This document shows positions 1 to 64,000 of a stretch of DNA of 64,000 bases, one piece after another; within the stretch, counting starts at the first letter, position 1, and every line of letters starts with the position of its first letter. Both the position numbers and the translations under genes were made by a program. This stretch comes from Opitutaceae bacterium (GTDB lineage Bacteria > Verrucomicrobiota > Verrucomicrobiia > Opitutales > Opitutaceae): contig DATHNW010000008.1 of NCBI GenBank assembly GCA_035485575.1, positions 18,894-82,893 on the forward strand. The letters run 5' to 3'. The notes under the pieces were generated by a model. The model was not told where the DNA came from, searched no databases, and was given only the letters and a program-made list of their open reading frames with translations.

Positions 1-30
1 GGGGCTTTTTCTGGCGAAGGTTTTCTACAA

Positions 31-765
31 ATGAAGACGGCACTGGCCGGGTTTGCGCGCGGTGTGGCCGCGGTGGTTTTTCCACCGGTGTGCGTGCAAT
101 GCCGCGGATTGGTGGAGGATAGCGGCTACCGTCATCTCTGCGTGCGCTGCGCGGAACAGCTGGCCATCGTCAAGCCGCCGGGCTGCACGACCTGTGGACA
201 TCCGTTTTACGGTGAGGTGCACGGCGAGCGACTATGCCCGCATTGCGAAGGTCTGGCCCCGGCGTTTCGGGAGGGGCGCACGGCGGTGCTGGTCAAGGGA
301 CAGGCGCGTGCAATCGTGCATGAGTTGAAATATCACCGGGCGCTGCATGTGCTCGACGACATCGAGGTGATCCTGCGCGCCGCGCCGGGACTGGCCGAAT
401 TCGTGCGCGGCGCGGTGCTCGTCCCGGTGCCGCTGCATCCGCGCAAGGAGCGCGAGCGCGGCTACAACCAGAGCGTGCTCATCGCGGAGCGGCTGGCGCG
501 GGTCGGGGGCGGGGAGACTTGCGTGCAGCTGCTGCTGCGTCGGATAGTGGACACGGTTTCGCAGACGGCCTTTGATCGCCGCACGCGCCGCCGGAACCTG
601 AAAAATGCCTTTGCCTTGGCCCGGCGTGCCGTCATAAATCCGGAGCTCCATTACATCCTTGTTGATGACGTTTTTACCACGGGTTCGACCCTCAACAGCT
701 GCGCCCTCGTGCTTCGCCGCGCGGGTTGCCTGAACCTCGACGTCGTCACCTTCGGTCACGGTTAA
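31..765 (+). CDS. comF: ComF-family phosphoribosyltransferase-domain protein
   Basis: 244-aa ORF with an ATG start. N-terminal Cys pairs (CVQC, CVRC, CTTC, CPHC) and a C-terminal PRPP loop ILVDDVFTTGSTL are typical of ComF/GntX. Confidence 0.85.
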   Translation: MKTALAGFARGVAAVVFPPVCVQCRGLVEDSGYRHLCVRCAEQLAIVKPPGCTTCGHPFYGEVHGERLCPHCEGLAPAFREGRTAVLVKGQARAIVHELKYHRALHVLDDIEVILRAAPGLAEFVRGAVLVPVPLHPRKERERGYNQSVLIAERLARVGGGETCVQLLLRRIVDTVSQTAFDRRTRRRNLKNAFALARRAVINPELHYILVDDVFTTGSTLNSCALVLRRAGCLNLDVVTFGHG

Positions 766-780
766 ACTCTCACCGCTGCC

Positions 781-1647
781 ATGTCGCTTTTCAGCAAGCC
801 GAAATATTCCACCATTGTTCCCAAAAAGAAGGACATCCCGCAGGGCCTGTGGGTCAAATGTCCGCTTTCCGGCGAGATTGTCTTCAAGAAGGAGCTCGAG
901 GACAACCTCATGGTCGTCCCGAAGAGCGGCTACCATTTCAAAATTGGGGCGCGCGAGCGTATCGCCGCGCTGATTGATCCGGATACGTTTGCCGAGGCCG
1001 ACGCGGGCGTACGCTCGGCCGACCCGCTGGGCTTCGTGGATTCGCATCCCTATCCGACCCGCCTGAAAAAATATGAGAAGGAAAGCGGCCTGCCCGAAGC
1101 GGTCGTGAGCGGCGGGGGCCGGATTCACGGCATCGAGGTCATGCTGGCGGTGATGGATTTCCGTTTCTGCGGCGGCGCGATGGGCTCGGCCACGGGCGAG
1201 AAAATCACGCGCTGCATCGAGGCCGCGCTCGCGAAGAAAACCCCCTGCATCATCATCAGCGCCTCGGGCGGAGCCCGCATGCAGGAAGGCATTTTTTCGC
1301 TCATGCAGATGGCGAAGACCAGCGCTGCGCTCGGACGTCTGGCGGAGGCGCGGCTGCCCTTCATCTCCGTGCTGACCGATCCGACGCTGGGCGGTGTGAC
1401 CGCGAGCTTTGCGACACTGGGCGACGTCATCCTTGCCGAGCCCGGCGCGCTCATCGGCTTTGCCGGCGCGCGCGTCATCAAGGAGACCACGAAGCAGACG
1501 CTGCCCGCGGGTTTCCAGAGCGCGGAATTCCTGCTCAAGCACGGCCTGATCGACCAGATCGTCTCGCGCCTCGAAATGCGCGACCGCCTGCGGGACATTC
1601 TGCTCGCCCTGCACGTCAGGAAAATTCCCGCCGAGACCAAACCCTGA
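781..1647 (+). CDS. accD: acetyl-CoA carboxylase carboxyltransferase beta subunit
   Basis: 288 aa. The N-terminus ([20 protein letters not shown]) and the carboxyltransferase core ([15 protein letters not shown]) match AccD. The conserved accD-folC synteny is present. Confidence 0.93.
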
Positions 1648-1660
1648 AGCGCCTCCGCGC

Positions 1661-2968
1661 ATGCCCACGACCGAACTGGCGGATTATGCCGCCGTGCAGG
1701 ATTATCTTTTAAGCCTGAAGGCCAGCGGGCCGAAGTTCGGGCTCGACCGCATGCGGGGGTTTGTCGAAGCGCTGGGACATCCCGAGCGCGCCGTGCCGTT
1801 GATCCATGTCGCGGGGACAAACGGCAAAGGCTCGGTCGCCGCCATGCTCGATGCGATTTTCCAAGCCGCGGGCTGGCGCACCGGCCTCTACACTTCGCCG
1901 CATCTTGTGCGGCTGGGCGAACGCGTGCAGGTGAGCCGCCAGATCCTCAGCGAGACGGAGATCACCGCCTACACGCGCGAACTGCGTCCGGTGGCCGAGC
2001 GCTTGGGGCGCTTTGATCCGACAGACCAGCCGAGTTTTTTCGAATTCATGACCGCGATGGCATTTTTGCAGTTTGCCCGGCGGCACTGTGATATTGGCTT
2101 CATCGAGGTCGGCCTGGGCGGAAGACTTGACGCGACCAACGTCGTGCAGCCCGAGGTCGCGGTCATCACCTCCATCGGCCTGGATCACTGCGAAATTCTC
2201 GGCGACACGCTTGAGCAAATCGCCGCGGAAAAAGCCGGTATCATCAAGCCCGGCCGGCCGGTCGTGCTTGGCCGCATGCCCGTGGCCGCGGAAAACGTCA
2301 TCCGGCGCATTGCCGGCGAGCGCACCGCCGGTGTGGTGTCGGTGGCGGAGATTTTTGGCGACAACCTCGATCGTTGCCCGGACACGAACCTCGAAGGCGA
2401 TTATCAACGCTGGAATGCGGCCACGGCCCTGTTGGTGGCGCGGACGCTGCCGGTCGCCTGGCGGCTGACGGAGGATGTCGTCGCGCAAGGACTGCGGCAG
2501 GTCAACTGGCCCGGCCGCTGGCAGCGCGTGCGCCTGGCCGATGGCCGGCTGCTCGTGCTGGATGCCTCGCACAATGCCGAAGGCACGCAGGCGCTTGATG
2601 CCAATTTGACCAGGCTCGCGGCCGAGACCGGCCGCCGGCCGGTCGTCATCGCCGGCGCGCTCGGCGTTACCAGGGCGGAACCGCTGATCGGGACGATCTG
2701 TCGCTACGCGCGCGAAATTCATTTCGTGGTGCCAAACCAGTCGCGCGCCTGTTCATTTGCCGAGCTCGAGACATTTGTGCCGGCGACTTTTGCCGGCCGC
2801 ACCCACCGGGCCACTGTGGCGGGGCTGTTTCCGGCGGCCGACCGCTGTGCTGTGGGTCAGGCGGATGACGTGATCGTCGTGACCGGCTCGATTTACCTGC
2901 TGGGGGAGGTGCTGGCCTGCCTCGAACCGCAGCGCGGTGCCGGCGAGGGCCGGCTGCAGGATTTTTAG
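1661..2968 (+). CDS. folC: bifunctional folylpolyglutamate synthase/dihydrofolate synthase
   Basis: 435 aa. Mur-ligase P-loop VAGTNGKGS followed by TSPHLVRLGERV. It sits directly downstream of accD. Confidence 0.9.
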   Translation: MPTTELADYAAVQDYLLSLKASGPKFGLDRMRGFVEALGHPERAVPLIHVAGTNGKGSVAAMLDAIFQAAGWRTGLYTSPHLVRLGERVQVSRQILSETEITAYTRELRPVAERLGRFDPTDQPSFFEFMTAMAFLQFARRHCDIGFIEVGLGGRLDATNVVQPEVAVITSIGLDHCEILGDTLEQIAAEKAGIIKPGRPVVLGRMPVAAENVIRRIAGERTAGVVSVAEIFGDNLDRCPDTNLEGDYQRWNAATALLVARTLPVAWRLTEDVVAQGLRQVNWPGRWQRVRLADGRLLVLDASHNAEGTQALDANLTRLAAETGRRPVVIAGALGVTRAEPLIGTICRYAREIHFVVPNQSRACSFAELETFVPATFAGRTHRATVAGLFPAADRCAVGQADDVIVVTGSIYLLGEVLACLEPQRGAGEGRLQDF

Positions 2969-2972
2969 CTGC

Positions 2973-3704
2973 TTACGGAGCCGATTCCAGAAGCTTGCCC
3001 AGGTAATTCATCGGGCGATCTGGACCGACATACTGGCCGTTCACATAGCTATCGGCGACAACTTGGCCTCTTGCATCAAGCACCACGAGGCACGGAATTC
3101 CCGGGCCGGCGTAGTTCCTGATGTCCTGCAGGTTTTTGATCTCTGCAAATCGCAGGGCCGGCCAGGGCATGGAAAGCTCGCGCATGTAGCCGAGCATTTC
3201 GCGCTCGTTGCGGTCATCGCTGACGAAAACAATTTCGAAGTTGTCGTGGCGCGGCTTCATCTGCCGATAGAAATCGACCAGTCTTGGTGTGAAGCGGTGG
3301 CAAGGCCCGCACCAACCGGCCGAGAAATAAAGAGCGATGTAATCAGGCGTGCCCGTCGGCACATAATCGGCAAAACCGGTTTCTGCCGGCATGACGAGCT
3401 TGTCCCATAACAGATTGACAATGGGCGAATAAGGCTTCTTGGCGGGTGCAACAGTTGCAACAACCGATGAGTTGTTGCGTTCGCACTCTTTGATGAAAGC
3501 CCGATCTTCTGCAGAGAGCGAGGCCAGGGCGCATTTCACCTGGCTGCCGTCCGGCTTGTGCAAAAAGACGATGTCTCCCATCGAGCCGCCAAATTCGGCT
3601 TCAAGCTTTGTTTTTCCGTCGATGGTCCACTCATGCGCCCGCGTGAGACAGGCATTCCAAAGCAACACGGTGCAAATGATAAGCTTTTGGGAGGCTTTTT
3701 TCAT
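2973..3704 (-). CDS. secreted thioredoxin-fold (nucleoredoxin/TlpA-like) protein with an N-terminal SHD1-like domain
   Basis: 243 aa with a signal-like N-terminus. Contains the thioredoxin motif FSAGWCGPCHRFTP. The N-terminal WT..GK..EAEF......V.L....G......L..LS..D..FI pattern resembles an SLA1-homology (SHD1) domain. Confidence 0.6.
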   Translation of the reverse strand: MKKASQKLIICTVLLWNACLTRAHEWTIDGKTKLEAEFGGSMGDIVFLHKPDGSQVKCALASLSAEDRAFIKECERNNSSVVATVAPAKKPYSPIVNLLWDKLVMPAETGFADYVPTGTPDYIALYFSAGWCGPCHRFTPRLVDFYRQMKPRHDNFEIVFVSDDRNEREMLGYMRELSMPWPALRFAEIKNLQDIRNYAGPGIPCLVVLDARGQVVADSYVNGQYVGPDRPMNYLGKLLESAP

Positions 3705-3730
3705 GCCTCCAGGCTAATTTAGGGAGGACT

Positions 3731-5275
3731 TTACGCCAGCTTAACCAGATCCATGGAGACAGGAATATCCTTGATGATTTGCGACGGCTGCGGGCCGACG
3801 CCGAGGTAGCGCAAATTTGGCAGTGCAGCCGCGGCTGGCCACGGTTCGCCGGCATAGGCGACCGCGAGCAGGCTTTTCATCATGGCGGCGACATAACGCT
3901 GGGCGGCGCGCGGCAGGTCGGCAAAGCGTCGCACCTGCGAGACGTCCTCAGCCCAGCCGGGAAATTTTTCATAGACCGGCCGCAGGACCTTGCGCACGGC
4001 CTCGTTGCGCGGCACGTGGGTGTGACGGCGGCCGGAGGCGTCCTCGTAGGCGGTGCAGATTTGCAGCTCGCCGCGCCATTCGCCGCCATGCGTGAGCGCA
4101 TCGAGCTTGTTGATCATCAGGTCCTGGAAGCCGCCGTAGCGAAGCGCATCGCCTTTCTCGACGGCATCGTACCAGCCGACCATGCGCTGGCGGCCGGTGC
4201 TGGTGCCGAACTCGAGCTGTTTCAACTTGGCGCAGAGCGGGTGGGCGTCGTCCATCTGCGTGAGGAAGGTGTGCGTGCCGACCTTGGTGTCGTAGGCCTT
4301 GGCCACGCCGAAGGTGTGCACGGGCTGCACGGGCAGGCCGGCGCTCTCGAAAAGCTCGGGCGTGTAGGTGTGCGAGGCCGTGACGTTGGGGGAGAAGCCG
4401 TGGCGCTTGTCGAGCCAGTAGGCCTGGCCGAACTCGCCGATGACGGTGCGGCCGGCGGCAAGCTCCGTGCGGACGATCTCACGCACTTCACCGATATTTT
4501 TCGCGAGGGCGACGCCCGCCTGCCAGTAGACCTCGGTGAGACGGTCAAGGTTGAGGGTGAAAGGCGCGGGGCCACGGAATTGCGCGAAGTCGAACTCGGC
4601 CGGGGCGAACACCCCGAGCTCAATGGCCTCGGCGTTGGCCCGCTGCTCGGCGGCGGTGAGCTTGTCGAAAAACTGATGCCAGGCGGCTTCGCTGACGCGG
4701 CAGACGTGCTGAATGGTGCGCAGGGCGCGATCGGCGCGCTGGGCCAGCTTGCGGGCGAAGTAATTCGGCCCGCCAAGAAAATCGGAGAAACAAACCTGCC
4801 ACTGGCCGACTTCGTCGAGATAGGCGGGCGTGATGCCGCGGCCGGTCGAGCCGCGCGCCTCTTCGCAGAGGATGTTGACGCGGTAGTCCTCCCATGCGAG
4901 ATCGAGCAGCCGGTGCGTGAGGTCGGACACAAGCGTGCGCTCATCGATGCGCAGGCGCGAAACGACGGCGTGGCCCTTCTTTTCGAGCGGCCGCGTTTCC
5001 CACCAGATCTTGCGCGGGTCGGCGACGACGCCGGCGCCGAGGCAGAGATAGGGCACGCCGGCTTCAACGACACCGGCGGGGAGGAGGTTGAGCTTGAGTC
5101 CGCCGGCGGTGTGGCCGGAGTTGGCTCCGCCGTTGACCTTGAGCACGACGGAGACCGGCGCACGGGTGGCGCGAAGCTCATCCACGATTTCGGGGATGAG
5201 ACGGCCTTTGCCTTCGTCACCGAGTGAGATGCCGACATCGGCGATGAGCCGGCTGGAAAAGGGGATCAGGGACAT
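3731..5275 (-). CDS. adenylosuccinate synthetase-like protein (long, divergent form)
   Basis: 514 aa. PurA-type motifs are present: GDEGKG P-loop, [23 protein letters not shown] and NKLD. It is about 80 aa longer than canonical PurA. The motif reads GGANSGHT where canonical PurA has GGHNAGHT. Confidence 0.75.
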
Positions 5276-5374
5276 GGTTCCTTGGCGGCAACCGGAGCGA
5301 AGCCCCTGTTGCCGACAAGGGAAAACGCGACCACGGGGCGGAGTGCAAACAAAAATATTGGCAGAGGCGAAGGA

Positions 5375-6007
5375 TCAGACGTTTTCATCCTTGCGCACCG
5401 GCGGCGAAAAAGCGCTGCGCAGGCGTCCGGCCAGCCACAAAAGCACGCCGAAGGCGGCGCCTCCGACATGGGCCATCGTCGCGACCCGGATGGACGGATC
5501 GCTGAACCGGATCATGCCGCCGCCGCTGCCACGGCCATTGTGCGCTTCAAATATGATCTCCAGCACGTAGATCGCCAAAACGGCCGGCCAGAACCAATCG
5601 ATCCAGTTCCACTGCCATCCCTGCAGAGCCAGAAAAACCAGCAGGCCAAAATTGATCGCGGAGAGACCGCCGTAACGAATCATGTCCCGGTCGCCCCAAT
5701 ACATGGCGAGGGCGATCGCGAGCGGCATGCCCAGCAGGCTGGCATAGCTGGCAAGGGGATGGTCGCGTTCCAAAAGTCCCCCGAGAATGACAAACAGTCC
5801 GGCATCGGCGATGAAGTGCGGCCATCCAAAATGAACCAGGTGGCCTGTCCAGACGCGCCACCACTCGCCATTGGCAATCGCCCCGCGGTCGTAAACCAGA
5901 AGCTCCTGCCAAGTGCCATGGCAGGCATAATTTATCTCAATCGCCAGTGTGGCAGCGGCGATAACCAGAAACACCCAGGGAATTTTATTGAAGGGGAGAA
6001 GGCGCAT
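5375..6007 (-). CDS. rrtA: rhombosortase (rhomboid-family intramembrane serine protease)
   Basis: 210 aa, polytopic. Contains GEWWR..TGHLVH, a catalytic-type GGLSAINFG Ser motif and an HVGGAAFG His motif. It lies next to a GlyGly-CTERM substrate gene. Confidence 0.8.
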   Translation of the reverse strand: MRLLPFNKIPWVFLVIAAATLAIEINYACHGTWQELLVYDRGAIANGEWWRVWTGHLVHFGWPHFIADAGLFVILGGLLERDHPLASYASLLGMPLAIALAMYWGDRDMIRYGGLSAINFGLLVFLALQGWQWNWIDWFWPAVLAIYVLEIIFEAHNGRGSGGGMIRFSDPSIRVATMAHVGGAAFGVLLWLAGRLRSAFSPPVRKDENV

Positions 6008-6034
6008 GATGGGCCGGGTCAGGAAAGCGGATTT

Positions 6035-7858
6035 TTATCGATCCGCTTTCCGCAGGCGAAAGGCCCGCCGGGCTGATACGACGAGCGTGAGTGCGCCATA
6101 AAACCACAGGCTGGGCGCGCCGCCGCCGCCCCCTCCGCCGGCTTGGGTCGTTCCCGCATTGATGGATCCGAGAGGGATGGCTCCGGTGAGGGCGTTGGCA
6201 AGGTTGGCGATGTTGGGCGAGCCGAGGCCGGTGCAAAGGTCGTAGCCAAAGCCGGCGCTATAGGCGCCGTTGTTGCCGGACATGACATCATTGAAAGAGG
6301 AGGTTCCATGGAGCGGATAGATCGCCGGACCCAGCACGCCGATGGGGCCCATGCCGGCATTGGCCCTCGCCTGGTTGAGCAGGGCGGCAATGCCGGCCCA
6401 GACCTGGCAGGAAAGGCTGGTGCCGCCGATCGATTCGAAAGTGCCGTTTCGAATCACCAGCGCGCCGGTGGTGGAACCCTGCCAGATGGTGGATACATCG
6501 GGAACGCAGCGCATGCTGTTGTTGGAAAGAACAGATCCTCCGTCGGTCTGCCAGGAGGGACGGGAGAAAACGGTGGAAACGCCGCCGCCCGACGCAAACA
6601 CATGTCCGGAGCTGGTGGCGTTGAACACCGACTCGCTCACATAAAATGAATTGGAGGCAAGGGTGAGCAGGGTGCCGCCCACACCGGCAACATTCGGGTC
6701 ACTGGCGGGATATTCGGGCACGAGGGGGTTGCCCGGCGCATAGTCGCCGGGAGAGTTTGGATTGGGATTGGATCCGCCATCACCCGAACTGCAGAGGGTG
6801 GTGATGTTAGCGGCGGCGATCTGGGCGAAATTCTGGCTGAAAATGATCAAGCTGCTGGCGGCCCGCGGATCTTCCGCACCCGCGAAGCTCATGCCCAAAA
6901 CAGTGATGTTGTTCGCCGCCGCATCGGCGTTGATCCTGTTCAGGGCGGCCTGGAGTGAAACGTCGCTCAGATCACTCGTGGCGTAGAGACGGATTTTGGC
7001 GCCGGGAGCCATGCCGCTGGCCCACTCAACATCCAGCGCGGCTTCATCGGCATCCGCACTCGATGTCGGCCCGCCATTCACGAGGATGGTTGTCACATTC
7101 CCCGGCACCTGGGTGCTGCCAACCGTCGAATAAAACAACTGCAGATCGGAGCTGGCCACCGTCGCATCAACAATAATGGCGATCGTCTGTCCCGCGCCGG
7201 TGAGAGCGGCCGGCGCATTGTAGGCGGTCAGGATGTCGCTTGGCGCCAGATATTGTTTTCCCGCTTGAGTGACGATATTGGGGTGGGTGGCAGAGGATGA
7301 CAATTTATGGTGCATCCGGATGTGTGGCTGAAGTCCCATGACGCCAAGGACGACTCCGGAAAATTCCACCGGCAACGACGGAGCCGTCACGGCGGACGTG
7401 AATTCTCCGTCTGCCGTGGCTATTTTGACAAAGACGGCATCCATGCAGTCCTGAATCCGGGCGATCGTGCCTTGGGCAAACACATTGGTGTGATTCGGAT
7501 CCTGCTGGGTGATGGCGAAACCCTCGCTTACCAGCCAGTCTTGGACGGCAGTGTAGTCGGAGGCGGTTGGGAGGTAGTTTGCCTCCAAATCGTCATGCGA
7601 AATCTTTTCGCCATGGCTGAGGCGGGTTTGGAGCTCCGAAAAATTCCGCATTTTTAGCGTTACACAAAAATTCAGGGGAGCGGCAAGTTCACGTGCGGTG
7701 AGTGTCCAGCGCGCGACATGGGTGCCGTGGCATTCATACGGCATCTTGATGGAGTCGGGAAAAAAATGGCGGTCACCCGAGTAGACGTGGTCGGCCTCTG
7801 CAGCAGCAGGGACGAAGGTAACCACTAGGGCGAGGATGGAACCGCGGAGAAAACCCAT
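6035..7858 (-). CDS. S53 (sedolisin/kumamolisin-like) serine peptidase with a GlyGly-CTERM sorting signal
   Basis: 607 aa with a signal peptide. Has a pro-kumamolisin-like activation domain and the catalytic Ser motif GGTSLSCQVWAG. The C-terminus GGGGGGGAPSLWFYGALTLVVSARRAFRLRK is a Gly-run, a TM helix and a basic tail. Confidence 0.8.
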   Translation of the reverse strand: MGFLRGSILALVVTFVPAAAEADHVYSGDRHFFPDSIKMPYECHGTHVARWTLTARELAAPLNFCVTLKMRNFSELQTRLSHGEKISHDDLEANYLPTASDYTAVQDWLVSEGFAITQQDPNHTNVFAQGTIARIQDCMDAVFVKIATADGEFTSAVTAPSLPVEFSGVVLGVMGLQPHIRMHHKLSSSATHPNIVTQAGKQYLAPSDILTAYNAPAALTGAGQTIAIIVDATVASSDLQLFYSTVGSTQVPGNVTTILVNGGPTSSADADEAALDVEWASGMAPGAKIRLYATSDLSDVSLQAALNRINADAAANNITVLGMSFAGAEDPRAASSLIIFSQNFAQIAAANITTLCSSGDGGSNPNPNSPGDYAPGNPLVPEYPASDPNVAGVGGTLLTLASNSFYVSESVFNATSSGHVFASGGGVSTVFSRPSWQTDGGSVLSNNSMRCVPDVSTIWQGSTTGALVIRNGTFESIGGTSLSCQVWAGIAALLNQARANAGMGPIGVLGPAIYPLHGTSSFNDVMSGNNGAYSAGFGYDLCTGLGSPNIANLANALTGAIPLGSINAGTTQAGGGGGGGAPSLWFYGALTLVVSARRAFRLRKADR

Positions 7859-8074
7859 GGCCGTTTGGGGATTATTGAGGACCGGTTTATGAGGGGAAGC
7901 CTGCGACCTGCATATCAGACCAGGAGCTTAAGTTTGAACCATTTGATGCAGAGACAGACAGCAAACATCACTCTGCCGTGCCAATAATCTTATGGTTTTC
8001 GCGAAGCTCGACGATGGCAGCCCGGATGGGCTTTAAGCCTTCAAGCCAATTTCAAGTAAATGGTTTCCAATTAC

Positions 8075-9652
8075 TTATTCTTTTCGTGTGGAGACTTCGA
8101 TTACATCATGGGGCGCAGCTTCCTTCTGGCCGGCGGCGCTGACCCGAACGTAGCGGGCCCGGGCCTGGAGTTCTCCCAGATTTTTTGCCCCGAGGTAGCC
8201 CATGCCGCTTTGCACGCCGCCGATTAGTTCGGCGAGAACGGTGTCAATGGAGCCGGAGACTTCCTTGAGCGCTTCGATGCCCTCGGCGGTGAGTTTGCGC
8301 GAGGAGTCGGCCTTGTCCTGGCCGTAGCGGGCAGCACTGCCGGCCTTCATGGCGGCGAGCGAGCCCATGCCGCGGTATTGTTTGTAGAGCTTGCCGTTGA
8401 TTTCGAGAATCTCGCCCGGAGCCTCACGACAGCCGGCGAAAAGGCCGCCGCAGATGACGGCGTCGGCGAGGGTGAGGGCCTTGACGATGTCGCCGCTCTT
8501 GGTGATGCCGCCGTCGGCGAGAAGGCGGACCCCGCGTGCGGCGGCGGCCTTGCTGGCGACGTAGAGGGCGGTGAGCTGCGGGATGCCCACGCCGGCGATC
8601 ATGCGCGTGGTGCAGATGGAGCCGGGGCCCTGGCCGACTTTGATGGCGTTGGCGCCACAGTCGGCGAGAAACTCGACGCCGGCGGCACTGGTGACATTGC
8701 CGGCGATGATGGTGAGATGGGGAAAGGCGCCGCGCACGAGGCGCACCATGTCGCCGACGCCGGCGGTATGGCCGTGCGCGGTGGAGACCGCGATGGCATC
8801 GATGTTTTCCTCCACAAGATGGCCGACGTGGGAAAGGATCTTGTCGCGGTCGAGTTCGCCGGAGGCCTTGCGCGCGGGCGAGATCGCGGCGCCGACGACG
8901 AGGCGGAATTGCGCATCGCGGGCGGGCTTGCGGCGGGACTTGGCCTCACTGGTGAGGCGCTCGACATCGGAGCTGGTGACGAGGCCGCGCAGGCGGTCGT
9001 CGTCATCGACGACGAGGATTTTGTGCAGTCCGACGTGGTCGGTGAAAAAGGCGTCCGCCACCTTGATAGGATCGCCGGACATTTTTTTCGCGGACACGGT
9101 CATGAGCTGCGCGCGGGGCGTCATGACGTCGGCGACTTTTTTCGCCCGGTAGCGTTCCTTGACGAGATTGCCCGACAGCAGGCCGGCGAGCTTGCCGCCC
9201 TTGGTCACGACGGGGAAGGTGCGGAACTCGAATTTGCGCTGTTCGATCATCGCGAGCACATCGCTGATGAACAGCTCGGGCTCGACCGTGATGGGGTCCT
9301 GGATGAGACCATGGATATGATGCTTCACCCGGGCGACCTCCTGCACCTGGTCGGCCGGGGACATGTTGTAATGGATGAGGCCGAGGCCGCCGTTCAACGC
9401 CATGGCGATGGCCATGCGTGACTCGGTGACGGTGTCCATGTCGGACGAAAGGATGGGAATCTGCAGGCGCAGGCTCTCGCTGAGCTGGGTGGAGAGGTCG
9501 GCGTCGCGCGGCAGGATCTCCGAATGGAGCGTGGCGAGGGAGACATCGTCGAAGGTGAGCGCGGTCGGGCGCGCGGCGGTAAAAAAGGCGTCGGCGGGCA
9601 GATAAAAACCAGTGTCGACGCTCGAAGCGGAAGTCGTGGCAACCTTAGTCAT
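8075..9652 (-). CDS. guaB: IMP dehydrogenase (with CBS pair)
   Basis: Motifs LTFDDV, the catalytic loop GPGSICTTR and GGI..SGDI. The ORF was trimmed from 9793 to the ATG at 9652 (MTKVATT...). Confidence 0.9.
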
Positions 9653-9760
9653 GAGTTGCCATGAACGTAATAAGGCTCGGTCTGAAAAGAGCAAATAATT
9701 TCTCGGGTCACGGGAAAGTTGCATTGGGGGCCGGCCGGATTTTGTCTGGCGGACGCGCCC

Positions 9761-10789
9761 ATGACCTTTCTTTTCAGCTATCGCCGGTATCATCTGCCTC
9801 TACGCACGGCAGTCCGCACGGTGCACGGCGTGCTGGACGAGCGCGAAGGTGTGCTGGTGCGGCTGGAGGATGAAGGCGGCGTGGCGGGTTATGGCGAGGC
9901 GGCGGTGCTGCCGTGGTTTGGCACGGAAACGGCGGACGAGGCCGCATCGGCGTGCGCAGCGCTGGGCGGGCGGGTCACAGATGTGGAAATGGCCGCGTTG
10001 CCGGCCAGACTGGGATGTCTGCGGTTCGCATTGCAATCAGCGGCGGAGCGAACCGGCGCGCCTGCGGCGCAAAAATATCTGCCCGTCGCGGCGCTGTTGC
10101 CGGCCGGGCGGGCGGTGCTGGAACGGATTACGCCGCTGGCCGTGGCCGGTTTCCGCACGTTCAAATGGAAGGTTGGCGTGGGCGACCTGGAGGATGAGAT
10201 CGCGCTGCTTGACGACGTGTGTGCGGCTTTGCCGGACGGCGCGAAACTGCGGCTTGACGCCAACGGGGCGTGGTCGCGCCGGCAGGCGGAACGCTGGCTG
10301 GAGTGTTGTGCGGAGCGCCCGGTGGAGTTTGTGGAACAGCCGGTGGCGGCGGACGCGCGCGGGGCGGAGGATTTGCTGTGTGGACTGGCGGACGATTATC
10401 CGACGCCGCTCGCGCTTGACGAATCCCTGGCGGGCGAGGGGGACGTGGCTCGCTGGCTTGGCAATGGGTGGGCGGGTGTATTTGTGGTGAAGCCGTCGCT
10501 GCTCGGTGATGCCGTGGGCGTGCTGGAACGGCTCACCGCGGCGAAGGCCAAAGTGGTTTTTTCGTCGGCGCTGGAAACTGCGGTGGGCGCGCGGGCGGCG
10601 CTGCGACTGGCGTTCCGCTGGCCGGGCGAAAAGGCCTCGACCGGCACGTTGCCGGCGCGTGCGCTGGGTTTCGGCGTCTGGCCGTTATTCAAGGACATGC
10701 GTTTCGATGGGCCGGCGGGGGCGCCGTTTTTGCGCGCGGAAGATGTGGAAAACATCAATGTGGAGGCGGCATGGAGCGAGCTGAGCTAG
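9761..10789 (+). CDS. menC: o-succinylbenzoate synthase (enolase superfamily)
   Basis: About 342 aa from the ATG at 9761. Enolase-superfamily pattern ([23 protein letters not shown]). It overlaps the menE start. Confidence 0.75.
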
Positions 10790-12012
10790 CCCGGTTGCTG
10801 GGCGCGCCGGCCATGGTGGCCGAGCCGCGCGACGCCTTTATTTGCGAAAGTGAACCGGCGCGACTCATGGCGGCGTTCGTCCCGGCGGTGGCCGGGGGTG
10901 GAAACGTGTTTCTTTGCGACCCGGCCTGGAGTGAAGGCGAACGTGAGCAATTTGCGGCGCTGACCTCGGTCGGATCGCCCAAGCCACACTCAGCGGATGG
11001 ACAGGGCTGGCTGATGATCGCCTCGGGCGGCACGGGTGGGCGCTTGAAGTTTGCCCGGCATGACCAGGATACGGTTTTTGCGGCAGTGCGCGGGTTTGGC
11101 ATGCATTTCGAAGTCTCGCGCGTGAACGCGATCGGCGTACTGCCCCTGCATCACGTGAGCGGGTTGATGGCCTGGATGCGTTGTGCGCTGACCGGCGGGG
11201 AATTTTTGCCGTGGAGCTGGAAGGAACTGGAAGCGGGGCAGTTCCCGGAATTTGCGGACGGCGACTGGTTTCTTTCCCTGGTGCCGACACAACTGCAGCG
11301 GCTGCTGCCCCAGCCGAAGGCGGCCGACTGGCTGCGGCGGTTTCGCGCGGTGTTTGTCGGCGGCGGGCCGCCATGGCCGGAGTTGCTGGAACAGGCGGCC
11401 AAGGCGCGCGTCCCGCTGGCGCTAAGCTATGGCCTGACGGAAACCGCGGCGATGGTCGCGGCGCTGCGACCGCAGGAATTCATCGCGGGCGCGCGCAGCA
11501 GCGGCGCGGTGCTGCCGCATGCGCGCCTCGAAGTGACGGCGGAAGGCACGTTGCGGATTGCGGGCGAGTCGGTGTTTCGCGGATATTTTCCCGAATGGCG
11601 TGCTGAGCGCGAAGTGGCCACGGAGGACCTGGGATTTCTTGACGAACGCGGCCATGTGCACGTGACCGGGCGGCGCGACGACGTCATCATCACGGGAGGA
11701 AAGAAGGTGCGGCCGGCTGAGGTGGAGTCGGCGTTGCAGGCCACCGGCCAGTTTGCCGACGTGGTGGTGATCGGCGTGCCGGATCTGCAATGGGGCCACG
11801 CGGTTGTGGCCTGCTACCCGGCTGGCGGGAAAACGCCGGATTTTGAGCGGGTGACGCAGCTTTTGGCCGGACAGCTGGCGGTGCATGCCTGGCCGAAGCG
11901 ATTCGAAGCGGTGTCCGGGTGGCCGCGCAATGCACAGGGAAAGCTGAATCGGGCGGCGCTGGCCGCGCGCCTCTCAGCCGGCGCTCACCCAGGCGGCGAG
12001 GGCAGGGGGTAA
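10771..12012 (+). CDS. menE: o-succinylbenzoate--CoA ligase (AMP-binding enzyme, short form)
   Basis: 413 aa. Adenylate-forming motifs SGGTGG..K, YGLTE and GD.G..D..G...V.GR.DDVII.GG.KV. Sits in a men gene context. Confidence 0.75.
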   Translation: MERAELARLLGAPAMVAEPRDAFICESEPARLMAAFVPAVAGGGNVFLCDPAWSEGEREQFAALTSVGSPKPHSADGQGWLMIASGGTGGRLKFARHDQDTVFAAVRGFGMHFEVSRVNAIGVLPLHHVSGLMAWMRCALTGGEFLPWSWKELEAGQFPEFADGDWFLSLVPTQLQRLLPQPKAADWLRRFRAVFVGGGPPWPELLEQAAKARVPLALSYGLTETAAMVAALRPQEFIAGARSSGAVLPHARLEVTAEGTLRIAGESVFRGYFPEWRAEREVATEDLGFLDERGHVHVTGRRDDVIITGGKKVRPAEVESALQATGQFADVVVIGVPDLQWGHAVVACYPAGGKTPDFERVTQLLAGQLAVHAWPKRFEAVSGWPRNAQGKLNRAALAARLSAGAHPGGEGRG

Positions 12013-12381
12013 AGGCCGGCGTTCGCGGCTTTTTGAGTCGATGCAGACATGTTCGGTGCGGACGCGGGCGGCGACCTTTTCGGCCGTCCCGAGTTTCACG
12101 ACCTCATAACTGAGCGCGTAGCTGTGATCGGAAAGCGGCTGGGGCGCGACGGTGACGCGAACCTTGTCGCCGGCGCTGAGCGGCCGGAGGTAACTGGCCT
12201 CGCTCTTGGCGATGGGCACGACGACGCCGTGGCCGGCAAAAAACGTGTTCAGCTCGATGCCCGCCGCCCCCAGCGACTCCTCATAGGCCTCATGGCAGAG
12301 CGCGAGGTAGTTGGCGAAAAAGACCACGCCCGCGGCATCGGTGTCGGAGAAATGGATCGTGCGCTGATAGCTAAAACTCAT
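11974..12381 (-). CDS. hotdog-fold acyl-CoA thioesterase (probable 1,4-dihydroxy-2-naphthoyl-CoA hydrolase)
   Basis: About 135 aa. 4HBT/YbgC-type N-terminus ([17 protein letters not shown]). Convergent with menE and overlapping its 3' end. The first ATG is at 12381. Confidence 0.65.
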
Positions 12382-12427
12382 TTTGGACAATCTGCATAAC
12401 TTACTTCACTATGTCGAAACCCTTTCC

Positions 12428-14188
12428 ATGACCAAAAACGAAATCGCCGATGTGCTGAATGAAATCGGGACGCTGCTCGAGCTGAAGGGCGAGAATCCGT
12501 TCAAGGTGCGCGCGTATCATGCCGGGGCACGGGCGCTCGAGGCCATTGAGGACGCGGAACTGGCGGGCCTCATCCGCGAGGACAAGCTGGAGGGCGTGAA
12601 GGGCATCGGCGAGGCGCTGGCCCAAAAGATCGGCGAACTGCAGGTGACCGGGCGGCTGAAATTTTACGACGAGCTGAAGGCGTCGATTGTCCCGGGGCTG
12701 GTGGAAATGCTGCAGGTTCCCGGGCTGGGCGCGAAAAAAGTGCGCGCGTTGCACGAAAAGCTCGGTGTGAGCAGCATCGCGGAGCTGGCGGCGGCCTGCA
12801 CGGCGGGCCGCGTGGCGGAACTCGACGGATTTGGAGAGAAGAGCCAGGAAAAGATCCTGGCCGGCATCAAGAACCGCGAGGCCTATGGCCGGCGGCATTT
12901 GTGGTGGGAAGCCTGGCAGACCGCCGAGCCGATTCTCACCGAGCTGCGGTCGTTGCCCCAGGTGATCCGGGCCGAAGCGGCGGGCAGCCTGCGGCGCGGA
13001 CTGGAGACCATCGGCGATCTTGATTTCCTCGTGGCGGCAAGCGACGCGGCGCCCGTGGTCGACTGGTTTACCCGGCAGCCGGGAGTGCAGGAAGTGACGG
13101 CGCAGGGTGAAACCAAGGCGAGCGTGCGATTTACGTGGGGATTGCAGGCCGATCTGAGGATCGTGCCGGAGGAGCAGTTTGTCTTTGCGCTGCACCATTT
13201 CACCGGTTCGAAGGAGCACAACGTCCAGATGCGGCAGCGGGCGCAGGCGCGCGGGCTGAGCTTGAGCGAGTGGGGCCTGGTGCCGGCCGAAGGCGGGGGC
13301 ACGGCGAAGGAAAAAGCCAAAAGCGCGCTGAAGAAGCTGGAAAACGTCAAAAGCGAGGCGGATCTTTTTGCGGCGCTTGGGCTGCGCTTCATCCCGCCTG
13401 AACTGCGCGAGGGGCTGGGTGAAATCGAGGTGGCGGAACACCAGGAACTGCCGCGGCTGGTCGAGCTGGGCGACCTGCGCGGTGCGTTCCACAATCACAC
13501 GACCGCCAGCGATGGGCGCAACACGCTGATCGAAATGGCCGCGGCCGCCGAAGCCCTGGGCTGGGAATATCTCGGCATCGCGGATCACTCGAAATCGAGC
13601 TTTCAGGCGAATGGCCTGAGCGAGGACCGGCTGTTGAAACAGGTGGAGGGCATCCGCGCACTGAACGCGGCCAAGCACTTCAAGACGCATGTTTTCTCCG
13701 GCACCGAATGCGACATCCTCCCGGACGGACGGCTCGATTTCGACGAGTCGATCCGGCGGCAGCTCGATTACGTGGTGGTCTCGGTGCACAGCGCCTTTTC
13801 CCAAAGCGAGGCCGACATGACAGCCCGCATCATACGTGCGCTTGAGCAGCCGCATGTGACCATGCTCGGGCATCTGACCGGCCGGCTGCTCCTGCGACGC
13901 GAAGGGTACGCCGTGGACGCGGGCAAGGTCATCGACGCGGCCATCGCCAACGGCGTCATCATCGAGCTCAACGCCAATCCGCAGCGGCTCGACATGGACT
14001 GGCGCCACTGGCGGCGGGCGGCGGAGCGCGGGCTGCTTTGCGCCATCAACCCCGATGCGCACGATACCACTGGCCTCGCGTTTGTGCGCGCCGGTGTGAA
14101 CGCCGCGCGCAAGGGCTGGCTGCCGCCAGGGCAGGTGCTGAACACCCGTCCGCTGGCCGAGGTCATTCGGTTTCTGCGGAAAAAATGA
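12428..14188 (+). CDS. polX: family X DNA polymerase with a C-terminal PHP domain
   Basis: About 586 aa. The N-terminus ([26 protein letters not shown]) is typical of PolX. HhH repeats are present. The C-terminal PHP His clusters are HNHT and ADHS. Confidence 0.88.
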
Positions 14189-14228
14189 AGATGGAATCGC
14201 GGCGCGACCGGGCTTTCAATCCAGCGGC

Positions 14229-15638
14229 ATGATCACCACCCGGGCGCGCGGACTTGTCACGCTGCATGTGGGCGCAATGGCGCTCTTCGTGGGCATGTTT
14301 TTCTGGGTCTACGCCAACCTCATCTACCACGTGCCGTTCGTGCATTTGAGCCGTGAGGTGAATCTGCTGCCGTACTTCTTGTGTGCGGTGGGCGGCCTGG
14401 TGCTCGCGTCGCGCGAACTGGTGGCATCGTCGTGGTTTCACCGGCTCACGTGGCTGGATGCGGCCCGGCTGGCCGCACGGCAGGTGGGATGGATGGCGCT
14501 GCTGACGTTCACCATGATGTTCGCTACGCGCGACCGGAGCATCAGCCGTCTGTTTCTCGGCAGCTTTTTTGCCTGGGTGTGGTTCGGGCTGGTCTGGCTC
14601 AACGTCCACGGTCCGCGCCAGCTGGCGCGGCTGGTTTTTAAAGGGCAGCGCCTGCCCACGTTATTCATCGGGCGGTTGGACTCGCTGGCCCGGCTGCGGG
14701 CGTGGATTGCGAAAAAGGAGCTACTGGGCATCGACGCGGTGGGATTTTTGTCGGACGATGCGGAGGCGTCATCGGCCGATCTGCCCGCGCCGTTTTTGGG
14801 CGGGGTGGGCCGGTTGTCGCACGTGCTGGAGGAGCGTGCAGTGGCTCAGGTGATGATGCTTGAATTGCCGGCCAGCGACCCGGATGCGCGGCGCGTGATC
14901 GAAATCTGCCAGGACCGCGGTTGCCGTTTGCTCATCCACAGCAACCTTGAGGAGCGTTACACGCATCCGCTGGTGCCGGTGGTGGAGGACGGGCATCATT
15001 TCTACACGCTACAGGAGGAGCCGCTCGAGGACCCGGTGAACCGGCTGATGAAGCGGACGCTGGATCTGGCGGTGGCGCTTCCCGTCGTGGTGATCGTGCT
15101 GCCGCCCTTGTGCTTGTGCGTATGGATGATGCAGCGGGGCCAGGCGCCGGGACCGTTGTATCACGTGCGCCTGCGTCGCGGACAGCAGGGGCGGCCGTTC
15201 ACGATGTTGAAATTCCGCTCGATGTATGCCGCGCCGCCGGCCGAGGAGGCGGAGTCGCGGCAGGTGGCGGAGACAGATGAGCGGGTGTTTCCGCTCGGGC
15301 GGTTTTTACGGCGGCGCAGCCTGGATGAGTTTCCCCAGTTCATCAATGTGCTGCGCGGTGAAATGAGCATTGTCGGGCCCCGGCCCTACATGCCACTGCT
15401 GGATCAGGAATTCAGCCAGTGGGCGCGCGCCTACCGCACGCGCTACCTGGTGAAGCCGGGGATCACCGGACTGGCCCAGAGCATGGGTTATCGCGGTGCC
15501 GTCCTTGAGGAGGAGATGCTGCATCACCGGCTGCGGTGGGATGTGCACTACATCACCCACTGGTCGATCTGGCTCGACCTGCTGATCATGCTGCGCACGG
15601 CGCGGCAAGTCCTGTTCCCGCCGAAGACGGCGTATTAG
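14229..15638 (+). CDS. polyprenyl-phosphate glycosyl-1-phosphate transferase (WcaJ/EpsB-type initiating sugar transferase)
   Basis: 469 aa with N-terminal TM helices. Bacterial sugar-transferase core: KRTLDL..., F.MLKFRSM, DE.PQFINVLRGEMSIVGPRP. Confidence 0.88.
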   Translation: MITTRARGLVTLHVGAMALFVGMFFWVYANLIYHVPFVHLSREVNLLPYFLCAVGGLVLASRELVASSWFHRLTWLDAARLAARQVGWMALLTFTMMFATRDRSISRLFLGSFFAWVWFGLVWLNVHGPRQLARLVFKGQRLPTLFIGRLDSLARLRAWIAKKELLGIDAVGFLSDDAEASSADLPAPFLGGVGRLSHVLEERAVAQVMMLELPASDPDARRVIEICQDRGCRLLIHSNLEERYTHPLVPVVEDGHHFYTLQEEPLEDPVNRLMKRTLDLAVALPVVVIVLPPLCLCVWMMQRGQAPGPLYHVRLRRGQQGRPFTMLKFRSMYAAPPAEEAESRQVAETDERVFPLGRFLRRRSLDEFPQFINVLRGEMSIVGPRPYMPLLDQEFSQWARAYRTRYLVKPGITGLAQSMGYRGAVLEEEMLHHRLRWDVHYITHWSIWLDLLIMLRTARQVLFPPKTAY

Positions 15639-15658
15639 GACGGACTTCCGCCGTCCGG

Positions 15659-16330
15659 CTAGAAATTTTTCGTATAGGTCACGCCGCGCTCGTCGATAAA
15701 GGTAAGGACGTCGTCATCGATTTTTTTCAGGCGCAGGCCGAGCAGGCGGTCAATGAGGTCGTTTTCACGGTAGACGTGGTCATTCGTCAGCACTTTCCTG
15801 CTGGTGGCGGTGATGCGGACGCCGGAGACTTGCAGCGCATCGATATAGGCGAGGATTTTGGGATCGGGCTGGGTGGGATCCAATGGCGGGGCGGTGACGA
15901 CGATCGCGGGCTGTGGTGGGATGACAACCGGCGCGGCTGGTGCGGCAGCCGGCGTGACGGAGACCATGGCTGGCGGCGGAGCTTTTTCGGGCACAGTTGC
16001 CGCCACCGGCACGGCGTGGGGTGTGGGCGGAACAGGAGCAGAGGCGACCGGGGGCAGGACAGACGTGACGGGGGCGGTTTTGGCGATGGGAGCCGGAGCC
16101 TGTGCCACGACCGGTACAGCCGGCCGCCGCAGCAGATAGACCGTGGCGAACACGCTCAACGCGATCAGCACGGTCGCACCGAGCGCCAGAAGCACAAACA
16201 GCTGGGCAGGCAATGGCTGTCCGCGGCCGGTCGCATTCCCGGGGGCGCCGCCGGGCATGGGCGGCAGCGAACCCTCCCCTTTGGCCTGGCGTTTCTGGGC
16301 TTTTTTCAGGGCGTCGTTAATCAGGCTCAT
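15659..16330 (-). CDS. GspB/ExeB-like single-pass membrane protein with a Pro/Ala-rich linker
   Basis: 223 aa. N-terminus MSLINDALKKAQ, one TM helix and a P/A-rich spacer. The C-terminal block (LQVSGV....RKVLTND.VY.END) resembles the T2SS-B domain. It is adjacent to an ExeA-like ATPase. Confidence 0.5.
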   Translation of the reverse strand: MSLINDALKKAQKRQAKGEGSLPPMPGGAPGNATGRGQPLPAQLFVLLALGATVLIALSVFATVYLLRRPAVPVVAQAPAPIAKTAPVTSVLPPVASAPVPPTPHAVPVAATVPEKAPPPAMVSVTPAAAPAAPVVIPPQPAIVVTAPPLDPTQPDPKILAYIDALQVSGVRITATSRKVLTNDHVYRENDLIDRLLGLRLKKIDDDVLTFIDERGVTYTKNF

Positions 16331-16351
16331 GGCAGGGGGAAGCGGAGGCGG

Positions 16352-17167
16352 TCAATCAGTGAGGCTGGACAGATCTTTGGACGCGCGTCGGACATCCCAA
16401 TAGTTTACCTCATCGGACTCGCGAATGAAAGCCGCGAGAATGGCCTTGTCGCAAAGGTTGTTCACGATGCGGGGAATGCCCTTGCTGGCGCGGTGGATCT
16501 TGCGGATGGCGCGCGGCGTGAAATGGGGCCGGCCGCTGCTGCCGGCCAGCGCGAGGCGGTGCCGGATGTAATTTTCGATGTCGCCGCGCGCGAGGGGATT
16601 AAGCTCGTAGTGCACGAGGATGCGCTGGCGGAGCTGGCGGAGTTCGTCGCGCGCGAGGATCACCTTGAGCTCGGGCTGGGCGATCAGGACGATCTGGAGG
16701 AGCTTTTGCTTGTCGGTCTCGAGATTGGAAAGCAGGCGGATTTGCTCGAGCACCTCGAACGAGAGATTTTGCGCCTCGTCGATGATGAGCACGATGTTGC
16801 GGCCGGCCTCGATACGGGCGAGCAGCAACTGGTTGATCTGGGCGATGAGGTCGTAATGGTCCGCGGCGTGGTTCGTTTCGCCGAGCTCGGTGAGGATGGC
16901 CCGGAGCATCTCGGTCTCGGTGACGCGGGGGTTGAGGATGAGCGCGGTGTCGTAATGCTCCATGTCGAGTTCCTCCATCAGGCGGCGGCAGAGGGTGGTC
17001 TTGCCGCAGCCCACCTCCCCGATGAGCACGATGAAGCCCTTGCGCTCGCGGATGCCATAAAGCAGATGCTGCAGCGCTTCGTAATGAGTTGGGCTTAGGT
17101 AGAGAAATTTTGGGTCGGGCGTGATGTTGAAAGGCATCTCCGCCAACTCATAGAAACTCTGATACAT
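16352..17167 (-). CDS. ExeA/MshM-like AAA+ ATPase (PEP-CTERM/EPS-locus secretion ATPase-like)
   Basis: 271 aa from the ATG at 17167 (MYQSFYEL..PF...PDP.FLY). Walker A GEVGCGKTT and Walker B LIIDEAQNL. Confidence 0.8.
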   Translation of the reverse strand: MYQSFYELAEMPFNITPDPKFLYLSPTHYEALQHLLYGIRERKGFIVLIGEVGCGKTTLCRRLMEELDMEHYDTALILNPRVTETEMLRAILTELGETNHAADHYDLIAQINQLLLARIEAGRNIVLIIDEAQNLSFEVLEQIRLLSNLETDKQKLLQIVLIAQPELKVILARDELRQLRQRILVHYELNPLARGDIENYIRHRLALAGSSGRPHFTPRAIRKIHRASKGIPRIVNNLCDKAILAAFIRESDEVNYWDVRRASKDLSSLTD

Positions 17168-17335
17168 GGGCAGTTCCGAGTATGCGGCCCCCTCGAAAAA
17201 GGCACGCAAATTTCTTCGGGGCGCTCCGGCCCCGGCCCGGTTTGAGAGGGTCTTTACAAGACGCGGGGAATCGCCGCGGCGCTGGCGAAAAGATTTGCGC
17301 GCGATGCACGGAGTGCTTGGCTCGCACCGACTGCC

Positions 17336-17617
17336 GTGAATTCCCGCCGTGTCGTCATCATCATTTATACGCTGGTATTTTTCGCTGTAAGCGGGGTTTT
17401 CGGTGTGTCGTTGTGGCAGACGCGCGCCGAGTACCTGCAGTTGTGCGCGCAGGAGGCGGTGAGCCGGCGGAGGCTGGCCGAGGCGGAACAAAAGTTGCGC
17501 GAACAGGACCAGATCCTGGCCCGCCTGCGCAACGATCCGGCCTACGTTGAGCGCGTCATCCGCCAGCAGCTCGGCTATGCCCGGCCGGACGAATTCATCT
17601 TTCGCTTCGAGCCGTGA
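17336..17617 (+). CDS. ftsB: septum formation initiator (FtsB/DivIC family)
   Basis: 93 aa with a GTG start. One TM helix, then a coiled coil, then DPAYVERVIRQQLGY.RPDE. Confidence 0.75.
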   Translation: MNSRRVVIIIYTLVFFAVSGVFGVSLWQTRAEYLQLCAQEAVSRRRLAEAEQKLREQDQILARLRNDPAYVERVIRQQLGYARPDEFIFRFEP

Positions 17618-17684
17618 GGCCGGCGCGAGAATTTTCGTTGCACCGACGCACAGGCGGCGCCTTCAATCGCTCCTTTCATTTTTC

Positions 17685-19106
17685 ATGGCGACATCTCCGC
17701 TTATCGAAAGATTTCAATGTGCCGGCCAGGCGCAGGTGTTCGCCTTTTTCGAGCGGCTCTCCTCCGCGGAGCGTCAGGCCCTGCTGGCCGAGGCGGCGGA
17801 AGTCGACCTTGATGAGATAGCGCGGCTGACGCGCACGCTGCTCGCCAAAAACGCGGCCGCCAGCGTCAATCTCGACGGTCTCGCCCCCGCGCCCTATGTG
17901 CCGCTGCCCGGGCACGGTGGCGACGCCTCCGGCTGGGTCCGCGCGAAAGCCGCAGGCGAGGTCGCGTTGCGCGCCGGCCGCGTCGCGGCCTTCACCGTTG
18001 CGGGCGGGCAGGGCACGCGGCTGGGCTACGACGGCCCGAAGGGCACGTTTCCGGTCACGCCGGTGAGGCAAAAACCGCTTTTCCAGGTCTTTGCCGAAAA
18101 GCTCCGCGCCGCGGGCGTGCGTTATGGGCGGCCGCTCCACTGGTTCATCATGACGAGCCATGCGAACCATGCGGCGACCGAAGCCTTTTTTACGGAGCAC
18201 AAGTTTTTCGGCCTCGACCCGGCGCGCGTGCATCTTTTCCGCCAGGGGCGCATGCCGGCGGTGGACTTTGCGGGAAAAATCCTGCTCGAGGCGCCGGGGC
18301 GGATCGCGATGTCTCCCGACGGCCACGGCGGTTCGCTGCGTGCGCTCGATCGCAGTGGGGCGCTGGATCTGCTGAAGGGCGAGGGGATCGACACCATCAG
18401 CTACTTCCAGGTGGACAATCCGCTCGTGCGCTGCATCGACCCGGCATTTCTGGGCTGGCATCTCGGATCGGCTTCGGAAATGTCGAGCAAGATGGTGCCG
18501 AAGGCGTATGCCGAGGAGAAACTCGGTCATTTCTGCACGCAGCGCGGCCGGCTCGTGGTCATCGAATACAGCGATCTGCCGCCCGCCTGGCAGCGCGAGC
18601 TCGACCCGGTGACCGGGAGGCTGCGCTTTGTCGCCGGCAGCATCGCCATCCACATCCTCGACCGGGAATTCGTGCGTCGCGTGGCAACGGGGGAAAATGC
18701 GCTGCCGTTCCACCGTGCGGACAAGAAAATCCAGGTCGTCGATGCGGCGGGACTCCCGGTGAAGCCCGACAAGCCCAACGGTGCGAAGTTCGAGATGTTT
18801 GTCTTCGATGCGCTGCCGTTTGCGAAAAATCCCGTCGTGGTCGAGACCGCCCGGGCGGACGATTTTTCGCCCGTGAAAAATGCCGAGGGCGTGGATTCGC
18901 CGCAAACCTGCCGCGACGACCAGCTCCGGCAGTTCGCGCGCTGGCTGGACGCCGCCGGCACGGCGGTCGAGACCGATGCGAGCGGGCGGCCGCGTGCGGT
19001 GATGGAAATAGCGCCGGCTTTCGGCTATGACGGGGAGACGTTCGCCGAGTCGTGGCGGAAGCTTCCGTCCCGGCCGGCCGTGTCCGATGGACTGTACCTC
19101 GAATGA
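17685..19106 (+). CDS. UDPGP-family UDP-sugar (UDP-GlcNAc-type) pyrophosphorylase
   Basis: 473 aa from the ATG at 17685. Motifs AGGQGTRLG...PKG, PDG.GG and FQVDN, typical of eukaryote-type UAP/USP enzymes. Confidence 0.8.
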   Translation: MATSPLIERFQCAGQAQVFAFFERLSSAERQALLAEAAEVDLDEIARLTRTLLAKNAAASVNLDGLAPAPYVPLPGHGGDASGWVRAKAAGEVALRAGRVAAFTVAGGQGTRLGYDGPKGTFPVTPVRQKPLFQVFAEKLRAAGVRYGRPLHWFIMTSHANHAATEAFFTEHKFFGLDPARVHLFRQGRMPAVDFAGKILLEAPGRIAMSPDGHGGSLRALDRSGALDLLKGEGIDTISYFQVDNPLVRCIDPAFLGWHLGSASEMSSKMVPKAYAEEKLGHFCTQRGRLVVIEYSDLPPAWQRELDPVTGRLRFVAGSIAIHILDREFVRRVATGENALPFHRADKKIQVVDAAGLPVKPDKPNGAKFEMFVFDALPFAKNPVVVETARADDFSPVKNAEGVDSPQTCRDDQLRQFARWLDAAGTAVETDASGRPRAVMEIAPAFGYDGETFAESWRKLPSRPAVSDGLYLE

Positions 19107-19113
19107 TTTTATA

Positions 19114-21075
19114 ATGACCACTTCCGAAAAAATTTCCGCGGCGGCGCGCTCCGGCCAGATTCTGCCGGGTACGGCCGAAAATCTTGCCGCCTGGCTCGGC
19201 TCCGGACTGCCGGCCTGGGCGGTGGCCGGCATTGACGAACTGGTTGCGCAAAGTGCGTGGAGCGAGCTTAACGACCGGTTTTACCGCTACCTCGAGTTCG
19301 GCACCGGCGGCATGCGCGGGCGTACCATCGGCGCGGTCGCAGCCCAAAGCGAACTCGGCACGCCCGGTCCGGAGGGCACGCCGGAGCATGCCGCCATCGG
19401 CAGCAACATGCTCAATGATTTCACGCTCATCCGCGCGATCATCGGGCTTTACCGCTACACGAAGAAATTTCTCGGGCAGAACCTGCGCTTCGATGTGCCG
19501 CGGCTCGTCATCGCCTATGACGTGAGGCATTTCTCGCGGCATTTCTGCGAGCTGGCCGCCTCGACGTGGACGCGGCTGGGCGGGGTGGCCTTCATCTTCG
19601 ACGGGCCGCGCTCGACGCCGCAATTGAGCTTCTCCGTGCGCTGGCTCAGGGTCCACGCGGGCGCGGTCATCACGGCCAGCCACAATCCTCCGCATGACAA
19701 CGGCTTCAAGGCTTATTTCGAGGATGGCGGCCAGGTCGTGCCGCCGCATGACAAGGGCATCATCGCCGAGGTCAACGCCGTGCAACTCGGCGAGCTGGGC
19801 GCGTTTCTTGAGAAGGATCTGGCGCGCGTGGTCATCTTGAAGCGTCCGGCCGACGACGCCTATCTCGTGGCCGCCTCGCGTTCGATCATCGATCACCGGG
19901 TTTTCCCCAAGGCAAACCTGAAGGTGATCTATTCCAACATCCACGGCACCGGCAGCGTGGCGGCGACGCCGCTCCTGCTGCATGCCCGTGTGGATGTGGT
20001 CGAGGTGATCGAGCAGGTCGCCTTCGATCCGCGTTTTCCGACCGTGAAGTCGCCCAACCCGGAGAACGCGGAGGCGCTCGCGCTGGCCATCGCCACGGCG
20101 GAAAAGCGCAGTTGCGACATCGTGTTTGCCACCGATCCCGACGCCGACCGCATGGGCGCGGCGGTGCGCGGCCGCGACGGCAAAATGGTCATCCTGACGG
20201 GCAACCAGATCGGCGCGCTGCTGGCCGAGTATCGCATCACCCGCTACAAGGAGCTGGGCTGGCTGCCCGCGGAAGGCACGCAACGGGCGGTGCTGATCAA
20301 GACCTTTGTCACCACGCCGTTGCAGGACGCCATTGCCCGCGGCCACGGCCTCAAGGTCATCAACACGCTCACGGGTTTCAAGTGGATCGCGGCCCGGCTG
20401 CACCGCTACGAGGAGGAGATGATGGAGGCCCTCCGCACGAAGGAGCACCTTGCGCTCGACTACGACGCCACGCCCGCGCGCAAGCGGGCCGAGCTGATGC
20501 AGGCGCACAGCACGTTTTTCGTGCTCGGCGACGAGGAAAGCCTCGGCTACCTCGGCACCGACGCGATCCGCGACAAGGACGGCAACGCGGCCTGCCTGAT
20601 GTTTGCCGAGGTGTGCGCCGCCCTGAAGCTGCGCGGGGTCACCGTCCCGGAATATCTCGACGAATTGTATTTAAAATACGGATACCATCTCGAGGACACG
20701 ATCAACATCTATTACGAGGGCGCGAGCGGCGCGGAGAAGATCAAGCGCATCCTCGGGACGTACCGGGAGCAGCCGCCGGCCGCGTTTGGCGACGTGCAGG
20801 TGGCCAGGTTCCAGGACTTCGGCCGCGAAAAAATCACGGATGCGGACGGTGCGACCGTGCCGGCGCAGGACCTGTATTTCGTGACGCTGGCCAACGGCTA
20901 CAGCTTTGCCGCGCGCGGCAGCGGCACGGAGCCGAAGATGAAATTCTACCTCTTTGCGAACGAACGGGTCGGAGCCGTGGCAGACCTGCCGGCGGCGAAG
21001 GCCCGGGTCGCGCAGACGCTTGGCGCGTTGAAGAAGCTTATCGAGCAGGACGCGAAGCGCCGCGCGGAAGGCTGA
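19114..21075 (+). CDS. phospho-sugar mutase (phosphoglucomutase/phosphomannomutase family)
   Basis: 653 aa from the ATG at 19114. Active-site loop TASHNPPHDNGFK, metal loop DPDADR, and GEES/GSGTEP near the C-terminus. Confidence 0.88.
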   Translation: MTTSEKISAAARSGQILPGTAENLAAWLGSGLPAWAVAGIDELVAQSAWSELNDRFYRYLEFGTGGMRGRTIGAVAAQSELGTPGPEGTPEHAAIGSNMLNDFTLIRAIIGLYRYTKKFLGQNLRFDVPRLVIAYDVRHFSRHFCELAASTWTRLGGVAFIFDGPRSTPQLSFSVRWLRVHAGAVITASHNPPHDNGFKAYFEDGGQVVPPHDKGIIAEVNAVQLGELGAFLEKDLARVVILKRPADDAYLVAASRSIIDHRVFPKANLKVIYSNIHGTGSVAATPLLLHARVDVVEVIEQVAFDPRFPTVKSPNPENAEALALAIATAEKRSCDIVFATDPDADRMGAAVRGRDGKMVILTGNQIGALLAEYRITRYKELGWLPAEGTQRAVLIKTFVTTPLQDAIARGHGLKVINTLTGFKWIAARLHRYEEEMMEALRTKEHLALDYDATPARKRAELMQAHSTFFVLGDEESLGYLGTDAIRDKDGNAACLMFAEVCAALKLRGVTVPEYLDELYLKYGYHLEDTINIYYEGASGAEKIKRILGTYREQPPAAFGDVQVARFQDFGREKITDADGATVPAQDLYFVTLANGYSFAARGSGTEPKMKFYLFANERVGAVADLPAAKARVAQTLGALKKLIEQDAKRRAEG

Positions 21076-21087
21076 GGGAGCGGGGCT

Positions 21088-23238
21088 TTACTGCATGCCG
21101 CCATTCCACTCCGGCCGGTCGGGCATGGGCGGCACGACGGTCGGCGGCTGGCCCTTTGGCGTGAAGGTCGTCACGAAGGTCTCCTTGGTCCCGGTCGTTT
21201 CGAGGTAGAAGCTTTCGCGGCGGGCGGGAGCGATGTCGGGCGTGGAGGCGTGCCAGAGCTTGAATTCCCCCGGCAGCTCCAGGGTCACATGCATCACCAC
21301 GGTGCCGTAATCGACGTCAAACTCGGCCCGGTCATGGAAAGAGGCGCCGGTCACGTCCTGCCAGTAGCTGAAGGGCTCGGAGCGGCCGTCGGCGAAATGC
21401 GGATCGGGATGAAAGGAATCCGGCAGCTTCACCTTGCCCTGCAGATGGAGGGCCAGGCCCAGCTTGTGGTCGCCGCCGGTCGTTTCGATGAAGGTCGTGT
21501 CCACCAGTTGGTTTCCCTTGATTTCGAGGGTGCGCTTGGCGCTGGCTTCCGGCCGGTATTGCGGCTGGGCGGCGCTGACCCGCGCGGGATTTTCCGAATA
21601 TTCCAGCAGCTGGCCCCGCATCGGCCAGTCGGGGTTGATGATCTCGATGATCCATTCCCGGCGTTCTCCGAAAGGCCCGAGATATTCACCTTCTCCATCC
21701 ACCAGGGGATCGTTCTCGGACAGCCCGCGCGTGTGGTAGCCCAGATGCAGGGGCGAGCCGTAGCCGGTCGTGCCCGGATCGTGGGTGATGTCGGCCGTAC
21801 CATAAAACGCCGCATAGTTCAGCGCTTCGGATTCGGTGTGGGAGCGGGTGATCTGGCCATAATGGAAGAAGACCTGCCAGCCGTTTGCCTTGAGGATGGC
21901 CATGCGGGTGGCCTCAAGATTGTGGCTGGTCACTTCGGGGAGGGGCCCTGGTTTGGCCGCGGAAATCGGCGGATCGAGGAGAAGATCCCAGCCATTGCCT
22001 CGACGGGGAACGGTCTCATTTCCACCGGTGGCATCGGAAGGAATGGGCGTATCTTCACCGCGCCGGCCGCGACCGGTGAGCGTGGCCAGTCCGAGCGTTG
22101 TCGGGAGGACACGGTAAACGGCCGCCAGGCTGCGGCGGTTGGGCGCCCGGCCGATTCCACCACTATCGGCTGGATTGGGCAGCTGTCCGTTGGGAAAACG
22201 GTAGTAGATCGGAGCGAGCAGAAGATCCTCGGTCTCGGCCATCTCATGGGCGAATTCACCTTCGCGGCCGTAAACGGCGGCTTCGGTGTAGAGCGAAGTG
22301 AGGGCCTGCGCCACGCCGCCGGCGTAGCCGAACGATTGCTCGACCCAGAGATAATCGGCGGTGATGCCCTGGGCCACCTGCTGGCGGATGCCATGCGGCC
22401 CATCCACCGCATCGCGCCACATGGCTTCGTCGCCGAAGAGCAGGGCGACCTGGGCCACGGCGCTGCGATGCCAGCAGGCGATATTATGGATATTCTGGTA
22501 GGTGCCGTTCAGCACGGCCACCTCGGGCAGGAAAAAATCCTTGTGCCAATGCTCCTTGCGTTCCGGAGTCACGAAGTCCCCGAGATGGCGCACCACGTGG
22601 GCATAGGTGATGAGATTGGTGGCCTCGGTCAGCGTCTGCCAGTACAGCCGCGCTCCGCCGCGCTCGGGTTTCCATTTGAGATAATTATCGGTGTAAAAAT
22701 CGAGCTGCCCGGCCGCCCATTCAGCATAGGATTTCTCGCCGATCAGGCGGTACAGCCGCGCGGCGCGTTCCATCATCGTTGCGTTTCTTTCCCGGAACAG
22801 CCGCACCCAGGCGGCGAAGAGCTTGGGTGTGATCGCGACATGCGGATCCGAAGGACTGGAAAAATGGTCCGTCTGCTCGCCGGGAATCGCATCGGTCCAC
22901 ATCAGGTGCGAGCCATCCTTGGGACTGACAAAGTCGTGGGACCAGCCGGCGGCCCACTCGACGCGGTCATGGTGATTTGCGATCCAGGCATCGACTTCGG
23001 CGCGTTCCCTTTTGAGCCAGGCGGCCCAGGCGGGATCGGATGCCACGCGCTTGCGGGCGCCATCCCAGTCTTCCTGCGCGATGCGCCAGGGCCGGCCCTG
23101 GGCGTCGTAGATTTTCAGGTCTGGAAAGATTTTTTCGGGCGAGGAATCGGATTTTGCCGGCGAGGAGTCGGAAGAAGCGGCCAGGGCCGTCTGAAAAACA
23201 GCGCAGAGCGCTGCGAGGGCAAGAAGATGGCGGGGCAT
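21088..23238 (-). CDS. secreted alginate-lyase/heparinase II/III-like protein
   Basis: About 716 aa from MPRHLLALAALCAV (signal peptide). Central alpha/alpha-toroid-like region. The C-terminal FFHYGQ....H.H.D.L...PG pattern resembles the Hepar_II_III domain. Family assignment is by eye only. Confidence 0.55.
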   Translation of the reverse strand: MPRHLLALAALCAVFQTALAASSDSSPAKSDSSPEKIFPDLKIYDAQGRPWRIAQEDWDGARKRVASDPAWAAWLKRERAEVDAWIANHHDRVEWAAGWSHDFVSPKDGSHLMWTDAIPGEQTDHFSSPSDPHVAITPKLFAAWVRLFRERNATMMERAARLYRLIGEKSYAEWAAGQLDFYTDNYLKWKPERGGARLYWQTLTEATNLITYAHVVRHLGDFVTPERKEHWHKDFFLPEVAVLNGTYQNIHNIACWHRSAVAQVALLFGDEAMWRDAVDGPHGIRQQVAQGITADYLWVEQSFGYAGGVAQALTSLYTEAAVYGREGEFAHEMAETEDLLLAPIYYRFPNGQLPNPADSGGIGRAPNRRSLAAVYRVLPTTLGLATLTGRGRRGEDTPIPSDATGGNETVPRRGNGWDLLLDPPISAAKPGPLPEVTSHNLEATRMAILKANGWQVFFHYGQITRSHTESEALNYAAFYGTADITHDPGTTGYGSPLHLGYHTRGLSENDPLVDGEGEYLGPFGERREWIIEIINPDWPMRGQLLEYSENPARVSAAQPQYRPEASAKRTLEIKGNQLVDTTFIETTGGDHKLGLALHLQGKVKLPDSFHPDPHFADGRSEPFSYWQDVTGASFHDRAEFDVDYGTVVMHVTLELPGEFKLWHASTPDIAPARRESFYLETTGTKETFVTTFTPKGQPPTVVPPMPDRPEWNGGMQ

Positions 23239-23261
23239 GGGGTGGGAGTATGAAAGAGAAA

Positions 23262-23299
23262 GACGCAAACAAAAGGGCGGCCGTTGCGGAGCCGCCCTG
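23262..23299 (-). terminator. Rho-independent terminator downstream of the E2 gene
   Basis: On the minus strand: GGGCGGC-9 nt loop-GCCGCCC (23275-23297), followed by TTTTGTTTG. Confidence 0.7.
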
Positions 23300-23334
23300 A
23301 GAAATAACGATCCGGAGTGCTTTCGCTTGAAAAA

Positions 23335-24606
23335 TCAGAGAAGCAGCAGCGTGGGCTTCTCGAGCAGTTCGCGCAGGGCGGTGAGGAACTGCGCGCCGGT
23401 GGCGCCATCCACGACGCGATGGTCGCAGGAGAGCGTGAGCGACATGCGCTGGCCGGGGACGATGGCACCGTCCTTCATGACGGGCTTTGCCACGGTCGTG
23501 CCGACGGCGAGGATGGCGGCGTTGGGCGGGTTGATGATGGCGCTGAAACGGTCGATGCCCATCATCCCGAGGTTGGACACGCAGAACGTGCCGCCGGTGA
23601 ACTGGTCGGGCTTGAGTTTCTTCTCCTTGGCGAGCTTGGCCAGCTGCTTGGCCTCGGCGTTGATGGCGAGAATGGTTTTCGTGTGCGTATCGCGGATGAC
23701 CGGTGTGATCAGCCCATCCTCGATGGCCACGGCGAAGGAGACATGGGCGGCGCTGTGATGGCGGATGGCGGGCTGCGGGCCGCCTTCCCACGAACAATTC
23801 ACCGCAGGCACGCGGCAGAGGGCCTCGGCCGAGGCCTTGAGGATGAAATCGTTGACGGAGAGCTTGACGCCGTCCTTTTCCAGCGAGGCGTTGAGCCGCG
23901 CACGGAGATCGAGCAGCGGGCCGGCGTCCACTTCGACTTCGAGATAGAAGTGGGGAATCTGCGTCTTCGACTCGACCAGGCGCTTGGCGATCACACCGCG
24001 CATGGTGGAAACCGGGACGAGCTGGTCATCCTGGACGGGACCGCTGTGCAGCTGGCCGGCCGGCGATTTTTCCGCCTCGAGGATATCGGCGCGGACGATG
24101 CGGCCGCCGGGACCGCTGCCGGCGACGCGTGCCGGGTCAATGCCCTTTTCTGCGGCCGTTTTTTTGGCCAGCGGGGAAATCTTAACCCGGCCGGTGAGCG
24201 TGGCGAGGCTGGGCGTGGGCGAGGAAGGAGCGGATGGGGCGGCGACCGGTGCCGGCTTTTTCTCCGGGGCGGCGGTAGGCGTCGCGGCGGGGGGAGGGGC
24301 GGCTGGCTCGGATTTTTTCGCCGTAGCCGGCGGCGGAGTTTTCCCGGCGGGCGCCTCGACGGTCTCGCCGGCCTTGCCGATGGCGGCAAGCGGGGCGCCA
24401 ATCTCGATTTGCGAACCGGCGGGCGCAAAAATCTTCAGCAGCGTGCCGTCGAAAAACGACTCGAGCTCCATCGTGGCCTTGTCCGTTTCGACTTCGGCGA
24501 GCATGTCGCCGTTTTTTACGGCGTCGCCTTCTTTTTTGAGCCATTTGACCAGCGTGCCCACCGTCATGGTGTCGCTGAGTTTGGGCATCTCGATGATTTG
24601 GGCCAT
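23335..24606 (-). CDS. pdhC: dihydrolipoamide acetyltransferase (E2) of a 2-oxoacid (pyruvate) dehydrogenase complex
   Basis: Lipoyl domain (EVETDKATME), a P/A-rich linker, a subunit-binding domain (SPLAKK.A.E.GID) and the catalytic DHRVVDG. Confidence 0.92.
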   Translation of the reverse strand: MAQIIEMPKLSDTMTVGTLVKWLKKEGDAVKNGDMLAEVETDKATMELESFFDGTLLKIFAPAGSQIEIGAPLAAIGKAGETVEAPAGKTPPPATAKKSEPAAPPPAATPTAAPEKKPAPVAAPSAPSSPTPSLATLTGRVKISPLAKKTAAEKGIDPARVAGSGPGGRIVRADILEAEKSPAGQLHSGPVQDDQLVPVSTMRGVIAKRLVESKTQIPHFYLEVEVDAGPLLDLRARLNASLEKDGVKLSVNDFILKASAEALCRVPAVNCSWEGGPQPAIRHHSAAHVSFAVAIEDGLITPVIRDTHTKTILAINAEAKQLAKLAKEKKLKPDQFTGGTFCVSNLGMMGIDRFSAIINPPNAAILAVGTTVAKPVMKDGAIVPGQRMSLTLSCDHRVVDGATGAQFLTALRELLEKPTLLLL

Positions 24607-24706
24607 GAGCAATAAATTCAGACAGGATGAACGGAATCAATAAAATGGCGCGAAGCGGCCCGGGGCCACAAAATTCCGCCCATCCGGTTGATTCCGTGGA
24701 AAGCGT

Positions 24707-25681
24707 TTAGAGCATCGCCAGCGCGGCGTTGCGGATGCGCTGGGGGTTGGGCAGTTGCTCGTCCTCGAGCACCTTGCTGTAAATTTGCGGCGCGTCGATG
24801 GCTGAAACGCGCTTGATGGGCGCGTCGAGATCGTCGAACGCCTTGTCCTGAATCAGGTAGCTGATCTGCGCACCGACGCCGCAGAAGGGCTTGTTTTCCT
24901 CGACGAGGAGCACGCGGTGGGTTTTGCGCACGGAGGCGAGGATGGTTTCCTCATCGAGCGGGCGGATGGAGCGCAGGTCGACGACTTCGACGGAGATATC
25001 GTGCTCGGCCTGCAGGAGCTCCGCGGCCTTGAGGGAGTGGATGACGGCACGGCCGTGTGCGATGATGGTGAGATCGGTGCCCGAGCGTTTCACGTCGGCT
25101 GAACCGAGCGGGATGAGGTACTCCTCGGTCGGAACCTCGCCCTCGAGGTTATAGAGAATCGTGTTCTCCATGAAAAACACGGGGTCGTTGTCGCGGATGG
25201 CGGACTTGAGCAGTCCCTTGGCGTCATAGGGCGTGGCGGGGCAGACGACCTTCACGCCCGGATGCGCGGCGCAAATGTTCTCGGGCGTGTGGCTGTGCGT
25301 CGCACCGACGTTGGTGCCGCCGTTGGCGGGGCCGCGAATGACGATGGGGACGTTGATCAGGCCGCCGGACATGTAGCGGACGTTGGCGGCGTTGTTAAGA
25401 ATCTGGTCGAAGGCGACCGCGTAAAAGCTCCAGAACATGAGCTCCATCACCGGCCGGATGCCGAGCATGGAGGCGCCGATGCCCGCGCCGATGAAGCCGG
25501 CTTCGCTGATCGGCGTGTCGATGACGCGCTTCGGCCCGAAACGGGCGAGCAGGCCCTGGGTGACCTTGTAGGCGCCGTTGAACTGGGCGACTTCCTCGCC
25601 CATGAGGACGACGTTGGGATCGCGCTCGAGTTCCTCGGCGAGGGCTTGGTTGATGGCTTCGCGGTAGATGATGACAGGCAT
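24707..25681 (-). CDS. pdhB: pyruvate dehydrogenase E1 component beta subunit
   Basis: 324 aa transketolase-like E1-beta (REA...A...E..RD..V...GE.V, DTPISE). Confidence 0.93.
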   Translation of the reverse strand: MPVIIYREAINQALAEELERDPNVVLMGEEVAQFNGAYKVTQGLLARFGPKRVIDTPISEAGFIGAGIGASMLGIRPVMELMFWSFYAVAFDQILNNAANVRYMSGGLINVPIVIRGPANGGTNVGATHSHTPENICAAHPGVKVVCPATPYDAKGLLKSAIRDNDPVFFMENTILYNLEGEVPTEEYLIPLGSADVKRSGTDLTIIAHGRAVIHSLKAAELLQAEHDISVEVVDLRSIRPLDEETILASVRKTHRVLLVEENKPFCGVGAQISYLIQDKAFDDLDAPIKRVSAIDAPQIYSKVLEDEQLPNPQRIRNAALAML

Positions 25682-25703
25682 CGGATTTAAAAGTGAAAAA
25701 CGA

Positions 25704-26159
25704 TCAATGTGCAGGCCTTAGCGCTGATGGTCGGATGGGGTTCGCTTCATTTGATATGAGGCCAAAATAGATTTTTGATTTTTGGGTCATCAGTCCCCAG
25801 GCAATCATGCCGCTTGTCACCAGCGGTACCGTCATGATTTTGGCGATCAAAAGCCAGTTGTGATGAGGCGTGTAAATCGCTGCGAAAACAGAAGCAAAAA
25901 ATATCAATCCCCCAAAAATAACACCTAGCCAGGCCAAGCCCAGTGCAAGATTTCGAATACGCTTTGATTTTTGAAGTATTCCACTGACAATGAGCACGGA
26001 AATCATGGCTGAAAGAAGGTCCACCATGATCCGGTCAGGGCGCTTCCCGATTGAAGTTAGGCGTATGATCAAAGAAAAAGCGGAGAGAGCCGCGGCCATG
26101 ATGTTCAACCATGATACGACCTTTAGCGGAAAGGGCAGGGCCTTTAATTGGGCGAGCAT
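25704..26159 (-). CDS. hypothetical 4-TM membrane protein (low-GC insert within the pdh operon)
   Basis: 151 aa with four hydrophobic helices and no recognisable family. GC is visibly much lower than the flanks. It is separated from pdhA and pdhB by only about 21-22 nt on each side. Confidence 0.55.
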   Translation of the reverse strand: MLAQLKALPFPLKVVSWLNIMAAALSAFSLIIRLTSIGKRPDRIMVDLLSAMISVLIVSGILQKSKRIRNLALGLAWLGVIFGGLIFFASVFAAIYTPHHNWLLIAKIMTVPLVTSGMIAWGLMTQKSKIYFGLISNEANPIRPSALRPAH

Positions 26160-26180
26160 GGCATCGGGTCCGCGGCGTGC

Positions 26181-27296
26181 TCAGTCGAAGAAAATGCGGC
26201 CCTGGGACTTTTTCTGGGAGGGATTGTCCTCTTCCCAGTAGACATCCTTGGTGATGTCCGCGACGGTCGGGTAGGGGCTGGCCTCGGCGAAGGCGGCGGA
26301 GGTCTCGGCCTCGTCTTTCGCCTCGTTGTCGATTTTTTCAATCACGGCGTCGTTGAGGACGCCCTCGGCGAGGAGCGTGTTTTGGAAAAGCTGGATCGGG
26401 TCCTTCGTCCGGCGGTATTCCTCGATTTCGGCGCGGTCGCGGTAGGTCGAGTCGGGATCGGAGACGGAGTGGCCGCGGTAGCGGTAGGTTTTGATTTCGA
26501 GGACGCTCGGTTTCGATTTTTCGCGGGCGAGCGCGAGGAGTTTTTCCGTGGTCTCGCGCACTTCGTAGACGTCGTGGCCGTTGCAGACGTCCCAGGCCAT
26601 GTCGTAGGCCTCGGCGCGTTTGGCGAGATCGCCGGCCGAGGAGCGCGCCTGGCTCGTGCCCATCGAATAGCCGTTGTTCTCAATGATGAAGACGACCGGC
26701 AGATTCCAGAGTGCGGCGAGATTGTAGGCCTCGTGCACGGCGCCCTGGTTGACCGCGCCGTCGCCGAGGAAGGTGAGGGCGGCGCCCTTGAGGCCCTTGT
26801 ACTTCAGCGCGAAGGCGAGGCCGGCGCCGAGCGGAACCTGTCCGCCGACGATGCCGTGGCCACCCCAATAACGGCGCGAAGGATCAAAGAAGTGCATCGA
26901 ACCGCCCTTGCCTTTTGAACAGCCGGTGGCCTTGCCGTAGAGCTCGGCCATGAGCGGGTTGAGCGGCATGCCGACGGCGATGGCGTGGCCGTGGTCGCGG
27001 TAGGCGGTGATGACGTGGTCGTTTTCCTGCATGAGCGAACAACAACCCACGGCGACGGCCTCCTGGCCGATGTAAAGGTGGAGAAACCCGCCGATCTTGC
27101 CCTGCTGGTAGCTGCGCAGGCAGCGTTCCTCGAAGCGGCGCGTGCGCACCATCGTGCGGTAGAGCTCGATTTTCTGCTCAGCCGTGAGCCGGGCGTTGAT
27201 GGGCGCCTGGGCGGACTTGCTGATGGCGCCGGCGCCATTCGGCTCGGAAGACGATGGCCCGGAGGCCGGGGACTTTTTACTGACGGGTGAAGGCAT
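26181..27296 (-). CDS. pdhA: pyruvate dehydrogenase E1 component alpha subunit
   Basis: 371 aa with the TPP-binding GDGA.NQG....NLAALW.LPV.F..ENN.Y motif. Confidence 0.93.
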   Translation of the reverse strand: MPSPVSKKSPASGPSSSEPNGAGAISKSAQAPINARLTAEQKIELYRTMVRTRRFEERCLRSYQQGKIGGFLHLYIGQEAVAVGCCSLMQENDHVITAYRDHGHAIAVGMPLNPLMAELYGKATGCSKGKGGSMHFFDPSRRYWGGHGIVGGQVPLGAGLAFALKYKGLKGAALTFLGDGAVNQGAVHEAYNLAALWNLPVVFIIENNGYSMGTSQARSSAGDLAKRAEAYDMAWDVCNGHDVYEVRETTEKLLALAREKSKPSVLEIKTYRYRGHSVSDPDSTYRDRAEIEEYRRTKDPIQLFQNTLLAEGVLNDAVIEKIDNEAKDEAETSAAFAEASPYPTVADITKDVYWEEDNPSQKKSQGRIFFD

Positions 27297-27391
27297 TGGT
27301 CGAAATTAAAGGACTAATTTTTTGGTGAAAATCCCGAAATGCAAGTGTTTCCTCACTCTCACAGCAAGACGCACGCCGGGCCGGATGGATG

Positions 27392-27892
27392 CTAGGGCGT
27401 CACCTGTTCGATTTCCACCCGCAGGGGCTGGCCCGGCGCGCAATCCGCCCGCAGCGCCACAAAGCGGTCGCGATAACGGTCATAAATCGGCCATAGCGCC
27501 GTCCGGTCGGTCTCGGGGATTGGCAGGGTATCGATGGCCGCACGGGTGAAAAACCCGAACCGGCCCTCGGCTATGTCGCTCGGCAGTGCGGGGATGGGCT
27601 TCTTGCAACGAAATAGGAAGAGCAGCCAGTGGGCCTCGCCCTCGTAGGCCTTTTCTGCGATCATAGCGAAGAGATGCAGATCGGCCAGCCCGACGGCAAA
27701 GCCTGTCTCCTCCTGCATTTCGCGCGCGGCGCACTCAAACGGCGACTCACCAATGGCGGTCTCGAGCTTGCCACCGATGGGGCTCCACACGCCGAGATTG
27801 GGCGGCTTCGCGCGCAGGAGCAGCAGGTGCTCGCCCGCGGCGTTTTCCAGGAACACGAGCACGGCGATCTTGTAGGCGAGGGGGGCGGTCAT
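27392..27892 (-). CDS. NUDIX hydrolase
   Basis: 166 aa. Nudix box GGKLE....ES..ECAAREMQEETG. Confidence 0.85.
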   Translation of the reverse strand: MTAPLAYKIAVLVFLENAAGEHLLLLRAKPPNLGVWSPIGGKLETAIGESPFECAAREMQEETGFAVGLADLHLFAMIAEKAYEGEAHWLLFLFRCKKPIPALPSDIAEGRFGFFTRAAIDTLPIPETDRTALWPIYDRYRDRFVALRADCAPGQPLRVEIEQVTP

Positions 27893-28086
27893 GGGGAGAT
27901 CATTACAAAAGAAAGAGGCTCGCGGGAAAATGGAGGAATGGAAACAAGGAACTCAGGAAAAGCGGGGAAATCACGACGGATTTTTAATGATTCCTCTTTT
28001 CCCGGATTCCATATTTTAATGAATGGGCCGACACCGGGCGATTTTGGGGTTTGCCATGTGCAGGCTCAGGCCTTGGCTCCGCATGT

Positions 28087-28968
28087 ATGGCGAAATGGCT
28101 TCTCATCGACGGCTTCAACCTCGCTTACCGCTGTTTTTTCGCGATTCCCGAGCTGACGCGCGCCGATGGTTTTCCAACGAATGCGCTGCACGGCTGGGTG
28201 AAATCGCTGTGGAAACTCGAGGATCAGGAGCGGCCCGACGGCGCGCTGGTGTTCTTCGATCTCGGCGGCGCGCAGGACCGCCTGGCCCTCCATCCCGAAT
28301 ACAAGGCCCACCGCGAAGAGATGCCCGAGGCGCTGGTGAAACAGCTGCCGTATTTGAAGCAGCTCACGCGCGCGATGGGTTTCGTCGGAATCGAGCAGGA
28401 CGGGGTCGAGAGTGACGACCTGCTGGCGGCCGAGGCCGTGGCGCTGGCCCGCGCGGGCCATGACGTGCTGATCGTGAGCTCGGACAAGGACTTTGCCCAG
28501 ATCGTGGGCGAAAAAATAAAAATCATGCTTCCCCCGCCGTCGGCCAATCCGAAGCTGGGCTGGCGCCTGATGGATGCGGCCGGTGTTACGGAAAAATTCG
28601 GCGTGCCGCCGGCGCAGATCACGGACTACCTCGCGCTGGTGGGCGACTCGTCGGACAACATTCCCGGTCTCACCGGCGTCGGCCCAAAAACCGCGGCAAA
28701 GTGGCTGCAGGAATTCGGCAGTCTGGAAGGCATCCTCGCGCACGCGGGTGAATTGAAGCCCGAGCGCTTTCGCGAGCCCGCGCGCGCAGCCGCGGAAAAC
28801 CTGCGCCGCAACTTGAAACTCACCACCCTCAACCTCGCTCTCCCGACCTTCGCGGCCCAGAAAGCCGCGCCGCAGGCCGCGGAAATCTTCCGCTTGCTGG
28901 AGGAACTCGAGATGAAGGGCAGCCTGACCGAGGCACGGTCGCGCTACACGCAGCCAGAGCTGTTTTAA
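28087..28968 (+). CDS. stand-alone 5'-3' exonuclease / flap endonuclease (Pol I N-terminal domain homologue)
   Basis: 293 aa from MAKWLLIDGFNLAYRCFFA. Contains SSDKD..Q and the H3TH motif GDSSDNIPG..G.G.KTA. Confidence 0.88.
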   Translation: MAKWLLIDGFNLAYRCFFAIPELTRADGFPTNALHGWVKSLWKLEDQERPDGALVFFDLGGAQDRLALHPEYKAHREEMPEALVKQLPYLKQLTRAMGFVGIEQDGVESDDLLAAEAVALARAGHDVLIVSSDKDFAQIVGEKIKIMLPPPSANPKLGWRLMDAAGVTEKFGVPPAQITDYLALVGDSSDNIPGLTGVGPKTAAKWLQEFGSLEGILAHAGELKPERFREPARAAAENLRRNLKLTTLNLALPTFAAQKAAPQAAEIFRLLEELEMKGSLTEARSRYTQPELF

Positions 28969-29000
28969 TCAAGCAGGAGGCGCGAAACCGGTTCGCCGGC

Positions 29001-29762
29001 TTACTTGCCCTCGGTTGAGACGCCCTGTGGATCGAAGATGTAGCCGACGCCGTGCACCGTGCGGAAGGCGCCGAGATCCAAGCCGTTATTCTTGAAGAGC
29101 TCGCGCACTTTCACAATGTACTGGTCGAGCGAGCGGCTGCGCACGTCGGCGTGGAGGCCCCAGACGGCATGGATGAGCGCCTTGCGCGTGATGACGATGC
29201 CCTGATTTTCGTTCAGATAGGCGAGGATGCCGAGCTCTTTGCGGCCGATTTTCTGGACGACGCTGTTGGGAAACGCGACCTCGAGACGGACGGGCGTGAC
29301 CTTAGCACCGCAAAAATCAAACGGCTCATCGCTGATCCTGGCGTTTTTCGTGACGTGGAAATCGCTTTTTGACTCGGCGCGGCGCAATACGGCGTTGATG
29401 CGGGCGATGAGCTCCGGGTAGCCGAAAGGCTTGGTAATGTAGTCATCCCCGCCAAGATCGAGGCCCTTGACCTTGTTCACCTCAAGGGCGTTGCCGGTCA
29501 GGAAAATCGCGGGGATGGTGATGTCGTTTTTGCGCAGGTCTTCCAGGAGGGCAAAACCTGTCTGGTCGGGCAGATTGACGTCGAGCAGGATCAGATTGGC
29601 AAAATTGCGCTTGAGAAAGCGGAAGGCATGGGCGCAGCGGTTGTAAACCTGCGTCTGCATGCCGGATTCCTCGAGATGAATGGAGATAAGCTTTGCAAGC
29701 TCCTCTTCGTCCTCGACAACGAGGATCAGCGGCTTGGGTTCAGAACGAATGGCGGCGCACAT
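29001..29762 (-). CDS. OmpR-family response regulator (receiver plus winged-helix); no cognate kinase in the window
   Basis: 253 aa. Receiver domain (LVVEDEEEL, LLDVNLPD, TKPF). The C-terminal trans_reg_C part ends in RTVHGVGY. Confidence 0.88.
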   Translation of the reverse strand: MCAAIRSEPKPLILVVEDEEELAKLISIHLEESGMQTQVYNRCAHAFRFLKRNFANLILLDVNLPDQTGFALLEDLRKNDITIPAIFLTGNALEVNKVKGLDLGGDDYITKPFGYPELIARINAVLRRAESKSDFHVTKNARISDEPFDFCGAKVTPVRLEVAFPNSVVQKIGRKELGILAYLNENQGIVITRKALIHAVWGLHADVRSRSLDQYIVKVRELFKNNGLDLGAFRTVHGVGYIFDPQGVSTEGK

Positions 29763-29946
29763 GGGGTGAATTTGGATTTATAAAAAATACGTTAGAATGC
29801 ATTTTTTACAATTTAGCCCATTTTGTCAAAAGAATCTTGAGGCCTTTCTAAAGGCTGCACCGGATGGCCTTTGGCCGCGAATTTTCTTGAAGGCGCCCTC
29901 CGGCGGCGGCTCCCTTGGCCCCGTGTCCGCACCCGCACCATTACTT

Positions 29947-30807
29947 ATGCTCGGCCTGCCCAAAGGCAGCCTCGAGGAATCGACGAAAAACCTGTTTGCC
30001 AAGGCAGGCTGGAAAATCACCACGAGCTCGCGTTCCTACAAGCCGGCCATCGACGATGCCGAGCTCGACGGCCGTTTTGTGCGCGCCCAGGAGGTCAGCC
30101 GTTATGTCGAACACGGCTTTTTCGACTGCGGCCTCACGGGTTACGACTGGATCAAGGAAAACGAGTCCGACGTCGTCGAGGTTTGCGACCTGATTTACAG
30201 CAAGGCTTCCGTGCAAAAGTCCCGGTGGGTGCTTTGCGTGCCCGAATCCTCGTCTGTCCGGCGGCCGGAGGACCTGGCCGGCAAGCGCGTGGCCACGGAG
30301 CTGGTCAACACCGTCAAGCGCTACTTTGCCGCGAAGAAAATTCCCATCGAGATCGAGTTTTCGTGGGGCGCGACCGAGGTGAAGGTGCCCGACCTTGTCG
30401 ATGCCATCGTGGACATCACCGAGACCGGCTCGTCCCTGCGCGCGAACAAGCTCCGCATCGTCGACACGCTGCTCGAGACCAATACCAAGTTCATCGCCAA
30501 CAAAAAAAGCTGGGCCAATCCCGCGAAGCGCAAAAAGATCGAGACCATCGCGCTGCTCCTGCGCGGCGCGCTCGAGGCCGAAAGCAAGGTCGGCCTCAAG
30601 ATGAATGCGCCGAAAAAATCGCTCGACGACATCATCAAGGCCGTGCCCGCGCTGCGCAACCCGACCATCTCGCCGCTCAGCAACCTCGACTGGGTCGCGC
30701 TCGAGACCATCATCGATGAAAGCGTCGCGCGCGAAATCATCCCCGAGCTCAAGCGCCTCGGCGCCGAGGGCATCGTCGAGTATCCGCTGAACAAGGTGGT
30801 CTATTAA
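29947..30807 (+). CDS. hisG: ATP phosphoribosyltransferase (long form)
   Basis: 286 aa from [12 protein letters not shown]...AG. Contains [12 protein letters not shown] and a C-terminal regulatory domain. Confidence 0.88.
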
Positions 30808-30813
30808 TGTTGG

Positions 30814-30952
30814 AAGCGCAAAGGTGCGAAGACGCAAAGCACGGACAAAATTCAAGGACCGGAAACCATAAAAACTTTTGAGCCGATCTGACTTTCCTGG
30901 CTTTCTGGCTTTAGAATTCATTCTGCTTTTCCATCTTTGCGCCTTTGCGCTT
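30814..30952. repeat. 18-nt inverted repeats built from GCGCAAAG-like octamers, enclosing a ~103-nt AT-rich spacer
   Basis: AAGCGCAAAGGTGCGAAG (30814-30831) pairs with CTTTGCGCCTTTGCGCTT (30935-30952). As RNA, 16 positions are Watson-Crick and 2 are G-U. The left arm is 3 tandem octamers and the right arm is 2 inverted octamers. Confidence 0.7.
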
Positions 30953-30966
30953 AAAATTTCCGTATC

Positions 30967-31845
30967 ATGTCGAAGATCACCCTAGGTTTGCTCCAGCACG
31001 CCTGCTCCGCCGATCCCGCGGCCAACCTGAAGAAAACCCTCGCGCTGGCCGAAAAGGCCGCGAAGAAGGGCGCCAATATCATTTGCACGCAGGAGCTGTT
31101 TCGCTCTCAGTACTTCTGCCAGAGCGAGGATCATAAAAATTTCAAACTGGCCGAGCCCGTCCCCGGCCCGAGCACCGAGGCCTTCCAAGCGCTGGCCAAA
31201 AAGCACGGCGTGGTCGTCATCGCGTCGCTCTTCGAGAAACGGGCGTCCGGCCTTTACCACAACACGGCTGCGATCATCGATGCGGATGGAAAACTTCTGG
31301 GCATCTATCGCAAGATGCACATCCCGGACGACCCGCTTTACTACGAAAAATTCTATTTCACGCCCGGCGACACCGGCTTCAAGGCGTGGAAGACGAAGTT
31401 CGGCAAGATCGGCGTCCTCGTCTGCTGGGACCAATGGTATCCCGAAGGCGCGCGGCTGACCGCGCTGCAGGGCGCAGAGATCATTTTCTACCCCACCGCG
31501 ATCGGCTGGCATCCGAAGGAAAAAAAGAAATACGGCGTGAACCAGCATGGCGCGTGGGAAGTCATCCAGCGCTCGCACGCCGTCGCCAACGGCTGCTATG
31601 TTGCCGTCACGAATCGCGTCGGCCATGAGAGGCCGGTTGGCGGCTCCGGCATCGAATTCTGGGGGCAAAGCTTTGTCGCCGGCACCAGCGGCCAGATCCT
31701 CGCGAAGGCGGGCGTCAAGAAGGAGGAAATCCTCCTCGTGCCGATTGATCTGGCGAATGTCGACGTGACGCGCACGCACTGGCCGTTTTTGCGCGACCGG
31801 CGCATCGACGCCTACGGCGACCTCACGAAGCGTTTTCGCGACTGA
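30967..31845 (+). CDS. aguB: N-carbamoylputrescine amidase (C-N hydrolase family)
   Basis: 292 aa nitrilase-fold protein (CTQELF, YRKMHIPDDP.Y.EK.YF.PG, VCWDQW.PE). Adjacent to aguA. Confidence 0.9.
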   Translation: MSKITLGLLQHACSADPAANLKKTLALAEKAAKKGANIICTQELFRSQYFCQSEDHKNFKLAEPVPGPSTEAFQALAKKHGVVVIASLFEKRASGLYHNTAAIIDADGKLLGIYRKMHIPDDPLYYEKFYFTPGDTGFKAWKTKFGKIGVLVCWDQWYPEGARLTALQGAEIIFYPTAIGWHPKEKKKYGVNQHGAWEVIQRSHAVANGCYVAVTNRVGHERPVGGSGIEFWGQSFVAGTSGQILAKAGVKKEEILLVPIDLANVDVTRTHWPFLRDRRIDAYGDLTKRFRD

Positions 31846-31848
31846 GCC

Positions 31849-32892
31849 ATGCCCGCCGCTTCCACGCCCGCCGCGCTCGGCTTCCGCATGCCCGCCGAGT
31901 GGGAGTCGCAGGCCGCCGTGTGGCTCTCCTGGCCGCATAACCTGGACACCTGGCCGCGGCATTTCCGGCCGATCCCGGCAAAATTCGCGGAAATCGTCGC
32001 GCACATCAGCCGCCGAGAAAAAGTCCGCATCAATCTCGCGCGTCCGCTGCAGAAGCGCGCCCGCTCGCTCATCAACCGGGCCGGGGCCGAGCTCGCGAAC
32101 GTCGAATTTTTCGACCATCCGACCAACGACGCCTGGTGCCGCGACCACGGCCCGATCTTCGTCAAGAACGACCGCACGGGCGAAGTCGCGCTCACCGACT
32201 GGCGCTACAACGCCTGGGGCGACAAATACCCGCCCTACGACCGCGACAACAAAATCCCGCCGCGCATTGGCGCTGCGCTCGGCCTGCGGCGCTTCGAGAA
32301 CGACATGGTGCTCGAAGGCGGCTCCCTCGACGTCAACGGCGCCGGCCTGCTCCTCACGACCGAGGCCTGCCTGCTCAACAAGAACCGCAACCCGCAGCTC
32401 ACGCGCGTGCAGATCGAGCAGAACCTCCGCGACTGGCTCGGCGTGCACACGATTCTCTGGCTCGGCGACGGCATCATCGGCGACGACACCGACGGCCACA
32501 TCGACGATCTCAGCCGCTTTTTTTCCGCCGACGGCATCGTGACCGTGGTCGAGCCGAACCGGCGCGACAAAAATCACCGGATTCTCCAGGAAAACCTCGA
32601 GCGGCTGAAGTCGTTGCGCACGACTGCCGGGAAAAAATTCAAGCTCGCCGAGCTGCCCATGCCCAAGCCGTGCTTTTGCGAAGGGCAGCAGATGCCGGCC
32701 AGCTACGCGAATTTCCTCGTGATCAATGGCGCCGTGCTCATGCCCGCTTTCCGCCAGCCGCGCCGCGACGCCGCGGCCGCCGAGGTTCTGGCCGGCTGCT
32801 TCCCCGGCCGCGAAATCGTCCCCATCGACTGCCTCGACTTGGTCTGGGGTCTGGGCACATTGCACTGCATCTCCCAACAACAACCCGCCTGA
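31849..32892 (+). CDS. aguA: agmatine deiminase
   Basis: 347 aa. Motifs F.MPAEWE, W..WPH, DAWCRD.GP and the C-terminal catalytic G.LHCI(S)QQQP. Confidence 0.92.
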   Translation: MPAASTPAALGFRMPAEWESQAAVWLSWPHNLDTWPRHFRPIPAKFAEIVAHISRREKVRINLARPLQKRARSLINRAGAELANVEFFDHPTNDAWCRDHGPIFVKNDRTGEVALTDWRYNAWGDKYPPYDRDNKIPPRIGAALGLRRFENDMVLEGGSLDVNGAGLLLTTEACLLNKNRNPQLTRVQIEQNLRDWLGVHTILWLGDGIIGDDTDGHIDDLSRFFSADGIVTVVEPNRRDKNHRILQENLERLKSLRTTAGKKFKLAELPMPKPCFCEGQQMPASYANFLVINGAVLMPAFRQPRRDAAAAEVLAGCFPGREIVPIDCLDLVWGLGTLHCISQQQPA

Positions 32893-32894
32893 TC

Positions 32895-33359
32895 ATGCGC
32901 CACGCCTTCTTTTTCGCCGTTGCCGCGGCGACCTTCCTCTTCACCGGCTGCGATTCCCTGCCGGACCGCCTGTCCACGCCCTTCAGCCGGCCGCAGCCGA
33001 AATCCCATGTTTTCGCCGCCGATGAGCGCACCACCTTTGCCGCGGCGCATGCCGCGCTGTCCGACATCGGCTTTGGCTATGCCCACGGCGGCCCGGCGCA
33101 GGGCCGGCTCGAGGCGCTGAGCGGCTTGCAGACGGGCGGTTCGGCTTCCCTGAGCAGCACGCGGCAGCTCCAGCTCGAGGCCACCTTTTCGCCCGCGCCC
33201 GACGGCGGCACGCAGGTGGATGTGGTGCTGCACGAGCAGATTGAGGACGATTCCGCCCGGAATCCCGGCCAGGGCACGTCCACAGCGCTGCCCGAATCGT
33301 CCGTTTACGACGACTTTTTCCGCGCCATCGAGCATCGGCTGGCTGCGCCACGGAGCTGA
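32895..33359 (+). CDS. hypothetical lipoprotein
   Basis: 154 aa from MRHAFFFAVAAATFLFTGC (lipobox LFTGC), 2 nt after the aguA stop. The upstream part of track ORF 32136..33359 is an out-of-frame shadow of aguA. Confidence 0.6.
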   Translation: MRHAFFFAVAAATFLFTGCDSLPDRLSTPFSRPQPKSHVFAADERTTFAAAHAALSDIGFGYAHGGPAQGRLEALSGLQTGGSASLSSTRQLQLEATFSPAPDGGTQVDVVLHEQIEDDSARNPGQGTSTALPESSVYDDFFRAIEHRLAAPRS

Positions 33360-33547
33360 TTTTTTCGCTTGCGCAGGGCGCTGGGGCGGGGGATTCTGAC
33401 CCTTCGCGGCATTTTATTGGTTAAGTCGGCGACGCCGCGTTGCTCCCGCCGGCTTTCACGTCAGTCCAACCATCAACCCACGGCCGCAGGGCCATCGCGA
33501 TGGGCCGGCGCTGCGGAGCAGGCGGTGGTCGCGTCGTGTTTCCGCAT

Positions 33548-35224
33548 ATGAGTTCAGTCATGCAAGAACTGCTCGCGCAGTCCTCCTTCGATAAATTGAA
33601 GGAAGGCGCGATCGTACCGGGCACCATCACCGAAATTCGCCAGAACGACGTTGTCGTCGACATTGGCGGCAAAGCCGAGGGCATCATCCCCGCTTCCGAA
33701 TTCCCCGACCTGGGCGAGCTGCAGGTCGGCTCCCAGATCGACGTATTCGTCGAAAAACTCGAGGACAAGGAAGGCAATCCCATCCTGTCGTTCGACAAGG
33801 CCGAACAGAAGAAAAACTGGGAAAACATCCTGGCCAAGGCCCCCGAGGGCTCTGTCGTCGCGGGCCGCGTCAAGGCCAAGGTCAAGGGCGGCCTCATTGT
33901 CAGCATCGGGGTGGACTCTTTCCTCCCCGCTTCGCACATCGACATCCAGCCGCCCAAGAACCTCGACCAATACGTCGGGCAGACCTACGACTTCAAGGTC
34001 CTCAAGATCAATCTCGAGCGCCAGAACGTGGTGCTCTCCCGCCGCGAGCTCATCGAGCAGCAGCGCACCGAGAAGCGCCGCGCGCTCCTCGACTCCATCC
34101 AGCCCGGCCAGGTCCGCAAGGGCGTGGTCAAGAACATCACCGATTTCGGCGCGTTCATCGACCTCGACGGCATGGACGGCCTTCTCCACATCACCGACAT
34201 GAGCTGGGGCCGCATCTCGCACCCGAGCGAAATGCTCAAGCAGGGCGAGGAAGTCCAGGTCATGATCATCGAGGTCAACCGCGACAAGGAACGCGTCTCC
34301 CTCGGCCTCAAGCAGACCACGAAGAACCCGTGGGATGAGATCGACCGCAAGTTCCCCGTCGGCTCGAAAGTCCACGGCAAGGTCGTCAACCTCGTCCCCT
34401 ACGGCGCGTTCATCGAGATCGAGCCCGGTGTCGAGGGCCTCGTGCACATTACCGAGATGTCCTGGACCAAGCGCATCACCAAGCCCTCCGAGCTGCTCAA
34501 GGTCGGCCAGGAGCTTGATGCGGTCGTCCTCGGCATCCAGAAGGAGGAGCAGAAGATTTCCCTCGGCCTCCGCCAGCTCGAGCCCAACCCATGGGACATG
34601 GTCCGCCACAACTACCCGATGGGCGCCCGCGTCCGCGGCAAGGTGCGCAACATGACCACCTATGGCGCTTTCATCGAACTCGAGGAAGGCATCGACGGCA
34701 TGGTCCACGTTTCCGACATGAGCTGGACCCGCAAGGTCAATCACCCGAGCGAAGTGCTCAAGAAGGGCGACGAAGTGGACGCCATCGTCCTCGACATCGA
34801 CCCGACCCAGCAGCGCATCAGCCTCGGCATGAAACAGCTCGCGGTCGACCCGTGGAGCGACATCGACAGCCACTTCAAGATCGGCGACGTCGTCACCGGC
34901 ACCGTCACCAAGATCACCTCCTTCGGCGCCTTCGTGGAGCTCAAGGACGGCATCGACGGCCTCGTGCACATCTCGCAGATCAGCGAGGACCGCATCGAGA
35001 AGATCAAGGACGTGCTCAAGGCCGGCCAGCAGGTCACCGCGCGCGTGATCAAGATCGACCGCGAGGAGCGCCGCCTCGGCCTCAGCATCAAGGCGGCCAA
35101 CTACTCGGCCGACCAGCTCGCCGCCGAAACCTCGGCCTACGACGCGCTGAACCGCCAGAGCGCTGGCGACATGATGAACCTTGGCGACATCCTCGACGAA
35201 GCCTCGAAGAAGGAAGAGTCGTAA
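33548..35224 (+). CDS. rpsA: 30S ribosomal protein S1
   Basis: About 558 aa with six S1 repeats (recurrent G.V..I..FGAF..L..G..GL.HIS.). ATG at 33548; an alternative ATG is at 33560. Confidence 0.93.
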   Translation: MSSVMQELLAQSSFDKLKEGAIVPGTITEIRQNDVVVDIGGKAEGIIPASEFPDLGELQVGSQIDVFVEKLEDKEGNPILSFDKAEQKKNWENILAKAPEGSVVAGRVKAKVKGGLIVSIGVDSFLPASHIDIQPPKNLDQYVGQTYDFKVLKINLERQNVVLSRRELIEQQRTEKRRALLDSIQPGQVRKGVVKNITDFGAFIDLDGMDGLLHITDMSWGRISHPSEMLKQGEEVQVMIIEVNRDKERVSLGLKQTTKNPWDEIDRKFPVGSKVHGKVVNLVPYGAFIEIEPGVEGLVHITEMSWTKRITKPSELLKVGQELDAVVLGIQKEEQKISLGLRQLEPNPWDMVRHNYPMGARVRGKVRNMTTYGAFIELEEGIDGMVHVSDMSWTRKVNHPSEVLKKGDEVDAIVLDIDPTQQRISLGMKQLAVDPWSDIDSHFKIGDVVTGTVTKITSFGAFVELKDGIDGLVHISQISEDRIEKIKDVLKAGQQVTARVIKIDREERRLGLSIKAANYSADQLAAETSAYDALNRQSAGDMMNLGDILDEASKKEES

Positions 35225-35255
35225 GCCGTCGCGAGACCTTCGCCAAAAAACTTCA

Positions 35256-35288
35256 AAGGCGCCCGGAATTTCCGGGCGCCTTTTTTAT
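35256..35288 (+). terminator. Rho-independent terminator of rpsA
   Basis: GGCGCCCGG-AATTT-CCGGGCGCC (35258-35280), followed by TTTTTT. Confidence 0.85.
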
Positions 35289-35336
35289 TTCAGTTATTAA
35301 ATGGAAAGGATAGGACTGGTGCTGGTCAGCAAAAAC

Positions 35337-35819
35337 ATGGCATCGTACACTGCTGAAATTTTCTGGAGCCGAGGGACGCAAGCGTTCTCTGATAATCGCT
35401 ACAGCCGGAAACACAGCTGGCGATTTGATGGCGGTGTTGAAGTAAAGGCTTCATCCTCGCCGCATGTCGTTCCGCTTCCATATTCGGCTCAAGACGCGGT
35501 CGATCCAGAAGAAGCATTTGTCGCGAGCCTTTCTAGTTGTCACATGCTTTGGTTTCTCTCGATAGCCGCCAAGAAAGGCTTTGTTGTGGACGAATATGTT
35601 GATGCGGCAATTGGCGTCATGGAAAAGAATACTCAAGGTAAGCTCGCGATGACTAAGGTCGTTTTGCATCCCAAAGTGAAGTTTTCGGGTTCATGTAGTC
35701 CGGGCAGCGTCGAGCTTTCTGCATTACACCACGCTGCACACGAAGAGTGCTTTATTGCTAATTCGGTTCTTACCGAGGTTTCGTGTGAACCTGTATTTGG
35801 TCAGCCATGTCATCGGTAG
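35337..35819 (+). CDS. OsmC/Ohr-family protein
   Basis: 160 aa from MASYTAEI. Contains the OsmC-like block ..DPEE.FVASLSSCHMLWFL... GC is visibly lower than in neighbouring genes. Confidence 0.7.
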   Translation: MASYTAEIFWSRGTQAFSDNRYSRKHSWRFDGGVEVKASSSPHVVPLPYSAQDAVDPEEAFVASLSSCHMLWFLSIAAKKGFVVDEYVDAAIGVMEKNTQGKLAMTKVVLHPKVKFSGSCSPGSVELSALHHAAHEECFIANSVLTEVSCEPVFGQPCHR

Positions 35820-35880
35820 GCATTTCTTCAACACCCGACCAAATTTCGATTGAAATGGAAGCCGCCTTTGAATTCGCAAA

Positions 35881-36119
35881 ATGAGCCCCACGATCTTCCA
35901 GTTTTGAAATTACCGCTTCTTCTTTTTCTCTCGCGAGGAGCCTCGCATTCATGTGCATGTCTTTTCGCCCGACGGGGAGGCGAAATACTGGCTGGAACCG
36001 AAGATAGAACTGGCTATCAATAAGGGTTCCGTCCGAAGGATCTCAAGGTCATCGAAGCGAAAATCAAAGAACATGAAGATGAAATCCGCAAAGCTTGGAA
36101 GAAACACTTCGGCAGCTGA
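35881..36119 (+). pseudogene. decayed DUF4160-family gene (in-frame TGA plus a 1-nt frameshift)
   Basis: My translation reads MSPTIFQF*NYRFFFFSREEPRIHVHVFSPDGEAKYWLEPKIELAINKG, with the TGA at 35905-35907. The frame then shifts near 36025-36027 into FRPKDLKVIEAKIKEHEDEIRKAWKKHFGS*. Both halves match the DUF4160 pattern (YRFFF.S.E...PHIHV...GEAKFWL.P..LA...GF...L..IE..v.e....l..aW...F). Confidence 0.7.
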
Positions 36120-36339
36120 GGTCACGCATATCTCGAAGCACGGTCTTTGGGTGCTCGTTGGCGAGAAGGAGTATCTTTTGACTTACGAGGATTTTCCCTG
36201 GTTTTCAGACGGAAAAGTTTCGGAGGTCACGAATGTCGAGCTATTGCACGGCACGCACTTGCGCTGGCCCGATCTCGATGTCGATATCGAGCTGGAATCG
36301 TTGAAATACCCCGACCGTTACCCGCTCATTTATAAATGA
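36073..36339 (+). CDS. DUF2442-family small protein
   Basis: About 88 aa. The C-terminal block FPWFSDG...EV.NVEL..G.HL.WPDLDVDIELESL..P..YPL matches DUF2442. The start is uncertain (ATG at 36073 or 36079). Track ORF 35953..36339 fuses it to the DUF4160 remnant. Confidence 0.65.
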   Translation: MKMKSAKLGRNTSAAEVTHISKHGLWVLVGEKEYLLTYEDFPWFSDGKVSEVTNVELLHGTHLRWPDLDVDIELESLKYPDRYPLIYK

Positions 36340-36340
36340 G

Positions 36341-36372
36341 AAAGGCCGACGTTTCCGTCGGCCTTTGGGTTT
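36341..36372. terminator. bidirectional hairpin terminator between DUF2442 (+) and rpoD (-)
   Basis: GGCCGACG-TTTC-CGTCGGCC (36344-36363), flanked by AAA on the left and TTTGGGTTT on the right. Confidence 0.75.
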
Positions 36373-36393
36373 AAGTTAAGAATTGCTCGGGGC

Positions 36394-37479
36394 TCAGTTG
36401 CGCCCGGCTTTTACCAGCTTCTTGCCGGTGGGCTTGGCAGCCGGTGTCTTGCTTTCGACGAATTCGCGGATGACCTCCATGCGCTTGCGCTGGCGGTCCT
36501 CCTCGTGGATGTCGTCGAGCGAGCGCTGGGCCTCATTCTTGGCCATGGCCTTGCGCATCTTCGAGAGGGCGATGTTCTGCAGCTGGCGCACGCGCTCGCG
36601 CGTGACCTTGAACTTGCGGCCGACTTCCTCGAGCGTGAGCTCGTTCTTGCCGTCGAGGCCGAAGCGCAGGCGGATGATCTCGGCCTCGCGCTTGTCGAGC
36701 GAGCCGATCATCGCATGCAGGTCGGAATTGGTGTTCTTGCCGCGCAGGCTTTCGAAGGGATTGATCGCATTCTCGTCGCCGACGATGTCGCCGAACGAGG
36801 CCGAGTCGCCTTCTTCGCCGATGGGCGCGTCGAGCGAGGTCGGGCGGACGCTGACCGACTTGAGGTGGGCGACCTTGCTGGTGGGAATCTGCAGCTCGCG
36901 CGCGAGCTCCTCGTCGGTGGGTTCGCGGCCGAACTCCTCGGTGAGGGCCATGGCGGTGCGGCGCATCTTCGAGATCTTGTCCACGAGATGGACGGGCAGG
37001 CGGATGGTCTTCGACTGGTTGGCGAGCGCGCGCTTGATGGACTGCTTGATCCACCAGGCGGCGTAGGTCGAGAGCTTGCCGCCCTTGCGCGGGTCGAAGC
37101 GCTCGACGGCCTTGATCAGGCCGATGTTGCCCTCGCTGATGAGGTCAAGCAGCGGCAGGCCGAAGTCCTTGTAGTCCATCGCGATTTTCACGACAAGGCG
37201 CAGGTTGGCCTTGATCATGTGGTCGCGCGCGGCCTTGTTGCCGCGGCGGATGCGCTTGGACAGGTCGATTTCCTCCTGGATCGTCAGGAGCGGAGTCTTG
37301 GCGATTTCCTGGAGGTAGAGCTGGAGGCTGCTGCGCTCAAGCGGGGCAGGCTCGCTGCTCGGAGCAGGCTCGGGTTTTTCCAAAAATGACGGCGGCGCAT
37401 CGAACGTCGTGGTCATCGTGGCGGCGACTGGGGCTGGGTCGACGTCATCCAACTGGCGGGTGGTGGTGGTATTGGCCAT
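36394..37479 (-). CDS. rpoD: RNA polymerase primary sigma factor (sigma-70)
   Basis: 361 aa with regions 1.2 to 4: YLQEI...PLLT, NLRLVV.IA, EGN.GL.KAVE.FD...G.K.STYA.WWI.Q, and LT.LEEVG..F.VTRERVRQ. Confidence 0.93.
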   Translation of the reverse strand: MANTTTTRQLDDVDPAPVAATMTTTFDAPPSFLEKPEPAPSSEPAPLERSSLQLYLQEIAKTPLLTIQEEIDLSKRIRRGNKAARDHMIKANLRLVVKIAMDYKDFGLPLLDLISEGNIGLIKAVERFDPRKGGKLSTYAAWWIKQSIKRALANQSKTIRLPVHLVDKISKMRRTAMALTEEFGREPTDEELARELQIPTSKVAHLKSVSVRPTSLDAPIGEEGDSASFGDIVGDENAINPFESLRGKNTNSDLHAMIGSLDKREAEIIRLRFGLDGKNELTLEEVGRKFKVTRERVRQLQNIALSKMRKAMAKNEAQRSLDDIHEEDRQRKRMEVIREFVESKTPAAKPTGKKLVKAGRN

Positions 37480-37710
37480 GGATTCGTCTTTCTTAGTTAT
37501 GGAACGGTAGCGCGGACGGTTGTTCCTGAAGTTTCATTGTATATCAGGAGTCAACCGGAGCCTGAAGTATTCCAGTTACGTAAACGAATAACTCCCTATG
37601 AAAGTAGCACGTCACCTGAATTTAACCGTGCAACTCTGGCGCAAATAGGGGTAATGCCCCGGGCGTTGCGTCACAATTGGCGCCCATTCCGGCTTAGTCA
37701 GGCCACCCGG

Positions 37711-37754
37711 AAAATCAGAGGCGGAGGGACGGGCCGCCTGCTGATTTTTTCAGA
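37711..37754 (+). terminator. orphan intrinsic-terminator-like hairpin in the rpoD-trpE spacer
   Basis: AAAATCAGAGGCGG-AGGGACGG-GCCGCCTGCTGATTTTTT. The U-tract is on the plus strand, although both flanking genes are on the minus strand. It could also act weakly for trpE. Confidence 0.45.
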
Positions 37755-37821
37755 AGCCGATTCGATCGCATAAGGACAGCCGATGGATGACCCAAGGCTT
37801 CTTAATAAACCCAAGACCGGA

Positions 37822-39303
37822 TCAGAACCGCTCGGCCATGGCCACGGCTTTGAAGAGTGCCGAGGCCTTGTTGAGCGTTTCCTGATACTCAGCCGCAGGG
37901 TCGGAGTCGGCGACGATGCCGGCGCCGGCCTGGATGTGGATTTTGCCGTCCTTGAGCAACGCCGTACGCAGCATGATGCAGGTGTCCATGTTGCCGTCGT
38001 AGCCAAAGTAGCCGAGGGCGCCGGCGTAGAAACCGCGCTGGACCGGCTCCTTCTCCGCGATGATCTGCATGGCGCGAATCTTCGGCGCGCCGCTGACGGT
38101 GCCGGCGGGAAAGGTGGCGCGCATGAGGTCGAAGGCGGTTTTTTCGGGCCGGATGCGGCTTTCGACCTGCGACACGATGTGCATGACGTGCGAGTAGCGC
38201 TCCACGACCATGAGCTCGGGCACATGGACGCTGCCGAAGGCGGAGACGCGGCCGATATCATTGCGCGCGAGATCGACCAGCATGAGATGCTCGGCGCGCT
38301 CCTTGTCGTCGGCCAGCAGCTCCTTTTCGAGCGCGACATCCTCGTCATGGGTGACTCCCCGCTTGCGGGTTCCGGCGAGGGGCCGGATTTCGACCAGGCC
38401 GTCGGTCAGGCGCACGTGCACCTCCGGCGAGGCGCCGACGATCGCGAAGTCGCCGGTGTCGAGGATGAACATGTAGGGCGACGGATTGACTGTGCGCAGC
38501 GCGCGATAGAGGTCGAGCGGCGACTTGGAGAACGGCCGGGTGAACCGTTGCGAGGGCACGACCTGGATGATGTCGCCGGCGCGGATGTATTCCTTCACGT
38601 CGTCGACCATTTTTTCGAAGGCCGGGCGGGTGAAGTTGCCGGCCGGGATTTCGATGGGTGGGGTCGCGCCGATCGCCGCTGGAGCAATCGAGCGCGGCTG
38701 CTGCAGAATGTCGAAAAGCTCGCGCAGCTCGGCCTCGGCCGCGGCACGGGCGGCGGCGGCATCGGCCTGGACGTGGGCATTGACACAGAGACGCAGGGTC
38801 TGCTTCGCGCGGTCGAAAATCAGCAGCGTGTCCGACAGCATGAAGTAGGTCAGCGGAATCTTCAGCTCGTCCTTGGGCGCGGCGGGCACGGTGGGTTCAA
38901 TGCGCGTGATGTATTCGTAGCCGATGAAGCCGACGGCGCCGCCGGTGAAGCGCGGCAGGCCAGGCACCTTGACCGGCTGATGACGGCGCAGCTCGGCCTC
39001 GATCAGCGTGAGCGGGTCGGCCGGCGTGGGCACGGTCTGCACCGGCTGGCCGGGTTCCCGGATTTCGGTCGTCTGCGGGCCGCAGGCAAAGATTTTGCGC
39101 GGACGGCAGCCGATGAAGCTGTAGCGTGAGAGGTTTTCGCCGCCTTCGACCGACTCGAGAAGATAGGCCGGGCCGTGGCCGCGCAGCTTGGCGTAGGCCG
39201 AGACGGGCGTCTCGAGGTCGGCCATCAGGTCGGCGTAGACGGGGATGACATTGCCCTGTTGGGCGAGTTTGAGAAAAGTGGAACGATCGGGAAAAATTTG
39301 CAT
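37822..39303 (-). CDS. trpE: anthranilate synthase component I
   Basis: 493 aa. Motifs LLES.EGG...RYSFIG, the chorismate-binding core G.Y.G..GY....G..D..I.IRT and GAGIVADSDP..E..E. Confidence 0.92.
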   Translation of the reverse strand: MQIFPDRSTFLKLAQQGNVIPVYADLMADLETPVSAYAKLRGHGPAYLLESVEGGENLSRYSFIGCRPRKIFACGPQTTEIREPGQPVQTVPTPADPLTLIEAELRRHQPVKVPGLPRFTGGAVGFIGYEYITRIEPTVPAAPKDELKIPLTYFMLSDTLLIFDRAKQTLRLCVNAHVQADAAAARAAAEAELRELFDILQQPRSIAPAAIGATPPIEIPAGNFTRPAFEKMVDDVKEYIRAGDIIQVVPSQRFTRPFSKSPLDLYRALRTVNPSPYMFILDTGDFAIVGASPEVHVRLTDGLVEIRPLAGTRKRGVTHDEDVALEKELLADDKERAEHLMLVDLARNDIGRVSAFGSVHVPELMVVERYSHVMHIVSQVESRIRPEKTAFDLMRATFPAGTVSGAPKIRAMQIIAEKEPVQRGFYAGALGYFGYDGNMDTCIMLRTALLKDGKIHIQAGAGIVADSDPAAEYQETLNKASALFKAVAMAERF

Positions 39304-39529
39304 GGAAAGTGAACCGTTGAGTTTTGCTGACGGAGGTTAATTCCCGGCCAAAAACGGGCCGGGCTCGCTAAAAGCTTAGCGGTTCACCATCGCCACAAGG
39401 GCGCGATGGGCGTCGGCAAAAACGGACGGGGATGGACGGATTCACTCATTCAGGCGCAAAAGGCTTGGCCAAACGGCGCAGCTTGTCCACTCCGCAGTTG
39501 TCTAGGCAAAGGGCGCCGGCGACCGGCAG

Positions 39530-41383
39530 CTATTCCACGGTCACGCTTTTGGCCAGATTGCGCGGCTTGTCCACGTCGCAACCGCGCTCGACCGCGATGT
39601 AATAGCTGAGCAGTTGCACGGGGATCGTCGCGACGATGGGCAGGACGGCCTCATGGCAGTCGGGAATGGCAATGACCTCGTCGGCCAGGCCTTCCGGCAG
39701 TTCGCAGCCCTCCGTGACGATGGCGATGATTTTGCCCTTGCGGGCCTTGATCTCCTGCATACTGGAGACGAGCTTGTTGAACATCTCACCCTTCGAGGCG
39801 AAGAAAACGCTGGGGCATTTTTCGCTGATAAGCGCGATGGGCCCGTGCTTCATCTCGGCGGCGGGATAGCCCTCGGCGTGGATGTAGGAAATTTCCTTCA
39901 GCTTGAGCGCGCCTTCGAGCGCGATGGGGAAAAGCGAGAGGCGGCCGAGAAAAAGGAAGTCGCTGTGCTGCGCGTAGCGTTTCGCGATTTTTTTGATGTG
40001 TGGCGCCAGCTCGAGCGTTTTCTTCACCAGCACGGGCGCCTGCTTGAGCGCCTGCACAAGCTGCACGCCGTCGCTGAAGCTCATGTCGCGCAGCCGGGCG
40101 ACGTAGAGTGCGATCATGGCGCCGAGGAGGAGCTGCGAGGTGAAGGCCTTGGTCGAGGCCACGCCGATTTCCGGGCCGACGTGCTGATAGACGCCGCCGT
40201 CGGCCTCGCGTGCAATGGTCGAGCCGACGACGTTGTTGAGGGCGAGCACGCGGTGGCCCTTGCGCTTGGCCTCGCGCAGGGCGGCGAGCGTGTCGATGGT
40301 CTCGCCCGACTGGCTGATGACAAAGAAGAGCGTGCGCGAATCCAGCGGCATGTTCCGGTAGCGGAACTCCGAGGCGTAATCGACCTCCACCGGCACGCGG
40401 GCAAAGCGCTCGATCAGGTGCTCGGTCACGAGGCTGGCATGCCAGGCGGAACCGCAGGCGCAGAAAACAAAGCGGTCGATGTGGCGGAACTCGGCCGGCA
40501 GGAGGTTGAGTCCGCCGAAATTCGCCGTGCTGCCGTCCTCGCTGAAGCGGCCGCGCATGGTGTTTTCGAGCGCCTGCGGCTGCTCGAAAATCTCCTTTTC
40601 CATGAAATGGGCGTAGTCGCCCATCTCGGCGTCCTCCACGGCCCAGGTGATTTTGTCCACCACGGGCGAGACGTCTGCCTGGTCGAGCGTGGTGATGGAG
40701 AATTCGCGCGGGGTAAGGTGCACGAGCTCGCCGTCCTTGAGATAGACGACGTTCTGGGTGCGGCTGATAAGCGCGGAGGCATCGCTGGCGAGGATGTGTT
40801 CGCCGTCGCCCACGCCGAGAAGGAGAGGGGAGCCCTTGCGCGCGCCGACGATCTGGTCCGGCGCGTCGGTGCAAAGCACGGCGATGCCGTAGGTGCCTTC
40901 GACATGGCGCAGGGTCTTGCGCACGCTCTCGAGGAAGCGGCTCTGCCCCTTGGGTTCGGCCGGTTCCTTGGCATAATGGTACGCCATGAGGTTGCAGAGC
41001 ACCTCGGTGTCGGTCTCAGACTTGAACGTGTAGCCTTTGGCGAGGAGGAACTTCTTGATCGCGGCGTAGTTCTCGATGACGCCGTTGTGGATGAGCGCGA
41101 GCTTCCCGTCGCTGCTCACGTGCGGGTGGGCGTTGGTGTCGGTCACGCCGCCGTGCGTGGCCCAGCGCGTGTGGCTGATGCCGGTGGTGCCGTTCAGGCG
41201 GTGCTGCGAGGCTTCCTTCACCAGGTTGTCCACGCGGCCGATTTTTTTCACGACGGCGAGCCTGCCGTTTTCCTGCACGGCCAGCCCGGCGGAATCATAA
41301 CCGCGGTATTCCAGGCGCTTCAACCCCTCGAGCAGAATGCCCGCGGCGCGTTGTTTACCGACGTATCCGACAATGCCACACAT
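39530..41383 (-). CDS. glmS: glutamine--fructose-6-phosphate aminotransferase
   Basis: 617 aa. N-terminus MCGIVGY, two SIS domains and the C-terminus ...DKPRNLAKSVTVE. Confidence 0.95.
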   Translation of the reverse strand: MCGIVGYVGKQRAAGILLEGLKRLEYRGYDSAGLAVQENGRLAVVKKIGRVDNLVKEASQHRLNGTTGISHTRWATHGGVTDTNAHPHVSSDGKLALIHNGVIENYAAIKKFLLAKGYTFKSETDTEVLCNLMAYHYAKEPAEPKGQSRFLESVRKTLRHVEGTYGIAVLCTDAPDQIVGARKGSPLLLGVGDGEHILASDASALISRTQNVVYLKDGELVHLTPREFSITTLDQADVSPVVDKITWAVEDAEMGDYAHFMEKEIFEQPQALENTMRGRFSEDGSTANFGGLNLLPAEFRHIDRFVFCACGSAWHASLVTEHLIERFARVPVEVDYASEFRYRNMPLDSRTLFFVISQSGETIDTLAALREAKRKGHRVLALNNVVGSTIAREADGGVYQHVGPEIGVASTKAFTSQLLLGAMIALYVARLRDMSFSDGVQLVQALKQAPVLVKKTLELAPHIKKIAKRYAQHSDFLFLGRLSLFPIALEGALKLKEISYIHAEGYPAAEMKHGPIALISEKCPSVFFASKGEMFNKLVSSMQEIKARKGKIIAIVTEGCELPEGLADEVIAIPDCHEAVLPIVATIPVQLLSYYIAVERGCDVDKPRNLAKSVTVE

Positions 41384-41452
41384 ATTTGTCTCGCGAAACT
41401 ACGCGCCCCGGCAAACGTCGTGCAAGCTCGCAAGCCAAATTTTTGTTGCATC

Positions 41453-42742
41453 ATGAACCCCACGAAACGTGTTCTCGCCGTCATCATGGGTGGTGGTCGC
41501 GGCACCCGCCTCCACCCGCTCACGCAGGAGCGCTGCAAACCCGCCGTGCCGCTCGCAGGCAAGTACCGCCTGGTGGACATCCCCATCAGCAACTGCCTGA
41601 ACAGTGATATCAACCGCATCTTCCTGCTCACGCAGTTCAACACCGCCTCGCTGCACCGGCATGTGCAGACCGCCTTCCGGTTCGATCCGTTCGGTGGCGG
41701 CATGGTCGATATTCTCGCGGCCGAGCAGACCGAAAAAAGCGAACATTGGTACCAGGGCACGGCCGACGCCGTGCGGCGCAACCTCCTTCATTTCCGCGCC
41801 TATGCACATGATTATGTGCTGATCCTGTCCGGCGACCAGCTCTACCGGATGGATTTCCGGGAAATTCTTGAGCAGCACATCGCCCTGGGAGCCGACGTCA
41901 CCGTCGCGGCCAAACCCGTCCCCGCCTCGCAGGTGGAGGCACTCGGCATCATGCGCGTGGCCGACGATCTTTCCATTGCGCAATTTGTCGAGAAGACCAA
42001 GGACCCCGCGGTCGTAGCCGGCCTCACGCTCAGCGAAAAGCTCGAGCGTCGCCTCACCGCCACGCCGACCGGCGAGAAACACTGCCTCGCCTCGATGGGC
42101 ATCTACGTCTTCAACCGCGCCGCGCTGGCGGCGGCGCTCGACAACACCATGACCGACTTCGGCCGGGAGGTCATCCCGAGCCTGCTCGGCAAGATGAAGC
42201 TGTTTTCCCATATTTTCGAAGGCTACTGGGAGGACATCGGCACCGTGCGGGCATTTTTCGAAGCCAACCTCGCGCTCGCGCAGCCGCTGCCGCCGTTTAA
42301 TTTCTTTCATGCCACTGCGCCGGTTTACACGTCGCTGCATTATCTGCCGCCGGCCAAGATCAACCGCTGCGCCCTTAATCACGTCATTGTCGGCGACGGC
42401 TCCATCATCACCGACAGCACTCTTCAGCGCTGCGTGATCGGCGGACGTTCCTTCATTGGCGAAGGCACCCAGCTCGACGAGGTCGTCATGATGGGCTCCG
42501 ATGCGTATCAAACGGAGGAGGAAATCAAGGCCGATCTCGCCGACGGCCGGCCGCACGTCGGCATCGGCCTGAACTGCAACATCAAGAAGGCCATCATCGA
42601 CAAGAACGCCCGCATCGGCAACGGCGTGAAGCTCTCGCCCGAAGGCAAACCCGACGGCACCTACGCCCACGGCATCGTCATTCGCGATGGCGTCCTCGTC
42701 GTGCCCAAGGGTGTGATCGTCCCGGGCGGCGCGGTGGTCTGA
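41453..42742 (+). CDS. glgC: glucose-1-phosphate adenylyltransferase
   Basis: 429 aa from MNPTKRVLAVIMGGGRGTRL.PLT..R.KPAVP..GKYRL.D. It is the C-terminal part of the 1042-aa track ORF. The upstream part of that ORF is antisense to glmS. Confidence 0.92.
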   Translation: MNPTKRVLAVIMGGGRGTRLHPLTQERCKPAVPLAGKYRLVDIPISNCLNSDINRIFLLTQFNTASLHRHVQTAFRFDPFGGGMVDILAAEQTEKSEHWYQGTADAVRRNLLHFRAYAHDYVLILSGDQLYRMDFREILEQHIALGADVTVAAKPVPASQVEALGIMRVADDLSIAQFVEKTKDPAVVAGLTLSEKLERRLTATPTGEKHCLASMGIYVFNRAALAAALDNTMTDFGREVIPSLLGKMKLFSHIFEGYWEDIGTVRAFFEANLALAQPLPPFNFFHATAPVYTSLHYLPPAKINRCALNHVIVGDGSIITDSTLQRCVIGGRSFIGEGTQLDEVVMMGSDAYQTEEEIKADLADGRPHVGIGLNCNIKKAIIDKNARIGNGVKLSPEGKPDGTYAHGIVIRDGVLVVPKGVIVPGGAVV

Positions 42743-42761
42743 CGCGCCGTCAGCGTGAAAT

Positions 42762-43595
42762 TTATTTCAAGCCCTCGATCGGTTTGCTCCGCCGCGCGAT
42801 GAGCGCGATCCCCGCGGCGATCATGAACAGCGAGTAAAATGTCCCGCGGCTCAGTCCGAGGATGGGCGCAATGCCCTCGTCGGGCTCGCGGAAGATTTCG
42901 CAGAAAATGCGCACGAGCGCATAGCCGACGAGAAATTCGCCGGCCAGCCGGCCCGGCCGCGTGCGCACGACATCGGTCTTCCAGAAGCGCCACTGCAGGT
43001 AGGCGAACAGCAGCCCGCCCTCGAGCCCGGCTTCGTAGAGCTGCGACGGATGCCGCGGCGGAATTTGGGCGAACGGCGTGCCTGATGGCGCGCTCAGTGG
43101 AAAAATTACCGCCCACGGCACGTTGGAGATTTTCCCCCAGAGTTCACCGTTGATGAAGTTCGCGATGCGTCCGAAAAACAGTCCCGCCGGCGCGACCGAA
43201 ACGATGAGATCTCCCAAGTGGAGGAAGGGGATTTTGTTCGCGCGCGCGAACCACGCCAGCGCCACGGCCACGCCGATCATGCCGCCGTGGCTGGCCATGC
43301 CGCCTTCCCATACACGGAAAAGTGCGAACGGGTCGCGCGCCAGCGTGCCGAGGCCATAGAACAAAAAATAACCCGCGCGTCCGCCAATGAGCACGCCGAG
43401 CACGATGGCGGTGACCAGGTCGGCGATCTTGCTGGCCGGCACCAATGAGCGCCCGGCGCGTGTGTAGCGATAGAGCAGCCCCCCGCCGGCGAGAAAGCCG
43501 AGCAGGTAGGCCAGCCCGTAATAGCGGATGCCGAAATTGCCCGAGAAGCGGACGACAAACGGACTGAGGTCGTGGACCCAGTAGGCGAAGGGCAT
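42762..43595 (-). CDS. lgt: prolipoprotein diacylglyceryl transferase
   Basis: 277 aa polytopic protein. Motifs I.YYGL.Y..G, GGR.G and the HP.QLYE signature. Confidence 0.9.
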   Translation of the reverse strand: MPFAYWVHDLSPFVVRFSGNFGIRYYGLAYLLGFLAGGGLLYRYTRAGRSLVPASKIADLVTAIVLGVLIGGRAGYFLFYGLGTLARDPFALFRVWEGGMASHGGMIGVAVALAWFARANKIPFLHLGDLIVSVAPAGLFFGRIANFINGELWGKISNVPWAVIFPLSAPSGTPFAQIPPRHPSQLYEAGLEGGLLFAYLQWRFWKTDVVRTRPGRLAGEFLVGYALVRIFCEIFREPDEGIAPILGLSRGTFYSLFMIAAGIALIARRSKPIEGLK

Positions 43596-43602
43596 GGGCG
43601 GG

Positions 43603-44682
43603 TCAGGATTTCGCCGGCGGGAAGGGCGTGGTGATCGCGCTCTCGCCCGGCCGGCGCGGCCGCGCCTGCTTTTCCAGCTTGGTCCGCGCGAGCTCGCGCA
43701 TGTCCACGGCCACGTCGTCCTTCTCGAAAATTTCGCGGCCGAGGATGTGCTCCATCACGTCCTCCATCGTCACCACGCCCGAGGTCGAGCCGAATTCGTC
43801 CACGACCACGAGCATCTGCTGGTGCGTCTTCAGGAAAACCTGCAGCGCATTGGCCGCGGTGACAGTCTCGGGGATGAAGTGCACTTCCTGCATGATTTTC
43901 TCGACGAGTTCGAAATCCTGGTCGTTGGCCTTGGCCTTGAGCAGGTCGCGCCGCCGCACGAGGCCGGCGATGTCGTCGATGTTTTTGCCGTAAACCGGCA
44001 TGCGGCCAAAAGGCAGGTTCGGATACTCATGGAACACCTCGCCGACCGTCGCGTTGCGGCGTAGCGCGGTGACAACCGTGCGCGGGGTCATGATTTCGCT
44101 CACGCGCACGTCGTCGAGCGAGAGCGCGTTGGCGATGATGTTCGATTCGCTTTTCGTCAGCGTGCCCTGCTCAGCGCCGCGCTCGGCCAGCAGGATGATT
44201 TCCTCGTCGGATTTATGGGCCGAAGGTGCCTCGCGGATGATGGTGCGAACGAGGAGGTTGCAGAGAAACGTGATGGGGCTGAGCACGCGCCGGAGCGCCG
44301 CAAGCGGGATGACGACGAACGGCTGCAGCGTGCGGCGGTAGGCAACGCCAATGTTCTTCGGGATCACCTCTGAAAACACCAGCATGGCGAGCGTCAGGCC
44401 GCCGATGATGAAACCGAGTGCGGTATTGTCGCCCAGCCGGGCGGCCAGCGCGCCGACCACGACCGAGCCGAGCGTGGTGGCGATGGTGTTGAGCGCGAGC
44501 AGTGCCGCGAGCGTCTCGTCGAGCTCGCTGCGCAATTTCTCCAGCTGCTTGCCGCGCACCGGCGCGGTGCGCTTGAGCGACTCGACCTCCGCCGTGGTCG
44601 TGCTCAGCAGCAGCGCCTCGAACAGCGAGCAGGCTGCCGAGATGACGAGCGTGGCGAGCGCGGTGACGACAATCCAGGGCAT
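43603..44682 (-). CDS. CNNM/DUF21 plus CBS-pair transporter-associated (hemolysin-family) protein
   Basis: About 359 aa from MPWIVVTAL. N-terminal DUF21 TM domain (E.L.S......L), then a CBS pair (V.EIMTPR). The alternative upstream start is at 44763. Confidence 0.8.
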   Translation of the reverse strand: MPWIVVTALATLVISAACSLFEALLLSTTTAEVESLKRTAPVRGKQLEKLRSELDETLAALLALNTIATTLGSVVVGALAARLGDNTALGFIIGGLTLAMLVFSEVIPKNIGVAYRRTLQPFVVIPLAALRRVLSPITFLCNLLVRTIIREAPSAHKSDEEIILLAERGAEQGTLTKSESNIIANALSLDDVRVSEIMTPRTVVTALRRNATVGEVFHEYPNLPFGRMPVYGKNIDDIAGLVRRRDLLKAKANDQDFELVEKIMQEVHFIPETVTAANALQVFLKTHQQMLVVVDEFGSTSGVVTMEDVMEHILGREIFEKDDVAVDMRELARTKLEKQARPRRPGESAITTPFPPAKS

Positions 44683-44780
44683 CCGGCCAGTGTAGGGGTG
44701 CGTGGCGATTTGCGAACCCGAAAGTGAGGCCAATTCAAAAGACCTTGCCTGCGCCTTTTCCACCCGCAGTCTGCGCAGCC

Positions 44781-45884
44781 ATGAGCGAATTGAAACGCAC
44801 GCCCCTGTACGCCTTCCACGTGGCGCACGGCGGGCGCATGGTGGACTTCGCCGGCTGGGAGATGCCGGTGCAGTACAAGAGCATCCTCGGCGAGCATCTC
44901 GCGGTGCGCCGCGCGGCCGGCCTTTTCGACGTCAGCCACATGGGCGAGGCCGATGTGCGCGGACCGGAAGCGGCCCAGTTCCTGAACCACGTGGTCACAA
45001 ACGACGTCGCCCGGCTCTTCCCCGGCCGCGTGCTCTACACGCCGGTGTGCTACCCCGACGGCGGGGTGGTGGACGACCTGCTCGTTTACATGCGCGGACC
45101 GGAGGATTTTTTCCTCTGCTTCAACGCCGGTAACATCGACAAGGATCTCGCCTGGCTGCGCGAGCAGGCGGCGAAGTTCAATGTCACGGTCACCGACCGC
45201 TCGGCCGATTACGCGCTCCTCGCGCTGCAAGGCCCGCGTGCCGCCGCCATTCTCTCGCCGCTCACGGCGACGAAGCTCGACACGATCAAATACTATCACT
45301 TTGCCGAGGGCACGGTTGCCGGCGTGAAGTGCATCATCAGCCGCACCGGTTACACGGGCGAGGACGGCTTCGAACTTTATCATGCGCCGGGCGAGGCGGA
45401 AAAGCTCGCCACCGCGCTGCTGGCCGCCGGCACGCCGCTGGGTCTCGAACTGGTCGGCCTGGGCGCGCGCGACAGCCTGCGCCTAGAGGCGGGTTATCCG
45501 CTTTACGGCCATGAAATCACGGCCGACATCTCGCCGCTCACCGCCGGCCTGGGCTGGACGGTGAAACTCGACAAGGGCGCCGACTTCATCGGTCGCGGGG
45601 CGCTGCTGGCCGAAAAGGAAACCGGCACGCCGCGCAAGGTCGTGTTTTTCAAGACGGGAGACCGCCGCATCGTGCGCGCCGACACCCCCGTGCTCGGGCC
45701 GGCCGGCGCGGTCGTGGGCAAGGTCGTCTCCGGCACGCTTTCGCCCGTGCTCAACGAGGCCATTGGCTCGGCCCTTGTTGAAACCACCGCCGCCGCCGAA
45801 CCGCTCGCAGTGGACATCCGCGGCGTGAAGCTCGATTTGCGTCTGGCCAAGCCTCCATTCGTCGAACTAAAGAAAACCACATGA
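44781..45884 (+). CDS. gcvT: glycine cleavage system aminomethyltransferase T
   Basis: 367 aa from [11 protein letters not shown]...G..MV.F.GW.MP.QY. Contains DVSHMG. Confidence 0.92.
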
Positions 45885-46264
45885 GCAACGTTCCTGCCGA
45901 TCTCCGCTACGCGAAGTCCCACGAATGGCTGAAGCCTGCGGGCGACGGCACCGCGACCGTCGGCATCACCGACTACGCGCAAAACTCGCTCGGCGACATC
46001 ACCTACGTGCAATTGCCGAAGGTCGGCGCGACCTTTGCCGCCGGCGCGGTCTTTGGCGTGGTCGAGAGCGTGAAAGCGGCGAGCGATCTTTATGCGCCCG
46101 CGGCCGGCACGGTCACGGCGGTGAACGACGCGCTCAACAACGCGCCCGAGACGGTCAACCAGTCGCCCTACGATAGCGGCTGGATTTTGAAACTGAAGCT
46201 GGCCAACCCCGCCGAAGCGAATGCGCTACTTTCACCGGCCGACTACGAAAAGGTGATTGGGTGA
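45881..46264 (+). CDS. gcvH: glycine cleavage system H protein
   Basis: 127 aa. Motifs Y...HEW and the lipoyl-lysine motif ESVKAASD. ATGA overlap with gcvT. Confidence 0.93.
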   Translation: MSNVPADLRYAKSHEWLKPAGDGTATVGITDYAQNSLGDITYVQLPKVGATFAAGAVFGVVESVKAASDLYAPAAGTVTAVNDALNNAPETVNQSPYDSGWILKLKLANPAEANALLSPADYEKVIG

Positions 46265-46389
46265 AATTTCGACATGCGTGGTCTTGAAGTCGTGAAGTTC
46301 GAGCAACTCGACGACGACGGTCACCTTTTCAAGATCGCCCTCGATAATCTTTTTTCGCTCGACACCGTTCGCTTCACTCAAGGCTTGGC

Positions 46390-47934
46390 ATGAGCGGCAA
46401 GATAACGACGGGACATGGGCTGAACGCTGATGAAGTCTTCCTCGGTTTAGTCGATTTCGGACTATTCAGTGAAAAGATGCCTGCCTGCTTTTCTGCGGAG
46501 GGATTGGCAAAACTGGTCCCCGCAAGTCTGGCGAAGATCAGCACTGAGACTGACCTTTCCAAACTTAAAAAACTGATCGCCAAACAAACCCACGGAGTCA
46601 TCCGCTATCAAGTTCTACGCGACGTAAATATCCCCCGCCAGATGGGAATTCCACATCCGCAGAGCCATCTCGCACAGTGCCTCGCCATCAAGCGTTGCTG
46701 GAGTGAGATCAAGAAGCACTGTGCCAAACCGACCGCGCCGGTAAGTCGAATCTTCGTGCGGGACACGGGTGCAGATCGTGTCTTCGAGATGAATTACAAA
46801 GGGGCAGAGCGCCTCGAAGTCGAAGAGCAGGAACTCGGTTTCCTCACCGGCGCGACCTACGTGGTTCACGCGGATATCGCCGCTTGTTTCCCGAGCATCT
46901 ACACCCATTCTATCCCATGGGCCTTGCATGGCAGAAAATTAGCCAAGCAGGCACGCGACGATCTCTCTCTGGCGGGTAACTTGCTCGACAAAGCCACTCA
47001 AGTAGTCCGTGACGCGCAAACCAACGGCCTGCTCATTGGCCCACACGCGTCCAACATCATTGCGGAAATTGTCCTGACATGTGTGGACGCGCATCTGTTA
47101 AAGAAAAGCTATATCCGGCTCAGCCGTCACATCGACGATTACCGCTACTACGCCCGCACACACGAGGAGGCGGAGAACTTTATTCGCGACCTCGGGCTCG
47201 GCCTTCGGGAATTCGAGTTGGCCCTGAACGAGCGAAAGACGAAAATTCTGCCCCTGCCTCGCCCGCAGACGGAGAATTGGGTGCGTGAGTTAACGACATT
47301 TCAATTTCCTGACGGATTGATTCGACATTCTACGGTGAGGTCCTTTCTGGATCTCGCTCTTCACTTAGCCCAAGAGTCGGGAACATCGGCCGTTCTTAAT
47401 TACGCAATAAAGATGATCCCAGCCCGTCTTAATGACCGGGCTAAACGCCTTTTTTCCCTTGAGGCGATGAATCTCGCACTTGCATACCCTTATCTCGCGC
47501 CGTTGCTCGGTGAGCATGTATTCGCGAAGCACACTCATGTTGGAATGGAAAAGGTAATCGCGACTTTTGCCGATGAACTCCTGCGAATCGGCATCCGTCG
47601 CATCTATCCGGATGCAATTGCCCACGCGCTTTACTATGCCATTAAATACGATACAACCCTCTCGCAGTCCGAGGCTAAACTTCGAGAGATCGTGATGATC
47701 GACGATGGCATCTGCCACGTATTGCTCCTCGAGTATGCCAACCGACGGAAGCTCGCTGCGATTCAGAAGGCCGTCACAACTCGCGCTAACAATCTCAAAG
47801 GCCTCGATTCCAGAGAGCAGGACCCATTTTGGCTTCTGCTCTATCAGGTATGGACCGAAGCTGATCTTTGCGGCAATGGCCACGAATTGCTGGCCGAGCT
47901 TAAAGCAAAATATTTCACGTTCTTGCGATTTTGA
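46390..47934 (+). CDS. reverse transcriptase, UG/Abi (defence-associated) class, with a C-terminal alpha-helical repeat domain
   Basis: 514 aa. RT motifs: 1/2 RYQVLRDVNIPRQMGIPHP (aa 72-90); A VVHADIAACFPSIYTHSIPW (Asp162); B LLIGPHASNIIAEIVL (aa 214-229); C RHIDDYRYY (aa 246-254, nt 47128-47139 = HIDD); E LNERKTKIL. About 210 aa of helical C-terminus follow. There is no maturase/HNH domain, no retron VTG motif and no DGR accessory genes. Confidence 0.85.
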   Translation: MSGKITTGHGLNADEVFLGLVDFGLFSEKMPACFSAEGLAKLVPASLAKISTETDLSKLKKLIAKQTHGVIRYQVLRDVNIPRQMGIPHPQSHLAQCLAIKRCWSEIKKHCAKPTAPVSRIFVRDTGADRVFEMNYKGAERLEVEEQELGFLTGATYVVHADIAACFPSIYTHSIPWALHGRKLAKQARDDLSLAGNLLDKATQVVRDAQTNGLLIGPHASNIIAEIVLTCVDAHLLKKSYIRLSRHIDDYRYYARTHEEAENFIRDLGLGLREFELALNERKTKILPLPRPQTENWVRELTTFQFPDGLIRHSTVRSFLDLALHLAQESGTSAVLNYAIKMIPARLNDRAKRLFSLEAMNLALAYPYLAPLLGEHVFAKHTHVGMEKVIATFADELLRIGIRRIYPDAIAHALYYAIKYDTTLSQSEAKLREIVMIDDGICHVLLLEYANRRKLAAIQKAVTTRANNLKGLDSREQDPFWLLLYQVWTEADLCGNGHELLAELKAKYFTFLRF

Positions 47935-47991
47935 TAGCGCTTCGATTTTCGCACGGTAAACTACCAATGCTCTCAGCGTGAAATGAGCCTA

Positions 47992-48078
47992 GCATAACCA
48001 ATCGCCCGATCCAACGTGAATAGGCCTGGGCCGTTATTGCCGCGCTTGTCCTCGCGTGGGGCATCTCTAACGTTCGGC
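47992..48078 (+). repeat. attC-like imperfect palindromic repeat, copy 1 (87 nt)
   Basis: GCATAAC ... GTTCGGC ends, 5/7 complementary. Inner helix AT(C)GCCC / GGGCAT with one bulged base. It shares the 3' core GCTTGTCCTCGCGTGGGGCATCTCTAACGTTCGGC with the other copies. Confidence 0.5.
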
Positions 48079-48088
48079 AAATCACCCG

Positions 48089-48499
48089 ATGCAAATCGAC
48101 GAACTCACCCTTGTTTTGCTCGGAGCCTTCTGGACCGGTACGACGGCGGTTTTTACCGGCATGCAGATGGCCGATGCCGCGCGCGACCGCATCATGCTGG
48201 CCAAAGCTGACGATGTTCATCTGCCTCCCGACTATCGGCGGCACTTGCTCTGGTATACGTGGGTTCCCTTGCGCGTCTCTCTCGCCAGCGTATCGCTCCT
48301 GCTTGGCGTCATCATCGTCTTTCTGCCGAAGCTCGCCACGGAAGCGGGCACCACGTCCCGACCTACTTTCGCCGCCATCTGCCTTTGGTCTGCTTTCATT
48401 CCATTTTCCGGCGCGGCTCTCTTCTTCATCACTTCCTTCCTCGAATTCTTCACGATGAAATCTCGTATCCATGATGCAGGGCGAAAGAATAAGACCTAA
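48089..48499 (+). CDS. hypothetical small membrane protein (3-4 TM)
   Basis: 136 aa with an ATG start. Hydrophobic helices at about aa 6-25, 52-78 and 93-125. I recognise no family. Same strand as the RT and 154 nt downstream of it. Confidence 0.55.
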   Translation: MQIDELTLVLLGAFWTGTTAVFTGMQMADAARDRIMLAKADDVHLPPDYRRHLLWYTWVPLRVSLASVSLLLGVIIVFLPKLATEAGTTSRPTFAAICLWSAFIPFSGAALFFITSFLEFFTMKSRIHDAGRKNKT

Positions 48500-48598
48500 C
48501 CAATTGCCCGAGTCACGAGTCATTTTCGCCCATTTGGCGAGCTCAGGGCTTAGGCCATGCTTGTCGCCCGTGTGAGTCGGCTCTAACTAGCGTTGGGC
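48494..48598 (+). repeat. attC-like imperfect palindromic repeat, copy 2 (105 nt)
   Basis: ACCTAAC fits RYYYAAC exactly and overlaps the stop codon. GTTGGGC fits GTTRRRY exactly. The inner 9-bp helix CCGAGTCAC/GTGAGTCGG has one mismatch. Confidence 0.55.
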
Positions 48599-48610
48599 CC
48601 AACCAATCCC

Positions 48611-48907
48611 ATGAATACCAAAGCGAAATTGAGAGACTATCTGCGACGGGCGAGATCCGACGTCTCCTTAAGAAGCAGACTATTGGGCGATGCACGATTT
48701 ATGAAGAAAACCTCTGGCTGGATGGCGATAGTGTGGATATTGTTGCTTTTGGCACAGACCGCATTCGAAGGGCAGCCATGGTTTTCGAGCTCTTCCGCCA
48801 CAGCGTGGCTCGGCCTTATGTTTGCGGTAATGCTATTCGACAAATTTTCGGATCGGGTTGCGATGATGGAGTCAATGGAAGAGCCGACGAATCAACCATC
48901 AGTTTGA
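48611..48907 (+). CDS. hypothetical small membrane protein (2 TM)
   Basis: 98 aa from the ATG at 48611 (the track start 48593 is a TTG). Basic N-terminus, two TM helices and an acidic tail. Confidence 0.5.
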   Translation: MNTKAKLRDYLRRARSDVSLRSRLLGDARFMKKTSGWMAIVWILLLLAQTAFEGQPWFSSSSATAWLGLMFAVMLFDKFSDRVAMMESMEEPTNQPSV

Positions 48908-48957
48908 GGCCGATCCGACTACGCTTATGCTGCAGAGGTCATCTCTAACGTTCAGCC
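48908..48957 (+). repeat. attC-like repeat, copy 3 (short/degenerate, ~50 nt)
   Basis: GGCCGATC ... GTTCAGCC ends, 6/8 complementary. It has the same ATCTCTAACGTTCAGCC core as copy 1. Confidence 0.4.
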
Positions 48958-48979
48958 AATAATCCACCCAGGAGGAAGC

Positions 48980-49387
48980 ATGGCCGCCGTTTTTGAAAAA
49001 CTGAATCTCAAGGGACAGACCGAGATTCTCGTGGTCAATGCGCCGCCGTCCTTTGAAGCCGAATTGGCCAGACTTGAAGGGGTCACCGTGGTTCGCGACC
49101 CAAAGAAGGCAAAGGCGGTTCATTTTGCCCTGGCGTTCGCTACCAAGCAGGCCGAAGTCGACGCTTTCTCGAAGACGCTCGCGGGCAAAGCTGAAGGCGA
49201 TGCCGTGCTCTGGTTTGCTTATCCGAAAGGCACATCCAAGAAATACAAATGTGAGTTTAACCGCGATTCCGGATGGAAAGTGATTCGTGGCCTTGGCTTC
49301 GACTCGGTGCGCCAGGTTGCGATTGATGAAGATTGGTCCGCGCTGAGATTCAGGCGCGTAGAGTACATTAAGTCATCCGGGAAATGA
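48980..49387 (+). CDS. DUF3052-like small cytoplasmic protein
   Basis: 135 aa. Strong AGGAGG Shine-Dalgarno at 48970-48975. The pattern ..ILVVNAP..F......D.VLWFAYPKG.S.......RD.GW.....G...V..VAIDEDWSALRF resembles DUF3052 (assignment from memory). Confidence 0.6.
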   Translation: MAAVFEKLNLKGQTEILVVNAPPSFEAELARLEGVTVVRDPKKAKAVHFALAFATKQAEVDAFSKTLAGKAEGDAVLWFAYPKGTSKKYKCEFNRDSGWKVIRGLGFDSVRQVAIDEDWSALRFRRVEYIKSSGK

Positions 49388-49404
49388 GGCCGAATCAGCC
49401 GCCG

Positions 49405-49473
49405 ACCTAACGCTGCACCGGTTGGAATCGTTTGGCCACGCTTGTCCTTGCCTGGGTCCGCCCTACGTTAGCC
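49405..49473 (+). repeat. attC-like imperfect palindromic repeat, copy 4 (69 nt)
   Basis: ACCTAAC (exact RYYYAAC) ... GTTAGCC. CTAACG/CGTTAG pair. Contains the shared core CGCTTGTCCTTGCCTGGG. Confidence 0.5.
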
Positions 49474-49478
49474 CAGAC

Positions 49479-49943
49479 ATGAACCTCACCGATGAACTTC
49501 GTAAGCTCGCCGAACTTCACCAGGAAGGTAATCTCAGCGACCAGGAATTCGCCGACGCGAAGCGGCGGTTGATCGCTGAGAGCGACGCCGAGCCGTCCGC
49601 TGCCACGCCGCAGGAAGAAAACGCGGCCTCCGAGGGAGCCGTCGAAGTCGACGAGAAGAAGTACCGGTCCAGCCGCTGGTCGTCTGGCAATTTCTTTTTT
49701 CCGGATACTTTGACGCTATCGAGCGACGGCATGTTGTTCCGCAAGGGCGCGATGTTCGGCTCCAGTGAGGAGCACATCAATTACCGGGCGGTGGCTTCAT
49801 TCCGGGTCAAGAATGGCATCTTCCTGTCGAATCTCTGCATCGAAACCTCCGGCGGCAGCCAGCCGATTTTCATCAATGGGCTGTGGAAATCCGAGGCCAG
49901 GGAGATTCAGGACGCGATTCGCGCATTCCAAAGAAACTGCTGA
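49479..49943 (+). CDS. SHOCT-domain protein with a C-terminal bacterial-PH-like domain
   Basis: 154 aa from the ATG at 49479. The N-terminal LRKLAELHQEGNLSDQEFADAKRRLI is a SHOCT motif. The C-terminal roughly 90 aa are beta-rich and PH-like (FFFPD.L.L..DG..F.K......E...NY..V..F.V..G). Confidence 0.6.
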   Translation: MNLTDELRKLAELHQEGNLSDQEFADAKRRLIAESDAEPSAATPQEENAASEGAVEVDEKKYRSSRWSSGNFFFPDTLTLSSDGMLFRKGAMFGSSEEHINYRAVASFRVKNGIFLSNLCIETSGGSQPIFINGLWKSEAREIQDAIRAFQRNC

Positions 49944-49954
49944 TCGGCGACCGA

Positions 49955-49971
49955 AGCCAACGCGGTTTAGC
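49955..49971 (+). repeat. possible collapsed remnant of the same repeat at the island's right edge
   Basis: AGCCAAC-GCG-GTTTAGC, located just before the typA stop codon (49988-49990). Confidence 0.25.
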
Positions 49972-49987
49972 TGCTTGGGCCGGGCAC

Positions 49988-51805
<1,818 letters not shown>

Positions 51806-51889
51806 GGCGCTGCGTATGGAAAAGCTGAAGAACGTGCGCGCTTGTGGGGCGGAACGCAAGGCCGAAGCCGCGGGAGGAAAGATCCGCCC

Positions 51890-51920
51890 GCAAAAAGGGC
51901 CGGCGGTGAGGCCGGCCCGG
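51890..51920 (-). terminator. Rho-independent terminator downstream of the IPT/TIG lipoprotein gene
   Basis: On the minus strand: GGGCCGGC-CTCACC-GCCGGCCC (51897-51918), followed by TTTTTG. Confidence 0.7.
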
Positions 51921-51950
51921 GTGGTTTTGCAAGGAGTTCGCGCCGTGAGC

Positions 51951-52868
51951 TTACTGCACGGTGATGGGAATGCTCACCTGGCCGGCGCCGTAGCCCTTGA
52001 GGACGAGGCTGCCGCTGCCGGGGTGACCGCCCTGGACCGTCACGGTGACGGTCGTGCTGCCGGCGGGGACGATGACCTCGGGCATGATGACGCTGTCCGG
52101 CACATCGGTGGTCACATCGAGCAGGAGGCCGCCGTCGGGCGCGGTGACGGGCAGGGTGAAGGTGAGCGGCTGCTGTTCGCCCACATGCAAATTGAGCGAG
52201 GCGGGGGAGGCCTGGATGTTGAGCGGGTCGACGCGGAAAGTGCCGACGGGCGAGCTGCCATTGGCGCCGCTGATGGAGACCTTGTAGTCATGGCCGGGAT
52301 CGACCGCCGGAACGAAGAAGCTCAGCGAGCTGGGCGATTCATAGACCGTGCGCGTGGGCGAACCCTCGAGATAAACGATGTCCTGTGCGGTGAAGCCGCG
52401 GCCGAGCACGCTTACGCGGGCGCCGACCGGCCCACGGTTAGCCCCGAGCGAAAGCACATAGCGGCTGGCGATCTTCACGTGCACCGTCTCGATGTAGGCT
52501 TCGAGGTCGCTGGTGTTGCCGTTGCTCTCTTCGATCTTATAGTTGACCAGGATGTAATAGGCGAATTCGTCGCGGCCCGGCGGCAGCTGGTAGTCAAGCT
52601 CGTAGATATCGCTGCCCAGCGAGCTCTTCTTCATGAGCAGGTCCTGCCCATCGATAATGAGATGCGGCACCACGCTGTCCTCCACGATGTTGCCGCCCTT
52701 CGATTCGATACGCGCCGAAATGGTGTAGATCTGCGACGGGTTCTCCGGCAGCGTGGACGGCGTGAGGTTGACGATCTTCAGATCGCAACCGGCCAGCAAA
52801 AGAAGGCCGAGCGCAGCGCCGAGCCAGAGGACGAATTTTCTCGCGTGGGCGAAATGGTTTTTGTGCAT
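51951..52868 (-). CDS. lipoprotein with IPT/TIG-like Ig-fold domains
   Basis: 305 aa. Lipobox LLLAGC. Beta-rich repeats including GP.GA.V.V.G.GF. Confidence 0.55.
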   Translation of the reverse strand: MHKNHFAHARKFVLWLGAALGLLLLAGCDLKIVNLTPSTLPENPSQIYTISARIESKGGNIVEDSVVPHLIIDGQDLLMKKSSLGSDIYELDYQLPPGRDEFAYYILVNYKIEESNGNTSDLEAYIETVHVKIASRYVLSLGANRGPVGARVSVLGRGFTAQDIVYLEGSPTRTVYESPSSLSFFVPAVDPGHDYKVSISGANGSSPVGTFRVDPLNIQASPASLNLHVGEQQPLTFTLPVTAPDGGLLLDVTTDVPDSVIMPEVIVPAGSTTVTVTVQGGHPGSGSLVLKGYGAGQVSIPITVQ

Positions 52869-52912
52869 TGGGTTTTTGGACGATTCCGGATGGAATCCGG
52901 AGTGTGTTTGTA

Positions 52913-54097
52913 ATGAGCGATTTTACACTAGCGCAAGAAAAAGCCGCCAGCGGAATTCCGCTCGGACTGTACGTGCATGTACCGTTTTGTGCCTCCACCT
53001 GTGACTTTTGCGCATTTTATCAGGTCGAACCGACCGCGGAATTGGTGGGCAAGTTCCTCGATGGCACGGCGGCCGAAGCCGGGCTGGTCGAGTGGGCGCG
53101 GCCGGTCACGACGGTTTTCTGGGGTGGTGGCACGCCGGGACTGCTTGCGCCGCGCGATTTGCTAAAACTCGGCGAAATTGTCCGCGCACGGCTGGGCGGT
53201 ATGCCGGAGGAATGGACGATCGAGCTCGCCCCCGCGTCGGTCACGGAGGCGCGGCTGGCGGTGTTGCGCGAGCTCGGCGTGACGCGTGTGTCGCTCGGCG
53301 TGCAGAGTTTCCAGCCGGCACTGCTCGATGCGCTGGGCCGCCGCCATACGCGCGAGCAGGCCCTGCGCGCCTACGAGCGCGTGCGTGCGGCCGGCTTTCC
53401 GAGCGTGAATCTCGACCTGATTTTTTCCGTGCCCGGCCAGGACGCAGCGGCGTGGCGGGCCGACCTGCGCGAGGTCGTGGGACTCGCGCCCGACCATGTT
53501 TCCACCTACTGCCTGACTTTCGAGGAAGACACGGCGCTGTGGGTGAAGCTCTCGCGCGGGCAGGTGAAGCGCGATGTCAACCTTGAGGCGGAGCTTTACG
53601 AGCTCACCTGGGCCGAACTCGCGGCGGCGGGCTATGCCCAATATGAAATTTCCAATTTTGCCCGGCCGGGTCATGCCTGTCGGCACAATCTCAACACCTG
53701 GCGCATGCACGAATGGATCGGCCTCGGGCCGAGCGCGGCATCGCAACACGCCGGCTGGCGCGGTGCGAATCCGGCCGATCTGGAAAAATGGAATGCACAG
53801 CTGGCCGTGGGCGAACGCATGACCGACCAGCGGGTACGGCTGACGCCGGCGTTGCTGGCCGAGGACGCGCTGATTTTCGGCCTGCGCATGAATGAAGGGG
53901 TAAATCTCACCACGCTGAGCCGGCGCTGGCCGGAGGCGCCGTGGACCGAAGCCCGGGCGCTGGCGATGCGCCTCGCGGCCGACGGTCTCGCCGAATGGTC
54001 GGACGACACGCTGCGGCTGACGCTGCGCGGGCGCCTGCTGGCCGATGCGGTGGGAGCGGAAATCCTGGAAAATTTTTCGGCGCCGGTTTCCCCGTGA
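52913..54097 (+). CDS. hemW: radical SAM heme chaperone HemW (HemN-like, coproporphyrinogen III oxidase family)
   Basis: 394 aa from MSDFTL. Radical-SAM cluster motif YVHVPFCASTCDFCAFY, GGGTP, and a HemN_C-like C-terminus. Confidence 0.85.
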   Translation: MSDFTLAQEKAASGIPLGLYVHVPFCASTCDFCAFYQVEPTAELVGKFLDGTAAEAGLVEWARPVTTVFWGGGTPGLLAPRDLLKLGEIVRARLGGMPEEWTIELAPASVTEARLAVLRELGVTRVSLGVQSFQPALLDALGRRHTREQALRAYERVRAAGFPSVNLDLIFSVPGQDAAAWRADLREVVGLAPDHVSTYCLTFEEDTALWVKLSRGQVKRDVNLEAELYELTWAELAAAGYAQYEISNFARPGHACRHNLNTWRMHEWIGLGPSAASQHAGWRGANPADLEKWNAQLAVGERMTDQRVRLTPALLAEDALIFGLRMNEGVNLTTLSRRWPEAPWTEARALAMRLAADGLAEWSDDTLRLTLRGRLLADAVGAEILENFSAPVSP

Positions 54098-55107
54098 AGA
54101 AGATTTTCCTGCTTTTTGCTCTGGTCGCGACGGCGCTGCGGGCGGAGCAGCTCGAACTGGTGTGGCCGACGGCGAATCCGGCCTGGAGCGAAGGCCGGCC
54201 GATCCAGGATTTCATCCAGCCGACCGAATCGGGCGAGCCGGAATCAGGCTGCTTTGGCGGGGTGCGCAGCAACGGCTACCAGTTTCACGAAGGCATCGAC
54301 CTGAAGCCGTTGCGACGCGACGCGCGCGGCGAGCCGCTCGACCACGTGTTTGCCGTGCTGCCCGGCGTGGTGCGCTACGTCAACCTGCGTCCGGGCGAGA
54401 GCAGCTACGGGCGCTATATCGTGCTTGAGCACACGGGCGTGTCACCGTCGATCTACACCCTCTACGCGCATCTGGCGAGCGTGGCCCCGGGCATCGCGCC
54501 GGGAGCGAGCGTCGAGCGCGGCCAGATCATCGCGCAGATGGGCCATTCGGCCGGCGGCTACCCGATTCCGCTGGCCCGGGCACATTTGCATTTTGAAATG
54601 GGCGTGATGGTCACGCGCGAATTCCAGGCGTGGTATGACCGGAAGAAATTCGGCAGCCCGAACGAGCACGGCATCTGGAACGGCATGAACCTGATGGGCT
54701 TCGACCCGCTGGATTTTTTTGATAAATTCCGCGGCCGGCGGGTGGCCGGATTTCAGGATTATTTTGCGCAGATGCCGCCGGCGGTGCGCGTGCGCATCGC
54801 GACTGGACGCATGCCCGATTTCGTGGCGCGTTACCCGTCGCTGCTGACCAGGCCGCTGCCGCCCACCGGGGCCGTGGCTGGGTGGGAGATCACATGCAAC
54901 TGGACGGGGCTGCCGTTTGCCTGGACGCCGCTGACAGCGGCCGAAATCGCCGGCCTGCCGCCCGGCCAGCCGGTCGTCACGTGGGCCGATGTCGAATCCC
55001 AGCGCAAGCATCCCTGCAAGTCGGTGGTGCATGAACGTAGCTCAGGCTATACGCCCGGCGCCGATCTGGAAACCGTGCTGCAGCAGCTTTTCGGGCCGCG
55101 CAATTGA
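54094..55107 (+). CDS. M23-family metallopeptidase (secreted)
   Basis: About 337 aa. The GTG start overlaps the hemW stop (GTGA). Signal peptide KKIFLLFALVATALRA. Motifs HEGIDL, Y.HL and HLHFE. Confidence 0.75.
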   Translation: MKKIFLLFALVATALRAEQLELVWPTANPAWSEGRPIQDFIQPTESGEPESGCFGGVRSNGYQFHEGIDLKPLRRDARGEPLDHVFAVLPGVVRYVNLRPGESSYGRYIVLEHTGVSPSIYTLYAHLASVAPGIAPGASVERGQIIAQMGHSAGGYPIPLARAHLHFEMGVMVTREFQAWYDRKKFGSPNEHGIWNGMNLMGFDPLDFFDKFRGRRVAGFQDYFAQMPPAVRVRIATGRMPDFVARYPSLLTRPLPPTGAVAGWEITCNWTGLPFAWTPLTAAEIAGLPPGQPVVTWADVESQRKHPCKSVVHERSSGYTPGADLETVLQQLFGPRN

Positions 55108-55146
55108 GCCTTTTATCATCTGTCGCGGAACTGCCCCGCTCCGAAG

Positions 55147-55938
55147 TCAGGGCTGCGCCGGGCCGAGGCAGACCAGGTCGCCCACGCGAATGACTTTGCC
55201 TGCTTCGGCCGCCCCGATCGAGGTGTTGACCGCGAAACGGTAATAATGGTTGAAGCGCCGTGCATCAGCCCAGGACGGAAGATGCTGCCGCCGCAATTCC
55301 ATGAATGTCTTTTGGAAATTTGGAATGGGTGCAGCCGTGTCGGGATCGCGGGTTGGAACTACGCATCGCTGGCAGGGATTGTGACCCTGAAGTTGCACTG
55401 CGCCGATCAAGAATGGCCGCAGTTCGTCCGGTCCCCCGAAAAGGGAGTCCTCGGCAAAGGCGGCGGCATCGCCGAGTTCCAGGTTGGTGCGAAAACGCCG
55501 CCGCACGCTTTCAAGGTCGAGTCCTGGAAACCAGTCCGCGACCGCGCGCAGGCTTGACTCGCAGACCACCGTCGGGCCGAAGGCGGTCCGGTCGTCGGGG
55601 AATCCGCTGCACGGTTCATGGCGAACGGTGACGGCGAAACCAAAGAATTCGCTCAGCCAGCGATTGAGCGGAGTGCGTTCGGCCAGCGAGAAACCACTCC
55701 GGGTGGATTGTCCCTCCTCCCATAATGCAACTTCCTTCACCTCCGGATCGTAGGCGCACCGCAGGAGTTGGATTCGCGCGGTGCGCTTGCCGTTCACATA
55801 ACTGCCGGCCTCGTCGACGACGGCGTAAACGCGATCATGCTCCAGGATGCCGCCGGGAGTGATGCGAGCTGCATCGACCGAAACCCCATCCAGCGATTTT
55901 ATGGGAAAAACGAAAATCCGTCCCAAATGCAAAGGCAT
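55147..55938 (-). CDS. MOSC domain-containing protein (MOSC_N beta-barrel plus MOSC)
   Basis: 263 aa. N-terminal I.VFPIKSLDG and a conserved Cys region (NPCQRC). Confidence 0.8.
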   Translation of the reverse strand: MPLHLGRIFVFPIKSLDGVSVDAARITPGGILEHDRVYAVVDEAGSYVNGKRTARIQLLRCAYDPEVKEVALWEEGQSTRSGFSLAERTPLNRWLSEFFGFAVTVRHEPCSGFPDDRTAFGPTVVCESSLRAVADWFPGLDLESVRRRFRTNLELGDAAAFAEDSLFGGPDELRPFLIGAVQLQGHNPCQRCVVPTRDPDTAAPIPNFQKTFMELRRQHLPSWADARRFNHYYRFAVNTSIGAAEAGKVIRVGDLVCLGPAQP

Positions 55939-56052
55939 GCAGGGCTCGATTCACTCGCAGGCGCAGAGTGGGTTCAAGTTAAATGAAAAAACACCGTTTC
56001 TCCCGGAGCGCGGGATGAGGCATGGCCATTGAAGCGGCGTAGCGCAGCTGGT

Positions 56053-56880
56053 CTAGGCCGGCTCGATTTTTGCCAAATCGCCCCGGCGAATGGTTCCTCC
56101 CTGCAGAACGGAAGCATAAGCGCCGACCTGGGCTTGATTGTATTTGGCCGCAGTTCTCAATACCCCCACATCCTTGGGCAGATCTCCTTGGGATAGAGTG
56201 GTCATCACACAGCGAGAGCAGGGCCCCGTCACCTTGAGCCGCACCTCGCTGCCGATGGCGATCACGTGGTTGGTCCAGGCACCCTCGGCGAACCCCGTCA
56301 GATCCGGCAACGTGTCGATCACCAGGTTCGGACGGAAGCGTCGGACTTCGATCTGGCCGCCGGGATGAAGCCGCCGAAGCTCCGCCAGCGTGGCCGTGGT
56401 GAGAAGATGCACGCTGGCACAGTCAAAAAACGTTTCCGATGGGATCGCTTCATCGGTGACCTCATCGCGTCGGGCGAGGCCCTCCACGTCCGGCCAGTAT
56501 TCCTCGAGCGTGCTGCGGGAGGGAGCAGCGCCGAGGAGATGGACGGGCCGTCCGACGGAGGCCGAAAGCAATTCGTCGATCGCTTCATTGTCCGTGAGAA
56601 CCATTTCACCGCTTGGCAGCGTGATGCGAATCCGCGGGTTGTGCCCGTTGTCGGGCGGATCGACGTAAGTGGCGTGAAAATCGAAGAAATTCGGCCATTT
56701 CGCGGGATTTTTCGCGCTCGCCACTTTTCCCGTGGCCTGGTCAGCCAGCGCGAAAAGCCGGTCGCCGTGGAGCCCCTTCGGCCCCACGCGCGACGCATTC
56801 AGTTCTTCCCCGATCATCGATTTCACCGGATAGCGGTGGATTGAGACCAGGGTGCCGACGTTTTGCGGGCTCATGGCCAT
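56053..56880 (-). CDS. MOSC domain-containing protein (YcbX-like, without a ferredoxin domain)
   Basis: 275 aa. N-terminal I.RYPVKSM.GE and a conserved Cys (GPCSRCVMT). Paralogous to the neighbouring MOSC gene. Confidence 0.8.
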   Translation of the reverse strand: MAMSPQNVGTLVSIHRYPVKSMIGEELNASRVGPKGLHGDRLFALADQATGKVASAKNPAKWPNFFDFHATYVDPPDNGHNPRIRITLPSGEMVLTDNEAIDELLSASVGRPVHLLGAAPSRSTLEEYWPDVEGLARRDEVTDEAIPSETFFDCASVHLLTTATLAELRRLHPGGQIEVRRFRPNLVIDTLPDLTGFAEGAWTNHVIAIGSEVRLKVTGPCSRCVMTTLSQGDLPKDVGVLRTAAKYNQAQVGAYASVLQGGTIRRGDLAKIEPA

Positions 56881-56884
56881 CCTT

Positions 56885-58312
56885 TTAGGCCTGCGAGAAA
56901 CATCTTTCCGACTCGGTGCTGATCGTTTGGTGCCTTTCCGGTTTGGCTATGTACATGAACACCAAGCGGAGTCCACCCACCAGGAGATACCCGAGAAAGA
57001 CGTACGGGAAATAGTTCAGAGGCGGAGCCGGCACGGGGTAGACGCTCCCGATCGCCGGGATGCACATTAGCAGGACACCGGCCACGCAGAAAATGACATC
57101 CTTGATCTTCATTTCCTTGCGCTTCTTGAGGAAAACGGGCGCGGCGATGGTCACGAGAAAGTAGGCGCCGAGAAACCCAAACGCGCCCATGGTTCCCGCA
57201 TCATTAAAGATATCGAGCACTTCCAAGCCGAAGTGTTTCATTTTGCACACCGTCGCGACTCCGAACACCAGGACGCTCATGACCGCGAGGGCGACGTGCG
57301 GGGTTTCATGCACTTTGTGGACGGAACTGGTCGACTTGGGAAAAAAGTCATGCCGACCCATTGCGAACATCACCCGGGCGCCCGAATTGATGCAGGCAAG
57401 CGCCAGCGCGAAGAAGCTTAACATGGCTCCCGCCGATACGACCGGTGCGAAGGCGCTGACGCCATACCGTTCGGCGAGCGTGTTGAGGGGGGCGCCGAGC
57501 TGGTCGAGCGTCTGGCTGTAGCCATGCGTGCCCAGCACCTCGACATAGGTAATAAAGACGAAGAACAAACCGGTGGCGATCAGACTCCAGATGATGGAAC
57601 GTGGAATCGTTTTCAGCGGATCCTTGGCTTCATCGCCAAAGGCGGTCGAACTCTCGAACCCGACCAGGCTGAAGATGGCGACCACTATTCCGAGACCGAG
57701 GCTGGAATGGGTGACGCTCTTAAAGTCGAACTGTGCCGGATCGGGGGCGAATTGCGTTTTGCCGAGAACGATGAAGGCGAGGATCAAGATGAACAGGACC
57801 GAGATTCCCTCGAGCACGAGCGAAACGATCGTTGAGATCTTGATATCCTGGTAAGCGACGTAAAAACATCCGCCCACGCAGACTGCAAACAGCAACACCG
57901 GCGGGGCGTGAATGTGAACCATCTGTAGAAGCGTGTCGGCAAAAATGGTGAAGCCAGTGGTTCCCGCGATCCCGATGAAGAGGTAGGCCCAGACCAGGCA
58001 CCACCCGCACATCGAACCGGCGCCTGCGCCCAAGCCGGAACAGGTGTAGCTGTACATCGATCCGGTGCCGGCGCCGCGCCGGGCGAACTGGTTCAGGTTG
58101 TAGGCGACAAACAAGAGCATGACGGTCGCCACGGCGTAGGAGAGCCAGCTCATGTTTCCGGAATTGGAAAACATGAGCGGCACGATCAACGCGGCGGTCA
58201 TGGTCGGGGATATCATTGCGATATTCTGTGCCCAGAGCTCCACGAAGTTGAGGACTTTCGGTTTAAGACTGGGGTTCATAGACCCCGAGGGTGAATCTGA
58301 TGCCTGGTTCAT
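56885..58312 (-). CDS. APC-superfamily amino acid/polyamine permease
   Basis: 475 aa with about 12 TM helices. The stop is 4 nt upstream of the MOSC gene start. Confidence 0.8.
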   Translation of the reverse strand: MNQASDSPSGSMNPSLKPKVLNFVELWAQNIAMISPTMTAALIVPLMFSNSGNMSWLSYAVATVMLLFVAYNLNQFARRGAGTGSMYSYTCSGLGAGAGSMCGWCLVWAYLFIGIAGTTGFTIFADTLLQMVHIHAPPVLLFAVCVGGCFYVAYQDIKISTIVSLVLEGISVLFILILAFIVLGKTQFAPDPAQFDFKSVTHSSLGLGIVVAIFSLVGFESSTAFGDEAKDPLKTIPRSIIWSLIATGLFFVFITYVEVLGTHGYSQTLDQLGAPLNTLAERYGVSAFAPVVSAGAMLSFFALALACINSGARVMFAMGRHDFFPKSTSSVHKVHETPHVALAVMSVLVFGVATVCKMKHFGLEVLDIFNDAGTMGAFGFLGAYFLVTIAAPVFLKKRKEMKIKDVIFCVAGVLLMCIPAIGSVYPVPAPPLNYFPYVFLGYLLVGGLRLVFMYIAKPERHQTISTESERCFSQA

Positions 58313-58423
58313 GATGACCTTTGCTTTGATTGTGACATTGCAGATGCGAAACGAAAGCTAACCAGGGATTTTTTGGAGACGGAGAGAGGGGAATATTTGC
58401 TGAAATTTCGCGAAAGCAGGATC

Positions 58424-59056
58424 TCAGGGCCCGGGCAGACCCGGGTGCCGCGCCGGTCGCACCGGGGCGCCCGCGCGCACCGGTGGCGGGGCGGCGGCGA
58501 CGAGCAGCACCTTTACCTCCCGGCCCCCACGCGCGATCAGCCGGTGTGGCAGACGTGAGTCAAAATGGGCCGAATCGCCCGGCTCCAAATCGTAGGTGTC
58601 GCCCGCGATGGAAACCGTCAGCCGGCCCGCGACAACATGGAGCCATTCCTCGCCTTCGTGCTGGAAGTGTTCATTGCCCGGCCGGTTCGCCGGCACCGTC
58701 ACCAGCACAGGCTGCAGGCAGAAAAAACGGTCGGGATTGGACAACGCGGCATAACGGAGCCCGTTTGCCCGGCGTTCGACGGCAGCGTCGGCACGAACGA
58801 CGACACAGGGCTCGGACGCCAGCGGACTTTCGAAAAGAAAATCGAGAGAGACACCGAAGATGCGCGCGAGTGTGAGCGCGGCTGCGATCGAGACCTGGCG
58901 GTCGCCCGATTCGAGGCGGGAGAGGAAGGGCTTGGAAAGCCCGCTGCGGCGGGCGAGTTGCTCGAGCGTCCAGCCGCGGTCGGTGCGGAGTTCTTTCAGC
59001 CGGACGCTGAAGGACGTCAGTCGGATTTGGACAGGGTCAGGGAGGCTGTTCGTCAT
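58424..59056 (-). CDS. XRE-family transcriptional regulator with a C-terminal cupin domain
   Basis: About 210 aa from the ATG at 59056 (the track start 59077 is a TTG). HTH_3 (LKELR...GWTLEQLA..SGLSK..LSR.E.G) plus cupin (H.H.GEE...V..G). Confidence 0.85.
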   Translation of the reverse strand: MTNSLPDPVQIRLTSFSVRLKELRTDRGWTLEQLARRSGLSKPFLSRLESGDRQVSIAAALTLARIFGVSLDFLFESPLASEPCVVVRADAAVERRANGLRYAALSNPDRFFCLQPVLVTVPANRPGNEHFQHEGEEWLHVVAGRLTVSIAGDTYDLEPGDSAHFDSRLPHRLIARGGREVKVLLVAAAPPPVRAGAPVRPARHPGLPGP

Positions 59057-59058
59057 AT

Positions 59059-59077
59059 TTGGCAACTTTGTTGCCAA
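59059..59077. promoter_or_regulatory. perfect 8-3-8 palindrome (candidate operator) at the 5' end of the XRE-cupin gene
   Basis: TTGGCAAC-TTT-GTTGCCAA, with a third half-site GGCAAC at 59081-59086. Confidence 0.5.
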
Positions 59078-59211
59078 TCAGGCAACAGCACAGCGCATAC
59101 CATTCCTCTCCATGTCCGGCTCGTACATTCAGTATCAGCCCTTCTTAACTCACTCCCGCACAGCAGTAGGCTCTGGCATCAAACGGCGGCGATGACTGAT
59201 CCCGCGTCAAC

Positions 59212-60198
59212 TCAGCCCCGGCTCCACTCCAGCATGCGCTGGATGGGCACGAGGGCCTGGCTGCGCACCGGTTCGGGTACGTCGATTTCCGGCGCGAGAT
59301 TTTTCAGCGCGTCGCGCACTTTCTCAATGGTGTTCATTTTCATGAACCGGCAGTCGTTGCAGGCGCAGGTGTCGGTCGGCCCGGCGATGAAGGTTTTGTC
59401 CGGCACCTCGCGGCGCAGGCGGTGGAGCATGCCGCTTTCGGTCACGACGATGATTTCCCGGGCGGGATGTTCGCGCGAAAATTTCACCATGAGCTCCGTG
59501 CTGCACACCTCGTCGGCGATGTCGCGCACGGCTTGCACGCACTCGGGGTGGGCGACGACGGGTGCGCCGGGAAACCGGGCGCGGATCTTCTCGATCGCGT
59601 GCACGGTGAACTGCACGTGGGCGTAGCAATTGCCCGGCCAGAGGCGCATCTTGCGGCCGGTTTTTTGCGCGACCCACTGGCCGAGGTTCTGGTCGGGAAC
59701 GAACAGGATCTCGCGATCGGCGGGCACGCGGTTGACGATTTTCACGGCATTGCCGCTCGTGCAGATGACGTCGCTGAGCGCCTTCACCCCGGCGGAGCAG
59801 TTGATGTAGGCGACGACGTAAACCTCGGGGTGCGCCGCCTTGTAAGCTGCGAGGCGCTCGGCCGGGCAGGAGTCGGAAAGCGAACAGCCGGCGTTGAGGT
59901 CGGGCAGAAGCACGGTGCGCGCGGGGTTCACGATCTTCGCGGTCTCGGCCATAAAGTGCACGCCGCAGAAAAGGATCACCTCGGCTTTGGCCGCCTGCGC
60001 CTGGTAGGAGAGGCCGAGCGAGTCGCCCACGTAGTCGGCCACGCGCTGGATGGACTCGACCTGGTAGTTGTGCGCGAGGATGACGGCGTTGCGCGCGCGC
60101 TTGAATGCGAGGATTTCCTCCTGGATCGGCGTGAGCGGCTCGGGCGCGCCGGTGCGCGGTGGCAGGACGAGCGGTTCGTAGTCGAGGACGACAGGCAT
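59212..60198 (-). CDS. nadA: quinolinate synthase
   Basis: About 328 aa from MPVVLDY. Motifs ILAH.YQ, DSL.LS, HFMAE.AK, and Cys ligands (C..HV..., ACNDCRFMK). Confidence 0.9.
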   Translation of the reverse strand: MPVVLDYEPLVLPPRTGAPEPLTPIQEEILAFKRARNAVILAHNYQVESIQRVADYVGDSLGLSYQAQAAKAEVILFCGVHFMAETAKIVNPARTVLLPDLNAGCSLSDSCPAERLAAYKAAHPEVYVVAYINCSAGVKALSDVICTSGNAVKIVNRVPADREILFVPDQNLGQWVAQKTGRKMRLWPGNCYAHVQFTVHAIEKIRARFPGAPVVAHPECVQAVRDIADEVCSTELMVKFSREHPAREIIVVTESGMLHRLRREVPDKTFIAGPTDTCACNDCRFMKMNTIEKVRDALKNLAPEIDVPEPVRSQALVPIQRMLEWSRG

Positions 60199-60279
60199 GG
60201 GGAAAGTTAGCGCGAAGATGCCGGGACGCAAAGGCGCGGGGATAATTTTGAGGCGGCCCCCGTGCCTTCTGGTCGAAAC

Positions 60280-60654
60280 TCAGTCCTGCGGCTTGAGCTT
60301 GGCGAGCAGCTTCTTGAAAGCCGGCGATTTTTTCAGGCCTTCCAGATCGGGATCCTGCTGCATCCAGTCGGCGTCATTATATCCGAGCGAAATAGCGTGC
60401 TCAAGCGAGCGGAGGGCGTCGGCGTTGCGTTTCACGAGCGCGAGGCTGCAGGCGAGGTTGTAGTGCGCCGTGGCGTTGTCGGGCTCCAGGCGCACGAGCT
60501 TGCGGTCCATGCGCAGGCCGTCGTTGACGCGGCCGGTTTTCGTGTAGAGCCCGCCGAGGATTTCGATCACGTCGGTGTAGCGCGGGTCGCGGCGATGGAC
60601 CGATTCGAAAAATTTTATGTCGAACTCCGGGTCGGATTTTTTTTGCGAGGACAT
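60280..60654 (-). CDS. small TPR-repeat protein
   Basis: 124 aa from the ATG at 60654. TPR-like helices (A.YNLACSLAL..) and a C-terminal D.DL..L...P.F..L pattern. Confidence 0.6.
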   Translation of the reverse strand: MSSQKKSDPEFDIKFFESVHRRDPRYTDVIEILGGLYTKTGRVNDGLRMDRKLVRLEPDNATAHYNLACSLALVKRNADALRSLEHAISLGYNDADWMQQDPDLEGLKKSPAFKKLLAKLKPQD

Positions 60655-60668
60655 GGTCGGAGGAAAGA

Positions 60669-61130
60669 CTAATTGCGGTTCTTGCACGCACCGGTCAGGC
60701 GGAGGGTGTTGCAATGCGCGCTCACCTGCAGGCGCTGCGACACGGGCGTGAGGTTGAGCTTGGACGACACGGTGCTGCCGTACCACTCCATGAAAGGGGC
60801 GCTGATCTCGAAGATCTTCTCGCAGTCGAGGCAGATGACCTGGGCCTGCTGCGTGGAGTTTTCGCGGTTGGGCACGTAGTATTTTTCGCCCGCGCCGATG
60901 TCCACCTCGCGCAGCAGGGAGCTTTCGGTCATGATGGGCAGCGTGCGGTAAACCGTCGCGCGCGAGACCGAGTCGTCGATGGCGCGGGCGTGGTCGAGCA
61001 GCTCCTCGGCGGTGAAATGCTCCTTCTGCGCGAAGGCCGCGTCGAAGATGGCCAGCCGCTGGTTGGTGACGCGCAGACCCTTGTTGGCGAGGTAGGTTTT
61101 AAACTTTTCGCAGGCCGCGTTGATGCTCAC
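60669..61130 (-). CDS. fur: Fur-family transcriptional repressor
   Basis: Contains GLR.T.QR..I, ATVYRTL and C..C...... metal sites. The start is uncertain: the GTG at 61130 gives about 153 aa; the track start is the GTG at 61199. Confidence 0.8.
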
Positions 61131-61216
61131 GCCGCAAATGTCGGCAGCGCCCCGGGGCCTGTCAATCCGTTCGTGTCGCGCTTGCCTGTGGGCGCCCACC
61201 GCGCCATGACCGCCTC

Positions 61217-63454
61217 ATGATCGTCGGCGTGCACCCGCTCGCGGGCTTCGACAAACTGCTGCACTACCGCGTGCCCGAGGCGCTGCGCGGGAGTGTCGGC
61301 GTGGGTTCGCTGGTGCGCGTGCCGCTGCTCAACCGCCACCATCTGGGGATCGTCGCCGAAATTGGTGAGCCGCGGGATTTTCCGCTGGATAAGCTGAAGA
61401 CGCTCTTGCAGGCGGTGTACCCGTTTCCCGCGCTGCCGCCCGACCTGCTCGAACTCGCCCGCTGGCTGGCAAACTACTATGCCGCGCCGCTCGACCTGGT
61501 CATTGAAACGATGCTGCCCGCCGCGGTGCGCCGCGGCGCGAGCCTCAAGCAGGAAAAATTCCTCGCATTTGCCCAGCGGCTCTCCGCGGAGGAGTTGACG
61601 AAGCTTGAAAAACGCGCACCGCAGCAGGCGCGGCTCTATCAATTCCTGGAGCAGCAGTTCCGTCCGCAAAAGAAATCGCTCGTGCTCAGCCGTCTCGGCC
61701 TGACCGCCGCCGTTGCCGCCGCCCTCGTGAAGCGCGGTGCGGCGCGGGAGGAGACGCGCCGGGTCGAACGTGTGGCCTATGCCGACGAGTGGGCGCACGG
61801 CGAACTCGTGGCGGCGCAGCCGCTGGCGCTCAACGCCGAGCAAGGCATGGTGGTGGAGGCCGTGGCGGCGGGCCTGGACGAAGGAAAGTTCTGCACGCAC
61901 CTGCTGCACGGTGTCACCGGCTCGGGCAAGACCGAGGTGTACCTGCGGGCGATCGAGCGCGTGCTCGCGGGCGGCGGCGGGGTGGTTTTCCTCGTGCCCG
62001 AGGTCGCGCTCACCCCGCAGACCGTCGCGCGCCTGCGCAGCCGGCTGGGGGCCATCGCGCCCGGCCACGCGACCGTCGTCTGGCACAGCCATTTGAGCGA
62101 AGGCGAACGGCTCGACGGCTGGCTGGCGCTGGCGACGGGCGAGGCGAGGGTGGTCGTGGGCGCCCGCTCGGCTGTTTTCGCGCCCGTGCAAAATCTCCGG
62201 CTCATCGTCGTCGATGAGGAACATGAGCCGGCCTACAAGCAGGACGAGACCCCGCGCTACCATGGGCGCGATGTCGCCGTGATGCGGGCGAAACTCGCGG
62301 GTGCGATGTGCCTGCTGGGCTCGGCCACGCCTTCCCTCGAAAGCTACGCCAATGCCCAGGCCGGCAAATACCACCTGCACACGCTGCCGCACCGGGTGGA
62401 CGAAAAAAAGATGCCGATCATCGACGTCGTGGACATGCGCATCGAGGTCATGCGCTCGCGCGGGCTGACGACGCTTTCGCGCCGGCTGGTCGAGGAGATG
62501 CAGGCGCGCTTCGAGCGGCGCGAGCAGACGATCCTGTTCATCAACCGCCGCGGCTATTCGTCCTCGATGCTCTGCGTGAAATGCGGCCACGTCGAGGAGT
62601 GCACGCATTGCAGCATCGCGCTGACGTACCACCGCACCGACGAGACGCTGCGCTGCCATCTTTGCGGCGACCAGCGGCCCGCGCCGGCGCGCTGTCCCAG
62701 CTGCGGCGCGCCGGAGATCCGCTGGCGCGGCCTTGGCACCCAGCGCGTCGAGGAGGCGGTCCGCCGCGTGCTGCCGCGCGCGCATATCGAGCGCATGGAC
62801 GCCGACACGATGGGCAAAAAAAACCGCTTCCGGCAGATCCTGGGCGATTTTCGCCTCGGCAAGATCGACGTGCTGGTCGGCACGCAGATGATCGGCAAGG
62901 GACTGGATTTTCCTAACGTCACGCTGGTCGGCCTTGTCGACGCCGACCTCTCGATGCACGTGCCTGACTTCCGTGCCAACGAGCGCACATTCCAGCTCCT
63001 CGTGCAGGTCGCCGGCCGCGCCGGCCGCGGCGACCGTGCGGGCGAGGTCGTGGTGCAGACCTTCACGCCCCAGTCGGAGCCGGTCCAGTTTTCCCGCCAG
63101 GCCGACTATGCGGGCTTCGCGGCGGCCGAGCTGAAGTTGCGGCGTGAATACGGATATCCGCCGTTCCGGCACCTGATCCACCATCTCTTCCGCGGGCCCA
63201 ATCCGGAGAAGCTGAAGTTTTTTGCGGAGCAGTGGGCGCGGCTGGTGGAGAAAACCTTCGCCGGCCGCGTCGAGCTGCGCGGCCCCGCGCCCGCGCCCAT
63301 CGAGAAAATCAAGGACGAGTACCGGTTTCAGCTCTGGTATTTCACCCACTCGGTGACGAAGCTCGTGCCCGAACTGGCGAAGCTCCGCGCCGGTTTTTCC
63401 TGGCCGGACGACCTGGTGCAGGTGCTCGACGTGGATCCGGCGAATCTGGTCTAG
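61217..63454 (+). CDS. priA: primosomal replication restart helicase PriA
   Basis: 745 aa. Walker A GVTGSGKTEVY, DEEH box, and a Cys-rich Zn region (C..CG....C..C...L..H.....L.CH.CG). The C-terminus is typical of PriA. Confidence 0.93.
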   Translation: MIVGVHPLAGFDKLLHYRVPEALRGSVGVGSLVRVPLLNRHHLGIVAEIGEPRDFPLDKLKTLLQAVYPFPALPPDLLELARWLANYYAAPLDLVIETMLPAAVRRGASLKQEKFLAFAQRLSAEELTKLEKRAPQQARLYQFLEQQFRPQKKSLVLSRLGLTAAVAAALVKRGAAREETRRVERVAYADEWAHGELVAAQPLALNAEQGMVVEAVAAGLDEGKFCTHLLHGVTGSGKTEVYLRAIERVLAGGGGVVFLVPEVALTPQTVARLRSRLGAIAPGHATVVWHSHLSEGERLDGWLALATGEARVVVGARSAVFAPVQNLRLIVVDEEHEPAYKQDETPRYHGRDVAVMRAKLAGAMCLLGSATPSLESYANAQAGKYHLHTLPHRVDEKKMPIIDVVDMRIEVMRSRGLTTLSRRLVEEMQARFERREQTILFINRRGYSSSMLCVKCGHVEECTHCSIALTYHRTDETLRCHLCGDQRPAPARCPSCGAPEIRWRGLGTQRVEEAVRRVLPRAHIERMDADTMGKKNRFRQILGDFRLGKIDVLVGTQMIGKGLDFPNVTLVGLVDADLSMHVPDFRANERTFQLLVQVAGRAGRGDRAGEVVVQTFTPQSEPVQFSRQADYAGFAAAELKLRREYGYPPFRHLIHHLFRGPNPEKLKFFAEQWARLVEKTFAGRVELRGPAPAPIEKIKDEYRFQLWYFTHSVTKLVPELAKLRAGFSWPDDLVQVLDVDPANLV

Positions 63455-63639
63455 ACTAGAATTTGCAATTACCCGCTCGATTAATGCTAGTCCACTGGGT
63501 TGAGATTTTCGTCTAACTAGCATAACTGACCAGCTCCGGTTGCCGCTAGCACTTCGAACTTCACCCTGCTCCCGTGATGTTTTGTGATTTCGGCTTTCTC
63601 GCGCGGCCGGGCGATTGCCCGCAATACTTCCACAAATCC

Positions 63640-64000
63640 ATGAAAAATATCCTCGAAAGACTGTCGTCATCCGAATGCCACGTGAAGCGAGCCATGCTTG
63701 GCGGGCTCATTGCCGTCTCTCTGGCCGGCCCGGCCCGGGCGGAGGTGCTGCTGGAGACGGGCGACGGGCAGGTGCGCCTCGAGGACGGCCATTTGCAGCT
63801 GCTGCACGGTGGCACGCTGGCGGCGGACGTGCAGTCGATCGACTTCAATTTCAAGGCGCCCAAATCACTGGCGGTCGGGACACGAGCGGCGGACCACGTC
63901 ACGCTGCACGCTGTTTATCCCTCGGCGGCCAAATACCGCGATGAAATCGGCGACCTGCCGGTTGACATCGAAATCGAGGCGGTCGCGGGCGGCTTCCGGT
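63640..64000 (+). CDS. partial (5' end) secreted hypothetical protein, running off the window
   Basis: My translation from the ATG at 63640 is open to the window end: MKNILERLSSSECHVKRAMLGGLIAVSLAGPARAEVLL.. (signal-peptide-like). It is absent from the track because it has no stop codon. Confidence 0.45.
   Translation, partial: MKNILERLSSSECHVKRAMLGGLIAVSLAGPARAEVLLETGDGQVRLEDGHLQLLHGGTLAADVQSIDFNFKAPKSLAVGTRAADHVTLHAVYPSAAKYRDEIGDLPVDIEIEAVAGGFR

Follow-up and report, generated by a model that had tools for sequence, protein, structure and literature searches.

The window analysed here, a 64,000-nucleotide stretch of DNA from an Opitutaceae bacterium, carries a low-GC island of five genes between gcvH and typA. 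The first of these genes encodes a reverse transcriptase (RT), and it is followed by four small open reading frames (ORFs) and a series of attC-like sites (Table 1). Housekeeping genes lie on both sides, with glmS, glgC, lgt, CNNM, gcvT and gcvH 5' of the island and typA and a HemN-like gene 3' of it. The island differs from its surroundings in GC content (0.54 vs 0.63) and in GC3 (0.60 vs 0.82). The gene order lgt-cnnm-gcvT-gcvH-typA is syntenic in three related Opitutaceae (L014, L015 and L043), where the gap between gcvH and typA measures ~131, 30 and ~970 nt respectively, compared with 3723 nt in the window; in L043 the spot is occupied by an unrelated gene and holds no attC-like elements. 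An earlier note on this DNA, made from the sequence alone, had described the RT as an orphan in a housekeeping neighbourhood. While the neighbours are indeed housekeeping genes, the term orphan is misleading, since the RT lies within a 3.7-kb insert of foreign composition, where it opens a cassette-type island of five genes. The island is base-for-base identical in two other assemblies (L001 and L002) and its gene order is the same in a third, so the locus is not an assembly chimera. There are no tRNAs in the window, the island is bordered by neither an integrase nor a transposase, and a repeat scan detected no flanking direct repeats suggestive of a target-site duplication.

Table 1. Features of the gcvH-typA island and its borders (positions in the window; Ec, E. 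coli DRT4).
Feature	Position	Strand	Details	Basis or score
gcvT-gcvH	44724..46264	+	Host operon directly 5' of the RT gene; no terminator before the RT gene
Inserted low-GC island	46265..49987	+	From gcvH stop to typA stop	GC, synteny with related genomes
gcvH-RT spacer	46265..46389	+	125 nt; weak promoter-like GATAAT at 46343-46348 (by eye)
DRT4/UG15-type RT gene	46390..47934	+	514 aa	ATG start
Fingers and palm (RT) part	46390..47274	+	aa 1-295; RVT_1 core 46843-47250
Tyr136 codon	46795..46797	+	Counterpart of protein-priming Ec Tyr125; preceded by Asn135 (Ec N124)	Residue map
Asp162 codon	46873..46875	+	Motif A metal ligand (Ec D149)
Motif C	47128..47139	+	H247-I-D249-D250 (Ec Y238-I-D240-D241)
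N280-E-R-K283	47227..47238	+	dNTP-positioning (Ec N271, K274)
All-helical alpha-Rep domain	47275..47931	+	aa 296-514, in the thumb's place; includes Y338 (Ec Y337)
attC-like site 1	47992..48078	+	57 nt past RT stop; R'' GCATAAC 47992-47998, R' GTTCGGC 48072-48078; ATG 10 nt on	85.7 bits
Cassette ORF, 136 aa	48089..48499	+	Possible membrane protein, from hydrophobic stretches seen by eye; matches no family
attC-like site 2	48494..48598	+	R'' ACCTAAC overlaps stop of 136-aa ORF; R' GTTGGGC 48592-48598	48.9 bits
Cassette ORF, 98 aa	48611..48907	+	From ATG 48611 (104 aa from TTG 48593); a hydrophobic stretch seen by eye; matches no family
attC-like site 3	48874..48956	+	Internally deleted, degenerate; R' GTTCAGC 48950-48956	22.4 bits, E ~0.007
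Cassette ORF, 135 aa	48980..49387	+	Preceded by AGGAGG ribosome-binding site; no family match
attC-like site 4	49389..49473	+	R'' GCCGAAT 49389-49395, R' GTTAGCC 49467-49473; ATG 5 nt on	67.1 bits
Last island ORF, 154 aa	49479..49943	+	From ATG 49479 (173 aa from TTG 49422); 44 nt to typA stop
typA/bipA	49988..51859	-	Convergent host gene, right border of island

The RT ORF is real, and the motifs that had been listed for it are all found at the positions given, including Asp162 within HADIAACFPSIYTHSIPW, HIDD at residues 247-250 and LNERKTK at residues 279-285. Its reading frame is unbroken and complete, and the assigned start codon is correct given that relatives are mostly 514 aa long and align at 100% coverage. 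Residues 152-287 match Pfam RVT_1 with 34.3 bits, the gathering score being 29.6. Strong purifying selection is evident from dN/dS values of 0.05-0.08 among clade pairs, which are all within-clade comparisons, as dS is saturated when the window gene is compared with its relatives. The public counterpart of this gene (HTB79701.1, from an Opitutaceae metagenome-assembled genome, or MAG) is labelled only 'RNA-directed DNA polymerase'.

Overall, profile and structure comparisons agree that this RT belongs to the class-1 UG/Abi enzymes and falls, as an unremarkable member, in the established DRT4 (UG15) family. The best PADLOC match is the Drt4 profile PDLC02178 (E=1.1e-142, 475 bits, aa 10-512 against profile positions 11-500 of 506), with Drt6 as runner-up (303 bits, E=1.4e-90), followed by UG30, UG14, Drt3b and AbiK. 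In a phmmer search of the PDB, UG15/DRT4 chains ranked first (E=4e-47 over aa 29-487), and Foldseek likewise placed the AlphaFold2 model closest to DRT4/UG15 structures (TM 0.78-0.81), ahead of DRT6, AbiK and Abi-P2. Against the DRT4 structure 9vdo the TM scores are 0.79/0.81 with ~500 columns superposed. While DRT6/UG12 (9wy8), AbiK (7r06), Abi-P2 (7r08) and AbiA (8oz7) share the fold class and protein-primed, untemplated chemistry, such class-1 RTs score clearly lower (DRT6 0.74, AbiK 0.70 and others ~0.5). These rankings uphold the earlier reading of a defence-type class-1 UG/Abi RT whose C-terminal domain is helical (alpha-Rep). The UG subgroup, which that reading had left open, is UG15, the same as DRT4, and not a new one. 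The proposed ~210-aa helical C-terminal part is also apparent in the model (pLDDT 84, pTM 0.82), in which helices span residues 296-506. That this domain replaces the thumb is borne out by homology to the E. coli enzyme through aa 487 and by superposition of the helical model on 9vdo. The NCBIfam model NF041749 ('antiviral reverse transcriptase Drt4') gave 417.1 bits (E=1.1e-124), short of its equivalog cut-off of 450, a limit that reflects how strictly a single model was set rather than any feature of structure; this near miss accounts for the generic public annotation.

The closest characterised system is the DRT4 of E. coli 12-c8-a (WP_031606642.1; PDB 9vdo, 9vdv, 9l9s and 9ltm; Wang et al., Nat Commun 2025, PMC12783706), which provides phage defence by abortive infection through template-independent, protein-primed synthesis of single-stranded DNA (ssDNA) and is sufficient alone, needing neither a non-coding RNA (ncRNA) nor partner proteins. 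The two proteins are alike in full-length architecture, in which fingers and palm are followed by a C-terminal alpha-Rep domain in place of a thumb. They are 32.3% identical over 434 aligned positions; the PDB alignment starts at residue 29 and leaves E. coli K24 and S26 outside it. Within this alignment R83, N135, Y136, F151, D162 and I163 of the window RT correspond to R75, N124, Y125, F140, D149 and I150 of the E. coli enzyme, and D249, D250, N280, K283 and Y338 to D240, D241, N271, K274 and Y337. The priming Tyr, the three catalytic Asp, the dNTP-positioning R/N/K and the trimer-interface Phe are thus common to both, as is the Tyr that in E. coli (Y337) stacks on the DNA product. Most of the matched active-site residues are invariant or nearly so in the RT clade and in 120 family representatives. 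D162, D249 and D250 are invariant across those representatives; Y136 is invariant in the clade and Tyr in 99 of the 120 representatives. AbiK is said to prime from a tyrosine in its C-terminal domain, unlike the DRT4-type site kept here.

Several features nevertheless set the window RT apart from the E. coli enzyme. In addition to the low identity, with a score below the equivalog cut-off, its C terminus is 26 aa shorter, its host is a Verrucomicrobiota MAG and its gene sits within a cassette array. The product-stacking Y238 is replaced by His247, giving HIDD in place of YIDD, and the product-contacting R301 by Gln. The HIDD motif had been singled out as unusual, which it is not, as His is the majority residue among close relatives (81 of 120) and still the plurality among 120 representatives of the wider family (His 39, Tyr 31, Asn 28). 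DRT4 activity requires a hexamer, a dimer of trimers; the window RT keeps F151 of the trimer interface, while the inter-trimer pair E202/H204 is replaced by Q210/N212. As a result of the substitutions at E. coli positions Y238, R301 and E202/H204, the product spectrum and oligomeric state of the window RT may differ.

By homology with E. coli DRT4, the window RT would act as an oligomer that uses the hydroxyl of its own Tyr136 as primer and no template, continually polymerising short random ssDNA that would stay covalently held on the protein. In the normal state, host 3'-5' exonucleases would be expected to trim this ssDNA. Upon infection, a phage ssDNA-binding protein could shield the 3' ends, so that ssDNA builds up and the infected cell would die ahead of phage release.

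Like its E. coli counterpart, the window RT appears to be a single-gene unit without an ncRNA. The flanking non-coding DNA had been thought to matter because some single-gene systems depend on a cis-encoded ncRNA. DRT4 needs none (PMC12783706), and neither flank contains a conserved or structured RNA. The flanks fold like shuffled sequence, no Rfam family matched them even permissively, and the DNA 3' of the RT gene is an attC-like site. In the gcvH-RT spacer we found no attC-like site, terminator, or conserved or structured RNA. In several relatives the first 4 nt of the RT gene are shared with the gene before it, so that an ncRNA could not be fitted in between. A 39-aa ORF at 46274-46393, which also overlaps the RT start by 4 nt, was considered as a remnant of the small upstream genes of relatives and rejected: it has no similarity to them, and those genes differ among themselves. 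The relatives' loci are also informative with respect to function. Seven of them share neither neighbour genes nor flanking DNA, and the neighbours of close relatives include Type IIG restriction-modification, HKD plus Snf2, LmuB-like and methyltransferase genes. We count this adjacency to defence-type genes in favour of a defence role for the window RT. The closest relatives, at 71-75% identity, are ordinary non-cassette genes in defence islands without attC, and no attC-like site was found at any of the seven loci.

In the window, by comparison, one attC-like site follows the RT gene and each of three of the four small ORFs, giving four same-strand sites of 83-105 nt within 1.5 kb. Their ends resemble RYYYAAC and GTTRRRY and enclose inner L boxes, unpaired spacers of 5/6 nt and a centre that varies. 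Each site begins 0-57 nt past a stop codon or overlaps it, and ends 5-23 nt ahead of the next ATG. Published attC sites are 57-141 nt long and are bounded by a 5' box of the RYYYAAC type and a 3' box of the GTTRRRY type (PMC5371416). The sites in the window agree in length and terminal boxes, with several boxes one position off the strict consensus; copies on other contigs have GCCGAAC, GCCTAAC and ATCTAAC as 5' boxes. The bit scores in Table 1 come from a home-made covariance model, not from IntegronFinder's attC model. Neither nhmmer nor this covariance model found a site to the left of the RT gene or behind the last ORF, and half-site remnants picked out there by eye ('GCGTGGTC...GTTCGAGCAA' following gcvH, 'CCAACGCGG' following the last ORF) were unsupported by both. 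A makeshift search for attC termini by regular expression and pairing proved non-specific (54 matches in the window vs ~40 in shuffles), and a weak match to the element at 13343-13401, within the coding sequence of a 601-aa ORF, was set aside as chance.

Taken together, we consider it likely that the island holds a functional DRT4 (UG15) single-gene RT that was acquired horizontally as the promoter-proximal unit of an integron-type array resembling a CALIN. The RT gene would have arrived horizontally, in an array composed of the RT, an attC-like site, three ORF-plus-site units and a last ORF. The stronger statement, that the RT is a bona fide integron cassette at the head of a five-gene Opitutaceae CALIN with an apparently lineage-specific attC family and expression by read-through from gcv, is in our estimation an evenly balanced proposition. 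The comparison with described integron systems is instructive in this regard. A CALIN is defined by at least two same-strand attC sites within 4 kb and no intI within 10 kb (Cury et al. 2016, PMC4889954), and the island resembles one in that no recombinase Pfam was present within +/-10 kb of it in the public gene calls, and the lack of a nearby integrase is what makes it CALIN-like. A GC dip at 35-36 kb, examined for a recombinase, holds only two small accessory ORFs. As in CALIN and attG-route cassettes (PMC4889954; Loot et al., 10.1101/2022.09.11.507474), the ORFs are small, co-oriented and mostly promoterless, each site extends from a stop codon to a point shortly ahead of the following ATG, and the array adjoins a host promoter, an adjacency on which cassette expression depends in those systems. 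Unlike in such cassettes, no terminal site was found on the left or the right of the island.

Among the alternatives, the one that survives best, although we judge it unlikely, takes the element repeated in the spacers for a common promoter/5'-UTR module or a repeat of REP/MITE type rather than attC. The island would then have come in by homologous recombination at a variable intergenic spot, the RT still being a DRT4. In keeping with this, a promoter-like arrangement (TTGTCC-16 nt-TAACGT, by eye) lies just 5' of each ATG; a promoter, however, need not begin at or within stop codons as these sites do. The ends also agree with the attC-type terminal boxes described above, and in the best copies they are perfect reverse complements (GCCGAAC...GTTCGGC). 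The evidence from folding is mixed. The 18 proposed site pairs form in 84% of the cells scored, vs 24-39% when slid, and three pairs change on both sides, yet overall covariation is no better than in shuffles. DNA folding z-scores are weak and not significant (-1.6 to +2.1), but poor in silico folding is usual for chromosomal attC sites (PMC5371416), and the minimum free energy fold of one copy (L096_7314) is exactly the proposed R box, spacer and L box, with partial agreement in another (L096_6805). The absence of a nearby integrase fits a non-attC element, as does the unrelated gene in L043, which indicates that this spot is variable anyway. On the other hand, sites of this family are also arranged in cassette arrays on other metagenome contigs, one of which (L096) has nine same-strand sites, one behind almost every small ORF, five of them unseeded and found by the covariance model. 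This attC family appears to be lineage-specific, and we found no description of it.

That the RT is an inactive relic of horizontal transfer, unexpressed or non-functional in its host, is in our view improbable. A consensus promoter scan revealed no recognisable promoter of its own, and its composition is not ameliorated to that of the host; however, the RT gene is co-directional with and 3' of gcvTH, with no terminator between. We infer that gcvTH is the source of read-through transcription, and the RT would probably be transcribed in this way or from its own weak promoter. The array itself looks degraded, as site 3 has an internal deletion and no site follows the last ORF, but the RT retains a full-length frame with all catalytic and priming residues, its clade is under strong purifying selection, and the same sequence recurs in the independent assemblies compared.

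We regard as less probable still that the RT and the small ORFs form a multi-gene system, for example with the hydrophobic 136-aa protein as effector. The ORFs are closely spaced on the same strand, the first has hydrophobic stretches as in many Abi effectors, and the inter-trimer interface residues are unlike those of the E. coli enzyme. Against these points, tblastn found no homologue of the four small ORFs at the seven relatives' loci, PADLOC returned no matches to them, the neighbours of relatives differ from one another, E. coli DRT4 is sufficient alone, and an attC-like site parts the RT from each ORF, which argues for independent modules. The last ORF gave weak, sub-threshold matches to SHOCT and bacterial-PH domains. 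Least credible of all, to the point of being negligible, is an ncRNA-templated enzyme like DRT2/DRT9 or a retron, group II intron or DGR RT, since the generic RVT_1 palm and weak NCBIfam matches that might suggest one (group II 42.5 bits vs a cut-off of 300, retron St85 20.7 vs 235) are outweighed by Foldseek TM scores on the query of at most 0.35, vs 0.8 for DRT4, which bear out the earlier exclusion of the three other RT classes, as well as by unstructured and unconserved flanks, the 4-nt overlap in relatives, the lack of any Rfam family at threshold in the whole window (group II intron, retron msr or others) and the lack of direct repeats longer than 31 nt around the RT gene in the repeat scan.

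What is new here is the cassette context, the RT itself being of a known family, and this context is the more interesting of the two. Defence cassettes have been described in mobile integrons, where a compact single-gene anti-phage system may form one cassette (BRiCs, 10.1101/2024.07.02.601719), as the RT may do here, and chromosomal integrons have been cast as defence biobanks (PMC12614218). In the searchable literature we found no report of a DRT/UG RT as an integron cassette and, unlike the known integron-borne defence systems, the putative RT cassette is hosted outside the gamma-proteobacteria. If the sites are functional attC, cassette-borne stores of defence genes would extend to reverse transcriptases and to Verrucomicrobiota, and the locus would be a clean case of a cassette array beside a housekeeping operon, with empty-site comparators. 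As the closest relatives are non-cassette genes, the cassette reading would further offer a 'before and after' view of a 1.5-kb defence gene becoming a cassette.

The RT itself matters mainly for annotation, as an entire DRT4-like clade lies just below the NCBI naming threshold and is deposited under a generic name. Natural variants at the product-stacking position (His, Tyr, Asn and Phe) and at the inter-trimer interface represent ready tests of product composition and oligomerisation. In total, 564 clusters (at 50% identity) match the DRT4-like RT at E<=1e-30.

The reverse transcriptase (RT) encoded between gcvH and typA is a DRT4 (UG15) protein, an assignment on which three independent lines, profiles, PDB sequence matches and fold, agree. 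The PADLOC Drt4 model matches it end to end (E=1.1e-142), with Drt6, UG30, UG14, Drt3b and AbiK far below, and UG15/DRT4 chains rank first in a PDB sequence search (E=4e-47, aa 29-487), followed by DRT6, AbiK and Abi-P2. An AlphaFold2 model built with 39 homologues (pLDDT 84, pTM 0.82) aligns with DRT4 structures 9vdo/9vdv and UG15 structure 9l9s at TM 0.78-0.81, compared with 0.74 for DRT6, 0.70 for AbiK and ~0.5 for Abi-P2. An earlier note had placed the protein in class-1 UG/Abi, excluded group II intron, retron and DGR RTs, and left the subgroup undecided. That class-1 placement is correct, and UG15 is the subgroup. From NCBIfam, the models for group II introns, retrons and Drt3/5 give no more than 17-100 bits, and in the fold comparison no RT of the group II intron, DGR or retron type exceeds TM 0.35 on the query. 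All motifs quoted in that note lie at the residues given for them in the 514-aa ORF, in which aa 152-287 also match Pfam RVT_1 with a score over the gathering threshold. The RT is a new member of a kind that is already known and has lately been well characterised; the new part of the finding is its cassette-array context, with putative attC sites. The DRT4-like family is large, with 3537 clusters at E<=1e-3, 564 of them at E<=1e-30. Several of its representatives (P0156, P0175, P0176, P0187, P0207, P0214, P0217, P0221 and P0241) are 840-950 aa long, with the ~500-aa RT/alpha-Rep unit fused to some 350-450 additional residues, and the few named entries among the relatives are labelled just 'RNA-directed DNA polymerase' or 'hypothetical protein'.

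Features of the island, in window coordinates
Feature	Position	Strand	Basis
DRT4/UG15-type RT gene	46390-47934	+	ATG start, 514 aa
attC-like site 1	47992-48078	+	covariance model
attC-like site 2	48494-48598	+	covariance model
attC-like site 3, degenerate	48874-48956	+	covariance model
attC-like site 4	49389-49473	+	covariance model

E. coli DRT4 is a single-gene system that requires no ncRNA, assembles as a dimer of trimers and makes untemplated random ssDNA, primed at Tyr125 and covalently bound to the protein; abortive infection is its mode of defence, the ssDNA is ordinarily cleared by exonuclease I, and its identity to DRT6 is 23% (Wang et al., PMC12783706). We compared the RT with this CHARACTERISED enzyme through a phmmer alignment (32.3% identity over 434 positions). 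R83, N135, D162/I163, D249/D250, N280, K283 and Y338 correspond to R75, N124, D149/I150, D240/D241, N271, K274 and Y337 of the E. coli protein, Y136 to the priming Y125, and F151 to F140 of the trimer interface. The two proteins differ at H247 (Y238), Q305 (R301) and Q210/N212 (inter-trimer E202/H204). Across the clade alignment R83, Y136, D162, D249, K283 and Y338 are invariant; when 120 representatives of clusters at 50% identity are compared, the Asp residues, Lys283, Asn280 and Arg83 remain all but invariant. The HIDD form of motif C, regarded as unusual in the earlier note, is normal here: the first position is His in 81 of the 120 closest relatives (Tyr 28, Asn 5, Ala 3), and the 120 cluster representatives have His 39, Tyr 31, Asn 28 and Phe 9. 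With 417 bits, the window protein falls slightly below the 450-bit cut-off of the NCBIfam Drt4 equivalog, so that model probably misses the His-motif clade systematically, yet PADLOC recognises it. The clade is under purifying selection (dN/dS 0.05-0.08 for within-clade pairs where estimable; dN 0.17-0.22 with saturated dS for the window gene against its relatives), and this low ratio, an uninterrupted reading frame of full length and a complete set of catalytic residues favour a working enzyme.

An identical protein is in the public record (HTB79701.1, 'MAG TPA: RNA-directed DNA polymerase [Opitutaceae bacterium]'). The island DNA is 100% identical, base by base, in two further assemblies with readable DNA, and a third matches the window in gene order, so neither chance nor a chimeric assembly explains the locus. 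Over 12.7 kb the independent assembly L001 shows only four differences from the window, clustered in a 55-nt stretch inside glmS (40187-40241), which may be a local polymorphism or assembly hotspot.

The RT is not the orphan it had been taken for, since it stands with four small co-oriented ORFs in one low-GC island. GC drops from ~0.63-0.67 to 0.50-0.58 over roughly 46,000-49,800, and GC3 is 0.60 for the RT against 0.82 for gcvT and gcvH. A GcvT scan of the genome collection yielded three related genomes on long contigs (L014, L015 and L043), and lgt-cnnm-gcvT-gcvH-typA is syntenic in all three. The distance from gcvH stop to typA stop is 3723 nt in the window, ~131 nt in L014 (terminator hairpin included), ~30 nt in L015 and ~970 nt in L043, where an unrelated high-GC 201-aa gene and a terminator lie. 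Given this synteny, the short gaps in relatives and the low GC, the RT and four small ORFs are a horizontal insertion that interrupts a conserved block of housekeeping genes. The site differs among genomes, as the unrelated gene in L043 indicates; in that Verrucomicrobia MAG (L043:11491-12455) the 201-aa protein has an N-terminal hydrophobic, signal-like segment, and the interval holds no attC-like sites. The native gcvH-typA terminator is no longer detected in the window: the hairpin aaaaaagcccgcc...ggcgggct that separates convergent gcvH and typA in relatives (L014:11503-11633) has no equivalent there. The last island ORF ends 44 nt from the typA stop (49944-49987) with no terminator-like structure between, so convergent transcription may collide at this border.

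The spacer before each of the four small ORFs has a common conserved core, absent from the spacer before the RT and from the rest of the 64-kb window. A metagenome scan with the core found the element on five other contigs, in same-strand arrays ending 10-20 nt before an ATG. A full-length copy runs from a stop codon through an RYYYAAC-like box (GCCGAAC, ACCTAAC, GCATAAC), 5 nt and GC(C)A-GACCCA to a variable centre, then TGGGTC-A-GC, 6 nt and a GTTCGGC-type box, 5-23 nt from the ATG. Integron attC sites have the same R''-L''...L'-R' layout, and in its proposed fold the element would have an unpaired central spacer, mismatched L box and variable terminal structure as they do; its length, 83-105 nt, lies inside the 57-141 range of attC criteria (PMC5371416, PMC4889954). 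The 18 proposed pairs form in 84% of cells versus 24-39% after sliding; covariation amounts to three double changes and is overall no better than in shuffles. The MFE fold of the best copy is exactly the proposed hairpin, with weak z-scores; poor in silico folding is known for chromosomal attC sites (PMC5371416). A home-made covariance model recovers nine same-strand sites in the metagenome contig L096, five of them outside the seed alignment, one per small ORF almost throughout and 3' of the housekeeping pit gene; it finds none beside RT relatives or in the empty-site genomes. There is no recombinase annotation within 10 kb of the island, no integrase in the sequence around it, and no terminal attC-like site left of the RT or after the last island ORF. 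Judged on sequence, it is quite likely that the spacers are attC-like sites and that the island answers the working description of a CALIN, an attC cluster without integron integrase. An integron integrase can also place cassettes at ordinary sites in a genome, and an adjacent host promoter then drives them (Loot et al.), a route that agrees with the island's position directly 3' of gcvTH without an intervening terminator. The L096 array (1700-7932; Ga0070741_10006261) contains small unrelated ORFs (lipoprotein-like, glyoxalase-like, membrane proteins), begins directly after a DUF47/PhoU-like gene and the pit phosphate-transporter gene, and has no integrase in the sequence examined; the element family also occurs in L095, L097/L093 and L094.

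Seven loci encoding RT relatives at 71-75% identity have differing neighbours, typical of defence (Type IIG restriction-methylase, HKD+Snf2 helicase, LmuB-like ATPase, Type II methyltransferases), and none has a counterpart of the window's 125-nt upstream spacer, downstream spacer or four small ORFs. In several (L004-L009) the RT gene and the one before it share 4 nt, an arrangement that leaves no space for an ncRNA upstream and suggests that DRT4 is co-transcribed there with an R-M-like module. The earlier note held that flanking non-coding DNA matters for a cis-encoded ncRNA; these flanks are unconserved and fold as shuffled sequence does (z = -0.10 and +0.59), and an Rfam search of the window gave no family at gathering thresholds, with only a chance DicF (E=0.92) at permissive settings. 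With neither a conserved partner nor an ncRNA, the locus is consistent with a DRT4 that acts alone. The closest relatives (L004:1-7545, L007:1-7545 and L010:1-7545; 71-74% identical) lie directly 3' of an HKD(PLD)+Snf2 helicase (PADLOC candidate C3a139) and a ~1170-aa Type IIG restriction-methylase, a linkage absent from the window. In a second high-GC Opitutaceae genome (GCA_030693515.1, L003:1-1578), a 74% identical DRT4 with GC 0.557 against flanks of 0.658 stands among genes for metabolic enzymes and lacks an attC-like site, pointing to independent acquisition.

The sequence itself shows membership of DRT4/UG15, preserved catalytic and priming residues, purifying selection within the clade, no conserved partner or ncRNA, a horizontal insertion and an organisation like that of cassettes. 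By analogy with the E. coli homologue, the RT would oligomerise and constitutively synthesise untemplated ssDNA primed at Tyr136, which a host exonuclease would trim and a phage ssDNA-binding protein would stabilise, with abortive infection as the outcome. From the anatomy of the locus, the island may have arrived via integron-type recombination, and the RT is probably transcribed by gcvTH read-through or, alternatively, from a weak promoter with a GATAAT motif close to position 46343.

A second GC dip (0.526), between rpsA and rpoD (35301-36339), contains two small ORFs that by eye resemble OsmC/Ohr-type (172 aa) and DUF2442-type (128 aa) proteins; attC-like sites are absent, and the dip looks like a further small acquired islet. 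Milder dips (0.56-0.58 against a background of ~0.63-0.67) occur at 3001-4000, 7001-8000, 29001-31000 and 57001-58000.

Follow-up and report, generated by a model that had tools for sequence, protein, structure and literature searches.

A probable integrase-less integron cassette cluster with a DRT4 reverse transcriptase gene in an Opitutaceae bacterium

The island between gcvH and typA

The window analysed here is a 64-kb stretch of DNA from an Opitutaceae bacterium (phylum Verrucomicrobiota). Within it, an island of co-oriented genes is placed between two host core genes, both of which abut the array. The left flank is gcvH (45881-46264, + strand), recognised from its ORF and the Pfam domain GCV_H. 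On the right, typA/bipA (49988-51805) occupies the - strand and was identified from its Pfam domains and from homologues named TypA. The GC content falls from ~65% to 50-56% immediately past gcvH.

The first gene of the array (46390-47934, + strand) encodes a reverse transcriptase (RT) of 514 aa. It matches the PADLOC Drt4 profile over residues 10-512 (E=1.1e-142) and scores above the cut-off for the Pfam domain RVT_1. The full-length profile match, the RT domain, the single-gene organisation and the weaker matches to AbiK place the protein among the DRT4 (UG28) defence-associated RTs. Judged by these similarities, it would be a stand-alone defence gene of the abortive-infection type. Its closest homologues (70-75% identity) occur in ordinary defence islands with methyltransferase/helicase systems, and the contexts of close homologues contain neither small-ORF arrays nor attC sites. 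Reverse transcriptases in integrons are usually intron-encoded. We considered a group IIC-attC intron and rejected it: a search of the window with Rfam, which includes no attC family, found no family at threshold, and the best protein matches are to DRT4, DRT6 and AbiK profiles.

Four smaller ORFs follow on the same strand. ORF2 (48089-48499, 136 aa) is a predicted membrane protein with no significant Pfam match (SUR7, at E=0.027, misses the curated cut-off) and belongs to no PADLOC family. ORF3 (48611-48907, ~98 aa) is membrane-like and matches no family in Pfam or PADLOC. ORF4 (48980-49387, 135 aa) belongs to a very widespread family of small proteins without a Pfam domain, and its homologues occur across phyla at 75-89% identity. 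ORF5 (49479-49943, 154 aa) has hints of a SHOCT domain (8e-5; 22.7 vs 27 bits) and a bacterial PH domain (bPH_3, 7e-4; 20.4 vs 23 bits), both below the curated cut-offs. A SHOCT cassette is also present in another array, L043. The array is co-oriented with gcvT-gcvH, and read-through from that operon may express it.

The left junction (46265-46389, + strand) has no match to our attC covariance model, even with filters off. It does hold the GTTCGCT box reported in the sequence-only reading (46367-46373) and a 39-aa ORF (46274-46393) that overlaps the RT start. We dropped the idea that this ORF is the remnant of a gene preceding the RT homologues, as it has no similarity to the regions upstream of them. 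An empty gcvH-typA site was sought in relatives, and none was obtained. In relatives with a 93% identical TypA, conjugation-type genes adjoin typA and there is no gcvH within 7 kb. A sister lineage (L054, with 96% nucleotide identity in typA) has other small genes in this position and shares the terminal junction, CTTGGGCC.

Five attC copies in the island

We built a covariance model from 21 elements on other contigs, with zero window sequence. Searched against the 64-kb window, it matches four elements on the + strand, every one inside the island. The model, together with alignments and repeat families, bears out the earlier proposal that related elements lie in all four spacers of the island. 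A weak match elsewhere (20131-20214, 15.2 bits) falls in GC-rich coding sequence and was taken as chance.

The best preserved copy, c1 (47992-48078, 87 nt), comes directly after the RT gene and scores 63.9 bits (E=1.3e-15). Its R'' box is GCATAAC and its R' box is GTTCGGC; mismatches affect two pairs of the R box and one of the stem, and most pairs are kept. The next best, c4 (49389-49473; 30.9 bits, E=3.3e-6), has R'' GCCGAAT, R' GTTAGCC and a 1-nt deletion in each of its two spacers. In array L014, an ORF4 homologue is followed by an attC homologous to c4. There, ORF4 and its attC recur as a unit with other neighbours, and the homology ends at the cassette ends.

The remaining copies are more degraded. 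c3 (48886-48956) scores 18.0 bits (E=0.017, or E=0.001 over the island alone); its start overlaps the end of ORF3, and a deletion has removed ~15 nt from the 5' stem arm. c2 (48494-48598; R'' ACCTAAC, R' GTTGGGC) reaches only 13.3 bits (E=0.36), or 5.8 bits with filters off. Its weak model score stems from an insertion of 4 nt (TAGC) that separates the spacer from the GTT of R'. Read directly, both of its blocks are similar to other copies and fit the family consensus, and the stop codon (TAA) of ORF2 falls within its R''. A fifth, truncated remnant, c5 (49944-49981, + strand), goes undetected by the model. It was found by direct reading, contains CGACCGAAGCCAACGCGG and ends in the terminal junction CTTGGGCC.

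Direct reading also gives 5-23 nt between the GTT box and the following ATG, as had been proposed. Some boxes and helices assigned by hand needed revision. The ACCTAAC taken as the R'' of c4 makes up the inner stem's 5' half (family GACCCAAC), and the true R'' is the GCCGAAT at 49389-49395. The helix drawn for c1, AT(C)GCCC/GGGCAT, does not keep the register of the family stem (GATCCA(A)CG / CGTGGGGC). The helix drawn for c2 is in register.

The copies had also been presented as good hairpins, and this did not hold for them individually. Folded singly as single-stranded DNA on both strands, c1-c4 do no better than shuffled sequences (z from +1.8 to -0.8), and their minimum-energy folds differ from the canonical fold. 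The fold is seen only at the level of the family, described below, and not in single window copies. The window sites are eroded, and only c1, after the DRT4 RT, is near intact. Copies c2, c3 and c5 are probably unable to recombine, and only c1 and perhaps c4 could still serve an integrase supplied in trans.

The attC family in Opitutaceae

Further copies had been suggested as something to seek in relatives, and we found 132 elements (104 distinct) in other loci, ~60-100 nt in size. Among public genomes, matches to the element occur only in metagenome-assembled genomes (MAGs) of Opitutaceae/Opitutae. Being short, structured, lineage-specific and intergenic, the elements have traits of a REP- or MITE-like repeat family that was spread by another route and resembles attC. 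The presence of several small clusters on different contigs of one MAG (L016, L018, L020) and the poor folding of the window copies are also consistent with such repeats. However, instead of being scattered in non-cassette contexts, the elements occur only in arrays. Within each locus all copies are on one strand, between small ORFs that share their orientation. R'' overlaps stop codons, an ATG lies 3-13 nt past R' in most copies, and the 64-kb window has zero copies outside the island.

The anatomy of the family is that of attC sites. Its outer inverted boxes correspond to R'' (RYYYAAC) and R' (GTTRRRY), with a 7-bp R-box consensus of GCCKAAC ... GTTNGGC in which AAC and GTT are nearly invariant. 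About half of the sites have G at position 4 of R'' (G/C), a one-position departure from RYYYAAC. Inward of the R box are unpaired spacers of 5 and 6 nt and then a short L box. On the bottom strand, its three pairs are present in 77/77, 30/77 and 75/77 elements (top strand: 71, 30 and 22). Position 16 lacks a partner in 75/77 elements, and 76/77 have a bulge at position 23, with T on the bottom strand. Between them, positions 17-22 form a covarying 6-bp stem, and a variable end closes the element. Lengths range from 58 to 133 nt, with the variation confined to this terminal part. Published attC sites have an unpaired central spacer (UCS) of 5-6 nt, an extrahelical base (EHB) at position 16 and a T at position 23/24, with 6 bp of stem separating the two (PMC5027507). 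The family therefore has the canonical folded geometry of attC, and the R/L-box arrangement, whose lack would have spoken against attC, is conserved with covariation.

Folding and covariation analyses agree with this geometry. The consensus and the short members fold with z = -3.1 to -6.4, and a 60-nt aadA1 attC has the same architecture and z = -4.9. In the covariation analysis, 86.7% of cells are paired. Changes on both sides of a pair affect 147 cells, whereas shuffles give 64.8 (0/500) and slid controls 18-35. A covarying pair, for example, is C-G in 50 cases and G-C in 40. The bottom strand is more stable than the top by a mean of 1.69 kcal/mol (79/104 elements, p=7e-10); the published difference for sites of mobile integrons is 2.12 kcal/mol (PMC5027507).

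The R boxes carry a further signature. In 51/77 elements, each of the four outer R'' bases finds its pairing partner in the upstream element's R'. Pairing with the element's own R' occurs in 22/77, and a downstream control gives 26/75 (permutation, 0/10000). Given that R'' pairs with the upstream R' and not with its own, the sites are chimeric in the manner left by a crossover at G|TT. This rule is not visibly kept within the window array, in either the own or the upstream comparison. The chimeric R boxes, together with the integron integrase that adjoins one array (see below), leave the REP/MITE explanation close to refuted, and we regard it as highly improbable.

A second alternative treats the blocks as expression signals duplicated with each gene: the 3' block would act as promoter or 5' leader, and the terminator would be supplied by the 5' block. 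The 3' half can indeed be read as TTGATT or TTGTCC, 16-17 nt and TAACGT, with an A-rich leader of 3-13 nt between the block and the ATG, and the unpaired spacers are unusually conserved in sequence. Yet TAACGT fits the -10 consensus at only 3/6 positions, and no T-run comes after the hairpin. A promoter and terminator scan of the island's + strand found nothing, its few hits being at chance level. Nor would expression signals account for a stem that covaries, the bulge at position 23, R boxes that are chimeric or the neighbouring integrase. We consider this alternative very improbable as well. A promoter inside attC would supplement the role of recombination site and not displace it.

Integrase, cassette status and wider context

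The sequence-only reading had noted no IntI-type recombinase in the window and had advised a search for intI in relatives. No match at E<=1 was obtained when IntI1 and the integrase of another contig, L032, were used as tblastn queries against the 64-kb window. The L032 contig, the only one with such a gene, encodes an ORF that scores 282 bits on TIGR02249 (integron integrase; cut-off 265) and retains the IntI-specific segment. Two cassettes bearing the same attC family lie in divergent orientation to this gene, and the attI junction reads ...ACATA|GTTCGGC.

A CALIN is made up of two or more attC sites that share one strand and have no integron integrase in their vicinity. The island has four such sites in 1.5 kb, and the term applies because the window contains no IntI-like ORF. 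Taken together, the window-independent model, the family geometry, the chimeric R boxes and the L032 integrase support the CALIN reading that had been put forward, from the letters of the sequence and no search tools, as a possibility. We conclude that the region at ~46270-49985 is very probably a chromosomal integrase-less integron cassette cluster. Given that it lacks an integrase and attI and that its sites are eroded, the array is best read as old and largely frozen.

In an active integron of the lineage, the bottom strand of attC would fold into a hairpin that begins with a 7-bp R box, followed by an unpaired spacer of 5/6 nt and a short L box. T16 would be left unpaired, 6 bp of stem would separate it from a T bulged out at position 23, and more stem and a variable end would complete the structure. 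R' would be cut between G and TT by the integron integrase, and cassettes would exit as circles and re-enter at attI. Cutting, excision and re-entry are taken from established integron biology, which the chimeric R boxes fit.

The suggestion that the RT is itself a cassette stands in part. An attC, c1, lies downstream, but the upstream side has no attC, no attI-like sequence and no complementary R' half-site. The GTTCGCT box is not complementary to GCATAAC, the R'' of c1. These observations would also fit an array in which only the four small-gene units are cassettes. The RT would then have been added by a different route, such as homologous recombination or defence-island exchange, to the head of an array already in place, and c1 would be left from an earlier cassette. 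The 57-nt gap between the RT stop and R'' contains AAATGA, which resembles the usual end of an ORF before R'', and RT homologues elsewhere lie in ordinary defence islands. On the other hand, the RT is co-oriented with the array, its GC content is as low as that of the cassettes, the best preserved attC comes directly after it, and the 16 nt from the GTT box to its start are a usual distance. Insertion by another route is therefore possible, if somewhat doubtful. Entry as a cassette is likely but unproven; the gene most likely came as a large cassette, or else was trapped at the array head.

The island resembles the CALINs described in 2016 (PMC4889954) in having at least two attC sites in one orientation with no intI nearby, small promoterless co-oriented ORFs and a typical number of sites (~5). 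The origins proposed there are loss of intI, rearrangement or insertion at secondary sites, and the same ones are proposed here. It differs in that its attC sites are more eroded than usual, with probably low individual scores, and in that its host is a Verrucomicrobiota MAG. The wider family is comparable to sedentary chromosomal integrons (the VCR of Vibrio cholerae and the taxon-specific models of Ghaly et al. 2021, PMC8352920). Its attC sites are likewise lineage-specific and similar in sequence, its arrays reach dozens of cassettes (L033/L043/L024, L015/L022), and its sites have an R box, UCS, L box, extrahelical bases and variable end, with the bottom strand favoured. Unlike those integrons, the Opitutaceae sites have T and not the usual G as the inner extrahelical base at position 16, and often G at R'' position 4; their UCS and the A-rich flank before R'' are conserved in sequence.

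Anti-phage integron cassettes (Darracq et al. 2024, 10.1101/2024.07.02.601686; Kieffer et al., 10.1101/2024.07.02.601719) also place defence genes in cassette arrays, although here the gene is a 514-aa DRT4 reverse transcriptase whose defence role is predicted. The terms "reverse transcriptase", "DRT" and "retron" are absent from the main text of the Darracq preprint (10.1101/2024.07.02.601686). The full-length Drt4 match, the weaker AbiK matches and the single-gene architecture are those of DRT4/UG28 and AbiK-type stand-alone RTs, but the context is a cassette array, whereas the closest homologues are in defence islands. With this island, a DRT4 reverse transcriptase joins the defence genes found in cassette arrays.

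The island is an element of a type already known, here in a lineage that has received little study, and neither it nor the attC family changes the general understanding of integrons. To our knowledge, integrons are barely described in Verrucomicrobiota. The Opitutaceae attC family is now well defined, with 104 distinct sites, covariation and a linked integrase. It could be used to assign cassettes from soil and peat metagenomes to the lineage, as for the 11 taxa with published attC models, among which Verrucomicrobia is not included (PMC8352920). It is quite conceivable, though we hold this with less than even confidence, that the DRT4 RT and c1 form a genuine, still mobilisable cassette and that Opitutaceae have an active, undescribed integron branch that shuttles large single-gene defence systems along with small genes. 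If so, this branch would be marked by lineage-specific attC sites with T16 and T23 extrahelical bases and conserved spacer sequences, and its cassettes would move between chromosomal sites such as the 3' end of typA.

Elements in the island spacers and their relatives

The island (~46270-49985) carries five co-oriented genes between gcvH (45881-46264, + strand) and typA (49988-51805, − strand); at 50-56%, its GC content is lower than that of the flanking DNA (63-67%). First comes a 514-aa reverse transcriptase (RT; 46390-47934, + strand) with a full-length match to PADLOC Drt4 (E=1.1e-142), then two small ORFs that look like membrane proteins, a 135-aa ORF from a family that is very widespread and lacks a Pfam domain (ORF4; 48980-49387, + strand), and a last ORF (ORF5) with weak, sub-threshold profile matches to SHOCT and a bacterial PH domain. 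Between gcvH and the RT gene, a 39-aa ORF (MRGLEVVKFEQLDDDGHLFKIALDNLFSLDTVRFTQGLA; 46274-46393) fills the interval, and its end shares ATGA with the RT start. The genes that precede RT homologues showed no similarity to it.

The sequence-only reading had described attC-like imperfect palindromes in the island spacers. All four elements (c1, 47992-48078; c2, 48494-48598; c3, 48886-48956; c4, 49389-49473) do have a 5′ block and a 3′ block in common, and these motifs occur at no other place in the 64 kb. The palindromes are weak in these copies, whose ssDNA folds alone are no better than shuffles (z = +1.8 to -0.8).

The close homologues of the RT (70-75% identity) occupy ordinary defence islands from which the small ORFs are absent. 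Arrays of small co-oriented genes were reached via homologues of ORF4. In one such locus, L014, the same element lies between different genes, with stop codons within GCCTAAC. When 185,579 species genomes were searched with a 25-nt degenerate pattern of the 3′ block, it matched six DNA stretches on five contigs, which belong to three Opitutaceae/Opitutae MAGs; in metagenomes it matched 30 DNA stretches. We trained a covariance model on 21 elements of 87 nt, with the window sequence excluded. It found 132 elements (104 distinct) in the family loci, never on both strands of one locus, and zero in RT-homologue loci or Undibacterium loci. Scanned over the window, the model from other contigs hit the four island elements only (63.9, 30.9, 18.0 and 13.3 bits).

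Three of the loci (L024, L033 and L043) are one 28-kb contig, Ga0206975_1073, with a very long array of ~40 short (58-64 nt) family members. This array resembles a large sedentary integron captured without its integrase end.

Structure and recombination signature of the family

The family consensus is GCCKAAC CAGYC GCC A GACCCA (A) CGCG ... CGCG TGGGTC AKC TCTAAC GTTNGGC. Both the consensus and short 60-nt members fold into an outer stem, an internal loop, a bulged inner stem and an end loop (z = -3.1 to -6.4). A 60-nt aadA1 attC, included only as a control, has the same architecture (z = -4.9). Covariation across the family is strong, with 86.7% of cells paired and 147 cells changed on both sides, versus 64.8 in shuffles (0/500) and 18-35 with partners slid; one pair divides into C-G (50) and G-C (40). 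Despite an alignment that was fitted to the model and is thus biased toward structure, the slid controls and both-sides counts argue for a real helix.

Position numbers start at the outermost base of the R″ arm. The two spacers, which are conserved in sequence, measure 5 and 6 nt. On the bottom strand, positions 13-15 pair with 74-72 in 77/77, 30/77 and 75/77 elements; the top-strand counts are 71, 30 and 22. An unpaired position 16 is seen in 75/77 elements, a 6-bp stem spans positions 17-22, and 76/77 elements have a bulge at position 23 (A on the top strand, T on the bottom strand). This geometry matches the published attC canon, which has an unpaired central spacer of five to six bases, one extrahelical base at 16, a conserved T at 23/24 and a 6-bp stem between (PMC5027507). 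The bottom strand is the stabler one by a mean of 1.69 kcal/mol (79/104 elements, p=7e-10); the difference reported for mobile-integron attC sites is 2.12 kcal/mol (PMC5027507).

Family-wide conservation reaches ~12 nt upstream of R″ (gaaaAAAgaGCCKAAC), for example at 103-120 in L014, 1267-1290 in another locus (L040) and 47979-47991 in the window. Stop triplets occur at fixed offsets: 27% of copies have TGA at -10, and 38% have TAA within R″. An A-rich leader of 3-13 nt follows R′, and a Shine-Dalgarno sequence is absent. The 3′ half of the attC (48045-48074 in the window) resembles a weak sigma-70 promoter facing the next cassette (TTGATT or TTGTCC, 16-17 nt, TAACGT), and scores under the threshold of a promoter scan. 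Possibly, family attC sites also drive cassette expression.

Crossover at G|TT renders the attC sites of an array chimeric (Cury et al. 2016), so the R″ of a cassette is expected to match the R′ half-site that opens the same cassette and lies in the upstream element. We examined the four variable outer bases of R″ in 77 consecutive element pairs. All four pair with the upstream R′ in 51/77 cases, with the element's own R′ in 22/77 and with the downstream R′ in 26/75. Mean pairing with the upstream R′ is 3.60, versus 3.00 +/- 0.07 in permutations (0/10000).

An integron integrase accompanies the family in locus L032, where the 353-aa product of one ORF scores 282 bits against the NCBIfam integron-integrase model TIGR02249 (cut-off 265). 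Over 320 residues it shares 37.5% identity with IntI1, and it retains the IntI-specific segment KYP..W.WFWVFP..DPR.G. Its gene is divergent from two cassettes bearing the same attC family. The first of these begins at the junction ...ACATA|GTTCGGC, and its R″, GCCGAAC, complements that half-site exactly.

State of the window array and its reverse transcriptase

Within the window array, R″ does not visibly obey the rule of matching the upstream R′. Of its sites, c1 is near intact, c4 has AAT for AAC in R″ and a 1-nt deletion in each spacer, c2 has a 4-nt insertion ahead of R′, c3 has lost the 5′ stem arm, and a fifth attC (c5, 49944-49981) is a remnant. We read this array as old and mostly frozen. 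With no IntI-like sequence in the 64-kb window, and core genes abutting the array, it is a CALIN, as the sequence-only reading had proposed.

The further proposal that the RT is itself a cassette fared less clearly. The RT gene is followed, after 57 nt, by c1, the best preserved attC, and its orientation and low GC are those of cassettes. Against this, there is no attC-type site upstream of the RT, GTTCGCT at 46367-46373 is not complementary to the R″ of c1 (GCATAAC), and the relatives of the RT are not cassette-borne. On balance, we lean slightly toward entry of the RT into the array as a cassette. A group II intron RT was rejected as an identity for this protein.

Cassette turnover and relation to known integrons

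The ORF4 cassette of the window resembles its L014 homologue in the leader after GTT, the ORF (~85% nucleotide identity, by eye) and the first attC half, and the flanking genes in the two arrays are unrelated. A near relative, L054, has a typA with 96.1% nucleotide and 99% protein identity to that of the window. There, an ORF4 homologue comes first, six other small genes, including RraB, DUF4272 and Imm33, lie between it and typA, and the terminal junction CTTGGGCC next to typA is common to both. Given different cassettes and the same junction, the content of the array changes from one near relative to another while its chromosomal position stays fixed. The L054 attC sites are similarly worn to those of the window.

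In this sister lineage, the L054 cassettes at 2336-5187 (minus strand) include Imm33, an immunity-protein family, along with RraB and DUF4272, which hints that the arrays carry toxin-immunity or defence-related cargo. Relatives with 93% identical TypA (L051-L053, ~8819 onward) have TraG/TraC-like conjugation genes after typA, and L054, with its 96%-nucleotide typA, has a different cassette array at that place (2319-5353). In this lineage, foreign DNA thus seems to have a hot spot at the typA 3′ end.

ORF4 itself (48980-49387; comparison proteins P0121-P0240; L011-L013) has 75-89% identity across Verrucomicrobiota, Undibacterium (Betaproteobacteria), Gemmatimonadaceae and Tepidisphaerales, mostly on very short contigs, and looks like a highly mobile small gene. 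On an Undibacterium-like contig (L013, 474-2177), a gene for an OLD-family (AAA_15 + TOPRIM) nuclease lies directly upstream of the ORF4 homologue; two complete genomes have a different gene at that position.

Integrons in Verrucomicrobia were already noted in 2016, and CALINs are common (Cury et al. 2016). The known taxon-specific attC families cover 11 taxa, with Verrucomicrobia not among them (PMC8352920). A 2024 preprint reported integrons with defence cassettes (Darracq et al. 2024, bioRxiv 10.1101/2024.07.02.601686), and its main text makes no mention of reverse transcriptases. Thus, the kind of element is already known, and what is new here is a lineage-specific attC family, together with an integrase-less array that carries a predicted-defence DRT4 gene.
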